NCBI GenBank assembly: GCA_008632985.1 | Contig: QPGO01000047.1 | Span: forward strand, 484,212-536,513 | From: Psammoneis japonica | Lineage: Eukaryota | Reading direction: 5' to 3' | DNA length: 52,302 nucleotides | Shown here: one piece after another, positions 1 through 52,302 of the stretch | How positions within the stretch are numbered: the first letter of the stretch is position 1 | Layout: each line of letters opens with the position of its first letter | Program-made: the position numbers and the translations under genes | Notes under the pieces: model-generated | What the model was told of the DNA's origin: nothing | The model's database searches: none | The model's input: only the letters and a program-made list of their open reading frames with translations

Positions 1-3000
1 CACCAGGCACAGTTGCAAAATTTCACCACTGTGCCTGCTGGCATTTTTGCTGTGTTTTCAGGTCATTGTGTCACTTGCTTGAACTCAGCATGTGATTTGA
101 TGACAATCGCTGTCATTGGTGCAGCGGCATTTGCCTTTGCAAAAGTGTGACATTTTCAACAGAGAAATTTTGCTCAACCAAATTGGTGATTTTTCATCTT
201 GTCATCATCTGTCTGCACCACCCAAAAACAAAGGAAAACAGACAATGGCTGTTTTGAAGACAAGGGCAATGATGGAGCATGTGCTTTGCAAAGCCCACGT
301 CATTGTGTGTCCCATTTCTGTCACAAAGAAGTTGCACAGTGGCTCAATGTGAAGTTGAGTCATGTGATCTCAAGGCTTGAGAACAAAGCATTGTCAACAT
401 GTTGCCTTCAAGCCAAGTCAATGGTGTCCCCACAGTGTGGACTTGATGGTGCAAACCTTTCCTCAAAATGGTTGCATCTGGTTTGAGATGGCAAGGTGGC
501 AGCAACAGCAGCTGTTGGCAAGTCAAGCAATGAGGTTTGGCCTGGTGTTTGAGTCAATGAATCAAAATGCACAGAGGCACAGCAACATGAGGAGTTTGCA
601 GAGCAGGTTTTTCAAAATGGAAAAGTGCCGCAGGCGGGAAATCCTGTGATTGAAAATGTCAATGCTGCATTGAGTGACATGTGGAGAAGTTCAGAATTGC
701 AGTCAGGAGGAAGGAGGAGCAACACACAAAATGGAGGGGCTTTTTGCAGCACAACTCCAACTTGCACACACTCTCAGGCCACCCCCTTCAAAAGGGTTCA
801 GCATCAATTCTGCATCATCAAGTTTGACACCTCCTCCCTGTGAAGAGTCCCTGGATTCCTGCAAAGTCAACCAAGAGCTGCGCTTTTGGATGCAATCAAA
901 CCAACAAATGCACCGTGGGACGTTTGCGCCACAACATCAGTCCAGCAGATGCCAGAGGCCATTTTCTTCTCATTGCGATGCTCAACAATCCCAAGAACAA
1001 TCAAGGTCAATGATTGGCCCAAAACAATTGTCATGATTTGGTTCATCTTGTTTTCACTGTCACCCCCATTGATTTTTTGTTGATTTCCTTTAAGCAGTGC
1101 AGGGGCAGGTGCAAGTCAGAGCTGCGCTCACTGCCACGCATGGCTGTCTCCTCCAACTCCACTTCTGTCAACAGAGACAGACGTCAATGGCTGGAACTGT
1201 TGTGCTGTTTCCAAGGTGCTTTTGTGTCAAAGTGTCCTCTGCCAATGAGCCACTCAATCTCAATCCTTTTCTGGAAAGAGCTCAAAAACAATTCTGGATG
1301 CCGTTGGACATGTTCCACACAATGTTGGCCTGTCCAAGCACCCCACAGGAGTCCTGTCATTGCAGGTGGCTCCAATGCACAAACTGTGGGTTCCAGCAAA
1401 ATGATGGGAGTCTTTTGTGTGCAGACTTTGGACAAAACACAGAAACTTGGTGCTGCCGAAAATGGCGCAAGAGCACTGTGAGATGTGCCACACAAGTTGT
1501 GGGGTGCCTTCTGGAACAAAATCAAGATTCAGATGCTGAAGAAGCACCAAAAGTTTTTGGTGTGTGTGATTCTAGTGTGTTGCACCACCCAGGCAGCACT
1601 TGTCTTTGAGCAACGTGAAAAGAGCAAGAAACCCGTGAGTTCTGCAAAACTTTGGAGTCTCAGGCACCGCAACAGAGTGGTGTTGTCTCAAGTGCATGGC
1701 ATTTGAAGCTGATGGAACACCAAGGCACTTTGGCAAGACTCTGCTCTTGCTTTTCACTCCACAAGTGCTGGCTTTTTATGATCAGTTTTCCTCATCTTGA
1801 TTGATTTGCACCATGTCCAAGACATCGACTGCCACACTTGAATTAAATGAACAGACAGGTCTCTCCAGGAAATGCTTGCTGTTCAACTCAAAACCCATTG
1901 AGGCTGCAAGATTTGCTGGGCTGCCGCCATGGTCAATCCACACAAGAATGGAAGAGGGCAGTGTCTTGGCCATTTGAAAGGACACTCAGTGGACTCAGCC
2001 TGTGCACAACAGCATGGTGGACCAGAACAAAGGCATGCCCAGAAACATTGGGCACTCGCAATTGGGACAGAGAGCTGTTCTAACCTCCAAATCCTTGTGT
2101 GCCATGACTGCATTCTGAAACAACATTCGTTGTTCTTCTCATGTGCTGTGATTCTTCATCAATGCATCTGAACAGTGCTTTGTGTGGTTGCTGCAAGTGT
2201 GAGTGCAAATCAACAAATCTGTTCATCACCATGGAGTTTGTGGTCATTTGAGGCAATCAGCAGAATTCCAAAAGCTGTGACTGGGTCCTTGCCATTTCAG
2301 ATGCCGGGTCTTTTTAAAAGAGCTTTTGATTGCTCAAACTGCATGCAAAACAAATGAGTTGGCATCTTTGCTGCCCCCTGCAACCGCACAGCAGTGACGT
2401 GCCTTGCAACTGTTCTGCACAAGTGTCTGGAATTGCAGACAGAAGGTTTGTTGTGCAAAATCCACAGCTTGAGCCTGAGAGGAGCACTGCTTCTGTTCAC
2501 TTGTTTTCACAATGACACCACCACTTCCAGGGTGTGTGTCCATAAATGCAAAATGTTGGCAGGAGTGCAGCTTGAGCACCCTGAGCCAATTGGGAAGCTT
2601 GGTGCAGAGTTGGAGGTCTTTTGAAGAACCCACAGTCCATTTCATGCCATGCCACAGTGAAGAAGGGCTTTGTTCAATTGCTGCCACAGTTCCAAGGGAG
2701 AAACAAGATTGTCACTTTACGAAATGCAGCTGGATGAACCAACCAACACAAGAGCTTTCCTTTTGCTGCTTGCCTGCTGTTTCACCGCCCTTGGAAGTTC
2801 AAACCAGCACACCATGGCCACTTTTTTCCAGAACTTTTTTGCCACATGTCTCACCTCATGTTCTTTGTTTCCAAGACACCAATCTCCACAACCTCAGAGT
2901 CTTTTGCATGGATGCAATCAATGAGCATGCCAAATCCTTCCTTAACCCCGGTGCATCAAAGCAGCAGCAATGTGCTTCTTTGTGGCATCCCTGATCAACA

Positions 3001-5075
3001 TGGTCCTGATGGCGCCACAGCCAACATCAACATGTTGTCATGCTGCTCCTCAAGAAATGCTTTTGTGTGTCAAGAAATTCTCTTTGTCAAACTCTTGACA
3101 AAACCAATGAGCAACAGTGTTGTGAAACAGGGCTTTTGCTTTGGCACTTTTGAGCCCATCCACATCATTCCTGTGATGAAGAGGGTGTGCAAGAGAGGGC
3201 TGCTGGTCTTTTGGGTCTTATGATCTTCCATGGTCAAGAGGCTCAATTTTTCAAGACCTTGTGGGCACGTCTTGGGATCAACCAAAGTTTGGAGAGATTG
3301 ATGGCACCAAGTTTTGGAGCAAGCCACCAGTGCCCAATGTGCCTCCAGCAAGTCAACGAAACTCTTGATGCAAAAGGACACCTTCAGCTAGCCTGAAAAA
3401 TCATTTGCTTGAGGGGCACTGCTGCCAACAGAAGAAGTTGCCAGTCCCAGACATTTCTTGGTGGCTGCTTTGGCCAACTTGTCCATTGTGATTGCACTGC
3501 TTTTAAACTTCTGTTTGTGCAACAACAAATGCACTCCAGAAAGGGGGCCAAATGCAGATGAACAAAGGCAGCCTCTGAGGCAGTTCCAGATGCATGACGG
3601 CACCAAGAAACAGCAAGCTGCACTTCTGCTCACATGACAAATGCACTCCAGAGAGGCCGCGGGGGGGGGGGGGGGGGGCAACATCAGTCAATGCAAAACA
3701 ATGCAGACAATCAGAGGCAGCCTCTGAGGCAGTTTTTCCAGATGCTTGGCAGCACCAAACAGCAAGCACGCAATGGCACAAAGAAACAAAAACAAGTTCA
3801 AGATGGTGGCACCTGCCACTCAGAAACCACTGGGGCAAATGCGTGAGTTTGGCAGAAATTCTGCAAAGCAAGTGAAAAACATGACACATGGGAATCAACT
3901 GGAAAACACTCATGTGCAGTGTCTCACATGAACCACAACACATGAAATCAACTTGCTGAGTTCACAACAAGAGAGTGCAAAGAGATGGCATTGTCTGCAA
4001 CAACACAACAGCAACACAACTGCACAGAGCCACAATTGCACTGCAACAACAAATGGCACAAATTTCAAATTAAAAGAAAAGATGTGCACAGAAGTCAGTG
4101 TTGATTGATGCATTGCCAGAACAACATCAAATGAAAACTGACACTGTTTTTCCTGTGACAAAACAGTGCCTCAGTTCTTGCAGACATGCATTGTTGTGTC
4201 ACAAAAAATGTGCGCAGTCATCAACAAAACAAATGTTCACTGAAAGCCAAAAAGTGCAAAAGCTCTGCAGGGTGGAGACAAAATTGAATGCCATTGAAAA
4301 CTGCATGGAAAATCTTGTGTGATGGATTGTGGATCACCTGGGGTTGAAACAGGCCACAGGCACTGCAAGTCACTTTCAAGCTTTGTCAAGCATGAAGTCC
4401 TGTGTTCGCCTGATGCCTTCAGTGCAAAGAACATTGGGGGGGGTGGCTTGTGATCAACCCAAGGGCTTGCACTCCAAGTCCTCTTCTCACTTTGTGCAAG
4501 AACAAGATTTGGTGTGGGAGTGTGTTGCATTGCTCTTCTCACAAGTCAGATTGCTGCTTTTGTCATGGAATCATGGCCAGCAAGAGCTTGAAAGAAAAGG
4601 TTTGTGCAGTGCAACAGCCACTGGCCATGATGCCCCTGCATCAATGACACATCAAAACCAGGTGTGCAGGTGGGAAAGAAAACTGGCTGAAGGCTTGAAT
4701 CCTTTGAGACTGGTGGCTTAGCTGTGCACTTGCAGAGCAGTTTGCAGAGTGCCCCAACGCAGCTCCAAAGCTGCTTTTTGGTGGAGTCAACACATCAGAG
4801 TGTAAAGCGGAGAGAGCTGAGTGAACATTTCAAAACAAGAGCTCAGCCAATCCCAGGAGGAGAGCCCAGTGCAAACCCCAGCAGCTGCTGATGCTCTGTG
4901 TGATGTGTAAGGGCCAGGGTGTGTGTCATGACGACAGAGCTCTTTTTTGAGGCCTTGGCGGTGTGCAGCCCAAGCCAGACACACTCGCTGTTCTTGCGTC
5001 AACTCTCAGCATCTTCTGAGCTCAACATGCTCTTCTTGCTTCTTGCAAAGCAGTGTGTGATGTGACATTGGCAAA
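1..5075. repeat. Degenerate TpA- and CpG-depleted block, probably an old transposon relic (family not identifiable)
   Basis: TA is nearly absent, CG is rare and TG/CA is abundant. Dense overlapping Cys/His/Gln-rich ORFs have no recognisable domain. Composition reverts to normal at about 5080. Confidence 0.7.
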
Positions 5076-5317
5076 AACCGAAAGATTTGGCGTCTCTTCA
5101 AAGGATGACGAACCGAGTCATGTGAGTCAATCACAAATAATGTCATGGTGGTCGTTGGTCCGCGGCTGGTGAACCGAACATCGCGACGCGGTTCTCATCA
5201 TCCGCATATTTTGCGTCGCGTGCCCCATGACGCTTTCTCTTCTCCGCATCGTGTGATGCCACACTTCTTGTTTCGCATGATAATGCAATCGGCATAAGCA
5301 CACAGTTGAAAAACACC

Positions 5318-7168
5318 ATGCTATTATTTTCCAAGATACCCATCAGATGGCCCTTCTTGGCATTCTTTCTTATCCACGAATTCAGAATACAAAAGACGGC
5401 ATGCATCAGCGCTCAGGAACTGCCTCGTTTCAGAACTCCCGCCTTTGACTACAGCATATCGCACCGCCAGAATGTGTGTGACCGGCAGCAGGCGTGGCAC
5501 AATAGAACAGTTCTGCTCCGTGATGCACTCGAGGGCCTTGAGCTTCACGCTTGGCTCCCCTTTGGTGCGTTTTCGTCTCTTAATCCTGACACTGGGGCGA
5601 TTGTTCAAGATCAGCCCGGATTCTACGTTGAAATACTTGACGAAGTTGCAAGACGGGGCAGGTTCAAGTGGAGGGATTCCTTTGGCGTGACTGATATACG
5701 AGTAGAAATGGGGAACAAGAGCTTAGACGAATTGCTCCAATGGACGCTTCAAACTTATGACATTGCTGCTGCACAATGGAGCAAGGACGTTCGAAGAATC
5801 AACTCTGGAGCGAGCTTTCCAGAGGGGGTGTATGATGGCAGTATCATTATGGTTGGTATTCAGGAGAGCGATTCAGAACTTGACATTTGGTCCTTCTTGG
5901 AGCCTTTTGAATGGAGTGTGTGGGTCATGATCGTTGTCACGTTTCTCGTCGCGGGCGTGACCTACATGTGGAGTGAGTTATTCTTCGCATACGCTGCTTA
6001 TCCTGGAACCTTGTAGGTGCGCGTCACTGACATTCCGCCTTGTTTCTCATTTTCACTGACATTCCATCTTGTTTCTCATTTATACTATGCAGTGGAGTGG
6101 TTCAATGAGGATTCCGATCGTCAAGAGCTAGGAAATAAACCCACAGAAACAGTCTACTTTGCGGCGCTCAGCTTCACCGGAGATATCAAATTTGAGCCGA
6201 GTACCGACTATGCTCGAGTTTTCGTTTTCGCCTTGGCCTTCTGGAGTCTCCTCATGGCATCTGCCTACACCGCAAACCTAGCTAGCTTTCTTGTGGTGGA
6301 GAACACTCCTTCTCTGCAAGTGGAAAGCGTCGAACAGGCTGTTCGACTCAACCTCCCAATGTGCGTCCTTGCAGATAGCACCAACGAATTCGAGGTATTG
6401 GACGCCCATCCCGGCGCCAAACTCATACGCTTTCCAGCGAGTGGGGGTGAAGAATCTATTTATCGGGGAGTTACCCGTGGAGATTGTACGTTGGCATTAA
6501 CGACAGTCGGTGGCTGGGATAGATACAAAAGAAACAGTGAAGCGAACGGCGAATGCCGACTCTCTTGGGTTGGCAGAGTGTTTCGATTCATCCAAGCTGG
6601 TCTTGCAACCTTTTCTGACTCTGGAACACTCTGTACCTCTCTCATTCGGGATGTGTTCAACTTGCATCTTCTCGAAATGCATGCAGATGGTTTTGTTAGC
6701 ACTGAGTGGAAGAAAGCAATCGAAGCCACTGCGGATATCAACTGCGACACGACGGCTAGTGATACCGGTGGTTCTGGAGGGAGCGACTCGAACATAAGGC
6801 TATCCCTCACGGACATGGGAGGCTTGTTCATTTTCTTTTATGGTTTAACAGGTATTACCGTCTTCATGGCCCTGTTTCAGAAATGGAATCATAAACGAAA
6901 GCTTAAACAAAATATCGATCAGGAAAGTAGTGCGGGAAAGAACGGGCCAACCCCACAAGATTGGCGTGGTGGCAGTGAGTCTTCCGGCGAGCCTTTAAAA
7001 TCCGCAAGATCGCAACTGAAAGAGATGCGCCAGCAACTTAATGACCAAATGGAGAAAATAAATGACCAAATGGAAACGAATCGAAGGATGGAACAGCAAA
7101 TGAGCGATATGCTCCTTCTGCTTGATAGCGGCGAATATGAAAGGGAACCATCCCCGGACTACCATTGA
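5318..7168 (+). CDS. Ionotropic glutamate receptor-like (GLR) ligand-gated channel, 2 exons (intron 5973-6092)
   Basis: N-terminal hydrophobic segment, S1-like region, M1 'WSFLEPFEWSVWVMIV', M3 gate motif 'SAYTANLASFL', M4 'LSLTDMGGLFIFF'. A GTGAGT...TATGCAG intron joins the 236-aa and 383-aa ORFs in frame. Confidence 0.9.
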
Positions 7169-7433
7169 GTATAAATACACGGTAAACGAAGACCTCGTCA
7201 TCTACAACACGACACGAAGTATAACTACCGACTGACATGTTCACGGATATCGAAGGGCCATGTTATGTTATCTTTGGGATGATACTTTTTTGCGATTGCT
7301 GAGGAGCTGCGTTGCCCCCTTTGCTCGTGGCCTGCAGCATCACAATGTCCGCACGGGTGAACCCACTGTCGGAGGTGATGGACGGAGTCTCCTCGGTTGA
7401 CGCCATTCTATGAAATACTTTTAGACACAACAT

Positions 7434-8950
7434 TTACATGTTTCTAAAACTATTTGGAATTATGTAGAGATTCTCAAGGTTCAATGCGGCCCGCCACCGA
7501 GTCTTTTGAAGTACCAAAGGGAGTAATAGACGATTGGAGTGCGCCTTTTCTGTCCAATTCTGGCTTGTGCCTTGTGCCGTATTCCGTTTCTTGTCCCAAA
7601 AACTCACCAGTCTTTTTGATAGACAGTGACGCTTTCGCCTAGATAGTTTCAGCCCGTCTTTGCTTCGGTCATATAGTGGCCTCATCCGTACTCCGCAAAT
7701 GAAGAGGCAATGTAGAGCAGCAAGCTCAAGTGCTAGAAAGGCGTTGTCCCAGTGAGTTTCCACGTCTAAAGGCTTCATTCCTTTATTGAGATGCCTTTTT
7801 CACATCGCTGTCGACCATGCCCGGCAAGTACAAGGGACCATTGAGGTTTCATGGATTGCCGTCATTGCTCCACATCTGTTTCATGAAGCGGCTTTTCAGC
7901 TGTCAACCCATTTCCATGCTTTTCTGTCAAAATGTCAATGGGACGACCCAGCACTCACTTGTGGTGGAGCTTCATTGGCAGCTGGACAGGCCTCTTTTGT
8001 TGACAAATCTGAGGCGCCGCAATGACAACGAGGAAGGCCGGTCGCAGCAAGGTCAGACTCAGAGTGAGATGCAGCCACAAATTCTGTGCCACTTTTGACA
8101 AAGATCCCAGCATCAAATTTGCTCATTGGAAGCTGTGTTCTGAATGTCAGTCACTGCATCCTTCCGCAATTTACATCCAAACCTTCAAATGACAAAGCAA
8201 ATCTGTGGCTGAGTGATTTGCAGGAGGAAGAGGGGTGGGGCTGGGAAGATTCGAGCTCTGTTGGCAACGCAAAATGCTTTTTCTCTTCCAGCGCATCTTC
8301 AAGCTTGTTTGCAATGCCCGGCGTCATGAATGCCAAATCTTGCAAGAGCAAAAAATGAAACATTTGCAATTCATCCTCTCAGTTGAAAACAACTTTGCAC
8401 CAACCACCTTGCTCATTGCCAAGCTCCCATCTTGAAGAAGCGCGTGCGCATCATCAAAAAGGTGCTTGTTGATGTGCCCAAGGTTGTTGGTGTGCTGTTG
8501 AAGAGAAAATTGCGCATTGAATTGACTGCTGCTCTGTTTTTCAGAAAATCTTGTTCAAAGCACAGTGTGCTTTGAAAGGCACTCCGTCTTTGCTCGTCAT
8601 GTTGTTGTCCAACCACCAAGCATTGGAAGAGAACAGGCATGAGCATCAGACAGCATGGGCCAGTTCTTGAAATGTTCCATTGACACAACAGACAAAGTGC
8701 CAAAGGAAGAAACTTGAGGAAGTGCAACCCTCTGATCTCGTCTTTCAAAATTGTGTTTCGAATCATTGGGTGCACTCAGGTGTCTCCGCCACGCAAAAAT
8801 CAAGGGAAAAAGGCCAACTCTTGGTGCTCCAATGAAATGAGCAACAAATCAGCCTGGCATGCATGTCTTGCTCTTGTCCATGGACACAGAAAGCCTTTTC
8901 CATCGGGGACTGTGCATTTGTGACCAGAGCGAATCATTTCCAGGCACAGC
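7434..8950 (-). mobile_element. Possible degenerate hAT-like transposase relic
   Basis: The minus strand reads 'LDVETHWDNAFLALE', resembling the hAT D-x-x-T-R-W-N-S motif. Further upstream 'TNNLGHINKHLFDDAH' resembles the end of a BED finger. Multiple stops and frameshifts; 7790-9056 is TpA-depleted. Confidence 0.35.
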
Positions 8951-9056
8951 GGCTGTTTTGCATTTTGCGTTTTTCGTCATCTCTCGACATTGTCCCCCCA
9001 ATGCTTTCGGGGTGCAACAACGATCATGACTGCAACCTTTTGGTCAAGATGCAACA

Positions 9057-9445
9057 GACGCGTTCCAGGTCTAGGTGGGACCTCGTACTACTGAACTGTG
9101 ACATCGATAGTTTTTTGAATCTCGTCGTATGTCGCGCACGTAGAATTCTACGTGATTTTTTGATATTTTGTGTCATTTTACGGTACACTTATTGAGCGAT
9201 CCGTCCAAAAACTTTTGACATTTTTTGTTACAGCGCGATTCTATAATGTCTTAAAAATCGCGTAGGGCAGGTGCATTTGCAAAAACGTCGAGTGGTAAGA
9301 GGCATAATTGTACCACAAACTTGGCCGTTTATTTGATGTTGAAGATAAATATATCCATTAATTAAATTCTCGTACTACGGAGCTCGCACGTAGAATTCTA
9401 CGGGCCAAATGTCACACGGAGTCCCACCTAGGGCTGGAACGCGTC
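9057..9445. mobile_element. MITE copy A, 389 bp, ~25-bp TIR, 4-bp TSD AACA
   Basis: Starts GACGCGTTCCAGGTCTAGGTGGGAC and ends GTCCCACCTAGGGCTGGAACGCGTC. AACA at 9053-9056 and 9446-9449. Non-coding AT-rich interior. Confidence 0.9.
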
Positions 9446-9857
9446 AACAGAACAAAAATCATACAATGTCTCGGATTAGCATTTGCTTCAGATTTGCTTT
9501 GCAAGTCTTGGGCGCCTTCGCGCAGGAAACGATTTACATCCATGCATCATTGGCGCGCAAATCTTCGAACTTCAATGGACAGATGGACGAACCTCATTTT
9601 TCGTCCGTACGGTTCTCGCAATAATAGTGTGTTCGCGGAACTGGAGTTTCAATCCATACTCAATAAACTTGTGCTCCACGTATCTGTGGCATGCAAAGCA
9701 AGACTATCCATACTTCACCCAACATCGCAGTTCTCGAATCTAATTCCGCCGAACCATGACGGCAATCACAAGCACACGCGCAACAATCGTCTTGAATTGA
9801 CCATTGAACCTCGCATCGCAGTGCATCATTCAATCCCAACGTAGTATCTTCCAGTTC

Positions 9858-11484
9858 ATGAGCATAATGTTTCTTCGCAGCAGCTTCCTCTGCTTTCTTC
9901 TTGCTATTGAAAAGGCTGTTGGCGACATTACTTACACGTCCCCTCCTCCGTTTGGAGGGAACTGTTGGAGTTCCATGCAGCAGCTCAATTTCTGGGAGCT
10001 TGGATTGCTACAGCCAGGCCACGACTTGAACGAGAAGAGGATTTATAACATATGCAGTAACTCGGTGACGCAGATTGGTGTTCGGTCGGCTCCGGATAGC
10101 GCGGAGTTTGTGGGCGGCGACATGCCTATTGTAGTTATCAATCCCAACGTGAACATTTTGTAAGTACACCAATAGCTTCTCGTATGAGTGAGCTGATCAT
10201 ATTGGTTTCCTCACCGCTTTTTTCAGATGCGGTGAAACAGGCGAAAGCAGCAACAATTGTAGCTTGACCGGCGGCGAGTTTCAGTTTGCCGCATTCAATC
10301 CCGAGGGATTGGTCCCTGCTGGTTTCATACCGAATGTTACGAATTTGTTCGTAAGTGGCTTGACTTTCACCAATTTTGGAAGTCGTGGAACTTCCTCTAC
10401 ACAAATTACCGTTCCGGGTCAAGACATTGTATTTACCGACTGCATCTGGAAGGTACGTGATAGCAGGTTACGTACCCAGTTTTTGCTGTACGAGTTTGAC
10501 GGCTCGTCGCTTATAAATGGCGCATGTCTCAAAACATATCCGCTCTCAATAATTACTGCTTGGACAGAATAGCAACGCAACCAACCCACCTGGATCAGCT
10601 TTTCAAGTAAAATACGTGGAGTCCAATGAAGACGCAAACGGCACGAATGCCCCATGGGCAACCGCTACAGTTCAACAAAGCCTCTTTGAAGTACGTTTGT
10701 TTCGTATTATATCATAGCAGGCATGCTCTTGGGTGCTTCTACGCCCAAGGTTCTCAACATTATTGTATTTTTCCCTGTTATATTCACACTGTGTTCTTGT
10801 TTTTTGCAGAACATTGACGTTGCCGTAGCTGTGATTAACGTCAACAACAGATGCGAAAATTGCACCGGTGTAGTGGATTATGGGAGGATTGACGTTTCTG
10901 TTGAAGAATGTACCTTTCGATCAAACCGGGGATTAAGCACGGTAAGGTTGGCTACTGCATATGCTCATTTAGAGTTTGATTTAGATGTTTATGCCTTTCT
11001 TGGAAAGAGTTCTCTTCTCTCACATAATCCTGCATTGCTCGCGTAGGATAACCCGCTTTCCATTATTGACTACGGCTTGAATTCCACGGGACTCGTCGAT
11101 TCATGTTGCTTCTACAACAATACTTCCCCGGGAGCTGTGATTGCATGGTCCGGCGATGAGCAAACCGTAACTGCGACCACAAACTTTGGGCAAGGCAATA
11201 CGGTCATGTTGACGGACGACCTTGGAAACGCGTGCGATATTGCAACCTTTTCAGAGCAAGGTGGCAATATGACGTGCGTTAACTTTGACTCTAATGTTTG
11301 CGAGTCACCTCTCTTTACCGACATGCCATCCTCTTCGCCTACCGCAACAATTGCCCCCAGCAAAATGCCGACACCAGGCGCTACTCCGCAGCCGACGACT
11401 TCGTCGGCTTCGTTGGTCACGTCGCATCTCATCCCGGTCATTCTACCCACAGCTCTGGTAACTGTCTCTTTTATGATTGTTTAA
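9858..11484 (+). CDS. Secreted/cell-surface Cys-containing protein with Pro/Thr/Ser stalk and hydrophobic C-terminus, 5 exons
   Basis: Signal peptide MSIMFLRSSFLCFLLAIEKAVG. GT-AG introns 10160-10226, 10453-10567, 10691-10809 and 10942-11046 keep the frame. 'ILCGETGESSNNCSLTGG' motif. C-terminal 'PSSSPTATIAPSKMPTP' then a hydrophobic tail (GPI/TM-like). Confidence 0.8.
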
Positions 11485-14065
11485 ACCTTCTGGGCTTTCA
11501 CCGTAAGTAGTAAATCGAGAACAGCGAACGACCGCCCAGTCGAAATCGTGCTTTATCAACCATATTGAAGAGGCGGTGTCGCCATGATAAAGCATATAAA
11601 TTGACATGTTCTGTCGCTTTGCCAGAATACAGTACCGGCAAGCTACCACTCACGGATTACGGAGGCCGCTCACCTACGGTTTCAGGGAGTCTCCATCACG
11701 TATCTAGCGTGTACGCGGGCGTTTGGTGCTATGCGCTGTTTTCTTTGTTGGATGATGGGATGATGTAGAAATAGCCTTAGTGAGCCGAGACCATAGCTCG
11801 GGGTCCTGCATCGCTAGCTGGATCGGTCAGGACTTGACCTGCCTTCTTTTGAATAAACGAGAAGCAAGCCTTCTTGAGATGCAGGTGAGCTTCTTGGAAA
11901 ATTATCTTGACGTTATCGCAATTGGTACTTTGAATGCATCGATGTATAGTAATGGTGATGCCAGAGAGGGAACGCCATATTCGGCCGCAACACAAGAACG
12001 TTTCCTGAGGCTCCGCATATCCTTCAAGTCCTTGACTACACGACATTGATACGAAGTAGATAGAAGACAAATGGATCGATCTTTGATGGAAGCGGGCGCC
12101 TTGCTGCCTTCTTTCGCAATGCTCAAGAACCGAAAGAACTCTGCCCATATATTTGTCGCTGAATAGAATCGTATTGAGCAGCGGCGACTTTTCACGTTCT
12201 CACCAAGGAATTCTATGGCAACGCTTACATACCCCCCATTGTTCATTGTCGACAAGTTGACACGTCTCCATACAGCATATTCTGGTAATTCGCAAGCCAT
12301 TGCAGATACATCGGTGTGTCCATGCAGCGCACACCGTGTCTTTCGTAAGTTTGCTGGTTCCCATCTCGCGACAAGTCGAAGCAGTAACGGAACGCAACAA
12401 AAGCAATAATCTCGGTGCTCTCTAGTGAAACTCTTGACTCTTGGCGCTTAATCGGTCTGATAGAATGAGAATGCAAGAGATTCGAGAATCCTCGTTGCAC
12501 GGTGTGGACCGCATAAAGGTCCATATCCCACTCAATAGGAGGAAGTTCTCTGTCTCCCAGTCGGTATGACCGGATTCATTGGTAGATACTGTTCTTTGCG
12601 AATTGCATGGGGGTCGAACGATGGGTAACTATCGCGCGTCATGGAGTTGATGGCTGGCGATTGATGGCTTCTCTTACTTTATTTCATCTTTTGCTTCCAT
12701 AATAGACACCGACCGTACAACATGAAACTCGAGGTGTCGCTATTCACAGTGTCACTTTTTGTTTGTAGAATTGGATCAACATGGGCGTCGTGGACATTGA
12801 GCGCAAGACATGTGGCATGGCTGTCAAGGAGGCCGCCGACCGAGAGAAGCCTCCGTCATCATTCTTGAGTTACGGATTAATTCTGCACGTGCGGCCAAGT
12901 TGGCGATTGCCGATGGATATAAGCTCATCGAAGTCGAGGTAAGTAGCAGTGGCAAAGATTTCTTGGGCTTTCCTGAACCACCGCATGCACGCATCCGCCA
13001 TGACCAGCTTGATGACGTTTCAGCTTACGAAAAGAATCTTCAACGCGTTTTTGCTATTTCCTCAGAAGCCTGTCGTGCCAACACGGCTGCCTTGTCGGGA
13101 TAACTCAATCTGTTGCAGCGTTGCAATCACGATGACGATGATGACTCAATCTCTTGTTGCTTGTCAGAAGCCACAATAAGTGTGAGAAAGCACTGATGGA
13201 GAGAGAAGCGTAAGAGGCGATAGGTGTGCCGCGTTGTTGAAACAAACCTTGACGATATCCGTGGCGTGCCTTTTGAGATAGACGTCCCTAATCATTTCAT
13301 AATATGCTTTCTGAACACCAAGTCACTTTAACTTGTTTCCATGGCGACACGGAATCAATATTGGCATAGGCTCAAGGCAATGATATCCTTGATTGTCACT
13401 GTCCCTCGCCACCCCAAAAGGAGCGTCGAGCCTATAATTACTACAACAAATGTGGGAGCATTCAAAGACAATCGTTTCGACAAAAGATCCCATCCAAACG
13501 TGACTCCATTCAGAAAAAAAGCACCGTCAAGTCTGGAAATATGTCTCGGATGTTGGACTCTTCCAAAACCTTTTCTCTTTTCCGCTGCTAATGTAACATG
13601 GCAATGTGCTCCCCACTCCTCACCTTGCGCCCTCCGCAGCATGTGTGCAATCTGTAGACCCAATGGTGTGAAGGTGAGAAGCACCCTCTAGCATCCACCA
13701 CACCATCAGCCGGTTGGGCTTGTGGATCGTTTCACTACCGAAAAACACCCGTATTTTTCCGCTGCTAGCGACGGTAATTTATCGGGGAAGTTTACGTAAC
13801 GTTTGGCAACATGCATGGCCCAACCTCTCCTCGTCTTGTTATCTTGTTCGTTACTCGCCATGGTGTCGAGAGAGTCGTTCAAAACAAAGATGAAATACAG
13901 CACTTCGGCTCTTTCGTTGGTTACGGTATGCTTGCATTGATGCACACCGAGGGCGGGGGGCGGGTATGGTTCGCGGTTCGCGTTTCTATCTCAAAGGATA
14001 CATCATACCGCGCACGCTATGCATACTCAACATGATGGCTACTGTATCACACATATCCCTACTTA

Positions 14066-14318
14066 TGCACAGATGGTCTCCAGAGACCACCTGTGCACTA
14101 TCGCCTGCACAGATGGTCTCCAGAGACCATCTGTGCAGCTGCGTTAAATTCTACGTGTTTGTACCAGGAAAATGTACCTCCAACCTATCCGGCAGGCGTG
14201 AGTAATATTTTATGTACGAGAAAGAGTTCGTTGGTGCAGGCGAACAACATCACTCTACGATGCTGCTGGTACAAAATCTACGTAAATGCACAGATACGCT
14301 CTGGAGCATGTCTGTGCA
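14066..14318. repeat. Three 32-bp hairpin palindromes
   Basis: TGCACAGATGGTCTC-CA-GAGACCA(C/T)CTGTGCA at 14066-14097 and 14106-14137; variant TGCACAGATACGCTC-TG-GAGCATGTCTGTGCA at 14287-14318. Confidence 0.85.
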
Positions 14319-14569
14319 AATTCGAGCTCGTAAATAATAAGCAGGGATATTGTACATACCTCGTCAGCACTTTGATATTAAATATTTATAATACCTGTTA
14401 TATCTTAATATATATATTTATTTTGCAACGGAATCTTCGCCAATCCGCCTCATTTTTTTCACACACACACTCCTGCGGGTTCGTCATAAGTACAACCTGC
14501 TTCCACCATGATCACTACAGCTCCTGGTCTCATAAGTCTGGCTTCGTAGACTCGTTCATAGTATACATC

Positions 14570-16675
14570 ATGAGTAAACAAGACGAATCATTGAGCAATC
14601 GATGGAAGACATTTGTGCATTCAGTGCGATCGTCTATGCAGGCATCGAAAGAGGTCAATCACGACCTGATAGACGCACAATCGACCTTGGCAGGTGCTTC
14701 GAATGATTCATCTAAGTCCTCTGTATCCAATCATAAATTGGAAAAGCCAAACCGTCTGGTTGATTTCTTCTGTATTGTGGGGCCGGATACAAAGAACAGC
14801 GTCAAGAACAAAAAAGAAGAGCAGTCGCCTACAACACTCACTCCCACCGTCTTGGATTGCCACCCCAAAAGTCGAGATGATGTGGAGTTCCCGAAACACG
14901 TTCATTCCTTTTGCTTTCCAAATGGGTGTAACGAGTCTCTGGACAAAAAGTCGCCAATATTATGGACCATGGTGTTAACATCGAGCACGGGACATCGATT
15001 GTATGCTACCGTTCTTACAATATGGGAATGTAAGCCACCGCAGTCACCTGACAAGAAGCGTCCAACGAAAAAGCCACGTCAAGTCACTGTGTATTGGCCA
15101 AAGTGTTTGATGGTGCTTTCGCATTACTCTTATTTTCATGGTTTTCGGGTATTTTTGCAACAACTATATAACCGGGCGACGAGAAACGAAGGGTCGCCGC
15201 TTCCTTTGGAACGGTATATTGCTCACTTTTGTCGAGACGTACCGCTCCCGTCTCTTGATACACGCGTGGAATACCATTCGGTACCACTTGAGCAAAATGC
15301 AATTGTTTCGTTACGGCCTCTTTTTTCCGTTTTGAGCTTGTCGAATATCTTGGTACTTTGGGGGATGCTGCTTCAAGAAGGACGTATTGTGTTGCGCTCA
15401 CAGTACCGATCGCTCCTGACACCCGTGGCAGAAGCCTTGTTGAGTCTGCTTGCCCCATTTGAATGGCAAGGATTGTACATCCCAGTCTTACTATCACAAA
15501 TGCAATTGGTCCTTCTTGATGCACCCGTTCCGTATTTGGTAGGCATTAACGGCGATGTACCTGACAAGCAAGTACCCGCCGGAGTTGTCTTGTGTGACCT
15601 GGATGAGGACGTGGTGCACATGGGACAGAGTCACGATGGAGAGCCACAGTGGCTTCCGGCAATACCAAATATTATTCGACTCAAAGTGGAGGTGGAAGAC
15701 CTGGTGGATCACTTGTATCTCGTGCCGTCGTCAGGCGTAAAGGGACTCATTACGAATGGCGCCAATCGAAAACTCCTTGATAATTCGGCACGAGAGCCCT
15801 ATTCCCAAATGACAAAGTTTGCAAACAAAAACAGCAAGCGCCAATTCATACTCAATAGTGCAGAGAAAAACTCTTTTGTTTGTACTGACAATGAGCTACA
15901 CGATGGGCCTCAACTGACTAGGCAACCGAGTCCAACGAAAGAAACAACCGACAACAGCCAGGAGAATTACAATTTTGCTACGTCTTTTCGCAGATCTACA
16001 CGAGCTTTTCAAGCCCATACCGATCGACTATTGGCTTTTGCGGGCCAAACATATGCAACGACCAATCCTTTTGTCACGGGTGATGCCCCGGTAGCGAAAG
16101 AAGTTTCAGTTTGCTTTTACGGTTTTCAGAAGGATGACGAGACGTGGTCGCACGCCGTGAGACAAGCCTTTTGGGATTTTTTCTTATCGTTATTTGCATC
16201 CTACAAGACGCATGTGGGAGCCGATGGAGAGGTTGATTCAGAACGCTTTGTCAAGTCCATGCTGAGTCTCCCGAAGACAAGCAAGCAGTTCTTGACGGCA
16301 ATGCTAGAAACGCAATTGTTTGAAGGCTTCCTTGTCGCAACGCGTTCAAATGAGCCAAATGGTATGGCTTGGCTGTTTAACAAACACATTAGCTTTCAAA
16401 AGGAAAATGATACATTGTTCAAGTCGTCTGCAAGAAAACGCAAGAAAGCGCCCCCGGCATTGTGGAGTAGGGACAAAATTGAACGCGTCATTACACCAGC
16501 GGGACCTTGCAGCTACGGTGTTCGCAGTGGAAGCCCCTATCGCTATCCAAATGGCTTTCCAAGCAAATTGAAACAAGATGAACTACTGCATAGCGGTTCT
16601 GAGAACTTGTGGTCCTATCAATGCCAAGACGTATTATTTTGCTCGGCTTCATTGTGCTGGCCAACGAGCCCGTAG
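14570..16675 (+). CDS. DENN domain protein (Rab GEF family)
   Basis: uDENN 'RLVDFFCIVG...FCFPNG'; cDENN 'PKCLMVLSHY', 'LLTPVAEALLSLLAPFEWQGLYIPVL'; dDENN 'FLTAMLETQLFEGF'. First ATG at 14570. Confidence 0.92.
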   Translation: MSKQDESLSNRWKTFVHSVRSSMQASKEVNHDLIDAQSTLAGASNDSSKSSVSNHKLEKPNRLVDFFCIVGPDTKNSVKNKKEEQSPTTLTPTVLDCHPKSRDDVEFPKHVHSFCFPNGCNESLDKKSPILWTMVLTSSTGHRLYATVLTIWECKPPQSPDKKRPTKKPRQVTVYWPKCLMVLSHYSYFHGFRVFLQQLYNRATRNEGSPLPLERYIAHFCRDVPLPSLDTRVEYHSVPLEQNAIVSLRPLFSVLSLSNILVLWGMLLQEGRIVLRSQYRSLLTPVAEALLSLLAPFEWQGLYIPVLLSQMQLVLLDAPVPYLVGINGDVPDKQVPAGVVLCDLDEDVVHMGQSHDGEPQWLPAIPNIIRLKVEVEDLVDHLYLVPSSGVKGLITNGANRKLLDNSAREPYSQMTKFANKNSKRQFILNSAEKNSFVCTDNELHDGPQLTRQPSPTKETTDNSQENYNFATSFRRSTRAFQAHTDRLLAFAGQTYATTNPFVTGDAPVAKEVSVCFYGFQKDDETWSHAVRQAFWDFFLSLFASYKTHVGADGEVDSERFVKSMLSLPKTSKQFLTAMLETQLFEGFLVATRSNEPNGMAWLFNKHISFQKENDTLFKSSARKRKKAPPALWSRDKIERVITPAGPCSYGVRSGSPYRYPNGFPSKLKQDELLHSGSENLWSYQCQDVLFCSASLCWPTSP

Positions 16676-17109
16676 GTCTGCCATACTTTGACATGGAAAA
16701 GTGCGTTCGATTGTTTCATGCACCTGTCGCTGGATACGAAGAAAGTTTGATTTTTATAATGAATATATTTTGTTGTGCGTTAAATGCCTTCAAAGAGTTT
16801 ATCGCATAGGCTTGTACTTCTATTGCTCCACTTCTTCCGTTCTCATCCATTCGTCATGACATGTCTAAATCTTCTCCTACTTTCTCTACACTAGAAAATA
16901 CATTCTATAACACAACAAGAACGAAGTGTGAGATCCAACTATTTGGAAACACATGTGTGCGATGGCAACAGAGATTCATTCATAGACGGCGCAACTCGGA
17001 ACTCAATCTGCAACATACCTCGTCCATCCATTCGTCGACTTTTCTGGATATTTCTTCTCGCGCAGCGGCCTTTACCAATAAATGTGTTGCATCTAAATCC
17101 TTGATAATG

Positions 17110-19336
17110 CTTCTTTTCCGAACTGAATGAATTGCTTGGTGACAAGTTCCCTCCAGGGAACAGCATGATGTCCTTGATGCAAAAATGAGCACGATGCCCC
17201 AGCTGCAGCAGCAACAAAAGAATTTTCATGACAAGGGCTTTGGGTGAAGTTGTGACATCATTCTGTGACATCAGCTGACACTCTTGCACAAGGGACCACA
17301 CTCAGAAGTCCTGTCAGCACATCATCACATGTGCTGTGGGCTGTGGAAACACATTTCCTGAAATTGTTTGGCATGAAAGAGCAGCAGGGTGGGCATTTGT
17401 GTTCAAAACTGGCAGTTTGTTTTTGCACACCAATTCTGTGTGTGCAGAGTGCTGATGGTGTCCATCTGTGTGGGCAAGAAGATCAGTGCAGCTCTGTCAT
17501 TTTTTTTCAAAATGACTTTGACAAAAAATGCTTTTCAGTCATGTGGATGGACGGCAGAGATGACACCAAGGCTTGTTGTTGTCAACCACCAGCTTGTGAG
17601 CATTGCTTGAGCACGGTTGCTGGGTGGGAGCAAGGCATGTGGGAATGACAAGATGAGACAAAAAAAGCATGAAAAACATTGGCAGCAGTGTGTTGGAGCA
17701 ATGAAAAGCTTGAGCCAGCCAGTGGCTGGTGTGTTGTGTGATGCCCACTTCATTGACAAGCATGAGTTGCTTTGTTCTGCCCTCAAGGAGATTGCAGTTG
17801 CTCCAATCATTTCTGACATGTTGTTCTTCCCTTGCCTCAGATGTGCCTTGCAAATCTGTGTGGTGTGTGACAACTGGTGATGGTTGCAATGTGGAAGAGG
17901 CAATGAGGAGAAAAGGGCTGAGAAAAAATGCAAAAGAATGAGAGCAAAGCATGCCCAGAGCAGAGCTCACAACATTTCAATGTTGACCATGAGAGCTGTT
18001 GCATGGGGCCAGCTCAGAAATTTTTCTTTTGCTTTGTTGTTTGAGGAGGGTGAAAATTTCAGCTTCTTTTGTGCTGAAATTTTTAACAACATCTTCATGA
18101 GAGAGGCAGAAATCAAGTGCTGGGCCACACAGGCAGGAGGAGGAGTCGCACCTGAAAAGAGTGATGTCTGCCATTTTGTGGTGCACCCACAAGCTTGTGA
18201 GAGTGACACTGAGCCTTTCCTGTGGCAGAGCAGTGTTTTGCATGCTCTGTCAGAGCAGCCAGCATCTCAGGCCAGAAAAGTTGTTGATTGCTGTCAGCAC
18301 GCAAATCACTGCAGAGGACAGCAGCATCATTTCTTGTGGCTGGCAGGAAGATTGTGCTTGGCACAGTGGTGGTCTCACCACTGCAAGGGTGCTGTCATCA
18401 TGGTTGCAGCAGCACACCAGCCCCACACCAGTGTCTTGAGCTCAACCATTTTGTGCATGTTTGGGGGGAACTGATGTCTTTAGAGAGGTGCTGTGGCGGA
18501 GAGTCTGCTGCCTGCCAAAGGAGGAGACTGAAGCACTGCTGACAGCCTTGCTGGGGCAACTGCCAAGGTTTCATCTGATTTGAACAAAATCACCTCTCCC
18601 CAAGTCCCAAGTCTTTGATCTTCCAGATGTGAGCAATTTTTGTTGCTCAAGTCAAGCATCTGTGCTCTTGTGGGTTTTGGGGGCAGAACTTTGCATGCCA
18701 TGACCAGCTGACCACTGTGCCACCACACACCATGCCATGTGCATGTTCACACCTTGGCAAGACAACAACAAAGATTGCAGTTCAAGAAATTTCTCCCAGA
18801 CTGCCACATGAAAGAGAAAGTGCTTGGTCACAAAGGCAAGAGCAAAATGATGATTGCACTCATCCTGGGAACATCCCAAGGTGTGTGCACAGCCCCCTTT
18901 GCACCATGTTGTGTGAGAAACAATGCAAGCCCCCAGCCAGATGAGCACACTGCATTTGTCCAGAAGTGTGCAGCACAAGCTCCCTTTGGTGGGCTGAGCT
19001 TTGAAACACAGATTTTCCCAGTTCACCACCTCGCTGTTCCCTTGTCAAAAAGAGAGCATTCCAAGTGGCAGGTGATGCAGTGTTGAGTGCAGAGGCAGAG
19101 CTTGTGCCACTTCACACAATTTTTGCCCTGTCAAGGGAATGCACCCAGCTGCTGCTCTGTGTCAAAGGCAGTGCACCAGCACATTTTTGCAGCCAGCCAG
19201 TGCTTCAATCTTTTGCCTGAAACAGCCTCTCACCAAAGCAGTCTCTTCAAAGCATTGCTCTTTTTTGTTGCAGAGCATGAGCAAGAGACAGCTGGTGAAA
19301 AGAGAGTGCAAAAGGAGTGGCAGCATGGGTGATGTG
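17110..19336. repeat. Degenerate TpA- and CpG-depleted block
   Basis: Only two TA found by eye in about 2.2 kb (18084 and 18481), both in TTTA. No recognisable protein. Confidence 0.75.
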
Positions 19337-19732
19337 GACGCGTTCCAGCCCTAGGTGGGAGCTCGTAGTACTGACGTGTGACAACAATAATTTTTATCAT
19401 CCGTCGTATGTTTCGTACGTAGATTTCTACGTGTGATATTTAAAAAAAATTGTCCAGACTCGCTGTTTTGCGAAGCCCCAGACGTTTTATATAACAAATT
19501 TATAGAAATAATAATGCGCCAGTTACATTCTTCAATGTCTGAAGAATGTAACTGGCTAAGTAAAAAATGATGTACTTCAATCATGTGCGAGTTTGTGCGT
19601 TCGCAAAATTGCCTCATTTTCTGTTGGCGATCATTGACATTTTAATTACCGTATAATTTTACTACGGAGCTCGCACGTAGAAGTCTACGGGCCCAATGTC
19701 ACACGGATTCCCACCTACGTCTGGAACGCGTC
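19337..19732. mobile_element. MITE copy B, 396 bp, same TIR family as 9057-9445, 4-bp TSD TGTG
   Basis: Starts GACGCGTTCCAGCCCTAGGTGGGA and ends TCCCACCTACGTCTGGAACGCGTC. TGTG at 19333-19336 and 19733-19736. The last ~70 bp are nearly identical to copy A. Confidence 0.9.
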
Positions 19733-22023
19733 TGTGGTGGCACAGTGATTCAGGGTTTGTTCAGGGTGGTGTGGAAGCATCTTCTTCAGAGCAGCATGGA
19801 AAAGGCAGTTGACGAGGCTGGAAAGCACACAAAGGGCAAGCTTCTGGAATGATGGCACCATTTTTGACAGTGGGTGCAGCTGGCTCTGCACAGCACAAAC
19901 CAGCAATTGCACTGGCAACCTGTGCCAACATGGTGTGGTGGGCAGTGGTGAGCAATTGAGTTGACAGCAGCGCGGCTGCTCAGCCTGCTGCGCACCAACA
20001 CACCGCCATTGCTGCTCCTTGCTCCCCACAGTTCTCTCTTTTTGGTTTGTTGTTCTGTTTGGAGACTTGTTGAGAGGCGCCATTTGCCATCAATGGCCGG
20101 TGCAGAAAAGGCACAAAAAATCAAAAGAAACCCGGCACAAATTGAGTGTCCCACCTGGGTTTGCTCTGAGCCTGTGATTTTATGGCCTGAATTGTTGGGG
20201 TGACTGGGAACGTGCCTCCAGATGTCATGCACATCATGAACACAAATGTGTGCGCAGCTGGAGCTTTTGATGCAGCACCTGCTTTTGGGTCAGCCCACAA
20301 ACCAATGACGCATTCATGTTTGAAGAAATGGCATGAAAGAAATGGTGTCTTGTTGCGTCAGCATGACTTGATTGAAAATGATTCTCAATGAAATGTGTTT
20401 GTCTGCATTCACATGGAAAGCATGTGTTGAGTTCATGTGCAACTCCCATGCATGTCATTTTTTGCAGGGAACGCTCTGCTGCAAACCAACGGTTTGGAGA
20501 TCAGAGAGAAGCTGTGTTGTTGCCACTGTTTGTTGCATGCATCACACTCCCTGGGCATGTTGTTGTTGCAACCATGACAACAACAACTTGAAAAGGACTT
20601 GTGTCACACTTGCCATTGCTTTTCCTTTGTCATGTCAATGTGTTGTGTTGAATCATCTTCTGGTGTGTGTGGTGAAGTTCGTTGTCCTGTTGAGCCGCAA
20701 CATTGATTGAAGCAGGATGAACCAGAAGATGCTCCATCTCCCACGTCAAAAATGCCAACCAAGGCACCAACATTTGCACCCATTCCACAACCTGCAATTG
20801 CCCCCACATGCTCACCCACCATGACTCCAACCTTGTGACTGACATTGGTGCCAACAACTCCAGACGCGACACGCAACCTGCTGCAGTTCCCATTTTAACA
20901 ACAAGCAAACCAACCTTTGTTGTCGCTGCGCCGGAAGCACCCACCAGTGCGGCACAACCCATTCCCACCAAAAGCAATCCCACCACCATGCACCATGGTG
21001 TCCTCTGCCATCTTCTCAAAGCTGCTGTCCCACCTCACATTTCTCAGATCATGGGCAACCTTGCAAAGTGTCACTCTGCTGAACTTGCTCTCTTCCATCT
21101 TAAAGCTTTTGCCCCTCTTCATTGTCAAGCCAAGCTGCCAACTCCTCATCTTGTTCCTCACAAACTTTCATCTCTTGCAAAGACAAAAACCTCTGTGTGG
21201 AATTTTTTCTGTTGAGATGCCTTGTGACAAGGTCAGAGCAGTTGCAAAAGTTCTCCTGGAGAAACAGAGTTGCACAAGAAAGCACACATCACAGATGATG
21301 TTTCCTTTTGCATTGATGAAAACATGCAGCCACATGAAGCATGGGCTGGCCTTGCTTGTCTCCTTGCTGCTTGTGCGTGCACTGACGCCAGGCAGTGACA
21401 AATGCCATGCACCCTTTTGCTGGGAACAAGGAAATCCAGAAAAATGGAAACCCAGAAATCTGGAAAAACGGAAACCCGGAAATTCAAAAATGTGGAAACC
21501 CAGAAATCCGGAAAAACAGAAACCCGGAAATCTGGAAAAACAGAAACCTGAAAATCTGGAAAAATGGAAACCCGGAAATCCGGAAAAACGAAAACCCAGA
21601 AAATCCAGAAAAACGGAAACCCGGAAATCCGGAAAAACGGAAACCCGGAAATCCGGAAATGCGGAAACCCAGAAATCTGGAAAAATGGAAACCCAGAAAT
21701 CTGGAAAAACAGAAAGACAGAAATCAGAAAAACTGAAAAACAACCATTCCACAACCTGCAATTGCCCCCACATGCTCACCCACCATGACTCCAACCTTGT
21801 GACTGACATTGGCGCCAACAATTCCAGATGTGACACGCAACCTGCCACAGTTCCCATTTTGACAACAAGCAAACCAACCTTTGTTGTCACTGTGCTGGAA
21901 GCACCCACCAGTGCGGCACAACCCCTTCCCACCAAAAGCAATGCCACCACCATGCACCATGGTGTCCTCTGCCATCTTCTCAAAGCTGCTGTCCCACCTC
22001 ACATTTCTCAGATCATGGGCAAC
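19733..22023. repeat. Degenerate TpA-depleted block containing a 280-bp direct duplication (20780-21059 / 21744-22023)
   Basis: Three TA found by eye (20181, 20896, 21101), all TTTA/TAAA. The two 280-bp copies align without gaps. Confidence 0.8.
21430..21740. repeat. Minisatellite, ~24-bp unit GGAAACCCGGAAATCCGGAAAAAC (8-bp subunits), about 13 units
   Basis: Directly visible tandem array. Variants are mostly CG->CA/TG (CCAGAAA, CTGGAAA, ATGGAAA). Confidence 0.92.
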
Positions 22024-22299
22024 TGACAGAAATCGAAGGCAAATGGCAAGAATTCAAACAACAACTCCTTGCTGCTGTCTAAATGGCAGATGAGTCTCCG
22101 CTCAGAGACCGTCACAGGAGCCGAAAGACGTGTAAGTCGGCATGATCGGGCCACTGTTGTTGTTCTTGTGAGCCTTGTGGCTCGAAAGCAAACTGCATCG
22201 CGCGCGAACGCGCGGAACTAAAGCACACAAAACTGTGCGCGGTAAACTAAACAGCGCGCGATACTTCGCGCGCATCCAAATCCTGTTCAAATCCTGTCA
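22024..22299 (-). repeat. 3' LTR (276 bp)
   Basis: TGACAG...CTGTCA; aligns without gaps to 28808-29083 with 16 differences. Confidence 0.95.
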
Positions 22300-25200
22300 C
22301 TCCCCAGTTTGCTTGAGGAGCCACAGAAACAGATTCGATTTCGGATGGAATGAAGTTCCAGAACATGAGAGGGCGGAGAAGGTCCCAGATTTGGGAGTAA
22401 CCCCAATGCTTGCTGAGAATGTCAGCAGGGTTGCGGGAGCCTTCGATGAAGTGGAACTCAAGGTAACCAGAGGCAATTGCCTCACGCACACGGTGGAACG
22501 ACAGTGCGGTGTGTCGCTTGTGTAACTTGGAGTGCGGGATGGTGGCACTGTCTACAACCGACTTGTTGTCACCGAACATGTAACTGACATTACGGATCGG
22601 GACGCCAAGGTGGCGCAGGGTGATGCGCAGGTCGACAATCTGCTCGACACAATTCCTTGCGGCAACAAATTCAGATCCGCAGGTTGCAGTCTCCACGGTG
22701 GCTTGTTTCTTGGAGAACCAATCAGCCGGGAATTTGTTGAGGAAGTGGAGCATTCCCATGACAGAGCGTCCGGTGAGCATGCAATGGCACAAGTTTGCAT
22801 CGACGCAGTGGGTGGCAGTGACGAACTTGCCAAGGGGCGGTGGAGCGTCCTTCGGGATCATCTCTTCTGCTTCACCATACACGGAATGCATCCATTCACA
22901 GGCCGGAGCAGGGAGATCCGAACAGTCGGGCTCTTCCGTACGAACGCGGAGAGCACCGTGTCGCATCTTGGAGAGGTGCCCACAGACGCGTTTGGCACGA
23001 TCCAAGTGGCCTTGACGGGGCGCAGCTCGGAAGCTAGAGAGTGACATGACAGCCGTGGTGATGTCAATTCGACCAAGGGACACTGCCCATTGGAGTGAAC
23101 CAACAAGAGACTGGAACTTGTGAATGCCATCGGGTCCCAGCAGTTCGGAAGTGTCCAGTTCGGGGTGGTCACCCTTCTCTAGAGGTGACAGGGCGTTGGT
23201 GGCAGGTTTCTCCCCAAACAATCGGGCGCAGCTGTCGACCATGCGCTCGATGTACTTGCGCGGAGACAGACACAAGGTTCCGTCGGGGTCCCGGGAAAAG
23301 TCGCAACCCAGATGGAACTCAATGGGTCCCGTGCCCTTGAGCTTGAACTTGCACTTTTCAATGAGAGTGTCGATGAAAGATTGAGGGTCCTTCATGGCAA
23401 TGGCGAGGTCATCCACATAAACGCCAATGCATTCACAGTGGTCGCCGTTCCTGCGCATCCAAATGTCGGGTTCGGCGCGGCAGGGGAAGAAGCCTTCAGC
23501 TCGCAGGCAGTCGGCGAAGCGCTCGTGCCAGCGGAGACCGGAACTGCGAAGTCCATACAGTGCCTTGTGGATGACAAGGATGTGTCCTTCGAGTTTGCCA
23601 AATTCGGGTCCAGCTACAATGTAAAGCTTCTCCTTGGTGGTGGCTTCAAGGCAGGCATTGCCAATGTCGGTGGCCCATGTCTCCAGCTCGTTGAGTTCGG
23701 CCAGGAAAATCATCAGCCGAAGGCCACGGAGGGAGACTACTCCGGAGTAAACACCATCGACAGGTACGTCCGTGAGGTGCCCGTCGGCTACGAGTCGTGC
23801 CTTGTGGCGACCGTCGTGTTTCACGTCGAACACCAGGTGCACTCGGATCTTCTTGTGTCCCGCAGGAGGAGTGGAAGACTTGAAGGGCCCGCAGTCATGG
23901 AAGACTTCGTATTCGTCGAGTTGGTCCATCTCGAGATTAGTTGCGTCTCCCCACTTGCGGTTGCCGTTGCGTTCGTCCAGTGACATGGCGTGTTTGTAGT
24001 TCCGGGGAACTTCGCATCCGCACTTGCAACGAGGTGCAGTGCGGAAGGAGCGAAGCTTGGCTTGGTTGGCCATGCGAAATGGCTTCTTTTGGCGCCTCGC
24101 GACAGTGCGGAACCGCTTCCAGCCATCCGTGTCGAGGAGTCCGTTCTCTCGTGCATAGATGGCACAGGTGACGGGGTCGTCCTTGGCGATGATGGCAAGA
24201 GGTTCGGACGTGATCTCCCCACTTTCCCATTCAAGCATGATGTTGTAGCTTGAGCCTTTCCAGGTTGGGTCGTGAGGCTTCAGAGGTCCTTCGTGTGATG
24301 CGATGCGTCGAAATTTCCAAATGGTGGTGTCTTCGTCTTCTTGCTCAATGTGATTCATGATGTCATTGTGGGCAAGGACTTCCTCGCATTCGTCATTGTT
24401 GACAGAGCAGACGAACTTAGTGAGCTCGGGATTGCCGTTCACTTTCCATTCGTGGTCTTCGACGGCCTTGACGATGCGAGCTCTGTGGCGTTGTCCATCC
24501 TCTTGTGGCTGCATGAGGAAGGTACGTCCAATGATGTCTTGCGGATCGAAAACTGGCATCTTGGGTGTCCTGATCTCCCCATCAGTAGAATCGACGGGGT
24601 TGTCGTCATGGCGAGATTTGATGATGGGTTCAGGTGGCTCCCCATCAGGAGGATCAAGACGCAGGTTTCGAACGGCAGGATCGGGGGCAGCAGAGCGAAC
24701 GTTGGACCGGCAGAGGATCTTTTGAGTCTCGTCAGATAGGATCTTGAAGGTCATCTGGTGGCCGACGTGCTCAGCAATGCCAACAAAGCGTCCACGCAAC
24801 TCACGGGATTCGGACGGCCAATCGGAGTCATCGAGGTGGAAGCACACTGGTTCCCACCAGTGAAAGCGAAGCAATGGGCTGATGTCCGGGGTGGATCCAG
24901 TGAGAGTCTCGAGGGGCGTGCGCCAGTGGAGACGTGGGGACGCTGTGTGGTTGAGCATGAAGCACACGCACATGAGCGCCAGGAGCCATGTGTGGGCGGG
25001 CGAACCAAAACGGTCCATGACAGTGTTCGCCATGCGCTTCACGGTCTGGTGTTGACGTTCGGCAAAGTTTTGGTGTTGCTGGTGAGGCTCACTTTGCCAG
25101 CTGGAGATGAAGAGGGCGCGCAGGATCCCGAGCACTTTGTTGCTGATCTCAACTTGAGCACGGTCGCCAATGAGTTTGGATGGTGCACCACGTTCACGGA

Positions 25201-27868
25201 TCTGATCCTCGAGTGTGTTGACAAACTCTTTGTCCGTCTTGGTGCCGCAGATGTCAGTGACGGTAGACTCGGTGCCAACAAACAGTTGGGTGCTGGTGCA
25301 ACCAGAGTCGACGGCCGGGGTGTCGGCATGAACGGTGTCAGTGGCGACAGGCTCGTTGCGGCGGTGCACATTAAGGGCGGGGTTGGGTGATTTGCAGGCC
25401 TTGCGAAGGTGTGCACCGGCGGGCATGCGGGCGCACTGCGTGGTGCAGTCAAAAGTACGACGGACCGCATCGGCAGGTAGGAAGCCAAAGCAAGGCCGAA
25501 GAGACTCGAAGGGGGGGTCCTTGGGCTTGACAGTGCGCTCTGGAGGTGGAACGTCATCGCCCGTGGGGTCAATCGCATGCAGATGACACTCGTAGAACAC
25601 GTCGTCGTTCGGAATGAGGTGATCATCGAGGGCGGACGCGTGATCGTCAGACAAGGAAGCGGACAAGATGGTCTCGTTGACAACGACACGGTGACGGCAG
25701 TTGCCGCATTCGTCAAATGGGTTGGCAGTGGGATCGTCCTGCAGGTCAGAGATCGCGTCGTACCACTGGTCGTCGTCAGTGACAGAGTGATCGAGTGCGG
25801 AAGGGTCCCACGTGTCATCACCGGTGAGGATGACATGGGGCAGGGTGTCCCATTCGGCGTCAGTGCAAGGTCGCATGGCAACATGAGGCAGGCCAGCCTT
25901 GATGTCAATGGGGATGACACAGCCATCAGGAGTGGCAACACGTTGCAAGCCGTTGGGCACCTTGACAGAGCGATCGTTGACATCCTGTTTGCACCATTCG
26001 AGCTGGCCGCAGGAATGGATGGTCTTGCCCTTTCCCGTGCATGCGTGCTGATGGAGGATGGCGATGACGGGACCACGCTGGGTCTCAATGACGGCACCAG
26101 CGGTGACAATGGGGATGTCCACCAATTGATGATCGTCAATGCCCTGAACGTCGACTTGGCGAGAGGTGCGTGCGATGACACGAACGTCGTCGCCAGCAAT
26201 GCCGCCGTTGGCCCCACGATCGACCAGAGCGCCAGTGCGTGTGGAGCGATGAGCAGAGGCAGAGCAAATGACATTGTGGTTGTCAACGCGGCGGCAAGTG
26301 CGGCCGTTAAGTTCCATGTTATCTGCAGAAGCTGGCGGGGTAGAGGAAGCGGCGGATGGCCCCGGTCGACTGGCATTGGGGGCTTGGTTAGGAGACAACA
26401 GACGTTGCAGATCACCGGGTGGCAGTGGCTTGCGCTTGGTGAGGTGCGCCAGGATGGGATCATCCGAAGTGGCCAAGTTGACATCACCGTCACTCCCAAG
26501 GTGTTGGTCGTGAAGGTTGGCCGCAACAGACTCATGGCAGTTGCTGGCTCGCGGGTTGCGGGGAGGCGGGCGAGAGTGCTCAAGGATGATCGCCTTGGAG
26601 GAATCGGGCAACGAATCCCAGAGCCGTTGGTGGTCGGGAGGGAGACGTCTCCATTGGACACCGGTGAGGCTGGGACCGCGGGTGTGGGCAGCATTGGCGT
26701 GAAGGACGTCAACGTCACTGTCAATGTCGCAGAACACATCGTCGGACGGTTCCTCGGAGTGGACGTCGTGTGCGTGTGTGGCGCGTCGGGGAGCTCGAGG
26801 TGTCGTCTTGGGTTGAAACGTGCTGTCGCACTGAGCTGCCGCGGAGAGGAGCAAGCCACAGTGTTGATCGTATGTGAGGCTCTTGCCACTCTGCGTACGA
26901 TGCTGATCAGCTTGGTTCTTGACAGCACGGAGTTCCTCGACAGGGTGCACGGCATTCTCGAGCATGACGCATTTCTGTCCTTCAGAGAAGTGGTCACTGG
27001 CGGGGATGAGTGCCTCGCACTTGCGCAACTGATCTTGCCAATGAAGGATGAACCCGTGGGTTGGACCTTTCCAAGTGCCATCACCAAGACGTGCGGTGGT
27101 GAGGTGCGTGAGCAGGGTGGAGGACTCGACAGATGCGCGGGTGGAGGCAAGCGCGTGCTCAGACAAGGAGCGGCAGACGGTCTGTGCGTCAGAAGACCCC
27201 ACATTTTCGCGAATGAGAGCCTTGCCCTTGTCGGTGAGAAGGATGCGTTCGAAGATGGCGAACATGCACTTTTGCTGTTCAGCAAAGAGCAGTTTGTCTT
27301 CGGGGCTGGTCGGTTTGTACGACGAGTCTAGAATGCACTCGACGTCTTGGGCACGGGCTTGTGCCACAAGTGAGGTGTGCCAAGTGTGCCACTGCTTGTC
27401 GGATTTGAGAGCCGTGAAAGCGGTGGGATCACGCTTGATGCCTCGCTTGAAGTCTCGCACCGGGTCGCGTGCCTTGGTCGGGTTGGTGACATGTGGAGGT
27501 GCAAGGGGTGAGCTGCCGATGGACACAGAGGACATGCAGTCCGGGCTGAGGCGGCAGGCAAGGAACTCGTCATGCGCGAACAAAGAGGAGTCGTTGGCAA
27601 CGTCAAGACCTTTGTGTGCTTTGACAATGTGCAGGCTGGCTAGTGCTGCTAACATGTTCTTATAACCACGGGGCAAAGGGATTGCATCAGTGCCGTTGTC
27701 GCACTCAAGCGAGTCGATTTGGGACGGTGTGAACGTGAATGGTTCCTGATGCGAGTCCGTGCCGTCTTGGGCCAAAGCCAAACGAAGAGGACTCCCAGCA
27801 CCTTGGGCAAGCACGGTTCCAACAACGTGCTCGAAACCATCGGTTTGTTGCTGACGAGTGAGAACCAT
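22247..27868 (-). CDS. Copia gag-pol polyprotein; frame open but hypermutated and probably non-functional
   Basis: Protease 'LVDRGANGG'; integrase 'VATDT...DRAQ...QNFAER'; RT 'HKARLVADG', 'KALYGLRSSG', 'VYVDDL'; RNase H 'FGDNKSVV...NPADILSK'. Many conserved Tyr are Cys/His. Confidence 0.93.
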   Translation of the reverse strand: MVLTRQQQTDGFEHVVGTVLAQGAGSPLRLALAQDGTDSHQEPFTFTPSQIDSLECDNGTDAIPLPRGYKNMLAALASLHIVKAHKGLDVANDSSLFAHDEFLACRLSPDCMSSVSIGSSPLAPPHVTNPTKARDPVRDFKRGIKRDPTAFTALKSDKQWHTWHTSLVAQARAQDVECILDSSYKPTSPEDKLLFAEQQKCMFAIFERILLTDKGKALIRENVGSSDAQTVCRSLSEHALASTRASVESSTLLTHLTTARLGDGTWKGPTHGFILHWQDQLRKCEALIPASDHFSEGQKCVMLENAVHPVEELRAVKNQADQHRTQSGKSLTYDQHCGLLLSAAAQCDSTFQPKTTPRAPRRATHAHDVHSEEPSDDVFCDIDSDVDVLHANAAHTRGPSLTGVQWRRLPPDHQRLWDSLPDSSKAIILEHSRPPPRNPRASNCHESVAANLHDQHLGSDGDVNLATSDDPILAHLTKRKPLPPGDLQRLLSPNQAPNASRPGPSAASSTPPASADNMELNGRTCRRVDNHNVICSASAHRSTRTGALVDRGANGGIAGDDVRVIARTSRQVDVQGIDDHQLVDIPIVTAGAVIETQRGPVIAILHQHACTGKGKTIHSCGQLEWCKQDVNDRSVKVPNGLQRVATPDGCVIPIDIKAGLPHVAMRPCTDAEWDTLPHVILTGDDTWDPSALDHSVTDDDQWYDAISDLQDDPTANPFDECGNCRHRVVVNETILSASLSDDHASALDDHLIPNDDVFYECHLHAIDPTGDDVPPPERTVKPKDPPFESLRPCFGFLPADAVRRTFDCTTQCARMPAGAHLRKACKSPNPALNVHRRNEPVATDTVHADTPAVDSGCTSTQLFVGTESTVTDICGTKTDKEFVNTLEDQIRERGAPSKLIGDRAQVEISNKVLGILRALFISSWQSEPHQQHQNFAERQHQTVKRMANTVMDRFGSPAHTWLLALMCVCFMLNHTASPRLHWRTPLETLTGSTPDISPLLRFHWWEPVCFHLDDSDWPSESRELRGRFVGIAEHVGHQMTFKILSDETQKILCRSNVRSAAPDPAVRNLRLDPPDGEPPEPIIKSRHDDNPVDSTDGEIRTPKMPVFDPQDIIGRTFLMQPQEDGQRHRARIVKAVEDHEWKVNGNPELTKFVCSVNNDECEEVLAHNDIMNHIEQEDEDTTIWKFRRIASHEGPLKPHDPTWKGSSYNIMLEWESGEITSEPLAIIAKDDPVTCAIYARENGLLDTDGWKRFRTVARRQKKPFRMANQAKLRSFRTAPRCKCGCEVPRNYKHAMSLDERNGNRKWGDATNLEMDQLDEYEVFHDCGPFKSSTPPAGHKKIRVHLVFDVKHDGRHKARLVADGHLTDVPVDGVYSGVVSLRGLRLMIFLAELNELETWATDIGNACLEATTKEKLYIVAGPEFGKLEGHILVIHKALYGLRSSGLRWHERFADCLRAEGFFPCRAEPDIWMRRNGDHCECIGVYVDDLAIAMKDPQSFIDTLIEKCKFKLKGTGPIEFHLGCDFSRDPDGTLCLSPRKYIERMVDSCARLFGEKPATNALSPLEKGDHPELDTSELLGPDGIHKFQSLVGSLQWAVSLGRIDITTAVMSLSSFRAAPRQGHLDRAKRVCGHLSKMRHGALRVRTEEPDCSDLPAPACEWMHSVYGEAEEMIPKDAPPPLGKFVTATHCVDANLCHCMLTGRSVMGMLHFLNKFPADWFSKKQATVETATCGSEFVAARNCVEQIVDLRITLRHLGVPIRNVSYMFGDNKSVVDSATIPHSKLHKRHTALSFHRVREAIASGYLEFHFIEGSRNPADILSKHWGYSQIWDLLRPLMFWNFIPSEIESVSVAPQANWGVTGFEQDLDAREVSRAV

Positions 27869-28792
27869 GGCAGACAAAAGTGGTGTCAGGACAATCAATT
27901 CTGGTCGGGAAGCGAAGGTGGACTCGAAACTTGGGTGAGAACAGACTTGACTTGAAACAGACTTGACTTGAAATCTTGAACTGTCTTAAAATCAGAAGTC
28001 GCCGGGCTTTGTTGTCCCGTTCGTTGTCAAGTGCTAAACTTCCCATCCGGACCGTAGAGTTGTGCCGGCACGTCCGAACCCGCAGCCAGCGGCGCTTTGG
28101 GTTGCTTGCGAGCGGAGTAGCGGGTTGTAAACCCCTGCAGGTGAGCTGACTGGAGGTGGACAAGACCCCCGAACCGTTCTCATTTTATGTCGGTTGGATT
28201 TCCCGATCAGGCTGGCCAGTTGACGCAGGCGTCAGGCGCTGTGGACGAACGAACAAACGCGGGAAAGCACCCTCGCCCCAACGCAGGCTGCAATCACGGC
28301 TGCTTGCTCTCACAGTCGTCCTCGTGGACCTAGTAGAACTGTAGAGCACCAGCAGTCCGGGGTAGATCAGGTACAATGGACTCGGTGTGCTTGTAGAGTG
28401 GCAGCAAAACCGCAGTCCGAAGAGTGGGTACAGGTTCTTGGCCGTGAAGATATGTATATATATATATGTCTTCAGCGACGAAGATCCTTGAATATGTAGG
28501 GTTCTTGACCGTTAACCGATGAATAGGTATATCAAGGGATGAGGATCAAGGATAGACTTGGATATGACCGTTGAATGTATGTCTTCAGCGATCAAAGGTA
28601 GTACAATCAATCCAGATATCCAGCGGTAAGGAGACTTGACGGTGACGTTAACTTCCTGCCGATGCCCTGGTATTGAATGCGCGTAGACTTGCCGATGTAT
28701 GTAGAATATATACGGAGGTCCACGTAGAATTGAAATAGCGTCGTTGGTAAATCAACGACGACGATGGCGGTTGCTCAATGGGTTGACAATGA

Positions 28793-28807
28793 GCAAGACT
28801 GTTAATC
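28793..28807 (-). promoter_or_regulatory. Putative primer-binding site complementary to a tRNA-Asn(GTT) anticodon arm
   Basis: The element strand reads GATTAACAGTCTTGC immediately after the 5' LTR. Its complement GCAAGA-CTGTTAA-TC has the form of an anticodon stem plus a CT-GTT-AA loop. Confidence 0.6.
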
Positions 28808-29083
28808 TGACAGAAAATGAAGGCAAATGGCAAGAATTCAAACAATAACTCCTTACTGCTGTCTAAATAGCAGATGAGTCTCCGCTCAGAGACCGTTACA
28901 GGAGCCGAAAGACGTGTGGGTCGGTATAATCGGGCTACTGTTATTATTCTTGTGAGCCTTGTGGCTCGAAAGCAAACTACATCGCGCGCGAACGCGCGGA
29001 ACTAAAGCACACAAAACTGTGCGCGGTAAACTAAACAGCGCGCGACACTTTGCGCGCATCCAAATCCTGTTCAAATCCTGTCA
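28808..29083 (-). repeat. 5' LTR (276 bp)
   Basis: TGACAG...CTGTCA; retains most TA dinucleotides lost in the 3' LTR. Confidence 0.95.
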
Positions 29084-29952
29084 CAAGCAATGAGCCCTTC
29101 TTGCATTGTCACTCTGGGCACTTGCGCTGCCCCAAGATTGATGGCATCTTGCTCACCCCAAATGTGCAGCAGCCACCAGAGCAGAGGAGCCAAGAAAAGG
29201 TGTGATGATGCCAAGCATCACATGAACCAATTTCAGAAAAAGAACTTGTGGTTGCTCTGGGTGGCCATCAGCTGGAAACCTCAACTCAGATGGCACTGAA
29301 AACAATTGCAAAGAAGTGGCAGTGGTGTTTCTGACAACACAGCATGTCTGCAAAGTGGTGGATTTGCTCGCCAACATGAACAGAGCACAAGTTGTTGCAA
29401 ACATGATGCTTGAGTGCAGTTGTTTTGTTGTGTGCTCTTTTCCACATCCCCAGCTTGATGGCTCACCTTGATGACTTCTCATGTCCACACCAGCACTTTG
29501 CCATCTTCCTTCTTTTGACATCATGGCATCTCATCATTGGTTTGTGCCACACTGATCAGCTTTTCATCATCATCCAGAGCTGCTTCATGTGAGGTTGTCA
29601 TTGCTGTCAAAGTTTTCTGACAAGTTTGCCTTGGTCCAGCTGCATTTCCAGGCTCTGGCACAATGCACTCTCCAAGAATTGCACAGGTTGGAAAGCTGCC
29701 AGGTTTGCGCACTCGCTGTTTCAATGATTTCTGCATCAAAAATGTGCAATCAACAGGTCACTGAGTGTCACATGTGGCCAACAGCTTCCCCAACAATGCC
29801 AAGCACACAATGTTGTTAGAGACACAAAAAAGGCAGTTGTGTTGGACAGCAGGTGACATTGGTGCAAAAAGACATTTGGTGCAAACAAGCAAGCAACTCT
29901 CATGGACTTCAGGAAGAACAACAACCAATTTGCAAGTCATGTTTGCCATTTC

Positions 29953-29984
<32 letters not shown>

Positions 29985-30975
29985 GACATGTGGCCAGGGT
30001 GCTGGTGCCTTTTTGCACAGTGGATTGACAGAACATGCAGCTGAGATTGCAAAATTCCCCTGCATGTCTCTGGGCATGGCTTGGTCAATGAGAAACAATG
30101 CCAAAAGGTGGCAGGAGTGGTGCCATGGAAGGTGTTGCAAACAGAAAATGCTTTTTTGCACTTGTCTTCACATGCGCATGTTTTCTCTTTTTCTGGAACT
30201 CCAGCACCGGGCAGACAAATTCTCGCTAAGATGAAAACTCACAAGATGAGGTGTTGCACATTTGAAGCCATTGCAACACCATCATCCAAGATGTGCATTT
30301 TCATCCCAGGTGAGAAACTTTTGGACAAATCACGAGGTTTTTTGCGCGCTTCTGTGCAGCACACACACATGCCCAGAGAACAAAATGCCAGCTGCGCAGG
30401 TGGCCAGCACAGTTGAGTTGTCCATGAATCAATGAAAGAAGAACAAGCACAGCCAACATTTGCAAAAATTGTGAATCAGCAGAAACTGCCTTCACAAATG
30501 TGAAAATTGCAGCCATTGTTCATTGTTCTTCTTGCCAAGTGCAGAAACATGTTGCAGACACAGCCAACACCATGCTGTCAACGAGGCTCGCAAAGTTGCA
30601 GAGTGTGCATTTGCACTGCACCTCTCCAGCTTTTGCCAAATGAGCCCAGAGGCAGGCCAGTGCACCTTTGCCACTTTGGCCAAGAAATCTCGCTCACGTG
30701 CTCGCCCTCTTGCAAAAACCTCTGGCAGCAGGCAGTGTCTTTTGATGTGCGGCGCTGAGGCAAACATTTGTCAATGCAGGTGCAGGGGTGCTGGGTGGCA
30801 CCCAGAGAGATGTTTTTGGTCTGGACCCATGCTGGCCAGTCGAAGAACCAAACAGAGAACACAACGGCTCCAAATGATGCACACCCACAACTTCTTCTGT
30901 GACTCTCCAACAATTCTTTCCTCCCTTGCCTTCCATCTCTTCTCTGGCTTTTGTGACCTTTCGCCACTGATGGAT
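29084..30975. repeat. Degenerate TpA-depleted block with (GTT)n microsatellite at ~29953-29985
   Basis: TA is nearly absent (seen at about 29817 and 30227). Overlapping Cys/His-rich ORFs have no recognisable domain. Confidence 0.7.
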
Positions 30976-31089
30976 CAAGTTACCTCGACATGCACCACCG
31001 CGTAACAAACAAAAGAAAAGAACCCACAAAAAATGCCTCTGTCTCTCAAACAAAGCATGGCAAAAGAAAATAGAACGTCCAAGCGTGTG

Positions 31090-31146
31090 CACCCGATGTG
31101 GGGATCGAACCCACGACCACACGGTTAAAAGCCGGGCGCTCTACCA
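31090..31146 (-). tRNA. tRNA-Lys(TTT), 5'-truncated/interrupted in the D-loop
   Basis: Minus strand TGGTAGAGCG-CCCGG-CTTTTAA-CCGTG-TGGTC-GTGGG-TTCGATC-CCCAC-ATCGGGT-G gives the D-arm 3' half, TTT anticodon, T arm and 3' acceptor strand. T-runs lie ~20 nt downstream. The first ~16 nt are missing. Confidence 0.88.
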
Positions 31147-32825
31147 TTTCCCGGCTATGGGTTGGACATTCGCCAGGTTAATCTTTGAGTATTTAATCGC
31201 TGCAATGCAGTGCGCGCCGAGGAGCTCCTGTCGACATTATTAGCAGAAATGGCATGTGCATTCCTGCTTAACATGTTTTTAGTGTGTATCTGCATGAAAC
31301 AGAGAATATTTTTGTCTGTGTATCATTATTGTCCCTGCGTTAGGTGTGTATCAGTGACGGCTCTCGCTGCCCAATCGATAGCTATCGTCTGTCTTTGTAC
31401 GTCATAACGTCTGTTCGTCGTTCTCTGTTCTGTCTCGCGCGAAAACCTGCGCAGGCAATCAGCGCAGCACCGTGCACCGGCGCTCATCATTCCTTCATTG
31501 AACGATCACACGATGAGCAACCCGTTTGACGTGTGCGGCCTGTGGAATAATCACCGCCCTTCTACAGTTTGAATCATCCCAAGAGATGTCTGGTGTCAAT
31601 TTCAAGAAGGGACAACCCGAGTCTTGCGTCAATAAGAATCGTGGAGTGGGAGTGGTCGTCTGATCCCGTGCTGAAGAACACCTGCAGCGCCAACCTCACA
31701 CCTCCGCGACCCGTTGTAGGACTTGTAAGTTTTGTTTGTTCATTCGATAAGACTTGTTGATTGTCGTGTGTTTTTGTATTTCACCTCATTTCATCGGCAA
31801 CCCATGACTTCTCTCGCTTCATTCTTTTGTTCTTGGGAAGAGCATGTGACACGTGATATCGTACGAGAAAGAAGAGTGCTGTATCGTTTGCTGTTGTGTG
31901 GGTGAAAAGTGCCTTGTATTTTCTGTTTGTTTTGGTCGATTGGTACTGTTGATTGTCATGCATTTTGTTTCGCCTTTTTCCATTGGCAACTGATGATTTT
32001 TTTGGCTTCATGCTGTTGTTTTTAGGGAGCATTTACACTGTTTTGCTGTTGCAGGTACTCATAATACCTATTGATAGTTGTGTATTTTGTTTCGTCTTAT
32101 TCCGTTGGTAACTGATGAATTCTTTTGCTTCATTCTTTTGAATTAGAGAGCACCTGCACGCACTGTCTTGCTGCTACCGGTGCTATACTAATTAGAGCGT
32201 GGTATCGTTTGTTGTTGTTTGGGTGAAAAGTGCCTTTTACAGTTTGTTTGTTGATGGTATTCGACCTATTGATTGTTGTGTATTTTGTTTTGTGTTTTTC
32301 CATCGGTTAACTTGTGACTTTCGCTTCATTCTTTTGAATTAGAGAGCACCTGCACGCACTGTGTTGCTGCTACAGGTAACAATAAGAACGCCGTATCGTT
32401 TGCTGATGCGGGTAATAATCACGATCAACCAATCTGTGAGATCATCTCAAGGTAGCATGGGAGGTAAGGTGTGATACAAAAATGTATATTCTGTATGTTT
32501 TTTCCTTTTTGATTCATGTCTCTTTCTCTCGTTCTGCCTGCCTACAGCACATAGGTACTGCATGGTTTCTACCAGGTAAATCATTAGTTTACACAACTAC
32601 AGTAAACCATGGTGTGCCCGGTCGATTGCACACGCTACTATATTCTTGGTATCTCATACATCGGTATACAAAACAGCAAATGTGAAAGTGTCCGCCGAAC
32701 ACTACACAATTGCCATACCAATCCGTTTCTCTCTTGCTCATCTTTGCGAGAAGCTGTACTCCTTATATACTCACAGTCGTGAAGCCTACCCAAAGGCCTC
32801 GTCCGGTCGACGTCATCATCTACCT

Positions 32826-34445
32826 CTACCAGGCAAAGTCTTCAAAGTCAGAGTCTTCATCATCCGAGTCTGCTTCGAGGTCATGGTCGTCTTTGTCTGA
32901 GTCTGCTTCCAGGTCGTGGTCATCTGAATGCACGGTGTGCAACGAAGCGTCATCCGAAGCGTCGTCCGAGTATGTGTCTGCTAACTCATTGGAGTCAGCA
33001 GCTACCTCATCATCAATCCACTGACCATAAAATGTTGGTTTCCCACGACTTCGAGGACCCAATGCATTGTTATCACTCGTAGGGGGCATGACCAACGCCA
33101 CGGCCTCTTCCTCGGCGTCGCTCTCTGCAGGTTCGACAGAAGTTGCACCGGTAAGATTCGTCAAGCGTGATGCATTACTCTCACTCGCATCCAACTCAAC
33201 GGCCTCTTCCTCGGCGTCGCTCTTTGTACGTTCGACGGTATCGACTGAAACAGCACCCGTAGGATTCGTCAAGCCTGATTCTGGCGGATCCTTCCTATTT
33301 GCACCGGCAGCCTTCGTCGCGTTGGATTTCGGGTATTCCTTCCTAGACGTGTCGGTAACCTTCTTTTTCTTGGGTTTGGGAGGATCCTTCCTACAGGCAG
33401 ATGCTACCGATACCGCAGCCTTCCTCTTGGTTGATTTCCCACCGGCAGACGCCACTAATACTGCAGCCTTCCTCTTGGTTGATGATTCGGGAGGATCCTT
33501 CCTAGTAGAAACGGGAGGAGTGTCGTAATTGGCAACAAGGCCGTGAGTAATGGAGAGTGCAAGTGCCATTTTCTTTTGAGTGTTCGCTTCCAATTCAGCT
33601 CGGGCTTTTGCGGCTGCTACACGCTCCTTGTCAGAGACCTGGTACTTTTCACGAATAGTCCACATGGACTGACTTTTTTCAACCTTGATCAAGTACTTTT
33701 CTGCCGTTGCAATGTACTGATACTTCAAATACTTGATTTTCTTGTCAACCTTGGTGAACGTCACTTCCACCGTGGTGATGTTTTCCTTTTCCCGAAGAAG
33801 CAGAATATCGAACAAGGCAACAACGTCGTTCCAGTAGATGTGCGTTTTGCCGCACTGACGAATGTAGCAAAGAAGAGCCCGTCCACACAACTCGTTGAAC
33901 CAACCGTCGTATTTATCATTTTTTCTTCGGATTTCTCGATTTTCTTTGGTTGACTTTTTGAAAACTCCGCGGCTCTGCCGGTCCTGCTCTTCAGCGGCCC
34001 TTTTCTTCTTCATTGCCGATCGAAGATCATCGTCAGCGGTAAGTCTTTCTTGTTGAAGATCCTCGTGACGCCTTCGCTTGACGCGATCCTGTTTCCGAAC
34101 GAAATCGCGACCGTGTATCGCCAAGTCTCTCTCACGCGCTTCCTTCACGTATCCACGATGATATTCGGCCCGCTTTTTTAGGATATCGAGGCGTTCCTGC
34201 TGCTCATCGGAAAGGCTACTCAGACTGCCAAGGTAAGCCACCTCGCGTCGCTCCATTTTGCGATGGCATCGCTGGCAAACGAAATAGCCAGCACAACCGT
34301 GGCCGCCGCCTATCCTTGACCCTACACAAACCATGGTCCGAGAATCACTGTCCGCTTCATTTTCGTCGTCAGCCGTCAAAGAGCAGTCTTGCGCGGGAAT
34401 GTCAGCAATGGCGGGGGACCGGGGCAGCTCCACCGAAGACTCCAA
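32826..34445 (-). CDS. Element protein, C-terminal part: Cys cluster, charged helical region, RKDPP repeats, acidic tail
   Basis: 539-codon frame starting at TTG and overlapping the upstream ORF by 70 nt; 'CVGSRIGGGHGCAGYFVCQRCH'. The C-terminus is duplicated at 40162-40875. Confidence 0.65.
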   Translation of the reverse strand: MESSVELPRSPAIADIPAQDCSLTADDENEADSDSRTMVCVGSRIGGGHGCAGYFVCQRCHRKMERREVAYLGSLSSLSDEQQERLDILKKRAEYHRGYVKEARERDLAIHGRDFVRKQDRVKRRRHEDLQQERLTADDDLRSAMKKKRAAEEQDRQSRGVFKKSTKENREIRRKNDKYDGWFNELCGRALLCYIRQCGKTHIYWNDVVALFDILLLREKENITTVEVTFTKVDKKIKYLKYQYIATAEKYLIKVEKSQSMWTIREKYQVSDKERVAAAKARAELEANTQKKMALALSITHGLVANYDTPPVSTRKDPPESSTKRKAAVLVASAGGKSTKRKAAVSVASACRKDPPKPKKKKVTDTSRKEYPKSNATKAAGANRKDPPESGLTNPTGAVSVDTVERTKSDAEEEAVELDASESNASRLTNLTGATSVEPAESDAEEEAVALVMPPTSDNNALGPRSRGKPTFYGQWIDDEVAADSNELADTYSDDASDDASLHTVHSDDHDLEADSDKDDHDLEADSDDEDSDFEDFAW

Positions 34446-36199
34446 GGTGAGATTGGATCAGAGTTGCTATCCGTCGTTAGCTTGAGGTCATGAGCTTCCA
34501 ATAGTTTGCAAAAGTTCCCTTCGGATAGGGACATGCCAAACCACAAGGCATCGTAGCAATTGAGGTTCAATTGTTTCGATACCGCCATGACGCCGTTGTC
34601 ATTGCTGGTTTGAGCAATGAAGTATCCTTTGGGCAGGGCAAGGCGGCGACCCTTGTTGAAGGACTCCTCTTTGTACTTGTCAGAGTCTTGCTTACTACAA
34701 CTCATCAGGAATGACTGGAGTATCTTGTGTTGATTCTGTACGTTTTCCGCCGAGACGATTCCTGACGCCAACAATAATTCCAAAAACGTTCGATACGCCT
34801 TGATGGAACTAAAACGATGTTGTTGCGACTTCTCTTCGGCAAAAGCGACAAAGAACGATGACGTGATGATGATGCGATGTTTAGTCGATCGAGAACGGAC
34901 AAGACTCAGTGCACGGTCGGGCAAGATGTCAATACTCCCGTCCATGTCGACTGTCTCTTGGAACCAGTTACCATGCTCTTTCTCCAAAGCGTCAACAGTA
35001 TTCCGCTCAATAACAATGACATTGTTGGTCGGCATTGACTTCAGAAGCCGTTGCAGGACGTCACGTGCACCTTTTGCAAGTGATTCCGTAGTGGGAGGCA
35101 CGTAATGACTCTTGTTTGCCCCCTGTAACTTCATCATGACGTTTCTAATGACCTGTTTGTTTTCATTTGTCATGGGCTTGGCCAAAGACTTTTCTAACTC
35201 GACAATTACTTCTTGCAATTGGAGCTCGCGCGGACTCGTCTTGATGGAGTCTTCGAAACCGCCGTAGTAATGTTCCCCAACAGACTCCATGGCTCGATTG
35301 TTCTTTACGAAGCCCCCCTTGGGTGGTACTGGCGAGAGCATGCGCTGAAGGAACTCGTTGGTCACGGCCATTTCTTGTAATCGGTACGGAAGTGTTGGCC
35401 AAGAAAACTGAAAGAATATCCCATTTGGTGGAACGAGCGTATCAATCATGAATGCCTTGGCATCGTCGTCGATAGGAGTCGGTGCGAGGGTATCCAGGAC
35501 TTTTGACGATGGCAAAGCGACAAGCCTCTCTCCGACGGGGCCCCATTCGCATTCGAATAGTGATGACGCTACTGCTTCCGCCACCTGCATCATGATGAGG
35601 TCGTCAATCTCCTGTTGATGATCTGGATGCACGGCAAGGCCATCCAGTTCCAGAGCTTTGATATCGGTAAGAAGTTGCTTGGGAAGGAGCTCGTAAATCC
35701 GTTCTTGATCTAAAAGGCGTGCGGCGAATTGAATGTTTGTTTGTTGTTCGATGCGCGTGCGGCAATGGAATGACATTCCAATCTTGATTTTCCCATCGGC
35801 TCGGACAATTATGTAGATGCCCATCTCATCATCTGACAAGGTTACTGGCTGCCACCATTTCTCATGAAGCTTTCCCTTGTTGTTCTCGTATTCTTGTAGG
35901 ATGTGTTGTGTCAAGAGTTGCTTGAGTCGCTCGATTTTGTCAGTCGTGACAAGTGTCGATCCATCGCTACCTACGGCAACACGGGCCGCAAGTTGAAGTC
36001 GCTTTGACAGATTTTCAATGGCATCGTTCGGCTCCTCAACGGCCTTGGGAGTCTTGAGAGAGCATGGATTGCCTTCCCATTCGATCACTGGTTTCTTCTT
36101 TACCATCTTGAAGTTGGCAACAGCGGCGAGAGTGCACGGCGCAATGAAGGTACGGTGCAGAGCGTACGGTACGGAGCGTGCAGTATTGTCAATCTGCAT
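34376..36199 (-). CDS. Element protein with GIY-YIG/T5orf172-like nuclease motif
   Basis: 607-aa ORF; 'GIYIIVRADGKIKIGMSFHCRTRIEQQ' fits the GIY-x-(Y/K)IG-x-S...R pattern. Confidence 0.6.
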   Translation of the reverse strand: MQIDNTARSVPYALHRTFIAPCTLAAVANFKMVKKKPVIEWEGNPCSLKTPKAVEEPNDAIENLSKRLQLAARVAVGSDGSTLVTTDKIERLKQLLTQHILQEYENNKGKLHEKWWQPVTLSDDEMGIYIIVRADGKIKIGMSFHCRTRIEQQTNIQFAARLLDQERIYELLPKQLLTDIKALELDGLAVHPDHQQEIDDLIMMQVAEAVASSLFECEWGPVGERLVALPSSKVLDTLAPTPIDDDAKAFMIDTLVPPNGIFFQFSWPTLPYRLQEMAVTNEFLQRMLSPVPPKGGFVKNNRAMESVGEHYYGGFEDSIKTSPRELQLQEVIVELEKSLAKPMTNENKQVIRNVMMKLQGANKSHYVPPTTESLAKGARDVLQRLLKSMPTNNVIVIERNTVDALEKEHGNWFQETVDMDGSIDILPDRALSLVRSRSTKHRIIITSSFFVAFAEEKSQQHRFSSIKAYRTFLELLLASGIVSAENVQNQHKILQSFLMSCSKQDSDKYKEESFNKGRRLALPKGYFIAQTSNDNGVMAVSKQLNLNCYDALWFGMSLSEGNFCKLLEAHDLKLTTDSNSDPISPWSLRWSCPGPPPLLTFPRKTAL

Positions 36200-38553
36200 C
36201 GATGCGAAGAACTCGACAAAGCAGTTAGACGAAATATGACAACAATGATCGGTACATGTAGCGTCATGGTGCTTTGCTTACCTTTTTATGATTGTGGTGA
36301 TGGCCGCGGCAAACAAAAAGTTACGAGCCAAAAGTAAAGGAGCAACAGCCGTCTGAAACTTGGTGTACGGAGTCGTAACGGCTCTCCACAAAAGAGAGTA
36401 ACGAGTCGATTCAACCTGCGGAAAGCAGATAGAAGCACGGCATGGTTGTTAGTGATGTTCCACGAGAAGTCACGGTACGACGATTACGGCATGGTCGGCT
36501 TTCCTGTCAATGTGGTTTGCTGTGGCGGACGCCAATGTGCACGGGCAAATGGCGACAGCGATAATAGGAATGGAGACAAGAGAAAGAAGCATGATGATAT
36601 TGATTTTGTACGGCAGCAAGCACGTGATGGAAGTACGCATCAATCAAGATCGAACTGTGCAACGAACCAAAAACGCAACAAGAACGGTAAGCGACGACGC
36701 TACAACATACGATGTGTGTTGCGATACACGTCAACAGCATGTCTCTTGAGTGGCGAACGGACGAGCGTCATCGTTGATGCGTCATGGTGCTTTGCATTGC
36801 TTACTTCGTACCTCGTTGATTGATTGTGGCGAGTGTGCGAAAAAAATGCCAGAACGGTGACCGCGCTGAGGTGCGCCAGCCGTAGATTTCTACACAACCG
36901 TACTAAAAAAATTTTCCCGCCAAAGGAGGGATGCTGGGATGAGGCCCAACGGTCCAAAACCCCCATTTTTTACCAAAATGAGTTTCTACTAGCTAGCCGA
37001 CTACTCTAACATCATACTATGTAATACTGGAATCCCGGCTATGGGTTGGACATTCGACGAGTGAATCTTTGAGTATTTATAGGCTGCAATTTTCCGAGCC
37101 AGTGAGGAGCTCTTGACTAAGGAACGGCACTGTTGAAACGATTGGTAGAAAATCTAACTATATTTCACCGTGCGCGTTGTTGTGTATAGTTGTGTGCTGG
37201 AATTGCAGTTTGGACTCGCCATTGCACACCTGCTGCCAGAGCACTCAACTTCTATCTCGGTACCTCATCCGGTTGACGGACTGACGCTCGCCCGGTGCGA
37301 ACTCCGCCGTTAAAGTATATAAATTTATTCATTTTGAATATGTATTTCTAAAGCAAGAGACCGGACACGAGACTTCCAGTCTCCTCATTTTTTCAAGGGT
37401 TCGCGCATCATTCATAAAGGCACCACACACCATGATAATCGGAGCGGCTTATTAGACTATTGACGATCCTTTCAACAATACCAACGCTATCTACTAGTCT
37501 TTACCTTCATCTATAAACAGCTTATGTTGCTTTTTCGAAGGTAAGCAGCCAATAGTAAGGTGAAAAAAGGATTTTGTATTGACACCACGTTTAGACTCAT
37601 TATCGCTTTCTGTCGCAATCGAATTATATTGCGGTTTTTGTTTCGGCATCTCACTCATTTTCTTTGACATGTTCGTCTTTATAACTCATATAGAGAAGAT
37701 CTTGAGCAATGTATCACCCCTACGGACGAACAATGGCTCATAGTTTCTTGTCGGTGTCGACACCATTTTTTCTTTTCAACTCATGTTCTTCCTTATATCG
37801 GAATGGGACTGTGGTGTGTCCTACGCTCTCTTTTGGCCTGAGCCAAGAAAGATACAGTTGATACTATCACGAATAATGACAATTATAATGTGCAATGGGT
37901 TGGATATTGACGTCCATGACCTTGCCGAGTGCCGGTTAGTAGTACTCCCTCGTTCAGGGACCGAAAACTGGGGTAAATCTTGGTGGCGTGGAGACTCTGC
38001 TATTGGAATGCGAGCGAGCGGGCTGGAATCTCGTGCAGTTTACTTCTGAAGGATGTGTACAATAAGGTATGTTTACATTTAAAGCAGTATTGATGCATCA
38101 TGCATACAGTACTGGTATAAGGATTTACAAACTGACAATTTCATTCTCCGTCTCCATTTTTCCCATGTAGGCGGTGTCTTAATTTTGTTTCTTGCGGCCT
38201 TTCGGATCTACAAAGGAGGACGGGAACGACTTGTACCTTATCAATCTAGGGTTGTCGTCATTAGGTCCATAATTTGTGGTGACGAGGTGTCTGTTAGTTG
38301 CAGGAACTAAGACGCACCTCACGGAGTGCCGGTACCCCAAGACGCACCTCAAGACGACGCACCACCATGTGTGCATTATTTTATGTTTCTTGTTGCCTTT
38401 CAATCTGCAAAGGAGGTCTGAGACACGACCTGAATAATTTTGGATCGTTGTTGGGAACGACTTGTACCTTACCAATCTAGGGTTGTCGTCAGAAGACCGT
38501 ATACTTTGTGGTGACGAGGTGTCAACGAGTTTTGCAAACTTAAGACATACAGT

Positions 38554-38901
38554 ACAGTGCCTCAAGAAATACAGTACCTCAAGACACCATCACGGAACAC
38601 GGTACATTATACCTCAAGTTCGTCTCATTTCTTGTCAAGTGGTGCATGACTGTCCTCTCTGTACTGCAGTAAGGTTGCGGTGTGCGCTGGATGAGTTGAG
38701 ACAGTGCCTCAAGAAATACAGTACCTCAAGACACCATCACGGAACACAGTACATTATACCTCAAGTTCGTCTCATTTCTTGTCAAGTGGTGCATGACTGT
38801 CCTCTCTGTACTGCAGTAAGGTTGCGGTGTGCGCTGGATGAGTTGAGACAGTGCCTCAAGAAATACAGTACCTCAAGACACCAGCACGGAACACGGTACA
38901 T
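38554..38901. repeat. 147-bp tandem repeat, ~2.4 near-identical copies
   Basis: ACAGTGCCTCAAGAAATACAGTACC starts at 38554, 38701 and 38848. Confidence 0.92.
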
Positions 38902-39069
38902 CATGTACGGTATCCATGCACATGATCGGCATACTTTCTTATAGGCTTGAGTGCCTTTTCAAGTGGAAGTCTTTACTGTAAGTAACCCAAACCCCATCAA
39001 ATGGATAGGGCAATCTGGAGCAGAGAGCGCTTTAGAGAAACCAACTGAGAGTGATCAAACAGAACGTGT

Positions 39070-39798
39070 TTATAAGTTACTTGTGACCTCGACGCTTGAC
39101 TTTTTGACTTGAGCTCTGAGATTCTGTCGGAATGCAACGTCTGACGAGCCTTTTGCATAATGCCCTGTGTTGTCCTCTTTGTACTTGTCTGTAACAGCCC
39201 CGAATCTTGCGTGAGCTGTCTTCGAAATAAGCTGCTTGTATACTTTGAGCTTGTCGTCCGTCGTAATTGAGTTGTCACTCTCGAAGCACTTGAGAAAAGC
39301 TTTCTCCAAATCCTTGTTCCCCATTATACTCTCATATGCTTCCTTGACACATTCTTTTCCCTTGCTTCTCATAGTTCCTCCGTTGCACCCCAATCGGATA
39401 CAACCCAACAACCTCTTCCCGAAGTGGAATACTATCGGTGCCACCAAGGTAAGTCCGCCTCTGTTTCGAATCTTGTCAGAAGTAGCGTAGCAGTTAGCCA
39501 TGTAGTTCTCATCTTTGAGTGCCTCGTGGTGCAAAATTCTCATCCGTTTCAGGAAATCGATTTTGGCTTGGGTCTTGTCGCTAACTTCCTCCGAGAGTTC
39601 GTCATTGTTCAGATGAATCGTCTTTTGCAGTACGTCTTTAATTGCCCAGCCAAAGATTCGATTGACTTCGGAATTCGCATCATCTACCGACACATCAATG
39701 CCAGTAGACTTCCTCTTGCGTGTTGATGCACCCCCCGCCTTCTTGACAAGCTCATGATGAACTTTGTCCATAGCCGAAAGGACCCAACCAACAAACAT
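39070..39798 (-). CDS. Hypothetical element protein (fragment) with NRGGL motif
   Basis: 242-aa ORF with protein-like composition. 'IFGWAI...NRGGLTLV...KTAHARF...FRQNLR' recalls RGGL-containing C-terminal regions of transposon-associated proteins. Confidence 0.5.
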   Translation of the reverse strand: MFVGWVLSAMDKVHHELVKKAGGASTRKRKSTGIDVSVDDANSEVNRIFGWAIKDVLQKTIHLNNDELSEEVSDKTQAKIDFLKRMRILHHEALKDENYMANCYATSDKIRNRGGLTLVAPIVFHFGKRLLGCIRLGCNGGTMRSKGKECVKEAYESIMGNKDLEKAFLKCFESDNSITTDDKLKVYKQLISKTAHARFGAVTDKYKEDNTGHYAKGSSDVAFRQNLRAQVKKSSVEVTSNL

Positions 39799-40161
39799 CT
39801 CACCTATCGTCGATTCGAGCGTGAATGGTCTTGGTAACCAACTCCTTCAGTATTGAGGCAGTCTTCTTCTCATTTACTTCTCCGGTGAGTCTATGAAACA
39901 TCTCAGTCCATGAGATCATCTCAAAGTACCTACTGTATATTCAGCATATATTGTATCAATTATTCCTCGTCTCTTTTCTCTCGTTCTGCCTGCAGCACGA
40001 CGTACTGCACTGTTCCTAAATCATGAGTTTACACAACCTACAGTAAACTTATTCTTGGTATCTCGTACATCGGTACAAACAACAGCGAAAGCAAAAGTCC
40101 ACCGTACGCCAAGTACTTGCCGCACCACTCTGTTTCTCCCGGTCGACATCATCATCTACCT

Positions 40162-40875
40162 CTACCAGGCAAAGTCTTCAAATTCAGAGTCTTCATCATC
40201 TGAGTCTGCTTCCAGGTCATGGTCGTCTGAGTCTGAGTCTGCTTCCAGGTCGTGGTCATCTGAATGCACGGTGTGCAACGAAGCGTCATCCGAAGCGTCG
40301 TCCGAGTATGTGTCTGCCAACTCATTGGAGTCAGCGGCTGCCTCCTCATCAATCCACTGACCGTAAAATATTGGTTTCCCACGACTTCGAGGACCTAATG
40401 CATTGTTATCAGTCGTAGGAGGGCTTGCCATTTCAACGGCCTCTTCCTCGGCGTCGCTCTCTGCAGGTTCGACGGTATCAACTGAAGCAGTACTGGTACC
40501 GGTAGGATTCGCCAAGCGTGATGCTTTGCTCTCACTGGGAGCCCATGTAATAACCTCTTCCTCGGGTTTCTCGCTCTTTGTAGGTTTGACAGTATCAACG
40601 GAAGATGCACCGGTAGGCTTCGTCAAGACTGATTCTGGCGGATCCTTCCTACTAGTAGGAACAGTAACCATCGTCGCGATCGATTTTGGGTACCGGTATT
40701 CCTTTCTAGACGTATCGGCCACCTTCTTTTTCTTTGGAGGATCCTTCCTACCGGCAGATGCTACCGATACCGCAGCCTTCCTCTTGGTTGATTTCCCACC
40801 GGCAGGCGCCACCAATACTGCAGCCTTCCTCTTGGTTGATTATTCGGGAGGATCCTTCCTAGTAGAAACGGGAGG
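40162..40875 (-). pseudogene. 5'-truncated paralog of the 32826-34445 ORF
   Basis: Same 'RKAAVSVASA...RKDPP...GPRSRGKP.FYGQWID...DFAW*' sequence. The frame is preserved across indels. Confidence 0.75.
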
Positions 40876-41161
40876 CCGCGAACGCACTGTTACGTTTGAC
40901 ACAGAAGTGAACGATGATGATGCGCAATTAGAGGAGTCAACCACTCACCCCATGGAGCGAAAACGTAGTGGACGAAAAAAGCGACTGACGAGCCTGACAT
41001 GGTGGAGCCATAAGCTTCTTCCTCAGGGACTTGATGAGGCTGATTCGAAGAAGAAAAGAAAGCTGAAAAAGTTGAGGACAGTGGACTACGCAGCCGCCAT
41101 CATTTTCTTTGTCACTTATTCCATATTCCTCGTTGTCATGTTTATACTGGCCCATACATAA
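40876..41161 (+). pseudogene. Orphan 3' end of a membrane protein gene, possibly the M4 helix of a pentameric ligand-gated ion channel
   Basis: Charged loop, then 'LRTVDYAAAIIFFVTYSIFLVVMFILAHT*'. The 5' part is replaced by element 2 sequence. Confidence 0.4.
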
Positions 41162-41282
41162 ACAATAACACGCCCTCGCGATCTACCATACTAATCGTTA
41201 AAACATACTTTGTAAGATGGCCCGCATAGTCACCGGGCAACTGAATTATAGTAATGCGTTTGTTCCGCTCTCTCGGTGGCAT

Positions 41283-41891
41283 CTAGAGTTCCCCACATTG
41301 CACAATCCGAATAGGTATTCGTGGCCTATTGTTTTGCCCCGATACAGGAACTGCTTCACATTTGCGTACGGTCAACATGCTCGGTCCGTCTAACACCCTT
41401 CCAAACACAACATGCTTGCCATCAAGCCAACTGGTTTTAGCTGTTGTGATAAAAAATTGGCAGCCATTTGTATTTGGCCCGCTGTTCGCCATGGAAAGGG
41501 TACCGGGTTGATCATGATGGTGAATGAAATTCTCGTCTTCAAACGATGATCCACCATTGTATATGCTTGTCTTTCCTGTGCCGTCGTGGTTGATAAAGTC
41601 GCCGCCTTGTAACATGAAGTCTTTGATTACACGGTGAAAGGTTGAATTCAAATAACCGGTAGGCTGAGAGTTCTGTAGGTATTCGCCGGTGCAGAATTGT
41701 CGGAAATTTTCGCAAGTCTTGGGGCACTCTTTGACAAAGAGCTCTAGTTTGATGCGACCCAACTCCGCTGTAGAATCTTTCCCCTCCCCAAGAACCACAT
41801 CGAGAAATACAACGGCATTACCGCGCTCAATCGCTTCCATCACGGCGGGATCCGGTCCGTGAGTTGTGGTGGTTGTCGTCTCCGTTGCCAT
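41283..41891 (-). CDS. PPIH: Cyclophilin-type peptidyl-prolyl isomerase, PPIH-like (spliceosomal cyclophilin H)
   Basis: '[14 protein letters not shown]', '[15 protein letters not shown]', '[16 protein letters not shown]', '[10 protein letters not shown]', ending 'QCGEL'. An alternative ATG is at 41909. Confidence 0.9.
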
Positions 41892-42813
41892 GGTGGACGG
41901 ACGGTGCATTTTGCGTCGTTCGTCGTTCGCGATGACATGAAAGATTCGATTCGCGCAACCGCGCAGATACGTCCGTCCATGGCACGATTTTTAATTTTTC
42001 GTTTTTGGGTTGATTTTTTGCGATTTCGACTTCCGACCATCGACCTCTCCAAGACCTCTCTCACACTCCAACTCCTCTCGCCCATCGACCATATAGGCAC
42101 ATCTTTCAATATTTGGATGCAACCACAGCTTACCTGATGCGAATAAGTCCCTAACAATGAGTTTGTTGAAGCTGACTCAGTCATCTCGTTTCGTCGTTTT
42201 GTTCTTTGCGGGCTGCTTCTGTGCAAACAAAAATGAGGCGGTAACAGGTTGTCAAACTAATGAGAAAAGCAGCTTTGTTCATCCATTTTATCAACCAAGA
42301 GTTCAATGTCTCAATGCTATCGGTGTAAGACTGCAATCCTGGGCCGTCTAGAGCAATTGTGGTCACTACCTGTCATGGCTGTGCATTCGAAATGTGTCCG
42401 TCACTGTCGCCGACCTTTTATTGCCCGAAATGAGTTGGATCCTGCCGACTTAGCTGTGGACAAGAATATCTACCATAAGCTTTTGCGGGGGTCGATACGC
42501 AAACGCATTAGATGCGAATCACTCCTTGCCGTGAATGTCTTCTGTTATTGCCTTCGATGGCAACCACTGCTCGAGATTACTCAACAGTACTATTCAAGAA
42601 GAGGACGTGTTGCATTGTCGCTGACTGGTCCGTCGTTGGAACGTGCTTCCGATACTTGGCTGCGATGACATCCCTGATTTGTGAGCTTGGCAATTTCACC
42701 ACTTTCCTCGTCAAGCAATGGCCATGTCATTTCATTCTGGAAAAGGATCCTATCGTAGAAGGCCGCGGTGCCCGGTTGCGATCTAACTGCTGATGCTGTG
42801 ATACTATGCGAGA

Positions 42814-43644
42814 TTGCCGTACACTAGTTTTCGAAGGAACACAGACTTTTCTCGCTACCACAGAGTCACCATGACGATTTGTTTGGAAGAATTCGAGGGA
42901 CTGGTCAAGGTCTATGAACCTCTCCTGGTGGATTGCCCGCCCTTGAACCAGCGAGTTGTTGTCGAATTTGCCTTTCGAACGCCCAATCGAGGTGCTGAAG
43001 GTCGGACTCGAGTTGCCTTTTCCCGAGCGGTATCTTCTACAAACGGTAGCGCCACGGGTCTTGCCATGAAACGTCATGGCATCTTTTGGGAAGGCGACTG
43101 CGGCGTGGAATGGTTCTGGTCCGACTCGCCTGACGATATTCTGAATCCTGCGATTGTCAACAATTCAGGATGTGCCCCCTTGTACGAATCTCCTGATAAG
43201 CTATGCATCGGTCAAACGCACAACAACAACATTGGAACAATCTATAGGGATGTCTTGGGTGTTTGGAATACCGGCGGTTGCCAAGGCCAGCTCTTGTTTG
43301 AAGCATCGCTGCGTAATTCACCTTTTGGAAATTATGGGACTGGTGACTGCGTACAGCCATTGAAGCAAGTGTGTGCGGGGACTGCAATTAGCAATGTGAC
43401 ACATAACATCACCGCCTCGTCCAGTGCCCCGACTATTCTCTTGCCAACGGCGAGTCCAACCACCAACGTGTCTCTTTCGGCAGCGCGGTCTGTTGCGCTT
43501 CGTCCAAGTGATGCACCATCTACCCCACCTTTCCCTCGACTTTTCCGGTCATACCAAGTGCTGCATCTAGATGGGATGGCGTACGGTACCCCGCATTTTT
43601 ATGGCTCGTTTATGCCTCTTGGATTTCGTTTTGGTAGCCGCTAA
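42814..43644 (+). CDS. Hypothetical Cys-containing extracellular protein with Pro/Thr/Ser stalk (partial model)
   Basis: 276-codon frame with 'APTILLPTASPT...PSDAPS'. A possible signal-peptide exon starts at 42157; exon structure is unresolved. Confidence 0.45.
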   Translation: MPYTSFRRNTDFSRYHRVTMTICLEEFEGLVKVYEPLLVDCPPLNQRVVVEFAFRTPNRGAEGRTRVAFSRAVSSTNGSATGLAMKRHGIFWEGDCGVEWFWSDSPDDILNPAIVNNSGCAPLYESPDKLCIGQTHNNNIGTIYRDVLGVWNTGGCQGQLLFEASLRNSPFGNYGTGDCVQPLKQVCAGTAISNVTHNITASSSAPTILLPTASPTTNVSLSAARSVALRPSDAPSTPPFPRLFRSYQVLHLDGMAYGTPHFYGSFMPLGFRFGSR

Positions 43645-44607
43645 CAGATGTTTTGTGGGCGTGAAGCACGCATAGTAGCGGTAGCCAAAGAGCACTGTTC
43701 TCTTGAAGCACCATTTCGGACTAGAGGGGTAAAACAAGTGGAAACAAGATCAAAAGAAAGCTACTTTCACCGTCCGCGTTTGACCTCGTCTGGCTGGTCC
43801 AATCGTTTCCATCAAGACCGAATGAAAACGAGAATTCTCCTATCGCCGCTCTAGACTCGCCAACCTCGACACCGGTCAGAAACCGTGACTTGACTGCTTG
43901 AAGCCTGGTGCTATTCGACCGAGACACCTGTGGTTCAATTTCATTTCATAGTCAAAAGCTTTCTCGCATTGGTGCACTTGGACTTTCGATCTACATACAA
44001 TAATATTTCTGTCTTAGTTGACTGATTCTCCTTTGATTCTTGACTTTTAAAAATATAATATGTTGGTGTTCCTCCGACGCTAGTGTTTCACATGTGGTGC
44101 TTGGGAGCAGAACCGGATTCTTTAGGTCTATCATAGGGCCATAGTACGTAAAGGGGGAGACTACAGAGACGACGGCTACTAGCTAGGGCCCTACTGTGTA
44201 GAGGACATTGCTCGCGTTTCCCTCATGAAGATTCTTCAGGCTTTGGATATGTACCTAGAGGGGGGCATTACGAGAATTCTACGTAAATCTTGTACAAAAA
44301 GTTCGTAGAAAAACTAACTCATGCCCTTTCGGAGCTGAAGTACTGGAATCTATCATAAGTGGGCTTCAGGAAGGTCAATCCAGAAAAATGGGGCACCCCC
44401 CTTCCCCATATCCAAACCCAACAAGGATACGCATACTCACGTGTGGATTTTCAATCTTCTCAGGCATCTGGCGGGCATCACAATGGAGCCAGAAGATTCC
44501 AGTACAAATTCTCCTAGCCTACTTTACACAATGGTGTTTGCACTTATCCGTCGCCCCCACCCTCGCATGATTGGTCAGGATGCAGTGGAGGAGGAGGAGG
44601 AAACAGA

Positions 44608-45223
44608 ATGGAAGAGGAGGTGGTGCCAGATCGAGAAAGGGAGGAGCGCAGGGGATTTCTCGGTCGTCATCGTGAAGTACCGCCAGTTTTCTGGCAAAAA
44701 GTCGCGTCCTGGGCCGCTTATGGCGTCCTTGTCGTGGTGGTGGTTTTCGTGTGCGTGATGGTGCTGGCTTCGCCAACCATGGAATTCGGATTGGACCCTT
44801 CAGAAGCGTACGGGATTCTCGATGCCGGTGGGAACTTCACCGACGGAGCCGGAGAGCCGGTCCACCCTTTAAAAATCATCCAAACGAACGGATATGAGTG
44901 GGTGCGATTGCGCATCATGGTGGACCCCAATGGAGAATACGGACTCTTCCAAGATTTGAGTTATGTGTTGCGGATGGCACGTGACGCGAAGAAGATATAC
45001 GGCCTCAAGTCTCAAGTTCTTACTGGACTTTCACTACTCTCACTGGTGGTCGATGGGAAGAATCAGTGGTCTCCCGATCGATGGAGGACGGCCTACCACG
45101 GTAACGAAACCATCTCCATGGACGACCTCGTTCCAAAGGTGTACCAGTACACCCGCCGCGTTCTGGACGTTCTGGACCAAGAGAAGGCGCTGCCAGATGC
45201 CGGTACAGATTGGAAATGAGATA
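44608..45223 (+). CDS. GH53 arabinogalactan endo-beta-1,4-galactanase, frameshifted and truncated by the gap
   Basis: 'NGYEWVRLRIMVDP', 'FLLDFHYSHWW', 'LPD' and 'VQIGNEI' (acid/base NE motif) are split over two frames. N-terminal hydrophobic segment. Confidence 0.85.
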
Positions 45224-46090
45224 NNNNNNNNNNNNNNNNNNNNNNNNNNNNNNNNNNNNNNNNNNNNNNNNNNNNNNNNNNNNNNNNNNNNNNNNNNNNN
45301 NNNNNNNNNNNNNNNNNNNNNNNNNNNNNNNNNNNNNNNNNNNNNNNNNNNNNNNNNNNNNNNNNNNNNNNNNNNNNNNNNNNNNNNNNNNNNNNNNNNN
45401 NNNNNNNNNNNNNNNNNNNNNNNNNNNNNNNNNNNNNNNNNNNNNNNNNNNNNNNNNNNNNNNNNNNNNNNNNNNNNNNNNNNNNNNNNNNNNNNNNNNN
45501 NNNNNNNNNNNNNNNNNNNNNNNNNNNNNNNNNNNNNNNNNNNNNNNNNNNNNNNNNNNNNNNNNNNNNNNNNNNNNNNNNNNNNNNNNNNNNNNNNNNN
45601 NNNNNNNNNNNNNNNNNNNNNNNNNNNNNNNNNNNNNNNNNNNNNNNNNNNNNNNNNNNNNNNNNNNNNNNNNNNNNNNNNNNNNNNNNNNNNNNNNNNN
45701 NNNNNNNNNNNNNNNNNNNNNNNNNNNNNNNNNNNNNNNNNNNNNNNNNNNNNNNNNNNNNNNNNNNNNNNNNNNNNNNNNNNNNNNNNNNNNNNNNNNN
45801 NNNNNNNNNNNNNNNNNNNNNNNNNNNNNNNNNNNNNNNNNNNNNNNNNNNNNNNNNNNNNNNNNNNNNNNNNNNNNNNNNNNNNNNNNNNNNNNNNNNN
45901 NNNNNNNNNNNNNNNNNNNNNNNNNNNNNNNNNNNNNNNNNNNNNNNNNNNNNNNNNNNNNNNNNNNNNNNNNNNNNNNNNNNNNNNNNNNNNNNNNNNN
46001 NNNNNNNNNNNNNNNNNNNNNNNNNNNNNNNNNNNNNNNNNNNNNNNNNNNNNNNNNNNNNNNNNNNNNNNNNNNNNNNNNNNNNNNNNN
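45224..46090. other. Assembly gap (N run)
   Basis: 867 N. Confidence 1.
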
Positions 46091-46503
46091 TAACAAAATT
46101 AAGCTACGGTCAAAACCGTCATTTGACAGCTTAGAGTCTGGTGCGACTCCATCGAGACACTACTGTGGTTTCACTTTATAGCTTGAAGCTTTCGTGGATT
46201 TGGACTATCATATGTGATCTATCTACACAGTTCTGACACAATCAACGATATTGGAATACGTAAGACAATGCAGGCCGGCGCACATTTCCGTAGATACTGA
46301 AGACAAGCTGCCTTTCTTCTCTTTACTTATAGTTCCAGTAGCTTGCCTAGTTTATTTTGTTCCGCGGTCAGCTGATGTTTTGCATTGGAGAAGAATCCGG
46401 ATTCTTCTACAATCATCAGGTCCTTGTAAGACCCCAAAAAGCCAACCACAAAATTATCATCTTCATGTTTGAGTTCCCTTGCATACAAAACAGAAGCAAC
46501 CAA

Positions 46504-48400
46504 TTACATTTCTCCCGAGATTGCCAACCAAACTCCAATTGCACCCAATATGAACCCACCAATCATAAGCACGAACACGAGGTTTAGCTCGACAAGTTCC
46601 GACCTTGTCGGTGGCGAATCACGGCCATAGATGGCTGCCCGATACATATAGGCGGGAAAACAAACACAACAAACGGGGACAAGTGTACCCCCTCCAACGG
46701 CATTGACAATCCCCAAGTCTGTGAAAAGCATGGCCAACACCGTCAAGATTGAAAGAAGAAAGACAGAGATAATGTTGATATTTGTCGACGTTTGCTTTGC
46801 CATGGTACGTCCAACACATCGAGAATGCCGTCGCGGAATCCCATAAAGGTCAATGGGTACGTGAATATCAGTGAAAACGCAACGGCTACTCGGCAAAAGG
46901 TGGCAAGGTGGTCGTGCGTGGAGAGGTTGTTGAGAATGTATCCGTCGCAGTGCGACCCAAACGTCAAAAATCCAAATGCAGTAATCAGGATGAAATTGAG
47001 CGAGGATAGGCCAAAGGCGTAACTCACAACCGAACCAAACCGTCTAATGGTGGCATTCTTTAGCCTAAAACAACAAACCGGGAGATACAGAAGGATTGGA
47101 AAGGCGTTGGTGGACATGCGATGAGACAGGCCTTCGTGTACATGCGTAGACGTTTGTTTCGTACTGTGTGACTTACTCGGTATAAAACCTTGGGGCATTA
47201 TAATGAGCTACAAATGCCTCGAATACCATGCACAAAAACACAAGGACGCGTGCACTCAAGGCGCCGCTCGCACCGGTATCACCAAACCTCGGTTTCATTT
47301 CATCACGAAGGCCCTGAAGTTTGAATGTAATTTACAGCAGATACCGAATTGTAAAGGAGTTTCAAAGATGACTGTGCAGGCACCGATTGCAGTCTCTTCT
47401 TACTGTACCTGTACGAACTTTCCATTTGTTGTAGTATCATAACTGCCGTCAAAGTAACGAACTCCCATGGCAGCTGCTGTCAAAAACATGCTTACCATTC
47501 CTGCGAGACTGAATGGCGGATAGCACCTTGAGATTCTTTAGTAGACAAAGAGGCAAAAGCGCCACAACCGTGACGAAAAACAGTGACTCGGCTCGAGTCA
47601 CATGGACAAGCCCAATTGTATGGAAAAGCGATTTGAAGGTATCTGCGAGAATCATGCTCTGTGTGATAAAAGGCAAGCCATAGGGTTGAGTGAAGAGTAG
47701 CCGCCGCTTTCGAACACCTAGAACCATTTTGAAGTAGCTTACATATGCTAGATTACCCAAGGCTGGCTTGAGCATGTTGACTGTAGCAACAATCGTTGCC
47801 CCTGTTTCACCCATTGTCTCTTCCCATGCTTCACGGTAAGTGGCTGTGTAAGTTATTCGGCACGTTTTCCCCTAAGCAAAAAGCGCCGTGTTAGGAATGC
47901 ACCGAAAAGACTCAAAAGATGCATGGAAAAACAACATACCAAGATGAGAAAGAAATATGCAAAAATTGCTCCCATCAAGATGATGTGAACTGACGCCGGA
48001 ATGATTGCTGATGGTGCGTCGGCAAATGCCGCCCTGTCCGAAAGAGTGTATCGCAAAACACAAGTCAGAGCAACGATTCAAGTCGCCTACAATATCATAG
48101 TCTTTACACTTACACGCCGCTGGGGAGAGCTAGCACTCCGGATCCTACTAGATTCTTGACAAGGTTGAAAACCTGTTCACCAACTGTCGCCGTACCTCCA
48201 AAGTCACGCACGCTGCAGCTTCTTCCCGAGAAAGTAAGCGACTGATTGACCAGATTACGGATGGATTCTCCAAGACGCGAAGACCCCCGTCTTCGACGCT
48301 GCCCTCTTGAGCTCGTTGAGGTTTGGTAGGTGTTGTAGTAATGCAATGCAGGACGACCCGTGTCGGGGTCAGTCACAAGAGGCGTCGCTTCGTTTGACAT
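46504..48400 (-). CDS. Amino acid transporter (Aa_trans/AAAP family), multi-exon, with apparent frameshifts
   Basis: 'FNLVKNLVGSGVLALPSG', 'PLCLLKNLKVL', 'GFLTFGSHCDGYILNN', 'FSLIFTYPL', 'LGIVNAVGGG'. Several GT-AG introns. Confidence 0.85.
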
Positions 48401-48938
48401 GATTCTTGTTTGTCGCTCTTAAACGCTTTCCTTTCTCTTACTCGCTGTCGCAACCTTTTTCCCGACAATGATCAATATCCAACGCGAGACTTACCATGGG
48501 AAAAAGACATCATACCCGTATGTGTTCGCTTTTTAGAACAGCTCCCAATTCTCGGTATCCTCGGCTTTGCACTTCCTGTACATCGCAATTTATTTCCATT
48601 TCCAACCCCCCTGACGCCTGCTGACGCTTGACGACTGTTTGGGCAGGCAAGCAGACGTCGGAGGGAGTTTCAACAATTTCAAAATTCCAATACATGTATA
48701 CATGAGCGGTAATGAACATGAACAACGGAACGGAATGGAAACCCGGATGTAATGACTTCCCGCGCCAACCTTCGACCCTGTTCTTGTCGGCACTAAATTT
48801 GCTCTGACAGCGAAGGACCAAGCTTCTTCGAACGACACTATGGACAACGGTCGAATCAAAAAGGAATGCTTGTTCTTCTCACAAAAAATCTTTCACTATT
48901 CTAAACTTTTCTATCAAGACCTACTTCACTAAACAAAA

Positions 48939-49334
48939 ATGTCGTTCACAGCCCTCCAAGGAGCAACTCTCATTGCCGCCCATGCCACCATGACACGGGT
49001 CTTGCTCAGTTTCACACTACGCACCTATCAGTTTTTGGAATGGGATCCGAAACGCAAGAGTCGCATCAGTTCCAACTATAACATTCAGCAGTTTCAAAAG
49101 GCGGTCAACAACGAATCCGAATACGCAGGACTCTTGACGGCGATTCTCCTCTTTCTTTCCCTTCAAGACGACCAAGCCTCAAAAGGAGCCACCCTTGCGG
49201 TTGTGGGTCAGATTGGATATGTGTGGAGTCGCACGGCGTTTGGATACCCTACATGGCCAACGATCGCCTTGGCGATAATCCGCTATGGTGGACTTGCGCT
49301 TCTTGTCAATGACCTTTGGAATGCAGCGTTCTAG
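48939..49334 (+). CDS. MAPEG-like small membrane protein
   Basis: 131 aa with ~4 hydrophobic segments; 'FQKAVNNESEYAGLL' and 'GQIGYVWSRTAFGYP'. Confidence 0.6.
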   Translation: MSFTALQGATLIAAHATMTRVLLSFTLRTYQFLEWDPKRKSRISSNYNIQQFQKAVNNESEYAGLLTAILLFLSLQDDQASKGATLAVVGQIGYVWSRTAFGYPTWPTIALAIIRYGGLALLVNDLWNAAF

Positions 49335-49576
49335 ACGAGGAGTGCCCATACGTACTGGACTTAAAAATCAAGCTAGAATAACCAATCAGGTACTGTAGCC
49401 CGCCTTTTATACATGGTTAATGCCTCTTCATTTTCTATTTACTGGTCCAATTGTTGTCATCGTTCTTAGCTTTAGCAATGCTTCGTTTTGCTGTCCTCCT
49501 ATTCTTGAAGAAATTCTTCACAAAATGTCCTCAGACACATGAAGCTTGCGGATGGGGTGTCAAGCACTGCGAAGAA

Positions 49577-50246
49577 CTAGTAGCAGCATTCGTTTTCAAT
49601 CGCATCTCTCATGTCGCGTGGATGGAACCAAAGGTTTAATCCATACTTTTTTCCCCGTGTGACTGCCATGGCTTCATGGAATGTCAAGCCATGCACTTCT
49701 CAAAGTCGTTGTCCAACACATTTTGCCACAAGACGGCTCTTCCCTTCTTCGGCGAGACGCGCTTTTCAATCTCAGTGAAACGAAGATCGCCACCTTCGTC
49801 GACATCACTCAGAAATACGTAAAGAGTCAATATTCGATTTCCACATCGTTCTGGTCCTTGTGTCGAAATGACATCGTGGTGCTCTTCATAGTGCCCACCC
49901 TCATTGTACATTAAAATCTCCATAAATTCCGTGTTTTCGATCTTCATGCCCGTCGTATTGAGCATTCGCTTCATGACTTGCTCCCCGATAGGCTCATCTT
50001 CACATCCATCCGCACACCATGCATCCAAACTGGTTCGTCCTTGCCCCACCTTGTCGCCAAAGGCTCCGTCAACGTCAATCTCTTCCGAGATTTCGCTCGT
50101 TTGTTCAAAGCCAATCTCTGCGCCCTTCTGAATCAACCAATCGCACTGGGCGTCATGGGCTCGGCAACAACCTCGACCTGCGCCATGGTAAAGCCAGACA
50201 GATGCCAGAGCCCTGCCAACGCGACAAGCAGATGCGATACCATCAT
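49577..50246 (-). CDS. Prolyl 4-hydroxylase-like 2OG-Fe(II) dioxygenase with two apparent frameshifts
   Basis: Signal peptide MMVSHLLVALAG; 'YNEGGHYEEHHD', 'RILTLYVFLSDVDEGG'; distal 'HEAMAVTRGKKYGLNLWF' lies in another frame. Confidence 0.85.
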
Positions 50247-50814
50247 GATGAATCCCCTTCTTATTTCCGATTGATACTCTGTACAACAGACTCTTTGCAA
50301 CGCACAGGTATGCTTTTTTGCAATGCGAATGGTATGCCTCCTCTGCAACACACAACACTCTGTGCTACTATGTCCACAAAATCGGGAATACGCAAAAATG
50401 AATCTTGCCAAAAGCCAAAAGTGTCATTGCGATCTTTGACTCCTTCGATTCCACCACGCCAGCACAGATGCTCATCTGCCGAAAAAGAGAGAAATTCTGT
50501 AGAAAACGCACAAATCGATGCTTTTTCGTATTTTTGACGCCGTCCAGACGTCGCACAATCGCGAAGTGCGTGGAATAGAAAGACGCACAACATCAACCCG
50601 CAAGCACAAAACTACCGAGGCAAGCATCTGTCAGAACATCTCCATGCAACATGTAATCCTCTTTGTACATTTTTCTGAATGTAGGCTGAAGCCTCATGTA
50701 AACGATTTGGGCAACGGCGCCATTGTCGGAAGGTTGCTTGTTTCGTCGCACGTCGTGTCACAAAGCGACAAGGCAGGAGGAAGGTCGTTTTTTTCGAAGA
50801 TGACATCATTTTCT

Positions 50815-51141
50815 AAAAATGCGTAGAATGAATACCAGCGATAACGGGGGCACTGATAAATTTCCACAAACACCGGTCATTTTTGAAAAATGCGTAGAAT
50901 CAATACCAGTGACAACGGGGGCATTCCATCACTTTTTGTCAAAATACGTAGAAATCATATGAGATTCCACGGGGGCACGATTTTTAGTTTTTTTGGAACT
51001 TAAAGTATAGGTTTTATGCCCCGAGAATTCCACGAAAAATTTGTACCTGGGGCATAGTATGTAGAATCATACCAGAAGTTTACGGGGGCAGAATTCCGCG
51101 ACAATGTTTTCGAAAAGTTACGATGCCCCCGTGCCCCTGTG
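50815..51141. repeat. Cluster of ~35-bp degenerate repeats, likely a transposon subterminal region
   Basis: (C/T)GTAGAA..ATACCAG...ACGGGGGCA-like units at about 50815, 50886, 50941 and 51058, plus an inverted TGCCCCCGT at ~51124. Confidence 0.6.
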
Positions 51142-51398
51142 TTTTTCAGTAGTAATTTTCAGTATGTAAACAAACTACCAAACTCGGTGTACAAAAGACA
51201 AAATGATCATTTTGGATTTTCAAATTACTGTGGTATGACATGCGTAGAATCCTGCGTAGTAGGACCACTCAAATCACATCGCAAGGCCCAACGAACGAAC
51301 AGCGAACACGAACACGGCCCATTTGCTCACAGCTCACAACACACGACACAAGCACGACACACAAGACAAACAACATCCTGCAGCGCGACCAGCGACAC

Positions 51399-52302
51399 AT
51401 GGCGTCCGAAAACAACGACAGCAGCGTAGGTCGCAGCCCCACAGACTCAGAGTTTTGGTCTACTCCCAATGGTAAGTGACGAGGTGTGGTGTTGTCACAG
51501 AATCGCTTCTCTCTACCCTCGTTCTAAACTATTTCGACTGTTGCATCATCTCAACAGGGCAAGCTACTTTGGCTTTAGTGCAAGGGCTTTCTTCTCCATA
51601 TGCGATTTTGCAGGTACAGGCAAGGGATTCTGTTGAAGAAGAACAGGAGGAGGAGGAGGAAGGTGATATCCAGGAGTATTTGAAGGCGACACCCACTGTG
51701 GCGAATCGAAACCTCCTGCTGTTGGATGAAGTACAACAAAAGGAGATTGTCCAGAAGGGCGTCAAGACGGTGGAAGACCAGCTCTTCGAGGAAGTGGAAA
51801 CCAATCCTAACTACGGCGTCATGGATTTGCTGAATGCGTCTGCCAATAATCCACGTATCAGCTTGCTCGCGACATCACCCGAGTCGCACTACTGGAACAA
51901 CGAATCAAACACGGAGGATCTCATGAAATCGTTGAAGAAAACGATTGCACAGAACGAATACGACGTCAAGCGAAATGCAGCGAGTGCTGCACAAGCCCAA
52001 GTAGACCTTGGAGCTGCAATCCGTGATCGTGATGCCAAGAAAGCTGCGTACGACGCCGCCTGCAGCTTTGTTGAAACTATTGAAGCTCGACAAGCTGGAT
52101 ACATGGACGCAGCGGAGACAACCAAGGAGTTGAAGCGCAAGCACGAGGTCGACTTGAAGGTCGTAACTTTGCTCAACGGAGCCATAGTCCATGTCAAGAG
52201 CCTTTATGCTGATCCCAGTCTTTACGATCAGTTGCCTTATGGCAGGACTGCTACAATGGCAGATCGCGATGCACTTGGGCGGGAAATATTCAAGTTGGAC
52301 CC
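51399..52302 (+). CDS. Hypothetical acidic/coiled-coil protein, runs off the window (intron 51472-51557)
   Basis: MASENNDS...PN, then a GTAAGT...CAACAG intron, then a frame that appears open to the window end. Confidence 0.6.

Follow-up and report, generated by a model that had tools for sequence, protein, structure and literature searches.

Probable dependence of TpA survival on flanking bases in hypermutated Copia and ancient single-copy DNA of a 52-kb window

Hypermutation confined to a single dinucleotide has been described in mutation-accumulation lines of Bigelowiella natans, in which integrated foreign DNA undergoes A/T to G/C changes at TpA only (Mettrop et al., bioRxiv 10.64898/2026.01.13.699255). 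In the portions of this preprint considered here, the de novo rate in cultured lines is given as about 1000-fold elevated, and the TpA-poor genes are described as enriched in reverse-transcriptase and transposase domains. The same portions name TadA and ADAT2/ADAT3 as candidates, cite DNA editing by ADAT2 in amphioxus and trypanosomes, and refer in the Discussion to the 5' U preference of ADAR. A term search of the main text turned up nothing on CpG or diatoms and no treatment of the bases next to TpA (bioRxiv 10.64898/2026.01.13.699255).

Here, we analyzed a 52-kb window (the whole stretch of DNA under study, 52,302 nucleotides), the features of which are listed in Table 1, together with contigs of one sample. 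Over five ancient blocks and one Copia element, TA o/e was 0–0.25, compared with 0.4–1.1 in the genes alongside. This depletion is the product of a sharply bordered, block-wise TA to TG/CA transition process that affects the two strands alike and is accompanied by a slower CG decay. Its dinucleotide specificity is directly demonstrated: only TA and CG are lost in the hypermutated blocks, AT o/e still being 0.6–1.0 and GC 0.46–0.50, the same value as in neighbouring genes. Across the five old blocks, TA o/e was 0–0.1 and TG/CA o/e 1.5–2.4, the borders were abrupt, and the two products were even (TG 1405, CA 1461). CG decay is distinct and slower, with CG o/e of 0–0.5 in the old blocks and normal values in Copia. 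Because CG is normal in Copia and yet approximately 85% of its TAs are gone, the TA process is separate from CG loss and faster. CG depletion and CG to TG/CA change in the dinucleotide content agree with decay of methylated CpG, the methylation being putative. The original prediction had rejected general GC-biased drift, which is well supported by a loss limited to TA and CG, a GC content that the blocks share with genes, sharp borders, and an LTR that differs from its twin.

Table 1. Hypermutated blocks, inserted elements, and repeats of the window.
Feature	Position	Strand	Remarks
Ancient hypermutated block A	1..5075	.	16 TAs, 9 in TAAA/TTTA
Ancient hypermutated block B	7950..9056	.	one TA, at 8172 (attTAcat)
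Ancient hypermutated block C	17110..19336	.	TAs at 18084 and 18481; CG o/e 0–0.3; TG/CA o/e 1.5–2.3
MITE-like insertion	19337..19732	.	terminal inverted repeats of 24 nt; normal in TA and CG
Ancient hypermutated block D	19733..22022	.	TAs at 20181, 20896, and 21101
283-bp direct repeat, left copy	20777..21059	+	partner 21741–22023, 95% identity
Tandem array	21431..21738	+	24-bp unit, 12.8 copies
283-bp direct repeat, right copy	21741..22023	+	abuts Copia LTR
Copia 3' LTR	22023..22300	-	6 TAs kept; 10 lost relative to twin LTR
Copia polyprotein frame (RVT_2)	22247..27898	-	1883 aa, extends into LTR
Copia leader	28190..28806	-	TA density normal, ~59/kb counted with 5' LTR
Copia 5' LTR	28807..29084	-	14 TAs; largely unmutated
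Ancient hypermutated block E	29085..31050	.	4 TAs, all TAA or TTA, 0 TAAA/TTTA; beyond Copia insertion

The region 17110–22022 is best explained as an old single-copy remnant in which TA loss and CG loss are both nearly complete. Block C corresponds to a single 2350-base contig with a depth of 63.8, which makes it single-copy, and no Pfam families were found in its ORFs. The old blocks hold 52 open frames of at least 90 aa, and their origin is not recognisable from their ORFs. With its normal TA and CG content, the MITE-like insertion is not hypermutated; it belongs to a high-copy family (summed depth approximately 8e4, versus approximately 60–140 for single-copy sequence), a second copy of which lies at 9057–9445. 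The two copies of the 283-bp repeat differ in 12 columns, 6 of them CG versus TG/CA and 1 TTTA versus TTTG; the remainder consists of 2 columns that form one TG versus CA pair, 1 other transition, and 2 transversions. Variation between the 24-bp units of the tandem array is likewise chiefly CG versus TG/CA.

The element that follows is a Ty1/Copia retrotransposon, with an LTR pair around a gag-pol frame and an RVT_2 match (E 1.3e-27). Its LTRs are 278 bp long and 94% identical, it has Copia homologs in diatoms (60–70% identity), and inspection by eye revealed no clean target-site duplication. In the polyprotein frame TA o/e was 0.1–0.25 with normal CG, and the product contains 1.0% Tyr, 4.7% His, and 3.0% Cys. 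The hypermutated tract stops between approximately 27990 and 28330. The LTRs differ in 16 columns, 12 of which are TA versus TG/CA, in both directions; the 10 TAs lost from the 3' LTR became TG in 6 cases and CA in 4 (+ strand), and the twin LTR retains all 10. Mutation after insertion and action on both strands are thus directly demonstrated. At the 52 columns with Tyr in at least 60% of diatom homologs, the window has Y at 14, C (TGY) at 22, H (CAY) at 11, F at 4, and W at 1, so that 33/52 are now TGY or CAY. Along the frame, Cys and His products take turns (22 runs versus 15.7 expected), with no strand-coordinated clusters of them, as hits on duplex DNA predict; Cys outnumbers His at the lost Tyr sites by 22 to 11 (p = 0.08). 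Tyr retention is patchy, with 2/19 sites kept in the N-terminal half versus 12/28 in the C-terminal half (p = 0.024). Copies elsewhere in the genome, where the family numbers roughly 1000, differ from the window Copia predominantly by transitions (A>G at 207 places, T>C at 199, C>T at 144, and G>A at 153, versus 13–36 places for each transversion), and among the matches listed adjacent TG/CA swaps between copies are numerous.

The original prediction held that surviving TAs lie mostly in TAAA or TTTA because adjacent A-tracts protect them. All five TAs of blocks C and D indeed show this context (18084 tttTAaca, 18481 cttTAgag, 20181 tttTAtgg, 20896 tttTAaca, and 21101 tctTAaag), an outcome with a probability of 2e-5 to 1.4e-4 if the baseline is 0.11–0.17. 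The further examples it cited were recovered as well: the four TAs common to both LTRs are TAAA (cTAAAt, cTAAAg, gTAAAc, and cTAAAc), the Tyr codons of GVYSG, KLYIV, and GVYVD stand in TTTA (gttTAc, cttTAc, and gttTAt, the sense strand being the minus strand), and the context is frequent among the residual TAs of 1–5075 (9/16). Over the 12.7 kb of the five ancient blocks, 15 of the 26 TAs are TAAA/TTTA, compared with 167/1369 (12.2%) where the window is unmutated (p = 4e-8) and with 11.2% of the 4,996 TAs of 35 related non-hypermutated Copia loci (p = 1e-8). These flank baselines are throughout proxies for the ancestral sequence, and the rule was derived and tested on one and the same 52 kb; within-block nulls gave p values of 1.5e-6 to 3e-6. 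A wider TAA/TTA rule, a post hoc generalisation framed after the data had been seen, covers 24/26 old-block TAs (baselines 36.7% in the window and 39.8% in the Copia loci). The old-block survivors comprise xTAA classes plus 2 CTAG and nothing else, and none of the 26 TAs lies in ATAC, ATAG, ATAT, CTAC, or GTAC. In blocks B and E, which the original prediction had in view like the rest of the window but had not cited, TAAA/TTTA accounts for 1/5 TAs and TAA/TTA for 5/5. A flank-free loss model was rejected for the old blocks (LRT 56.9, df 3), with fitted loss rates by neighbouring base of 0.27 for A, 1.6 for G, 2.6 for C, and 3.0 for T, and a null in which the TAs are newborn, which predicts 48% TAA/TTA and 17% TAAA/TTTA, was rejected at 2e-6 and 3e-6. 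The flanks of the survivors are thus directly demonstrated to be non-random. The protecting A/T runs are short (2–4 bases), the effect is present from the first flanking base, and a second A/T is carried by 15/24 TTA/TAA survivors versus a baseline of 33% (167/502).

As a general rule for surviving TAs, however, TAAA/TTTA does not extend to the interior of the younger Copia, where protection by A-tracts is not seen either. In the Copia interior (22301–28000), TAAA/TTTA accounts for 4/47 surviving TAs, equal to the 11.2% baseline, and TAA/TTA for 18/47 versus 39.8%; outside Tyr codons, the number of TAAA/TTTA survivors is 0/28. The interior retains 18 Tyr codons, 3 of them in TTTA. These three TTTA examples sit in invariant RT motifs, in a less-mutated patch. 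Conserved Tyr sites with TT before the codon were kept in 3/5 cases versus 11/42 of the others (p = 0.15), and those with T before the codon in 5/11 versus 9/36 (p = 0.18). In the N-terminal half, which the original prediction had not used, 0/2 TTTA and 0/5 TTA Tyr sites were kept, and TTTA Tyr codons were lost at Copia residues 545 and 857. ATA/TAT is scarce among survivors, at 10/47 in Copia (p = 5e-5) and 4/26 in the old blocks against a baseline of 50.5%. The fitted Copia loss rates were 0.67 for A, 0.61 for C, 0.53 for G, and 1.9 for T, and relative flank rates shared by old blocks and Copia were rejected (LRT 14–15, df 3, p about 0.002). Arithmetic on the differences between copies implies approximately 350 ancestral TA sites in approximately 5.9 kb, equal to the 59 TA/kb of the unmutated leader, and in our own calculation the rate ratios of the old blocks give an estimate of approximately 16 TAAA/TTTA survivors in the interior versus the 4 seen. 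CG-adjacent TAs are overrepresented among Copia survivors (12/47 versus 11.5%, p = 0.009, post hoc). Among the LTR TAs, 4/4 in TAAA persist versus 2/12 of the others (p = 0.008), evidence that is weakened because 3 of the 4 TAAA sites fall inside 30 bp of sequence, where no TA was lost. Pooling all hypermutated sequence gives 23/79 TAAA/TTTA. A-tract protection is therefore partly supported, namely at near-saturation. The old-block enrichment and the loss of ATA/TAT in Copia together indicate that flank dependence is real.

We propose that in a diatom-like eukaryote silenced mobile DNA would be targeted at the DNA level, with TpA converted to TpG or CpA, and that CpG would change to TpG/CpA more slowly via ordinary methylated-CpG decay. 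The chemistry would most likely be deamination of adenine on one strand or the other, in line with the proposal for B. natans. TAs preceded by A or followed by T (ATA/TAT) would be the first to go and TAA/TTA the last, above all TTTA/TAAA at junctions of T-runs and A-runs, so that at near-saturation TAA/TTA would be practically the only TAs remaining. Since A after TA would shield the adenines of both strands together, a duplex read-out, in which the base pairs to either side of TpA are recognised by their sequence or shape, would be favoured over a single-strand motif. We infer that the old-block TAs are survivors and not newcomers, and that a single mutator with a single flank code probably lies behind both the old-block and the Copia patterns. 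As a whole, targeted and flank-dependent hypermutation of silenced mobile DNA with slower CpG decay has, in our judgement, an even chance of being correct.

If flank-blind erasure had instead removed all ancestral TAs, those of the old blocks could be later gains, for example by C to T change at TpCpA (TCA to TTA, TGA to TAA). The TTA/TAA seen at 24/26 old-block TAs is the exact output of such a gain, A-tract protection is not seen in the Copia interior, where 80–85% of TAs are gone, the unmutated MITE within the block suggests that hypermutation has ceased there, and the sole TA/TG difference of the old repeat pair (20896 versus 21860) can be read either way. However, the 48% TTA/TAA and 17% TAAA/TTTA given by a generic spectrum fall short, so that later gain needs a special TpC-type mutator, otherwise unseen, and C to T changes among the matches listed have no TpC bias. 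The frequent second A/T is less well explained by TCA to TTA alone, and the four LTR TAAA sites, being present in both LTRs, are ancestral and not gained. We regard later gain as unlikely. It is also doubtful that the flank effect, although real, arises from chromatin (nucleosome exclusion or a missing targeting mark) or from methylated-CpG shielding and not from enzyme specificity, with survival set by local packaging that is not the same in young, CG-rich elements as in old, CG-free blocks. Such packaging would fit the different flank spectra of CG-rich Copia and CG-poor old blocks, the excess of CG-adjacent TAs among Copia survivors, the patchiness of TA retention over hundreds of bases, and the sparing of leader and 5' LTR as one block. 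Against it, the protecting runs measure only 2–4 bases and act already at the first flanking base; known nucleosome-excluding tracts are far longer. The present flank data fit specificity of an enzyme as well as they fit effects of chromatin or shape.

That the TAAA/TTTA pattern is a post hoc regularity of small numbers, devoid of mechanistic meaning, is improbable: it concerns only 26 old-block TAs, was raised and tested on the same data, drops to 1/5 in the uncited blocks, and fails in the Copia interior, but the p values from two independent baselines and from the within-block nulls remain significant even after a generous multiple-pattern penalty. Still less probable is ADAR-like RNA editing of retrotransposon transcripts, fixed by reverse transcription, for which the 5' U/T preference of ADAR suits TpA and Cys exceeds His at lost Tyr sites. 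Both strands are altered in the old blocks and in the LTR, the two LTRs are unalike although they belong to a single integrated copy, the products alternate without strand runs, and the B. natans process, as far as the source was considered, works on integrated single-copy DNA. GC-biased gene conversion or a general AT to GC mutation bias, which would account for the net AT to GC change at TA sites, has next to no probability, as AT, AA, and TT persist where TA alone is affected, block GC equals gene GC, borders are sharp, and the simultaneous CG loss runs from GC to AT.

Among known systems, that of B. natans, to the extent described in the portions of the preprint considered here, shares with the window exclusively TpA to TpG/CpA transitions on both strands, in blocks of foreign or mobile DNA whose tracts are TpA-poor and CpA- and TpG-rich. 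The two differ in host, B. natans being a chlorarachniophyte and the nearest named relatives of the window genes being diatoms, and in targets, which in the window are a high-copy Copia and ancient single-copy remnants and in B. natans giant-virus or virophage inserts. TA depletion is also deeper in the window (o/e 0–0.1 versus 0.45), and CpG loss is superimposed on it. Fungal RIP resembles the window process in that repeated or mobile DNA is hypermutated by transitions, in a defence-like manner and at preferred dinucleotides, which leaves skewed blocks, but runs in the opposite direction, from CpA to TpA, enriching TA and making stop codons, whereas the window process destroys TA and, unlike RIP, can create no in-frame stop except by TAA to TGA. 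RIP disagrees with the depleted TA and the open frames (1883 aa in Copia and the 52 in the old blocks). Repetition by itself is no trigger, since hypermutation has spared the high-copy MITEs and also the leader of Copia. Decay of methylated CpG in transposable elements is matched by CG to TG/CA change in the old blocks and by the CpG-type differences of the repeat pair (6/12), but covers only the CG half, CG being normal in Copia. ADAR hyperediting and APOBEC editing likewise produce deaminase-type clustered transitions in retroelements. They act on one RNA or cDNA strand in a strand-coordinated manner, whereas in the window both strands alternate after integration, and APOBEC alters C and not A; pre-integration editing by either disagrees with the 22 runs of products and the unequal LTRs of an integrated copy. 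No deaminase genes were found within the window. The natural target of tRNA adenosine deaminases, A34, is, as far as is known, always preceded by U33. This U33–A34 target of TadA and ADAT2/ADAT3 agrees with the TpA requirement. In the flank order of the window, T after the A is favoured and A after it disfavoured.

The window is gene-dense and eukaryotic, and a dinucleotide scan in 500-base steps resolved five old blocks with TA observed/expected (o/e) ratios of 0–0.1 and CG o/e of 0–0.5. TG and CA reached an o/e of 1.5–2.4 in these blocks, and both AT o/e (0.6–1.0) and GC (0.46–0.50) were ordinary. The block borders were sharp: TA-free gaps, 400–980 bases long, ended only a few bases away from a gene or an insertion. 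Between 17110 and 22022, two old blocks are separated by a 396-bp MITE-like element and followed by an LTR of the Copia retrotransposon, which was inserted within old hypermutated DNA; this stretch also carries a pair of 283-bp direct repeats around a 24-bp × 12.8 tandem array. The old blocks were single copy, with a contig depth of 64–67 in the sole public sample containing them. A Pfam search with 52 open frames of at least 90 aa from the old blocks matched no family, and such frames are a source of false gene calls. The MITE-like copies had normal TA and CG despite their high repetition and their position inside erased blocks, indicating that either repetition alone does not draw hypermutation or hypermutation has ceased there.

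Coordinates and properties of features in the window
Feature	Position	Strand	Properties
Old blocks, five	1–5075; ~7950–9056; 17110–19336; 19733–22022; 29085–31050		dinucleotide scan
MITE-like family, 24-nt TIRs	9057–9445 and 19337–19732		summed depth ~8e4
DENN-domain frame, 860 aa	14093–16675		uninterrupted; closest named relatives diatoms, 37–41% identity
Copia LTR pair	22023–22300 and 28807–29084	-	94% identical
Copia frame, 1883 aa, RVT_2	22247–27898	-	runs on into LTR
Duplicated segment, ~740 bases	32803–33518 and 40139–40875		86% identical; over unannotated reading frames
N gap, 867 long	~45223–46090

Protein searches with the Copia polyprotein returned named relatives in Phaeodactylum, Nitzschia and Fistulifera with a top identity of 66–70%, and no same-species copies. 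TA o/e was 0.1–0.25 in the body and 3' LTR (~8 TA per kb) with CG normal; the leader and 5' LTR (~28190–29084) had normal TA (59 per kb). In 27990–29084, the hypermutated tract ends ~100–400 bases upstream of the reading frame. When the LTRs were aligned, 12 of the 16 differing columns set TA against TG or CA: 10 TAs still present in the 5' LTR have changed in the 3' LTR (6 to TG and 4 to CA), and 2 were lost from the 5' LTR. The same changes were apparent in the protein, where Tyr, His and Cys make up 1.0%, 4.7% and 3.0% of residues vs 4.2%, 3.5% and 1.2% in the homologs. At 52 alignment columns with Tyr in at least 60% of 31–35 diatom homologs, the window Copia has Tyr 14, Cys (TGY) 22, His (CAY) 11, Phe 4 and Trp 1. 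Because the Cys and His products interleave along the frame (22 runs vs 15.7 expected), the hits lack strand coordination. By hand count, Tyr codons preceded by A gave the T->C product 4 to 1 vs 7 to 21 otherwise; this strand-by-flank pattern was absent from the 10 lost LTR sites, and we draw no conclusion from it.

Sample contigs were also placed on the window at 80% likeness. Their summed depth on the Copia was 7e4–1.8e5 vs ~60–140 on single-copy DNA, which indicates a family of roughly a thousand copies. Contigs of other copies diverge by 0.3–1% in the leader vs 2–4% in the body, so sparing of the leader and 5' LTR seems family-wide. Variable places among the copies comprised A>G 207, T>C 199, C>T 144 and G>A 153, with 13–36 for each transversion. 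Solving the four transition counts gave ~50 variable TA sites plus ~150 TG and ~150 CA sites derived from TA. The ancestral density is then ~59 TA per kb, which equals that of the unmutated leader and thus points to a TA-rich master undergoing erosion in its copies. Among the 40 listed of 910 variable places, where shares mirror subfamily structure and are not independent events, many were adjacent TG/CA swaps or TA vs TG/CA, and the flank-symmetric site 22940 carried TG at 98% across copies.

Altogether, these results show that the process consists of DNA-level, TpA-specific transitions on both strands, occurring after integration and in discrete tracts. Since the changes are confined to one dinucleotide, alternate between strands and postdate integration, RNA editing followed by reverse transcription is disfavoured, as is general GC-biased drift, whose rejection in the original prediction is well supported. 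CG loss is separate from and slower than TA loss: ~85% of Copia TAs are gone while CG is intact, and the old 283-bp repeat copies differ mainly by CG vs TG/CA (6/12). Decay of methylated CpG is an established process, and the composition of the blocks appears to fit it. TA->TG/CA changes remove TAA and TAG and create no new in-frame stop except TAA->TGA; the Copia frame therefore extends through into the LTR, and long false reading frames are left behind.

Searches for related loci found none in viral contigs, one in metagenome contigs (49% identity) and 34 diatom-type Copia loci (L002–L035) in MAGs with bacterial or archaeal labels. These MAG loci are probably eukaryotic contamination of the bins, and 13 come from a single Sphingobacteriaceae bin. 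TA depletion was not strong in any of the 34 (lowest o/e 0.32 and 0.44), several were CG-poor (o/e 0.12–0.24) without TA loss, and the MAG loci served solely as a flank baseline. A metagenome Copia protein, P0201 (also P0182 and P0209), is 58% identical to the window Copia and shares its Tyr-to-His/Cys signature (Tyr 0.9%, His 4.9%, Cys 3.4%), a hint of the process in another organism.

The original prediction held that surviving TAs lie mostly in TAAA/TTTA, protected by adjacent A-tracts. Its individual observations were reproduced: all five TAs of the two old blocks at 17110–19336 and 19733–22022 are in this context (tttTAaca, cttTAgag, tttTAtgg, tttTAaca and tctTAaag), as are the four TAs common to both LTRs (all TAAA), the Tyr codons of the motifs GVYSG (gttTAc), KLYIV (cttTAc) and GVYVD (gttTAt), and 9 of 16 residual TAs in 1–5075. 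Over the five old blocks, 15/26 TAs were TAAA/TTTA, compared with two baselines that are proxies for ancestral sequence: 12.2% in the unmutated parts of the window (1369 TAs; p 4e-8) and 11.2% in 35 related Copia loci free of hypermutation (4,996 TAs; p 1e-8). The rule is wider than originally stated, as 24/26 TAs had a T before or an A after (TTA/TAA; baseline 37–40%). No survivor among the 26 TAs lay in ATAC, ATAG, ATAT, CTAC or GTAC, apparent survival was highest for TTAA, and the A excess reached the second and third flanking base. A flank-free model was rejected for the old blocks (LRT 56.9, df 3); trinucleotide excess tables, which are confounded by CG decay, were excluded.

The Copia interior (22301–28000) behaved differently, so that the observation is real and only partly general. 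Its 47 surviving TAs included 4 TAAA/TTTA and 18 TTA/TAA, each equal to baseline; 3 of the 4 TAAA/TTTA sites are the Tyr codons of the original prediction, and none of the 28 survivors outside Tyr codons was TAAA/TTTA. At the conserved Tyr codons, a test that normalises for ancestral state, those with TT before were kept in 3/5 cases vs 11/42 (p 0.15) and those with T before in 5/11 vs 9/36 (p 0.18). In the N-terminal half, unused for the original prediction, the TTTA Tyr codons at residues 545 and 857 were both lost and 0/5 TTA codons were kept. Tyr retention was patchy (N-half 2/19 vs C-half 12/28, p 0.024), and the three Tyr codons originally noted lie in invariant motifs within a less-mutated RT patch. 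In the LTRs, TAAA was kept 4/4 vs 2/12 for other sites (p 0.008), a result weakened by three of the TAAA sites lying within 30 bp in a stretch without TA loss; pooling LTR and Tyr sites gave 7/9 vs 13/54 (p 0.003). The GVYSG codon (23748–23750) reads TAAA on the + strand in the window copy. Other copies have G at 23750 (TAGA) at ~98% of summed depth and have mostly lost the TA (CA 56%, TG 15%); retention in the sole copy with the extra A is anecdotal. Protection by A-tracts is thus a good description of the remnants at saturation and is not visible at 80–85% loss in a CG-rich young element; the original interpretation is supported in part.

A deficit of ATA/TAT was common to both data sets: 10/47 interior survivors vs 50.5% (p 5e-5), 3/28 outside Tyr codons (p 1e-5) and 4/26 in the old blocks. 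The mutator's flank dependence is therefore real, with ATA/TAT fastest in both. In A-tract protection, one flanking A:T pair would shield the adenines of both strands, which suggests a duplex read-out. Fitted loss rates by neighbouring base were A 0.27, G 1.6, C 2.6 and T 3.0 in the old blocks and A 0.67, C 0.61, G 0.53 and T 1.9 in the Copia, and a single relative-rate set for both was rejected (p about 0.002). CG-adjacent TAs (CGTA/TACG) were in excess among interior survivors (12/47 vs 11.5%; p 0.009, post hoc and weaker), which may reflect shielding by methylated CpG.

That the old-block TAs are survivors spared by their flanks is the leading reading, in our judgement at about even odds. 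Only longer T-run/A-run junctions, rare in GC-rich coding DNA, may be refractory, or G/C-flanked TAs in the Copia may be shielded via neighbouring methylated CpG, a shield gone after CpG decay; either would reconcile the two data sets. The old-block TAs may also be newcomers through a TCA->TTA type of change. We consider newcomers unlikely: a generic mutation spectrum predicts 48% TTA/TAA and 17% TAAA/TTTA and was rejected (p 2e-6 and 3e-6). Chromatin or methylation as the cause of the flank pattern could accommodate the patchy Tyr retention and the CG-adjacent excess and is improbable. All flank data come from one 52-kb window that was also the source of the hypothesis; set beside the p values for the old blocks, chance is a very improbable cause of the pattern.

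In this diatom-like genome the signature targets a Copia family with about a thousand copies, and it is near-complete in intergenic remnants of old age. On this view the process would occur widely across the phylogeny and would do much to shape the repeats of algae that dominate ecologically. If true, the flank code would serve as a fingerprint by which to identify the enzyme and would explain how saturated targets end TA-free, CG-free, stop-poor and TG/CA-rich. A reproducible code would offer biochemists a direct test of candidate deaminases and let annotators identify erased mobile elements and estimate their age, and the long false frames are relevant to gene prediction.

TpA hypermutation was reported only in a Bigelowiella natans preprint and in no diatom within the literature covered, most subscription journals lying outside that coverage. 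The preprint's main text describes mutation-accumulation lines in which two integrated viral regions gained 231 new mutations, 230 of them A->G or T->C and all at TpA, and proposes an ADAT2-like adenine deaminase (bioRxiv 10.64898/2026.01.13.699255). In that main text the enzyme is not identified and flank analysis is absent, and a term search of it gave no hit for flanking context, CpG or diatoms. The DNA-level, both-strand, post-integration TpA process of the window matches the B. natans hypermutation as described there. Hypermutation of this kind, described only once, gains a new lineage and a new target here, and flank dependence is a new, testable property. We tentatively propose, while rating it somewhat doubtful, that diatoms (stramenopiles) share with a rhizarian alga a TpA-directed DNA adenine-editing defence whose enzyme reads a duplex flank code. 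This code would run from ATA/TAT as the fastest context to TAA/TTA as the slowest, with T-run/A-run junctions almost refractory and neighbouring methylated CpG possibly acting as a shield.

Follow-up and report, generated by a model that had tools for sequence, protein, structure and literature searches.

Probable TpA-specific A:T to G:C hypermutation of a copia-type retrotransposon and its surrounding DNA in the diatom Psammoneis japonica

Introduction

Which process removes TpA dinucleotides from a retrotransposon and from the non-genic DNA around it, and leaves the neighbouring genes normal? The question is raised by a 52,302-nucleotide stretch of the genome of the diatom Psammoneis japonica (assembly GCA_008632985.1, contig QPGO01000047.1, positions 484,212 to 536,513 of the forward strand), referred to here as the window, that is, the whole of the DNA analysed. 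An earlier reading made from the letters alone (the sequence-only reading) had proposed an A:T to G:C process at TpA that acts on both strands of repeats. To our knowledge, no eukaryotic genome-defence mutator driving A:T to G:C was known before 2026. The sequence-only reading likewise knew of no named system with this signature, a view now superseded by a preprint on Bigelowiella natans, in which integrated NCLDV and virophage DNA is shown to undergo A:T to G:C hypermutation at TpA only (Mettrop et al., bioRxiv 10.64898/2026.01.13.699255, 2026). In two viral regions, that preprint counted 231 de novo mutations, of which 230 were A>G or T>C and lay at TpA without exception; they arose in chromosomal DNA of some lines only, at ~1e-7 to 1e-6 per site and generation. 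Clusters depleted in TpA and enriched in CpA and TpG were enriched for RT and DDE domains, and an ADAT2-like adenine deaminase was proposed by the authors (Mettrop et al., 2026).

The copia-type element and its LTRs

The element lies on the minus strand and comprises the following features.

22024..22299, minus strand: 3' LTR of the copia-type element, TpA-depleted copy with 6 TpA
22247..27868, minus strand: gag-pol coding region, ATG at 27868-27866, stop at 22249-22247, frame open from 27985
27869..28807, minus strand: 5' leader, TpA-poor up to ~28250-28350, then of normal to high TpA density up to the LTR
28808..29083, minus strand: 5' LTR, TpA-rich copy with 14 TpA

Its only long ORF (minus strand, 22247..27985, 1912 aa; P0001) matches RVT_2 (PF07727) at residues 1374-1585 (Pfam, E 1.3e-27) and has 1398 homologs at E<=0.001, the best 120 of which share 56-67% identity. 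By this predicted reverse transcriptase and its TG...CA LTRs, the element can be classed as a Ty1/copia-type LTR retrotransposon. Because the sole long ORF is on the minus strand, the 22024 copy is the 3' LTR, as the sequence-only reading had placed it. Self-comparison of the window gave the LTR pair (22023-22300 versus 28807-29084) at 94% identity, and both copies, 276 bp each, have TG...CA termini. A target site duplication (TSD) was sought at the element ends and found absent, with GCAAC to the left of the element and CAAGC to its right, as had been seen before; this does not expel the element from Ty1/copia, but points to recombination or decay. Diatom Ty1/copia (CoDi) elements likewise have RVT_2, TG...CA LTR ends, LTR identities within 94-100% and recombinant copies without TSD (PMC2806351), and the strings "hypermut" and "deaminat" are absent from that paper's text.

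The two LTRs differ at 16 of 276 positions (15 transitions and 1 transversion), and every count given in the sequence-only reading was reproduced. Twelve of the differences oppose TA to TG or CA: at ten sites the 28808 copy has TA and the 22024 copy has TG (n = 6) or CA (n = 4), and at two sites the 22024 copy has TA and the 28808 copy has TG or CA. Two more have CG in the 22024 copy where the 28808 copy has TG, and the remaining two, at 22033 and 22135, are of other types. Counted differently, 13 of the 16 are A/G or T/C at or adjoining TpA. TpA takes up 28 of 276 positions in the 28808 copy, and the chance that at least 10 of 16 differences fall there is 5e-7 (binomial). The polarisation against outgroups given below covers the coding region.

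Direction, strand and specificity of the change

Polarisation used 698 columns of P0001 conserved in at least 80% of the best 120 copia homologs, 36 of which are Tyr. At these 36, P0001 retains Tyr in 10 and has Cys in 15 (all TGY), His in 8 (all CAY), Phe in 2 and Trp in 1. Replacement of Tyr by Cys or His at 23/36 columns compares with change at 46/662 conserved non-Tyr columns (Fisher p 2.6e-20), and 119 of the 120 homologs have three or fewer Cys or His at the Tyr columns. Against the nearest homolog, Y>C was counted 26 times and Y>H 12 times, and the reverse changes C>Y and H>Y were both 0. The overall composition is shifted in the same sense, with 0.94% Tyr and 2.98% Cys in P0001 against ranges of 2.9-4.6% and 0.5-1.3% in the 120 homologs; the gag-pol frame is thus open yet decayed (Tyr 3.86+-0.31% in homologs). 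Because conserved Tyr codons (TAY) are now TGY or CAY, TA is the ancestral state in the coding region, and both strands have been mutated. The TA to TG/CA direction of the sequence-only reading is thereby borne out, as is its claim that both strands are affected (15 TGY versus 8 CAY, and 6 TG versus 4 CA in the LTR). That a dead element retains a 1912-codon open frame follows from the fact that A>G and T>C cannot make stop codons.

The change is also narrow in spectrum. Among 72 mismatches at conserved columns, 35 are single-step transitions, of which 30-31 are A>G or T>C (27-28 at TpA, with 3 other A>G) and 4 are at CpG. The observed/expected ratio (O/E) of TA falls from 0.63 in genes to 0.20 in the element and 0.03 in the old blocks described below; the corresponding values are 1.13, 1.10 and 1.30 for AA/TT and 0.95, 0.92 and 0.77 for AT, and GA/TC stands at 0.92-1.18, without depletion of TC or GA. 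The element has 58 TpA where ~184 would be expected at gene-level O/E, in agreement with the loss of Tyr codons (23-26/36). These ratios uphold the sequence-only claim of a TpA-specific process, with AA/TT and AT not depleted, and contradict its polymerase-eta option (WA>WG), a signature rejected since it needs loss of AA as well as of TA. Strand-resolved flanking-base preference at 38 polarised sites gave no clear pattern in a comparison that is underpowered and constrained by Tyr codons, and same-strand clustering of outcomes at the 23 Tyr sites gave 13 runs against ~11 expected, with no sign of processive one-strand tracts.

Fungal RIP was rejected as the source of the TA loss, its direction being the reverse of the TAY to TGY/CAY changes at 23/36 columns, with no reverse changes counted. 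CpG methylation decay does not account for that loss either, as the sequence-only reading had held. The opposite reading, that the family is natively TA-poor and the 28808 LTR gained TA through C>T at CpA/TpG (RIP-like or by non-CpG methylation decay), is the least credible of the alternatives and is largely refuted in the coding region, given the conserved Tyr lost at 26/36 columns, the shifted Tyr and Cys contents, the absent C>Y and H>Y and a TA-rich leader common to the family contigs, against which stand a short family sequence from runs X1 and X3 (loose end at 28822) with CA at 28846, where the 28808 LTR has TA, and a TA O/E of 0.91 at 28001-29000, above the gene average.

TpA-free blocks, MITE and neighbouring genes

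The element sits within DNA that has lost almost all of its TpA, arranged as follows.

1..5075: block A, TpA- and CpG-free, running past the window start
7790..9056: block B, TpA-free, CpG intermediate (O/E 0.49 in 8001-9000)
17106..19336: block C, TpA- and CpG-free
19337..19732: MITE-like insertion with 24-nt terminal inverted repeats
19733..22023: block D, TpA- and CpG-free, left flank of the element
29084..31000: block E, TpA- and CpG-free, right flank of the element

The five blocks total 12,492 bp and contain 26 TpA (TpA O/E 0.030, CpG O/E 0.213, TG+CA O/E 1.81). The gene-bearing sequence, 30,705 bp of the window, has a TpA O/E of 0.635 and a CpG O/E of 1.01, and the neighbouring genes are indeed normal in TA, as had been noted. 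Block edges are sharp, resolved to ~100-250 bp, beside genes with TA O/E of 0.5-0.8, and block E stops ~90 bp short of a tRNA-Lys gene. Pfam searches of the other ORFs of the window returned ordinary host genes (DENN, ligand-gated channel, cyclophilin, GH53 and amino-acid transporter), a 2OG-Fe(II) oxygenase of PF13640 type also being of host type, and found no deaminase among 25 further window ORFs. By its host genes, the window belongs to a diatom. Block D includes a 283-bp direct repeat pair (20777-21059 and 21741-22023) that flanks a tandem array of 24-bp period, and most differences between the two repeats are CpG decay.

The sequence-only reading called these blocks old repeats. That they are nearly TA-free stands; that they are repeats is not confirmed. 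In the blocks, 0 of 11 ORFs had a Pfam match at E<=0.001 (the weakest-E matches were 0.026-0.073), Rfam gave 0 matches and self-comparison found little self-similarity; six copia polyproteins gave 7 tblastn rows, all within 22000-29100, and hence no copia homology in the blocks. Contigs over the flanks have a low summed depth of ~150, against ~60 for a single contig; by these contigs the flanks are low-copy.

These observations bear on targeting. The confinement is regional, with sharp tract edges and normal gene neighbours, and one target is the copia element. As for dependence on duplication, depth points to a highly repeated copia family and to low-copy TA-free flanks. The MITE, present twice (second copy at 9057-9445), is untouched: its 396-bp copy retains 32 TpA and normal CpG within the TA-free domain. 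The description "repeat-targeted" in the sequence-only reading is only a possible one, given the low-copy flanks and the untouched MITE. Because the MITE and the element's own 5' 800 bp retain TpA in a mutated domain, targeting is not simply positional or continuous.

Family contigs

Family copies were compared as contigs, not raw reads, from four sequencing runs (X1-X4) of one sample in one study, the sample probably being the source of the assembly. The family is covered by 14,641 contigs with a summed depth of 6e4-2e5, against ~150 in the flanks; the sum is not a copy number, and suggests that the copia family is highly repeated. Among the variable places listed (40 of 488, all below 24957), the LTR sites are 22262 and 22264. 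At residues 1703, 1477, 1416 and 1413 the window has Tyr or Val, as do 119-120 of 120 homologs, and 55-71% of the family depth has Cys, His or Ala. Double differences of TG versus CA at residues 1410/1411 and 1294/1295 lead back to an ancestral T|A (homologs Ser in 120/120 and Ile in 91/120). Sibling copies thus appear to have taken independent TpA mutations at all of these residues. At some sites, 94-100% of the family depth shares silent T|A>C|A changes; some of the TpA loss thus goes back to a master copy and did not take place at this locus. A metagenome scan with P0001 returned 26 pattern matches and one distant locus (49% identity, without LTRs), which is useless for polarising the LTRs.

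Proposed process

A TpA-specific A:T to G:C mutation process at the DNA level has probably acted on this diatom copia element and the non-genic DNA around it. Its specificity, direction, action on both strands and tract structure are the demonstrated parts of this explanation; the process would act in this organism's chromosomal DNA, and its purpose may be to disable silenced or foreign DNA. In the proposed course of events, A:T at TpA on either strand would be turned into G:C, yielding TpG or CpA, with mutation confined to sharply bounded tracts. TpA loss would far outpace CpG decay, such that about two thirds of the TpA in the element is gone at a CpG level that is still normal, and would become near-complete with time, as in the old blocks at O/E 0.03. 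CpG methylation decay would afterwards strip CpG from the old blocks, both routes finishing as TG/CA. The process would be of the same kind as the one that mutation-accumulation lines of B. natans show directly in integrated viral DNA, where only TpA is hypermutated.

The chemistry is quite possibly, and only tentatively, deamination of adenine to inosine at TpA by a candidate ADAT/TadA-like deaminase. The tRNA target of these enzymes, A34, is always preceded by U33, and ADARs and tRNA adenosine deaminases prefer a 5' U. A wider scheme, which we regard as rather unlikely as a whole, is that diatoms possess a DNA adenine deaminase dedicated to this task and guided by chromatin or RNA, amounting to a natural adenine base editor, which clears bounded tracts of TpA in DNA that is silenced or invading. 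Such a system would be shared with chlorarachniophytes and old in SAR and might relate to the TpA-directed base modification of dinoflagellate transposons, and active retrotransposon lineages would answer it by purging silent-site TpA.

Alternative explanations

A serious possibility, though less than probable, is that the element is a recombinant or gene-conversion product that joins an older, mutated copy (3' LTR and body) to a younger, unmutated copy (5' leader and 5' LTR). The TSD is absent, TpA density rises abruptly near 28250-28350, and 28183-28802 differs from family contigs at only 2/620, 1/254 and 6/564 letters, compared with 2-4% in the ORF; the high depth of the family fits as well, and Phaeodactylum elements that lack a TSD through inter-element recombination are documented (PMC2806351). 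The near-identity of the 5' 600-900 bp beside an ORF that differs by 2-4% makes inter-copy recombination or gene conversion possible and, together with the missing TSD, means that the LTRs may come from different copies. The premise of the sequence-only reading, that all LTR differences post-date one integration, is weakened accordingly. Nevertheless, the DNA on either side is TA-free in the same way and could be a single block that was interrupted, and a mutation tract ending short of the 5' end would look alike. A recombinant origin is compatible with TpA-specific mutation, and therefore only the LTR pair is lost as a clock.

Improbable, but bearing on the chemistry, is a thymine-side route, whereby a TET/JBP-type dioxygenase oxidises the T of TpA (to 5hmU or 5fU) in silenced DNA, and mispairing with G or faulty repair leads to T>C. 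5-Formyluracil mispairs with G, and oxidised thymine is a weak mutagen compared with deaminated adenine. TpA being palindromic, the outcome would be symmetric and indistinguishable from A>G on the opposite strand, so the present sequences would not separate adenine deamination from thymine-side chemistry. Dinoflagellate 5hmU is described as preferentially replacing T in TA and TC and as marking transposable elements (PMC11572971), but the lack of TC/GA depletion noted above runs against a preference that covers TC. In the literature covered, neither 5hmU nor a TET/JBP enzyme is known from diatoms.

Editing before integration is very unlikely. Here a restriction factor would deaminate adenine in retrotransposon cDNA or RNA (APOBEC3- or ADAR-like), with copies born hypermutated and the 3' LTR single-stranded longest; the spared 5' LTR and leader and the mutated 3' LTR are indeed what a textbook reverse-transcription scheme, with the minus strand of the 3' LTR copied last, would presumably predict. 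However, both strands are mutated, with polarised TpA changes split on the sense strand into 19 A>G and 8 T>C (4 versus 6 in the 3' LTR), and conserved Tyr is kept in 0/5, 2/12 and 8/19 columns over successive ORF thirds from 5' to 3', without a 5'-to-3' rise in mutation. APOBEC3-like cDNA editing was rejected on these two grounds. ADAR-type RNA editing fixed by retrotransposition was rejected as well, since 8/27 polarised TpA changes are sense T>C and the LTRs differ. In addition, TA-free blocks lack retroelement homology, and in B. natans it is DNA already resident in the chromosomes that mutates (Mettrop et al., 2026).

An artefact, in which modified bases in heterochromatin (e.g., methylated A in TpA and 5mC in CpG) are miscalled by long-read assembly to give false TG/CA, has still less to recommend it. 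Both depleted dinucleotides are palindromic possible modification sites that "convert" to TG/CA, and the runs come from the sample that probably gave the assembly. X1, however, behaves as short, accurate reads presumably would: it has none of the 12 listed 1-base indels (of 56), all of which are in the small runs X2-X4, and its contigs are identical to the TA-free flanks at 190/191 and 343/344 letters. CpG is normal in the element while TpA is depleted, and long host ORFs are intact. As far as the contigs show, the TpA depletion is not an assembly artefact.

Comparison with known systems

The TpA-specific process proposed here is closest to that of B. natans, where TpA alone is also targeted, TpG and CpA are also the products, and the effect is regional with normal neighbours. 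Both are tied to mobile elements, the B. natans clusters carrying reverse-transcriptase and transposase domains. The organisms differ, B. natans being a chlorarachniophyte and rhizarian and the diatom a stramenopile, as does the evidence, which in B. natans includes observed de novo mutations and in the diatom is a fossil signature only. The diatom depletion is far deeper (O/E 0.03, against 0.45 for the NCLDV region and a cluster cut-off of 0.43 in the preprint), its clearest target is a highly repeated LTR retrotransposon, and its old blocks lose CpG too. The signature is thus already known in B. natans, and the diatom case is a real feature and a further instance of a very recently described process. 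Literature searches found no report of a TpA-erasing signature in diatoms.

Ascomycete RIP shares dinucleotide-specific transition hypermutation, in-place inactivation of mobile DNA and skewed dinucleotide indices, but it makes TpA through C>T at CpA, whereas TpA is destroyed here and CpA/TpG made. Methylation-type CpG decay to TG/CA is present in the old blocks, with gain of TpG/CpA (CpG O/E 0.21), and absent from the element; such decay is unable to remove TpA and is slower, CpG O/E in the element being 0.95 at a TpA O/E of 0.20. Repressive 5mC on diatom TEs is cited in PMC12344493. APOBEC3 and ADAR also hypermutate retroelements and are deaminase-driven, but their substrate is RNA or a single strand of a replication intermediate, unlike the present pattern of both DNA strands, no replication-type gradient and the inclusion of non-retroelement DNA. 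Dinoflagellate 5hmU, a base modification with TpA preference that marks silenced TEs in a SAR lineage, resembles the diatom case in targeting TpA; it differs as an epigenetic mark at TpA/TpC with no mutation signature reported from it, and TpC is unaffected here (PMC11572971).

Significance

The same signature in a diatom, in far more extreme form, means that the process spans at least two SAR lineages and is not a one-species curiosity. Diatoms offer sequenced genomes, methylomes and knock-out tools, which brings the enzyme question within reach of comparisons between species that have the signature and species that lack it; if a natural DNA adenine deaminase is indeed at work, it would be of interest to base editing. 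For genome annotation, diatom repeat GC content and dinucleotide statistics call for reinterpretation, and LTR-divergence dating of TpA-erased elements would go badly wrong. TpA-erased DNA is nearly without TAA and TAG stops and therefore holds long spurious ORFs and dead elements that seem intact, as with the 1912 codons of the present element.

Depletion of TpA and its precedent

The sole direct precedent found by literature search for the TpA loss described here is a preprint on Bigelowiella natans (Mettrop et al., bioRxiv 10.64898/2026.01.13.699255). In mutation-accumulation lines of that organism, out of 231 new mutations in integrated NCLDV and virophage, 230 proved to be A>G or T>C, and the mutations in viral regions all fell at TpA, at ~6e-7 per site per generation and in some lines only (10.64898/2026.01.13.699255). 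The B. natans genome holds 124 clusters depleted in TpA and enriched in CpA+TpG, its TpA-poor coding sequences are enriched in reverse-transcriptase and DDE domains, and an ADAT2-like DNA adenine deaminase was proposed (10.64898/2026.01.13.699255). Every sequence-testable feature of this signature was found in the window, which differs from B. natans in lineage, depletion depth, the retrotransposon target and added CpG decay; fungal RIP runs in the opposite direction to the window change. Diatoms have no occurrence in the preprint, and the window case is a new, more extreme member, in diatoms, of a kind known from that one 2026 report. Comparison with outgroups supports a TpA-specific A:T>G:C change affecting both strands of mobile or junk DNA; its defence function, repeat dependence and chemistry are putative.

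The features concerned are a retrotransposon and five TpA-free stretches (old blocks A-E):
22024-29083, minus strand, one full-length LTR retrotransposon (LTR pair and RVT_2 ORF)
1-5075, old block A
7790-9056, old block B
17106-19336, old block C
19733-22023, old block D
29084-31000, old block E

Table. Dinucleotide composition by compartment (O/E, observed over expected).
Compartment; length; TpA count; TpA O/E; CpG O/E; TG+CA O/E
Old blocks; 12,492 bp measured; 26; 0.030; 0.213; 1.81
Element body (22024-28250); 6,227 bp; 58; 0.200; 0.947; 1.35
Gene-bearing rest; 30,705 bp; 1,356; 0.635; 1.013; 1.17

Table. Strand-symmetrised O/E.
Dinucleotide; genes; element; old blocks
TA; 0.63; 0.20; 0.03
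AA/TT; 1.13; 1.10; 1.30
AT; 0.95; 0.92; 0.77
GA/TC; 1.09; 1.18; 0.92

The sequence-only reading had described repeat blocks as almost TA-free and genes as normal, which the TpA O/E of 0.030 vs 0.635 bears out.

Specificity and sequence context

The O/E values of TA, AA/TT, AT and GA/TC rule out both general GC-biased conversion and the WA>WG signature of polymerase eta; error-prone repair of the latter type, a candidate in the sequence-only reading, is thus set aside (AA/TT 1.10 in the element and 1.30 in the old blocks). Thymine-side chemistry is a less likely alternative source of the TpA loss. In dinoflagellates, 5hmU prefers TA and TC and marks TEs (PMC11572971), although TC is not depleted in the window.

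A kinetic preference exists beyond TpA itself. Relative to gene density, TpA survival in the element is lowest in ATAN (0.00-0.13) and highest in C/G/T-TA (0.27-0.47). The old-block survivors (e.g., at 1091, 1844, 2315, 2943, 3504, 4071, 18084, 20896 and 21101) lie in a TTA or TAA context in 23 of 26 cases, and TTAA accounts for 9/26 of them vs 40/1356 TpA in gene regions (Fisher p 8e-8). Such survival suggests that the process is less active where the target A has a T two bases upstream or, put the other way, an A just downstream. Strand-resolved context analysis of 38 polarised sites gave no informative preference.

The element and its two LTRs

The element ORF (22247..27985, minus strand; 1912 codons) is the sole long frame of the element and encodes RVT_2, the reverse-transcriptase domain of Ty1/copia elements (E 1.3e-27); a named reverse transcriptase of Nitzschia inconspicua groups with this copia lineage. 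Reading frames in other phases are likewise open (762 and 616 codons), and TAA and TAG each fall from ~17 per kb in gene regions to ~5 per kb in the element. Given that A>G and T>C cannot make TAA, TAG or TGA from a sense codon, the 1912-codon frame is a by-product and no sign of function.

The LTRs are 276 bp each with TG...CA ends and 94% identity, and since the long frame lies on the minus strand, the LTR at 28808 is the 5' and that at 22024 the 3' copy. Their 16 differences (15 transitions, one transversion) reproduce the earlier counts exactly:
TA in the 5' LTR, TG (6) or CA (4) in the 3' LTR, 10 sites
TA in the 3' LTR, TG or CA in the 5' LTR, 2 sites
CG in the 3' LTR, TG in the 5' LTR, 2 sites
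other changes, 2 sites

The 3' LTR contains 6 TpA, the 5' LTR 14. As merely 28 of 276 positions lie within TpA of the 5' LTR, the binomial probability of at least 10 of 16 differences falling there is 5e-7. The earlier caveat of a missing target-site duplication holds, the element ends being flanked by GCAAC (left) and CAAGC (right). If the LTRs stem from one insertion, ancestral TpA was lost at 10/16 sites in the 3' LTR and at 2 in the 5' LTR, with 4 differences in 276 positions outside TpA, and the per-site rate at TpA would be roughly 10- to 100-fold higher.

Direction of change

ORF residues 600-1912 were used as the outgroup query and had 1398 relatives at E<=0.001, of which the best 120 (56-67% identical, mostly from metagenome assemblies) were aligned. 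Columns with the same residue in at least 80% of the 120 homologs were taken as conserved (n=698), and the window copy departs from the homologs at 72 of them.

Table. Classes of the 72 conserved-column mismatches.
A>G at TpA; 19
T>C at TpA; 8
A>G or T>C at TpA, or transversion; 1
Other A>G; 3
At CpG; 4
Transversions; 21
More than one step; 16

The transversions and multi-step mismatches are expected of families just 60% alike. The 36 conserved Tyr columns hold 10 Tyr, 15 Cys, 8 His, 2 Phe and 1 Trp in the window copy, with all 15 Cys codons being TGY and all 8 His codons CAY, whereas 46/662 non-Tyr conserved columns changed (Fisher p 2.6e-20). The element protein contains 0.94% Tyr and 2.98% Cys vs 3.86+-0.31% and 0.92+-0.17% in the homologs, 119/120 of which have three or fewer Cys/His at the 36 Tyr columns. 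Furthermore, the Tyr-codon loss (23-26/36) agrees with the TpA deficit (58 found vs ~184 predicted at gene-level O/E). The loss of conserved Tyr to Cys and His and the mismatch classes thus indicate that TA is ancestral, TG/CA derived and both strands affected, in support of the direction proposed from the sequence. The reverse change, from TG/CA to TA, is excluded by these outgroups for the coding region and disfavoured only for the ten LTR sites, at one of which a related LTR variant has CA.

One of the 120 homologs, P0064, a copia polyprotein from a different public assembly, is 59% identical and has Cys/His at 11/36 of the Tyr columns. Compared with P0097, the protein closest to it (75% identical), it shows seven Y>C and six Y>H changes, with 0 and 1 in reverse, which suggests a milder case of the signature in another organism.

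Order of events and targeting

About two thirds of the TpA in the element are gone with CpG normal, block B has a TpA O/E of 0.01 but retains roughly half of its CpG (O/E 0.49), and the oldest blocks have lost both dinucleotides. Block B is an intermediate stage, and this series shows the TpA process to be much faster than CpG decay.

Within the element, depletion peaks in the 5' part and the middle of the ORF (Tyr kept at conserved columns per ORF third, 5' to 3': 0/5, 2/12, 8/19), remains pronounced in the 3' LTR and ends abruptly near 28250-28350, with TpA normal in the leader and 5' LTR upstream. Leader and 5' LTR differ from family contigs at 2/620, 1/254 and 6/564 positions, and the ORF by 2-4%. 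This spared, near-identical end and the missing target-site duplication lead to two readings: the mutation tract may not have reached the 5' end, or that end may have been replaced when the element recombined or underwent gene conversion with a young copy, the latter having precedent in Phaeodactylum (PMC2806351).

The sequence-only reading held the process to be repeat-targeted, but the flanks are low-copy in contigs, no recognisable TE homology was found in the old-block flanks, and MITE-like copies were spared:
19337-19732, MITE copy 1, 396 bp, 24-nt inverted ends, 32 TpA, amid TA-free DNA
9057-9445, MITE copy 2, beside a TA-free block

Terminal inverted repeats of 24-30 nt, starting GACGCGTTCCAG, bound these ~390-bp copies, whose ends are conserved and whose middles diverge; both have normal TpA and CpG, with possible 4-bp flanking duplications (TGTG; AACA). 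The pattern would fit a process that acts in episodes, as it does in B. natans, and equally one guided by sequence. Editing of cDNA or RNA before integration is an unlikely source, since both strands are changed, the gradient along the element runs in the wrong direction, DNA without retroelement homology is altered too and the two LTRs differ.

Sibling copies

Contigs from four runs of one sample were placed on the window at 80% likeness. The large run gave 14,641 contigs, with a summed word depth, which is not a copy number, of 6e4-2e5 over the element vs ~150 in the flanks, and the family appears highly repeated. From 488 variable places, 38 of 40 listed sites were polarised by protein alignment. 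Among the sites listed, the window has the universally conserved Tyr/Val at residues 1703, 1477, 1416 and 1413, where 55-71% of family depth has Cys, His or Ala; at 1792 and 1670 it has His at a conserved Tyr, and about half of family depth differs at both dinucleotide letters. At 1410/1411 and 1294/1295 the window has T|G and the family C|A in 94-100%, and the homologs (Ser 120/120, Ile 91/120) make T|A ancestral. The same TpA sites were thus struck independently, with both outcomes, in different copies. Nearly all family depth shares silent T|A>C|A changes, also among the sites listed, a sign that some of the depletion came down from a master lineage that is still propagating; this weakens the claim that all loss arose at the present locus. 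Base-calling artefacts at modified bases are unlikely, as the large run has none of twelve listed 1-base indels (all in the small runs) and, though probably not an independent sample and of unrecorded library type, matches the TA-free flanks at 190/191 and 343/344 letters.

Block edges and surrounding genes

Old-block edges resolve to ~100-250 bp and lie near genes. A tRNA-Lys(UUU) gene (31089-31163, minus strand), ~90 bp past the right edge of block E, could be a boundary element of the mutated domain. Block D contains 283-bp direct repeats (20777-21059 and 21741-22023; 95.4% identity, 13 differences, mostly CG vs TG/CA), the second adjoining the copia LTR, with a tandem array between them (21430-21742; 24-bp period, ~13 copies); together these look like a small terminal-repeat element.

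Host ORFs in the window are long and without interruptions. The DENN-domain ORF beside the element (879 codons) has its best named relatives, 30-40% identical, in Nitzschia, Bacillariaceae, Pseudo-nitzschia, Cylindrotheca, Fragilaria, Fistulifera and Chaetoceros, which places the host among the diatoms. Another ORF (49684-50364, minus strand) encodes a 2OG-Fe(II) oxygenase domain of prolyl-hydroxylase type (PF13640, E 2e-11), with no link to base modification. The assembly gap at 45224-46090 comprises 867 N, and ORFs called through it are artefacts. A tandem repeat at 38554-38901 (147-bp unit, 2.4 copies, 98% identity) has normal TpA. Two ~720-bp stretches (32803-33518 and 40139-40875; 86.6% identity), each with a 48-bp tandem duplication, lie within ORFs without a Pfam domain and are probably paralogous host genes.

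Follow-up and report, generated by a model that had tools for sequence, protein, structure and literature searches.

What has happened to a retrotransposon polyprotein frame that is open over 1912 codons and has only 18 tyrosines left? The question is raised by the minus strand of a 52,302-nt stretch of Psammoneis japonica DNA (GCA_008632985.1 QPGO01000047.1:484212-536513; hereafter the window), in which positions 22023–29084 are one copy of a Ty1/copia-type LTR retrotransposon from a very abundant family. Its 3' LTR (22023..22300, minus strand) and 5' LTR (28807..29084, minus strand) are direct repeats of 278 nt, identical at 262 of 278 positions, and their ends read TGACAG...CTGTCA, with the terminal TG...CA found in Ty1/copia elements. 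A copia-type reverse transcriptase is also present: the RVT_2 domain (Pfam PF07727, E = 1.3e-27) spans residues 1374–1585 (23231..23866, minus strand), and the Y of the YVDD motif is retained in this copy. The frame is open from 22247 to 27985 on the minus strand, and its first ATG lies at 27868, which is where the initial annotation had placed the start; the gag-pol polyprotein thus occupies 22247..27868, open yet hypermutated, and in tblastn searches intact relatives cover 27868–22337 in a single piece. The leader, from the 5' LTR to the ATG, extends over 27869..28806 (minus strand). For a host gene in the window, the best named matches are diatom proteins with 30–41% identity. The CoDi copia elements of diatoms likewise are LTR elements with RVT_2 and a single long gag-pol frame and, like this family, have marine metagenomic relatives by the thousand; the accessible text of the CoDi paper (Maumus et al. 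2009, PMC2806351) contains none of the strings "dinucleotide", "hypermut" and "point mutation".

Tyrosine makes up 0.94% of this polyprotein (the count of 18 given in the initial annotation proved right), compared with a median of 3.83% and a minimum of 2.86% among the 120 relatives listed, while cysteine stands at 2.98% in the query vs 0.96% in the same 120. When the composition was compared with that of 86 full-length relatives, the only strong outliers were Tyr (z −9.0), Cys (z +12.3) and His (z +3.5). There is indeed a tyrosine-free gap, of 448 residues between residues 798 and 1247, but its proposed placing over the integrase could not be confirmed, as neither the query nor two intact relatives gave a Pfam integrase match, and a profile built from 16 relatives matched no solved structure. 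D..D..E-like motifs at about residues 870–980, read by eye, may mark a putative integrase.

For a column-by-column comparison, we aligned the polyprotein with 70 relatives of 1780–2000 aa (those that come first by id among the 120 listed) and defined as conserved any column with at least 80% agreement among them, which gave 755 columns, 37 of Tyr and 718 of other residues. Among the 37 Tyr columns the query deviates in 27, where it has Cys 16 times, His 8 times, Phe twice and Trp once; among the 718 others it deviates in 62 (Fisher p = 2e-19). The same 70 relatives have Cys or His in just 20 of 2590 Tyr-column cells, with at most 3 per protein, and so the circumstance named beforehand as fatal to a mutational reading, namely that relatives themselves carry Cys or His at these positions, does not apply. 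The motifs quoted in the initial annotation point the same way when set against the consensus of 16 relatives: DIGNAC corresponds to DIGNAY, HCECIGVYVDD to VYEYIAVYVDD, THCVDANL to THYVDANL, ETATCGSEF to ETATYGSEF, LRHLGVP to LRYLGVP, KCGCEVP to KYKYGFEVP, ERQHQTVK to ERRYQTVK and KRVCGHL to KRIYGYL, and at the two codon junctions suspected of having lost a serine the consensus reads LISDRAQ for LIGDRAQ and SVYSG for GVYSG. Among the 89 substitutions at conserved columns, 30 are single TA>TG (22) or TA>CA (8) steps, while CpG-type changes number 8 and A:T>G:C transitions of any other kind only 4; when the 38 TA- and CpG-type changes are subtracted, 51 deviations are left, within the range of 16–96 seen in the relatives. 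The direction read earlier from the protein, TAY>TGY and TAY>CAY, is backed by these columns as well as by the dinucleotides, the LTR pair and the other family copies described below. The secondary substitutions predicted from it were found at conserved columns only in small numbers (S>G 2, I>V 2, T>A 1, and one I>M that is ambiguous); the expected L>P/S did not occur at conserved columns, with one L>P vs the family at residue 82, and the single V>A sits outside a TA context, contrary to prediction.

The tyrosines were lost because TpA was lost in the DNA. The observed/expected (O/E) ratio of TpA is 0.19 in the ORF, with CpA raised to 1.50, TpG to 1.28 and CpG normal at 0.94; for comparison, TpA stands at 0.64 over 27.7 kb of ordinary sequence in the window. 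The G+C content of the ORF, 57%, is above what TpA loss alone can supply; by an arithmetic estimate, that loss accounts for ~3 of the roughly 10 G+C points above the window mean. Both strands are affected: the Cys and His products at Tyr sites do not depart significantly from equality (binomial p = 0.15) and are interleaved along the ORF (15 runs by hand count, about 11.7 expected), and the products at TA sites of the LTR are 6 TG and 4 CA. A comparison of the window with run X1 yielded 263 variant places, 227 of which are transitions. In the leader, TpA is normal at 28401–28806 (O/E 1.05) and intermediate at 27869–28400 (O/E 0.45), and the border of the mutated domain therefore lies within the leader.

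The two LTRs of a retrotransposon are both copied from one RNA and are identical at insertion. Those of the present copy differ at 16 of 278 positions, and 12 of the differences are TA in one LTR vs CA or TG in the other; the remaining 4 comprise 2 CpG-type differences of opposite direction, 1 other transition and 1 transversion. As the pair differs mostly at TA sites, the change occurred in DNA, on both strands and after integration. Coded as purines and pyrimidines, the LTRs agree at 277/278 positions (99.64%). Ten of the TA-type losses fall in the 3' LTR and 2 in the 5' LTR (Fisher p = 0.009): the former has 6 TA, the latter 14 and 4 are shared, from which 16 ancestral TpA sites are reconstructed, and the 5' LTR, nearly unmutated at TpA, has lost 2 of these 16 and acquired 2 CpG>TpG changes. 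As a rough arithmetic rate, this amounts to 12 changes in 32 TA site-copies vs 2 in ~400 other site-copies. The 5' LTR and leader could be recombinant, by gene conversion or exchange between elements, which would weaken the argument from the LTRs and could by itself account for the sharp border. No clean target-site duplication was found at the ends of the element, where the flanking pentamers (~5 bp) do not match, which is weak evidence since the flanks are themselves hypermutated, and the collinearity of the two flanks is supported by a match of only about 17–19 nt.

Other copies of the family tell of the same process. In run X1, the family has a summed depth of about 60,000–200,000 vs 64–205 in the flanks, and its abundant variants are only about 2–4% different from the window; runs X1–X4 derive from one sample of one study, possibly the source of the window's assembly. 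At identical sites, different copies read TA, CA or TG. Thus Tyr1703, a Tyr in 70/70 relatives, is TAT in the window and TGT in 54% of the family depth, Tyr372 is retained in the window and reads TGC in 82% of the depth, and residue 409 is CAC in the window and TAC in 73% of the depth. At Ser1411, the window has GAT GGT and 93% of the depth has GAC AGT (Ser), so that both derive from GAT AGT. Derived states such as GAC AGT are common to >90% of the family depth at some sites, which means that this copy owes some of its depletion to mutated forebears that were still amplifying. Beyond this family, seven other public copia-like fragments have Cys or His at 5–12 of their 8–14 conserved Tyr columns, vs 1 of 15–17 in three controls.

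The element is bordered on both sides by blocks with hardly any TA and little CpG. The left block (19717..22022) has 3 TA in 2306 nt with a CpG O/E of 0.35, and includes an 8-nt-period array (21381–21763) whose units vary between CG, TG and CA; the right block (29085..30980) has 2 TA in 1896 nt with a CpG O/E of 0.20. Similar blocks lie at 17106..19351 (2 TA in 2246 nt, CpG O/E 0.08, sharp left edge), at 7830..9071 (1 TA in 1242 nt, CpG O/E 0.49), where both edges are sharp and successive TA occur at 7829, 8172 and 9072, and at 1..5000, a TA-poor, CpG-poor block that runs off the window start (16 TA in 5000 nt, TpA O/E 0.05, CpG O/E 0.16). Pooled arithmetically, the five blocks hold 24 TA in 12,690 nt. 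Contigs assembled from X1 reproduce the TA-free flanks with 0–2 differences per 0.2–2.3 kb: there is 1 difference per 1103 nt in the left block and 0–2 per piece in the right block, and a contig of 2350 nt matches the block at 17106..19351 with 2 differences. None of 133 ORFs in the flanking TA-free blocks had a mobile-element or viral Pfam match. The blocks flanking the element, nearly devoid of TA and poor in CpG, are likely the saturated end state of the process. The signature is absent from host genes in the window, and in a control repeat pair (32780–33560 and 40116–40917) just 9 of 59 scored differences are TA-type, after removal of 51 others whose surroundings were poorly aligned; in the LTRs the share is 12 of 16 (Fisher p = 1e-5). 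Because host genes and the control pair lack the signature, the process looks targeted. A MITE-like high-copy insert of 394 nt inside a TA-free block has a TpA O/E of 0.92.

The changes in this element thus run from TpA to TpG and CpA, on both strands, after integration and within regional limits, and the explanation that we consider probable is a targeted, TpA-specific hypermutation of this copy at the DNA level once it had integrated. A:T>G:C transitions would have hit TpA on both strands (TpA>TpG, TpA>CpA). In the 3' LTR and on through the ORF they would have removed roughly two thirds to three quarters of all TpA sites, while the 5' LTR and some 400 nt of leader next to it stayed nearly untouched. 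Tyr codons (TAY) would have turned into Cys (TGY) or His (CAY) codons, and T|A codon junctions would have produced S>G, I>V and T>A. Neither T>C nor A>G can ever make a stop out of a sense codon; this alone has kept the frame open, and its 1912 open codons are no evidence of function. The process would be regional, not genome-wide, and in the same copy much faster than CpG decay; in the flanking blocks the slower CpG>TpG/CpA decay would have caught up. With respect to chemistry, the leading candidate is adenine-to-hypoxanthine deamination in 5'-TA by a TadA/ADAT-like deaminase serving genome defence, a tentative proposal to which we give somewhat less than an even chance.

The same TpA-targeted process could instead work through thymine, with a modified or oxidised T (e.g. 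5-hydroxymethyl- or 5-formyluracil) mispairing with G to give T>C. Since TpA is self-complementary, T>C and A>G give identical CA/TG products that sequence data cannot discriminate; moreover, 5hmU in dinoflagellate DNA is found preferentially at TpA, and 5-formyluracil is mutagenic towards T>C. We consider thymine chemistry improbable, as the sole paper on this signature proposes, in the parts accessible to us, adenine deamination and an ADAT2-like candidate (bioRxiv 10.64898/2026.01.13.699255). Another reading places most of the depletion before insertion: TpA would have been lost stepwise in amplifying master copies supplied with proteins in trans, and this copy would have been Tyr-poor on arrival. 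The great depth of the family, the closeness of its abundant variants to the window and the derived states common to >90% of depth all fit this reading, as does the retention of TpA in the 5' LTR and leader, both of which act in cis. However, the LTRs, identical at insertion, now differ at 12 TA-type sites distributed 10 to 2, the window has Tyr where 54–82% of the depth has Cys and His where 73% has Tyr, and the divergence of 2–4% is not discriminating, as independent saturation is estimated to predict ~3% pairwise difference as well; we thus regard predominantly inherited depletion as quite unlikely.

Editing of retrotransposon RNA from A to I by an ADAR- or ADAT-like enzyme, fixed by reverse transcription and integration, would likewise act before insertion, and hyperedited retroelements are known in animals. 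The preference of A-to-I enzymes for U before the edited A is in its favour (bioRxiv 10.64898/2026.01.13.699255, Discussion, as far as accessible). It is nevertheless very unlikely here, given that it predicts sense-strand A>G only, whereas T>C accounts for 8/24 Tyr replacements and 8/30 TA-type protein changes, that LTRs made from one RNA would not show TA-type losses of 10 to 2, and that the same signature occurs in flanking blocks whose 133 ORFs are devoid of retroelement domains. Selection against UpA in the transcript, or GC-biased gene conversion among many copies, might be invoked on the grounds that TpA is low in most genomes, including the ordinary sequence here (0.64), and that the family is highly repeated. 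Selection would have retained invariant tyrosines, 24/37 of which are replaced by Cys or His, gene conversion would have favoured all A:T>G:C changes, of which 4 are non-TpA vs 30 at TpA, and neither accounts for strong outliers limited to Tyr, Cys and His, so we give this reading hardly any weight. Nor do we put more trust in a sequencing or assembly artefact in which modified bases at TpA (and CpG) are systematically miscalled. It is true that X1–X4, with no platform recorded for them or for the assembly, are not independent proof against base-calling error; against this, the separate X1 contig assembly, at a word depth of about 64–205, matches the TA-free flanks almost letter for letter, different copies have different states at one site, and the protein signature recurs in the seven public sequences, which come from ENA and JGI sources. 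Furthermore, the B. natans events discussed below were called from Illumina reads, according to the accessible parts of that preprint (bioRxiv 10.64898/2026.01.13.699255).

Literature searches found no diatom report of TpA>TpG/CpA hypermutation. In animals, retroelements are attacked by deaminases, APOBEC causing G>A on cDNA and ADAR causing A>G on RNA. As here, the editing of mobile or viral nucleic acid serves defence and depends on the neighbouring base (ADAR prefers U before A), but those enzymes attack a replication intermediate, on one of its strands and ahead of integration, while here both strands of integrated DNA are changed and the LTRs differ. Repeat-induced point mutation (RIP) of ascomycetes shares more of the pattern, being a DNA-level, dinucleotide-specific burst of transitions in sharply bounded tracts that disables repeats and mobile elements and leaves a dinucleotide footprint. 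RIP, however, causes C>T, mainly CpA>TpA, and yields AT-rich sequence with stops, whereas TpA>CpA/TpG makes this element GC-richer without stops. Fungal RIP was rejected for its opposite direction, since this element has lost TpA, gained CpA and TpG and has a G+C content of 57%. Diatoms do possess relatives of the RIP factor RID, the DNMT4 enzymes, to which the accessible part of the source assigns no function (PMC9998398).

A closer likeness is offered by Bigelowiella natans, where mutation-accumulation lines allowed TpA hypermutation to be measured directly (Mettrop et al., bioRxiv 10.64898/2026.01.13.699255). Hypermutation of the B. natans type is characterised by arising anew ~1000-fold faster than background, in some lines only. 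According to the accessible parts of this preprint, two viral inserts acquired 231 new mutations, of which 230 were A>G or T>C, every one of these at TpA, and TpA-depleted CDS are enriched in reverse transcriptase and DDE domains (bioRxiv 10.64898/2026.01.13.699255). In both organisms nearly all changes are A>G or T>C, they lie only at TpA and affect both strands, and foreign or mobile DNA is hit in sharp contrast with neighbouring sequence; in our window they are confined to discrete regions amid ordinary sequence, a foreign origin of the TA-free blocks being no more than putative. The long-term footprint described for B. natans consists of TpA-depleted, CpA- and TpG-enriched clusters and reverse-transcriptase CDS, and the TpA frequency of its depleted class, 0.0018, is about equal to that of the TA-free blocks (24/12,690). 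The cases differ in host, a chlorarachniophyte (rhizarian) there and a diatom (stramenopile) here, in target, a single-copy giant-virus or virophage insert vs a high-copy LTR retrotransposon, and in evidence, new mutations vs the historical record of an LTR pair and copy polymorphism.

The signature is so far known from that one 2026 preprint on a rhizarian alga. Its recurrence in a diatom element and in seven public fragments suggests a process not confined to one species, one that may leave its mark on the mobile elements of a major group of primary producers in the sea. Reading the two systems jointly, we see it as nearly an even question, leaning slightly to the doubtful side, whether diatoms share with B. 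natans a defence by TpA-specific DNA editing that targets integrated mobile DNA, within domains of sharp outline and far faster than CpG decay, ending in a "CA/TG-only" state without TA or CpG and, as no stop codon can arise, leaving kilobases of long open frames behind. If so, the defence would be old or recurrent across stramenopile-alveolate-rhizarian (SAR) algae, and about one third of the 52-kb window would be its product. As several diatoms can be grown, crossed and edited, the mechanism becomes testable, including candidate TadA/ADAT-like or thymine-modifying enzymes, a possible need for the sexual phase and a possible guiding role of small RNA or chromatin. For annotation, an intact 1900-codon frame in such genomes is no sign of an active element, and TA-free relics are missed by homology searches; for dating, LTR divergence inflates the insertion age roughly fourfold here (16 differences vs 4 non-TA).

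Lastly, TTA and TAA contexts survive. This survival, the heavy CpG loss in saturated blocks and the internal border of the element, beyond which the 5' LTR and leader are spared, were found here, and the accessible parts of the B. natans preprint make no mention of them. The spared 5' LTR and leader and the surviving TTA and TAA contexts place constraints on how the target is recognised.

The element is a TpA-hypermutated copia-type retrotransposon. Its gag-pol polyprotein is encoded on the minus strand by a frame that runs from stop to stop over 1912 codons (22247–27985, first ATG at 27868), and a pair of direct repeats, each of 278 nt and with TG...CA termini, the 3' LTR at 22023–22300 and the 5' LTR at 28807–29084 on the same strand, delimit an LTR retrotransposon of 7062 nt. 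Pfam recognised a copia-type reverse transcriptase (RVT_2, residues 1374–1585, E = 1.3e-27) and no other domain in the frame; the integrase went unrecognised even at E values up to 1, and a PDB profile search for it gave 0 matches. A word-index protein search returned 1731 relatives among the scored candidates, the best 120 of which share 45–71% identity with the frame and come nearly all from marine-type metagenome records, and when 1.84 billion representative proteins were scanned in full, 52,082 relatives reached E values of 0.001 or lower. DNA of relatives was recovered from only one locus of a metagenome scan (L001; 49% identity, TpA observed/expected ratio (O/E) 0.60) and from none of the viral contigs scanned, so that the DNA-level baseline for the copia family is thin. 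No further copies of the element were detected in the window by tblastn with three intact relatives.

The initial annotation had described the polyprotein as Tyr-poor, with conserved Tyr residues replaced by Cys or His. Indeed, the frame contains 18 Tyr (0.94%), with none from residue 798 to 1247, compared with a median of 3.83% and a minimum of 2.86% in the 120 listed relatives, and Cys makes up 2.98% of the frame versus 0.96% in the same relatives. When composition is compared with that of 86 full-length relatives, the outliers are Tyr (z -9.0), Cys (+12.3) and His (+3.5) alone, with Ala, Pro and Trp slightly elevated. We then aligned the frame to full-length relatives of 1780–2000 aa, using the first 70 in identifier order, and took as conserved the 755 columns with at least 80% agreement among the relatives. 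The query deviates at 27 of 37 conserved Tyr columns (16 Cys, 8 His, 2 Phe, 1 Trp) versus 62 of 718 other conserved columns (Fisher p = 2e-19), which places Cys or His at 24/37 conserved Tyr columns and bears out the description. All the motifs quoted in its support match the prediction when compared with the consensus of 16 relatives. The description would have been refuted if the relatives themselves carried Cys or His at these positions, and this is not so, since these residues occupy 20 of the 2590 Tyr-column cells of the relatives, with a maximum of 3 per protein. When the 38 TA- and CpG-type changes are ignored, 51 deviating columns remain in the query, inside the relatives' range of 16–96. 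This copy has the appearance of an ordinary member of the family that underwent editing later.

The Tyr deficit is a loss of TpA in the DNA. Over the open reading frame, O/E is 0.19 for TpA, 1.50 for CpA, 1.28 for TpG and 0.94 for CpG, and the corresponding values over 27.7 kb of ordinary sequence from the window are 0.64 for TpA and 1.02 for CpG. Among the 89 conserved-column substitutions, a single TA>TG step accounts for 22 and a TA>CA step for 8, a count in which the classifier favoured the TA reading wherever several ancestral codons were possible, affecting only I1745M; the rest comprise 8 CpG-type changes, 4 other A:T>G:C transitions, 25 transversions and 22 multi-step changes. The mutational direction that had been read from the protein, namely TpA mutation on either strand, was correct, with 30/89 substitutions of this type, and the changes that it predicted across codon junctions also occur (S940G, S1411G, I683V, I1295V, T858A).

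The LTRs of a retrotransposon are identical at insertion, and differences between them record what happened afterwards. The two LTRs are mismatched at 16 of 278 positions; at 12 of these, a TA in either LTR faces CA or TG in its partner, and the other 4 are two CpG>TpG changes (both in the 5' LTR), one transition beside a TA>TG change, and one transversion; in purine/pyrimidine coding, the pair matches at 277/278 positions. Of 16 inferred ancestral TpA sites, 10 were lost in the 3' LTR and 2 in the 5' LTR (p = 0.009). As a control, we used a direct repeat of ~740 nt (32796–33518 and 40132–40875) within 32780–33560 and 40116–40917. Its copies lie 7.3 kb apart and share 86% identity; they differ by many transversions and have normal TpA. 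With 51 differences excluded because their context aligned badly, this pair had 59 scored differences (9 TA-type, 7 CpG-type, 11 other transitions, 32 transversions), so that the TA-type share is 12/16 in the LTRs versus 9/59 in the control (p = 1e-5). The ORFs inside the control repeats had no Pfam match, and the pair may be a segmental duplication or else the LTRs of a different type of element that inserted earlier. Both strands of the element are affected, as Tyr sites became Cys 16 times and His 8 times, with no significant strand bias among these changes (16 vs 8, p = 0.15) and no significant strand-coordinated runs (15 runs, counted by hand from the list of Tyr substitutions, vs ~11.7 expected). 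Because Cys and His sites are interleaved, the pattern looks like many separate hits and not like one processive pass. We also considered that the genomic RNA might have been edited before reverse transcription; the differences between the LTRs, together with the changes on both strands, rule this out.

Other copies of the family were seen in reads from four coded runs of one sample in one study, the contigs of which were placed on 17000–32000. Contigs from one of the runs (X1; word depth ~64–205) match the element flanks with 0–2 differences per 0.2–2.3 kb. Over the element, 14,444 pieces with a likeness of 90% or more add up to a summed depth of ~60,000–200,000, a quantity that is not a copy number and that nevertheless indicates a very abundant family. 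Window and reads differ by transitions at 227/263 variant places. Among the variant places listed (40 of 268), 31 lie in the ORF and could be mapped to codons. At Tyr1703, which is Tyr in 70/70 relatives, the window has TAT and 54% of the depth has TGT; Tyr372 is TGC in 82% of the depth; and residue 409 is encoded by CAC in the window and by TAC in 73% of the depth. At Ser1411 (Ser in 70/70 relatives), the window reads GAT GGT and 93% of the depth reads GAC AGT, and these are two distinct outcomes of mutation at a single ancestral T|A junction. At these places the copies thus differ in their TA, CA and TG states, and since some derived states are common to most of the family, mutated copies (or the silent changes they carry) were propagated as well. 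CpG>TpG/CpA changes private to the window copy are also present, at places where CG is retained by ~100% of the family (e.g., R978Q, V912I and V244I).

The TpA loss is regional. Along the element, TpA O/E is 0.13–0.30 in 22001–28000, 0.45 in 27869–28400, 1.05 in 28401–28806 and 0.78 in the 5' LTR, so that the first 700–1000 nt of the element are spared; possibly a targeting signal stops short of the promoter-proximal part, or the 5' part may have been renewed by recombination or gene conversion. The element itself is embedded in DNA with hardly any TA, and along the window we found a TA-poor block at 1–5000 (16 TA) and TA-free blocks at 7830–9071 (1 TA), 17106–19351 (2 TA), 19717–22022 (3 TA) and 29085–30980 (2 TA). 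Together, the five blocks hold 24 TA in 12,690 nt, compared with ~580 expected at the ordinary frequency of 0.046 per base, with a CpG O/E of 0.08–0.49, CpA and TpG at 1.5–2.1, an unchanged G+C content of 47–48.5%, and borders that are sharp to within tens of bases. The blocks are made of complex sequence rather than of simple repeats and, at 90% likeness, occur in close to one copy. Their 133 ORFs (34 of at least 110 aa, 99 of 62–109 aa) gave no Pfam match to a mobile element or virus, the sole match being a host TFIIH Tfb5 exon of ordinary dinucleotide content that adjoins a block edge (17016–17120, minus strand), and a purine/pyrimidine-coded self-comparison revealed no similarity between blocks or of any block to the copia element. 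We read the blocks as older targets in which TpA loss became saturated and a slower CpG>TpG/CpA decay followed. Taken together with the element, the blocks account for roughly one third of the window.

The few TpA sites that survive point to a context preference. In the saturated blocks, 22/24 survivors are in a TTA/TAA context, compared with 453/1234 (37%) in ordinary sequence, and TTAA accounts for 9/24 versus 2.8%. The partly mutated element (22023–28000) has zero ATAT left and all ATAN classes at 0–0.56 of baseline, as if ATAN contexts were the ones to vanish first. Susceptibility thus appears to follow the order TAT, then TAC/TAG, then TAA; both the order and the early loss of ATAN depend on the element's starting composition and are leads, not measurements.

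The open frame might be taken as a sign of a functional element. No stop codon contains C, and A>G only turns TAA into TAG or TGA; as T>C adds a C and A>G merely swaps stops, TpA editing cannot create a stop, and among CpG changes only CGA>TGA does so. Other frames over the same stretch are likewise open, for 762 and 616 codons. The intact frame is no information on the activity of the element.

The Tyr>Cys/His signature is not unique to this window. We screened the best 150 of the 52,082 representatives plus 118 relatives of one of them, and seven copia-like reverse-transcriptase fragments from ENA/JGI have Cys or His at most conserved Tyr columns: P0319 (11/13, with no Tyr anywhere and His for the Y of YVDD), P0390 (12/14, again with no Tyr anywhere), P0426 (10/13), P0474 (7/8), P0269 (8/10), P0442 (6/12) and P0452 (5/9), versus 1 of 15–17 in each of three controls. 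Two further fragments, P0365 and P0360, were Tyr-poor at first sight; they aligned poorly and lack the signature.

A closely similar process is known from Bigelowiella natans. According to a 2026 preprint, 230/231 new mutations in two integrated viral regions of this alga are A>G or T>C changes, which without exception fall at TpA, at ~6e-7 per site per generation and in only some lines; 324 TpA-depleted CDS are enriched in reverse-transcriptase and DDE domains, 124 clusters are depleted of TpA and enriched in CpA+TpG, and DNA adenine deamination by an ADAT2-like enzyme is proposed (10.64898/2026.01.13.699255). The copia footprint is the same as to direction and context, and likewise in its strand symmetry and its regional nature. 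The enzymology behind the TpA loss is inferred, and sequence cannot separate adenine deamination from thymine modification, as both would give the same products. Diatom DNMT4 enzymes are described as akin to RID, a factor in the repeat-induced point mutation of ascomycete fungi, with a function that is not established (PMC9998398); this kinship may bear on the CpG side only. Full-text literature searches, and the main texts of selected diatom transposon papers checked for the relevant terms, gave no report of the signature in diatoms. The element is a new case, with a diatom as the most likely host, of a type of hypermutation described once before, in an unrelated alga. A DENN-domain host gene of ordinary dinucleotide content lies at 14036–16675 (plus strand), and down to E ~1e-29 its named matches are all diatoms (Nitzschia, Pseudo-nitzschia, Cylindrotheca, Bacillariaceae, Chaetoceros, Fragilaria, Fistulifera; 30–41% identity), on which basis we regard the host as a diatom or one of its near relatives. 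Another host gene, a ligand-gated ion-channel fragment (6017–7168, plus strand), is equally ordinary in dinucleotide content.

Lastly, we looked at the surroundings of the element. A high-copy MITE-like insert of 394 nt (19338–19731), with terminal inverted repeats of ~24 nt and an internal hairpin, sits inside a TA-free block; its summed read depth is 20,000–84,000 and its TpA and CpG O/E (0.92 and 1.6) are both normal, so it is either younger than its block or not a target. A 283-nt duplication (20777–21059 and 21741–22023, 95% identical) lies on either side of an 8-nt-period tandem array (21381–21763) with units like CCGGAAAT. The array has CG, TG or CA at the same unit position and is a small in-place record of CpG decay; the 13 differences between the duplicates are mostly CpG-type (6) and TA/CG-derived CA-vs-TG pairs. 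The insertion point of the copia element coincides with the end of the second 283-nt copy. No target-site duplication was found at the flanks of the element, and the only sign that both flanks represent one locus is a match of ~17–19 nt to the sequence after the nearby left-flank duplicate, which weakly supports their collinearity. Further along the window are a tandem duplication of 147 nt with 99% identity (38554–38847) and an assembly gap represented by a run of 867 N (45224–46090).

Follow-up and report, generated by a model that had tools for sequence, protein, structure and literature searches.

Few eukaryotic elements insert into small-RNA genes, among them Dada and some non-LTR lineages, and to our knowledge every such inserter uses either a DDE transposase or a reverse transcriptase. 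In bacteria, genomic islands and prophages enter tRNA genes by means of tyrosine or serine recombinases, and these islands, like the mobile endonuclease ORFs of mitochondria, rebuild the gene entered. Free-standing GIY-YIG homing endonuclease genes, i.e. those of the I-TevI/Seg type of phage T4 and again the mitochondrial mobile endonuclease ORFs, spread by DNA breakage and repair; they have no terminal repeats, make no target duplications, form sharp junctions inside the host gene and sometimes substitute the end of that gene. Cryptons combine a tyrosine recombinase with a GCR1_C domain and have no terminal repeats, and Helitrons encode a Rep/helicase protein, have 5′-TC and 3′-CTRR ends with a 3′ hairpin, and insert between A and T.

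The description of Dada (Kojima and Jurka 2013, PMC3706591) reports insertion in tRNA and snRNA genes of fish and several invertebrates (water flea, oyster, polychaete worm), the absence of terminal inverted repeats, a DDE transposase and target-site duplications of 6–7 bp, with tRNA-Leu copies flanked by a GCGTTCA duplication; a short sub-terminal repeat also occurs in the target gene, and some copies have the target tRNA at one end only. For the Naiad and Chlamys Penelope-like elements (PLEs), Craig et al. 2021 (PMC8557442) describe an N-terminal GIY-YIG endonuclease, frequent 5′ truncation, truncated copies directly upstream of a full copy in head-to-tail order, and relatives that have only their 3′ end in common.

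A tRNA-Lys(UUU) gene in the window (the whole stretch of 52,302 nucleotides analysed here, to which all positions refer) breaks off at the D-loop/A box. What is left, its 3′ two-thirds from D-loop to acceptor end, can be read directly on the minus strand from 31146 to 31089, in the order TGGTAGAGC, anticodon arm (UUU), perfect T-arm and acceptor 3′ strand; D-loop GG, D-stem 3′ strand, variable loop and discriminator are also present, and the anticodon stem contains one C·T mispair. B box and T-arm are intact, and the missing part comprises positions 1 to about 13–16, i.e. the acceptor 5′ strand, the D-stem 5′ strand and the first half of the A box. Two T4 runs on the minus strand at 31070–31062, 19–27 nt beyond the tRNA 3′ end, are presumably what is expected of a Pol III terminator. 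CCA is not encoded at the 3′ end, which indicates that the remnant is a genomic gene in place and not a copy of a mature tRNA. An earlier note on this DNA had placed the break just 5′ of TGGTAGAGC, as direct reading bears out.

ARAGORN reports a single tRNA in all 52,302 bases, at 31089–31163, and completes its cloverleaf only with bases of the adjoining repeat, reaching 5/7 acceptor pairs and a D-stem of 2–3 bp. Examined as a functional tRNA gene, this hybrid (31163–31089) shows no covariance-model pass in addition to its two acceptor mismatches and short D-stem. Neither remnant nor hybrid has a match in Rfam at gathering score, and in E-value mode (E≤10) on 30800–37400 the tRNA model RF00005 is absent among the four matches listed, to which one weaker overlapping match of the same clan, unnamed, does not belong. 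The best match of the clan is a partial tmRNA on the T-arm region with 15 bits; the gathering score for tRNA is 29, and a genuine tRNA in a metagenome contig discussed below scores 61 bits with the same tool. The gene, without its first 13–16 bases and half of its A box, is most likely dead. Two motif searches of the window for the missing 5′ piece gave chance-level results only (5 hits where 11.3 were expected in one, 15 where 10.6 were expected in the other), in line with the earlier note, which had also missed it. A permuted or split tRNA gene was rejected, with no 5′ piece downstream of the 3′ part, as was a decayed homologous 5′ part: the 3′ 58 nt are canonical, yet several indels and substitutions would have to be assumed in the 5′ 17 nt, and such uneven decay appears implausible.

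The sequence that stands in place of the tRNA 5′ part begins at most 3 nt from the break and recurs in the window. Repeat comparison defines two copies of a terminal block, to which no strand is assigned, copy A at 31149–31206 and copy B at 37033–37090; they align without gaps over 58 nt with 88% identity, and with gaps the homology extends to about 31232 and 37125, respectively. The first 24–25 nt are identical, all 7 mismatches lie deeper inside, and the repeat boundary on the tRNA side is sharp. An exact 23-mer occurs twice, at 31150 and 37034 (0 in 100 shuffles), as expected from the earlier note, which had seen a terminus within 3 nt of the break recurring at 37034; exact copies of this 23-mer number 0 in prokaryote genome contigs and 0 in viral contigs. 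These data support the view that a repeated unit's conserved end now stands in place of the tRNA 5′ part. Again in keeping with the note, neither TIR nor LTR was reported in the interval, and the window repeat search gave 0 inverted pairs. The coordinates of a shorter feature pointed out there are likewise confirmed: CCCGGCT (31150–31156) is an inverted copy of AGCCGGG (31130–31136) in the tRNA, which includes the C of the anticodon-stem mispair. A 7-nt inverted repeat of this kind straddles 1.4% of window positions, and the stability of the junction hairpin is ordinary (z −0.80; 43/200 shuffles fold as well). The block is not a small RNA gene by Rfam, which has no match, nor the core promoter of a plus-strand RNA: cover by the contigs of set X2 (see below) begins only in bin 31408–31634, and there is none beside block B.

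The unit that ends at the tRNA, here called unit A, carries a coding region on the minus strand (32826–36106) defined by ORF calls, a family profile and contigs. It consists of ORF1, from Met at 36106 to 34376, and ORF2, from 34457 to 32826, in frames one base apart; addition of one G to the G5 run at 34413–34417 restores a single frame of 1,093 codons, and the extra G is present in three contigs of DNA run X1 and in one X2 contig. The copy in the window is damaged by a frameshift in this run. From X1, 293 pieces were placed over 6.8 kb, 79 of them at ≥99% identity, 49 at 95–99%, 65 at 90–95% and 100 below 90%, and summed depth over the gene is 2–4x that of the flanks. This supports a gene that is multi-copy in its own genome, with many diverged copies, which could be a dispersed gene family rather than transposed copies.

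Between gene and terminal block lies a non-coding 3′ region (31207–32825, minus strand) with internal repeats of 120–320 nt at 31731–32408, as delimited by repeat comparison and DNA-run depth. Depth also suggests that a few further copies in the genome share about 31181–31634; 31472 is the point where three contigs diverge. The 5′ region (36107–36930, minus strand) contains the palindrome CGTAGAAATCTACG, with one copy at 36880–36893. We infer an upstream limit at about 36.90–36.93 kb from the fall in DNA-run depth, from 542 (bin 36629–36855) to 225 (bin 36856–37082), and from position 36927, where an X2 contig ends. Beyond it, a spacer of about 100 nt (36931–37032, no strand assigned), whose likeness to tRNA is not above chance, leads to block B. 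Unit A, whose 5′ end is guessed from depth only, showed neither a target-site duplication nor a terminal repeat, and no empty site came to light. The hexamer AAATGG of the 3′ junction has one further occurrence, near 36963 in the spacer, which disagrees with the depth-based 5′ limit; we estimate the chance of a 6-mer match within about 150 nt at about 4%.

Only one further stretch has homology to unit A, at 39934–40875 on the minus strand; it is 86% identical to 32803–33518 of unit A and more weakly similar to 32483–32731, and with block B it delimits a second unit, B (37033–40875). The homology takes in the protein's low-complexity tail and ~340 nt from the stop codon onwards; since it ends inside the coding region, unit B is without the entire conserved protein. 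By ORF calls and repeat comparison, the remainder of unit B (37091–39933, minus strand) is unrelated to unit A and features a 258-aa open frame (39070–39846), with no family or homologue in Pfam, a word-index search or the protein atlas, and a 147-nt tandem repeat (38554–38901). The two units have only about 1.1 kb in common. They are adjacent and in the same orientation, giving the head-to-tail order B-A-tRNA. The identity of the blocks (88%) is close to that of the other homologous parts (86%), which fits two diverged members of a family and not a duplication caused by the insertion of unit A itself. Other repeats are nested in the region, including a Copia element 2 kb away.

The product of unit A belongs to an unannotated family with 200 cluster representatives at E≤1e-3, 119 at ≤1e-10 and 42 at ≤1e-30, the best of them with 39% identity over about 470 residues; ORF2 fits the family profile too (E 2.5e-37), and members of the ~200 clusters vary widely in length. 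In the numbering of the stop-to-stop frame, the protein features a GIY-YIG-like domain (~150–255) and an alpha/beta domain (282–508), followed by a helical region, a CxxC cluster, a conserved C-terminal domain and an acidic/basic low-complexity tail. Structure models are confident (pLDDT 87.1/pTM 0.83 and pLDDT 93.8/pTM 0.88) and, with the family matches, speak for a real gene; fold searches covered residues 1–633. GIY at 153–155, KIG at 165–167, R175 and E250 vary little or not at all across 37–43 sequences, Y155, K165 and G167 included; Y155, K165/G167, R175 and E250 may correspond to the Tyr of GIY, the Tyr/Lys-x-Gly of YIG, the Arg and the metal-binding Glu of GIY-YIG enzymes, whose core fold is beta-beta-alpha-beta-alpha. 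The N-terminal domain may be of the GIY-YIG nuclease type and the protein a putative DNA-cutting enzyme. No profile in Pfam, PHROGs, NCBIfam or the PDB profile search supports a nuclease, the best family hit in the latter (E 0.026) being to low-complexity sequence, and the 37 family members searched in Pfam match neither GIY-YIG nor T5orf172. The protein atlas gave weak leads for ORF1 (best 0.82; GIY-YIG/T5orf172 clusters 0.80), word-index protein searches with ORF1 gave no matches, and the viral structure library held nothing at E≤0.001. The central three-layer alpha/beta domain resembles many unrelated alpha/beta folds to the same degree. The fold of uracil-DNA glycosylases (UDG) is marked by motif A (GxxPx) following strand 1 and motif B (HPS) following strand 4, and UDG as the specific identity of the central domain was rejected because of these equally good matches.

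DDE, reverse transcriptase, integrase and Rep families were found neither by Pfam (ORFs of the window and 37 members) nor among the fold-search matches listed, and the earlier note had likewise seen no DDE transposase; the same Pfam tool detects the Copia element of the window (RVT_2, 1.3e-27). This supports a unit carrying a gene outside the known transposon superfamilies. There are no relatives in viral contigs or in prokaryote genome contigs, and the unit is known so far only from eukaryote-like sequences. Metagenome contigs yielded a single relative locus (L001; 27% identity, ended by the contig end after 355 residues), the start of which is about 850 bp away from a tRNA-Ile, with two tRNA 5′ fragments as well. 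This tRNA is intact and the gene lies in opposite orientation, so that the arrangement in the window is not repeated. A limited literature search found no published family of tRNA-linked or GIY-YIG diatom elements.

Our preferred reading, held tentatively and a little short of an even chance, is that unit A (~31149–36930) is a copy of a multi-copy selfish, probably mobile DNA unit, the 3′ end of which broke the tRNA gene. Such a unit would encode one protein of ~1,093 aa on the minus strand with GIY-YIG-type, alpha/beta, Cys-cluster and C-terminal domains, and would end 3′ of this gene in a conserved block of ~58–110 nt, joined in unit A to the D-loop of tRNA-Lys(UUU). Unit B would be a second, older, 5′-truncated relative, upstream and head-to-tail, and a single deletion on its far side could account both for its truncation and for the absent tRNA 5′ piece. 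The encoded nuclease would make the break and the unit be copied in by repair, with a precise junction at the 3′ terminal block and a ragged one at the other end, giving rise to truncated copies. Mobility, nuclease activity and the order of events are proposed from sequence.

Compared with the Dada account cited above, unit A is similar in its end within a tRNA gene, the absence of TIRs, the short repeat shared with the target and a tRNA at one end only, but differs in that no DDE transposase (DxxH) or target-site duplication was found and in the position of the break in the D-loop. Membership in Dada was rejected, as transposase or RNase H-like Pfam families are absent from the window ORFs and 37 members and none is listed in the fold search of residues 1–633. 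GIY-YIG homing genes offer a different parallel, that of a presumably selfish gene with a GIY-YIG-type product and a sharp junction in a host gene, and PDB entries of the homing type are among the fold-search matches; unlike these genes, the unit is nuclear, its protein of ~1,093 aa has three more conserved domains, and homing, cleavage and target are putative. The likeness to PLEs consists of the N-terminal GIY-YIG-type domain, the 5′-truncated unit B head-to-tail upstream of unit A, and the shared 3′ end. No RVT family in 37 members and no reverse transcriptase among the fold-search matches listed speak against membership, and units A and B, with 86–88% identity and mostly unrelated sequence, are too diverged for one partial-tandem insertion. 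A partial tRNA next to a direct repeat, and a single tRNA site occupied in series, recall bacterial islands, but no recombinase was found, the 5′ part of the tRNA and not its 3′ end was hit, and the rebuilt gene fails the tRNA model. Like Cryptons, the family has GCR1_C at the C-terminus in 2/37 members and no terminal repeats, but the copy in the window has no GCR1_C match and a tyrosine-recombinase domain was seen neither in Pfam nor among the fold-search matches listed. As to Helitrons, no Rep/helicase family was found, no G+C-rich hairpin precedes 37032, and although the block starts with TC on the plus strand, the preceding base is T in copy A and A in copy B. Membership in PLEs, Cryptons and Helitrons was rejected as well.

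The earlier note had gone further and inferred a tRNA-targeting element. Its unclassified element in tRNA-Lys stands as regards truncated tRNA, repeated terminus and multi-copy gene, but tRNA targeting is not supported: by the note's own criterion, the flanks of other termini, only one of the two visible termini adjoins a tRNA, and the flank of the other, at 37033, is at chance level. The local alignment score of this flank with the tRNA is 16 (shuffle mean 16.3, P = 0.60), 54% of window segments score as high, and a decayed tRNA-Lys beside block B was rejected on this ground; the best other tRNA match, at 42.9 kb with a score of 32, equals the maximum we estimate for ~2,700 comparisons. The family may nevertheless be site-specific for tRNA-Lys, cutting just 5′ of TGGTAGAGC, with unit A having entered between the older unit B and the remnant, although we consider this unlikely. 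If mainly the tRNA 3′ part were recognised, re-entry would be possible and a head-to-tail array would result; the order B-A-tRNA is that expected from re-insertion at a retained half-site, and the junction lies no more than 3 nt from a conserved tRNA feature. The 7-nt inverted repeat, rare as it is, recalls the sub-terminal repeats reported for Dada (PMC3706591), but the hairpin is of ordinary stability. The nearby tRNA-Ile and tRNA fragments of the metagenome relative also favour specificity, but that tRNA is a different one, intact and in opposite orientation. Set against specificity, too, are the ~100 nt of non-tRNA sequence between block B and the putative 5′ limit of unit A, the single tRNA-adjoining terminus and the absence of the tRNA 5′ piece from the window.

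The copies may also not be mobile at all. Two block copies would also result if a host gene family had been duplicated locally, and units A and B would then be tandem duplicates from a lineage-specific family, the block a conserved 3′ regulatory piece, and the tRNA cut by an unrelated deletion or end-joining in a repeat-rich region. The absence of TIRs, TSD and known transposase fits this explanation, as do the adjacency and common orientation of the units, the other repeats nested around them with Copia 2 kb away, and the cover of both loci by X2 contigs, from which the region appears expressed. We nonetheless rate it as improbable: the duplicated segment would need to end exactly at the base of the tRNA break, one copy is frameshifted and the other truncated, and many diverged DNA-run copies as well as ~200 clusters of widely varying length exist elsewhere.

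Returning to a mobile unit, it is tempting to speculate that it represents a new superfamily of DNA elements in the nuclei of diatom-like eukaryotes, with a GIY-YIG-type nuclease and no reverse transcriptase or classical transposase, that homes into the tRNA-Lys D-loop, but we regard this as quite unlikely. Just as doubtful is the corollary that the tRNA 3′ two-thirds would serve as recognition or homology arm, leading to one precise and one ragged junction and to head-to-tail pile-up. What the locus offers is a conserved, confidently folded, multi-copy family without annotation, in a unit ending at a broken tRNA gene. If mobile, this would be a transposon type not yet classified, and with an active N-terminal GIY-YIG domain it could be to the nucleus what homing endonuclease genes are to phages and organelles, its product possibly cutting DNA at specific sites; even a modest reading gives a name and an anatomy to ~200 clusters of ‘hypothetical proteins’.

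Very unlikely, finally, is a recombination event in which the blocks are attachment-site-like direct repeats around unit A (31207–37032) and block A gives a substitute 5′ end with which the hybrid tRNA-Lys (31163–31089) survives: ARAGORN accepts the hybrid with 5/7 acceptor pairs and right spacing (chance ~0.013 per register by our own binomial estimate, borderline once several registers are allowed), the block end reads TAGC where the A box starts, 24–25 identical nt followed by all mismatches resemble a crossover core, and no 5′ piece is required at the far end of unit A, but the hybrid has no Rfam tRNA match (15 bits for tmRNA against a gathering score of 29) and only 2–3 D-stem pairs, no recombinase fold or family was seen in Pfam or among the fold-search matches listed, and both blocks contain the same non-canonical 5′ mimic, which leaves the original tRNA 5′ part still unaccounted for.

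The X2 contigs are placed on the plus strand over 31408–36927, and in the 2,156-nt contig no plus-strand frame exceeds 161 aa. Among the sequencing runs with this DNA, none is listed as RNA. They skip 31725–32025, 32053–32144, 32462–32545, 34038–34180 and 35666–35898, with GT..AG on the plus strand at each of these intervals, and we read them as spliced RNA antisense to the protein gene, taking X2, whose record states ‘DNA?’, to be RNA.

The tRNA gene joined to unit A, a repeat unit of about 31149-36930 that carries a gene for the family protein considered below, is the sole tRNA reported in the window by ARAGORN (tRNA-Lys(UUU), 31089-31163, minus strand). Read directly, the sequence from 31146 down to 31089 is canonical for this part of a tRNA: TGGTAGAGC, then an anticodon arm with one C.T mispair, a variable loop of 5 nt, a T-arm without mismatches (GTGGG TTCGATC CCCAC) and ATCGGGT as acceptor 3′ strand. 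It has no encoded CCA and is followed by two T4 runs 19-27 nt downstream; these features together mark it as a resident gene rather than a retro-copy. On the 5′ side the sequence is non-canonical, the ARAGORN cloverleaf using AACCCAT as acceptor 5′ strand (5/7 pairs) and a D-stem of 2-3 pairs, and the truncation point lies between the D-stem 5′ strand and the GG of the D-loop, inside the A box. This uneven state, with 58 canonical bases followed by none, rules out simple decay and suggests a junction. No Rfam match was obtained in this region at the gathering score, and among the matches listed at E ≤ 10 there was no tRNA, the T-arm region being matched in part by a tmRNA model at 15 bits, with one further, unnamed match of the same clan scoring lower; as a control, the same tool gave 61 bits for the tRNA-Ile of L001, a metagenome-contig locus coding for a distant relative of the family protein (27% identity). 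A DNA-run contig covering the flank stops at 31123, within the tRNA. Such an end would follow naturally from a tRNA body that other loci share, the variant base of the C.T mispair included, and the mispair may therefore be a feature of the gene family rather than damage.

The tRNA break adjoins a terminus whose recurrence, claimed in the earlier note, is confirmed: the 23-mer cited there occurs exactly at 31150 and 37034 only, and never in 100 shuffles. Without gaps, the two terminal blocks (31149-31206 and 37033-37090) are 58 nt long and 88% identical, the first 24-25 nt being identical and all 7 mismatches lying further in; gapped likeness extends to about 31232/37125. In both copies the likeness is cut off sharply at one and the same base on the tRNA side, and an end-point shared by two diverged copies points to the edge of a repeated unit. 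Apart from the blocks, unit A and unit B, its 5′-truncated relative (37033-40875), are homologous over about 1 kb only (32803-33518 versus 40139-40875, 86%, with weaker extensions to 32483/39934). The two are thus built alike, a variable region of 1.3 kb in A and 2.8 kb in B separating this stretch from the terminal block. The order is head-to-tail, with B followed by A and then by the tRNA remnant. The variable part of unit B contains a 147-nt tandem repeat (38554-38901, 2.4 copies, 98% alike). As the homology of B to A breaks off at 40875, within the coding region, the truncation of B and the loss of the 5′ tRNA piece could be the result of one deletion.

The gene of unit A appears as two long minus-strand frames, 36277-34376 and 34457-32826, which overlap by 82 nt. 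A full HMMER search with the first frame recovered 200 cluster representatives (E ≤ 1e-3), of which 119 reach E ≤ 1e-10 and 42 reach E ≤ 1e-30. Many have lengths of 800-1,200 aa, and identity to the best is 39% across about 470 residues; the names of ten relatives were uninformative (two "hypothetical protein", eight unnamed). The relatives' alignment carries on from the first frame into the second, and a 37-member profile has the second frame as its sole match in the window (E 2.5e-37). An extra G after 34412, in a G5 run, is present in at least three contigs of X1 and at least one of X2, two sequencing runs of one sample, and fuses the frames into a single one of 1,093 codons that begins with MVKKK at 36106. 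The unit A copy is therefore either frameshifted or mis-assembled at this homopolymer. It matched no family in the Pfam, PHROGs and NCBIfam profile libraries. Among the 37 members, Pfam gave an HA domain in three and GCR1_C at the C-terminus in two, with no match to transposase, reverse transcriptase, integrase or Rep families, in agreement with the earlier observation that no DDE transposase is seen. In AlphaFold models of good confidence (residues 1-633, pLDDT 87.1, pTM 0.83; residues 60-285, pLDDT 93.8, pTM 0.88), the N-terminal domain appears to have the order strand-strand-helix-strand-helix, as in GIY-YIG nucleases. The motif GIY-x9-KIG-x7-R...E (Y155, K165, G167, R175, E250) is invariant or nearly so in the family, and these residues are the putative catalytic set of such nucleases. 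The domain is probably a nuclease of the GIY-YIG type.

Contigs of three coded runs of the one sample were aligned to 30500-37300 at ≥80% likeness. X1, which behaves as a DNA assembly, yielded at least 293 pieces (79 at ≥99%, 49 at 95-99%, 65 at 90-95% and 100 below 90% identity), with a summed depth over the gene of 330-540, compared to 136 for the single contig covering the flank (30500-31123). This spread of identities and the raised depth suggest, roughly, several to a dozen or more diverged copies in this genome. Depth is also raised at 31181-31634, and 31472 is a point of divergence for at least three contigs; a few copies thus have the 3′ terminal 320 nt or so in common. The drop in depth from 542 (36629-36855) to 225 (36856-37082) suggests a 5′ limit of family likeness near 36.90-36.93 kb. 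X2, recorded as "DNA?", behaves as a transcript assembly. Its contigs skip five plus-strand stretches bounded by GTAAG...YAG, none of which is skipped by X1, and we infer from this a spliced non-coding RNA antisense to the protein gene, spanning nearly the whole unit (31408-36927, plus strand); the joined 2,156-nt contig has no plus-strand frame over 161 aa. The highest depth among the contigs listed (1,219) belongs to one of X2 at 40162-41161, which contains the shared 1-kb stretch in the form found in unit B and continues into B-specific sequence; the plus strand there has a 264-aa frame with a hydrophobic stretch at its end.

Given the uneven state of the tRNA and the same end-point in two diverged copies, we tentatively assign unit A to a new family of selfish and probably mobile elements, its 3′ end joined to a broken tRNA-Lys gene. 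The nuclease-like domain and the truncated neighbour lead us to favour a mechanism in which a nuclease would break the DNA and the unit would then be copied in, leaving one precise and one ragged junction. Homing endonuclease genes are the model for this break-and-copy scheme, to which part of a published account of Penelope-like elements also lends support (PMC8557442). Unlike the family described here, Penelope-like elements have a reverse transcriptase, and membership is rejected for that reason. Dada, going by part of its description the closest known system in behaviour, is excluded by the lack of a DDE transposase in the family (PMC3706591). A non-mobile gene family next to an unrelated rearrangement would leave the exact junction and the repeated end-point as separate matters, and appears unlikely.

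True targeting of tRNA genes by the family, as proposed in the earlier note, is doubtful and was not borne out within the window, where one of the two termini adjoins a tRNA and the sequence after block B aligns to the tRNA no better than shuffles do (P = 0.60). The junction with unit A is exact, the order B, A, tRNA remnant is head-to-tail, and a 7-nt inverted repeat links the terminus to the anticodon stem, a feature seen at only 1.4% of positions; the junction hairpin, however, is of ordinary stability, and the 5′ tRNA piece, already reported missing, was again not found across the window. In L001, the one relative covered at the DNA level, a genuine tRNA-Ile accompanied by two tRNA 5′ fragments lies about 850 bp from the start of the relative's gene, which is itself truncated by the contig end; but this tRNA is intact, is not a tRNA-Lys and is oriented divergently from the gene. 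At 8760-9049 of that locus, the tRNA-Ile(AAU) is followed downstream by the fragments, each with D-arm and anticodon arm, without T-arm, and one with a GAU anticodon, all within 1.2 kb of the start of the relative. Recombination of an att-like kind, in which the tRNA would receive a substitute 5′ end, is very improbable.

The window is of eukaryotic origin, with a cyclophilin gene (41283-41990, minus strand), a DENN-domain gene and further host-like frames. Its Copia element, the HA domains and the gene structure would fit a diatom-like source. A Copia-type LTR retrotransposon (22023-29084) has a minus-strand frame of 1,912 aa with an RVT_2 match (1.3e-27) and LTRs at 22023-22300 and 28807-29084 (278 nt each, 94% alike); its G+C content is 55-58% against about 47% around it, and 2 kb separate its end from the tRNA remnant. 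Directly beside the LTR, in the region 20777-22023, direct repeats of 283 nt (20777-21059 and 21741-22023, 95% alike) flank an array of 8-nt periodicity (21381-21763). A run of 867 N (45224-46090), an assembly gap or masked stretch, accounts for the low G+C content in the 44-46 kb bin and for the large number of spurious open frames in it. The palindrome CGTAGAAnTCTACG, not found in L001, has 7 strand-wise matches in the window against 0.01 expected, at five sites (9138-9153, 9388-9403, 19417-19430, 19677-19690 and 36880-36893). Two pairs are spaced 250-260 nt within two repeats of about 370 nt, and one site is close to the inferred 5′ limit of unit A.
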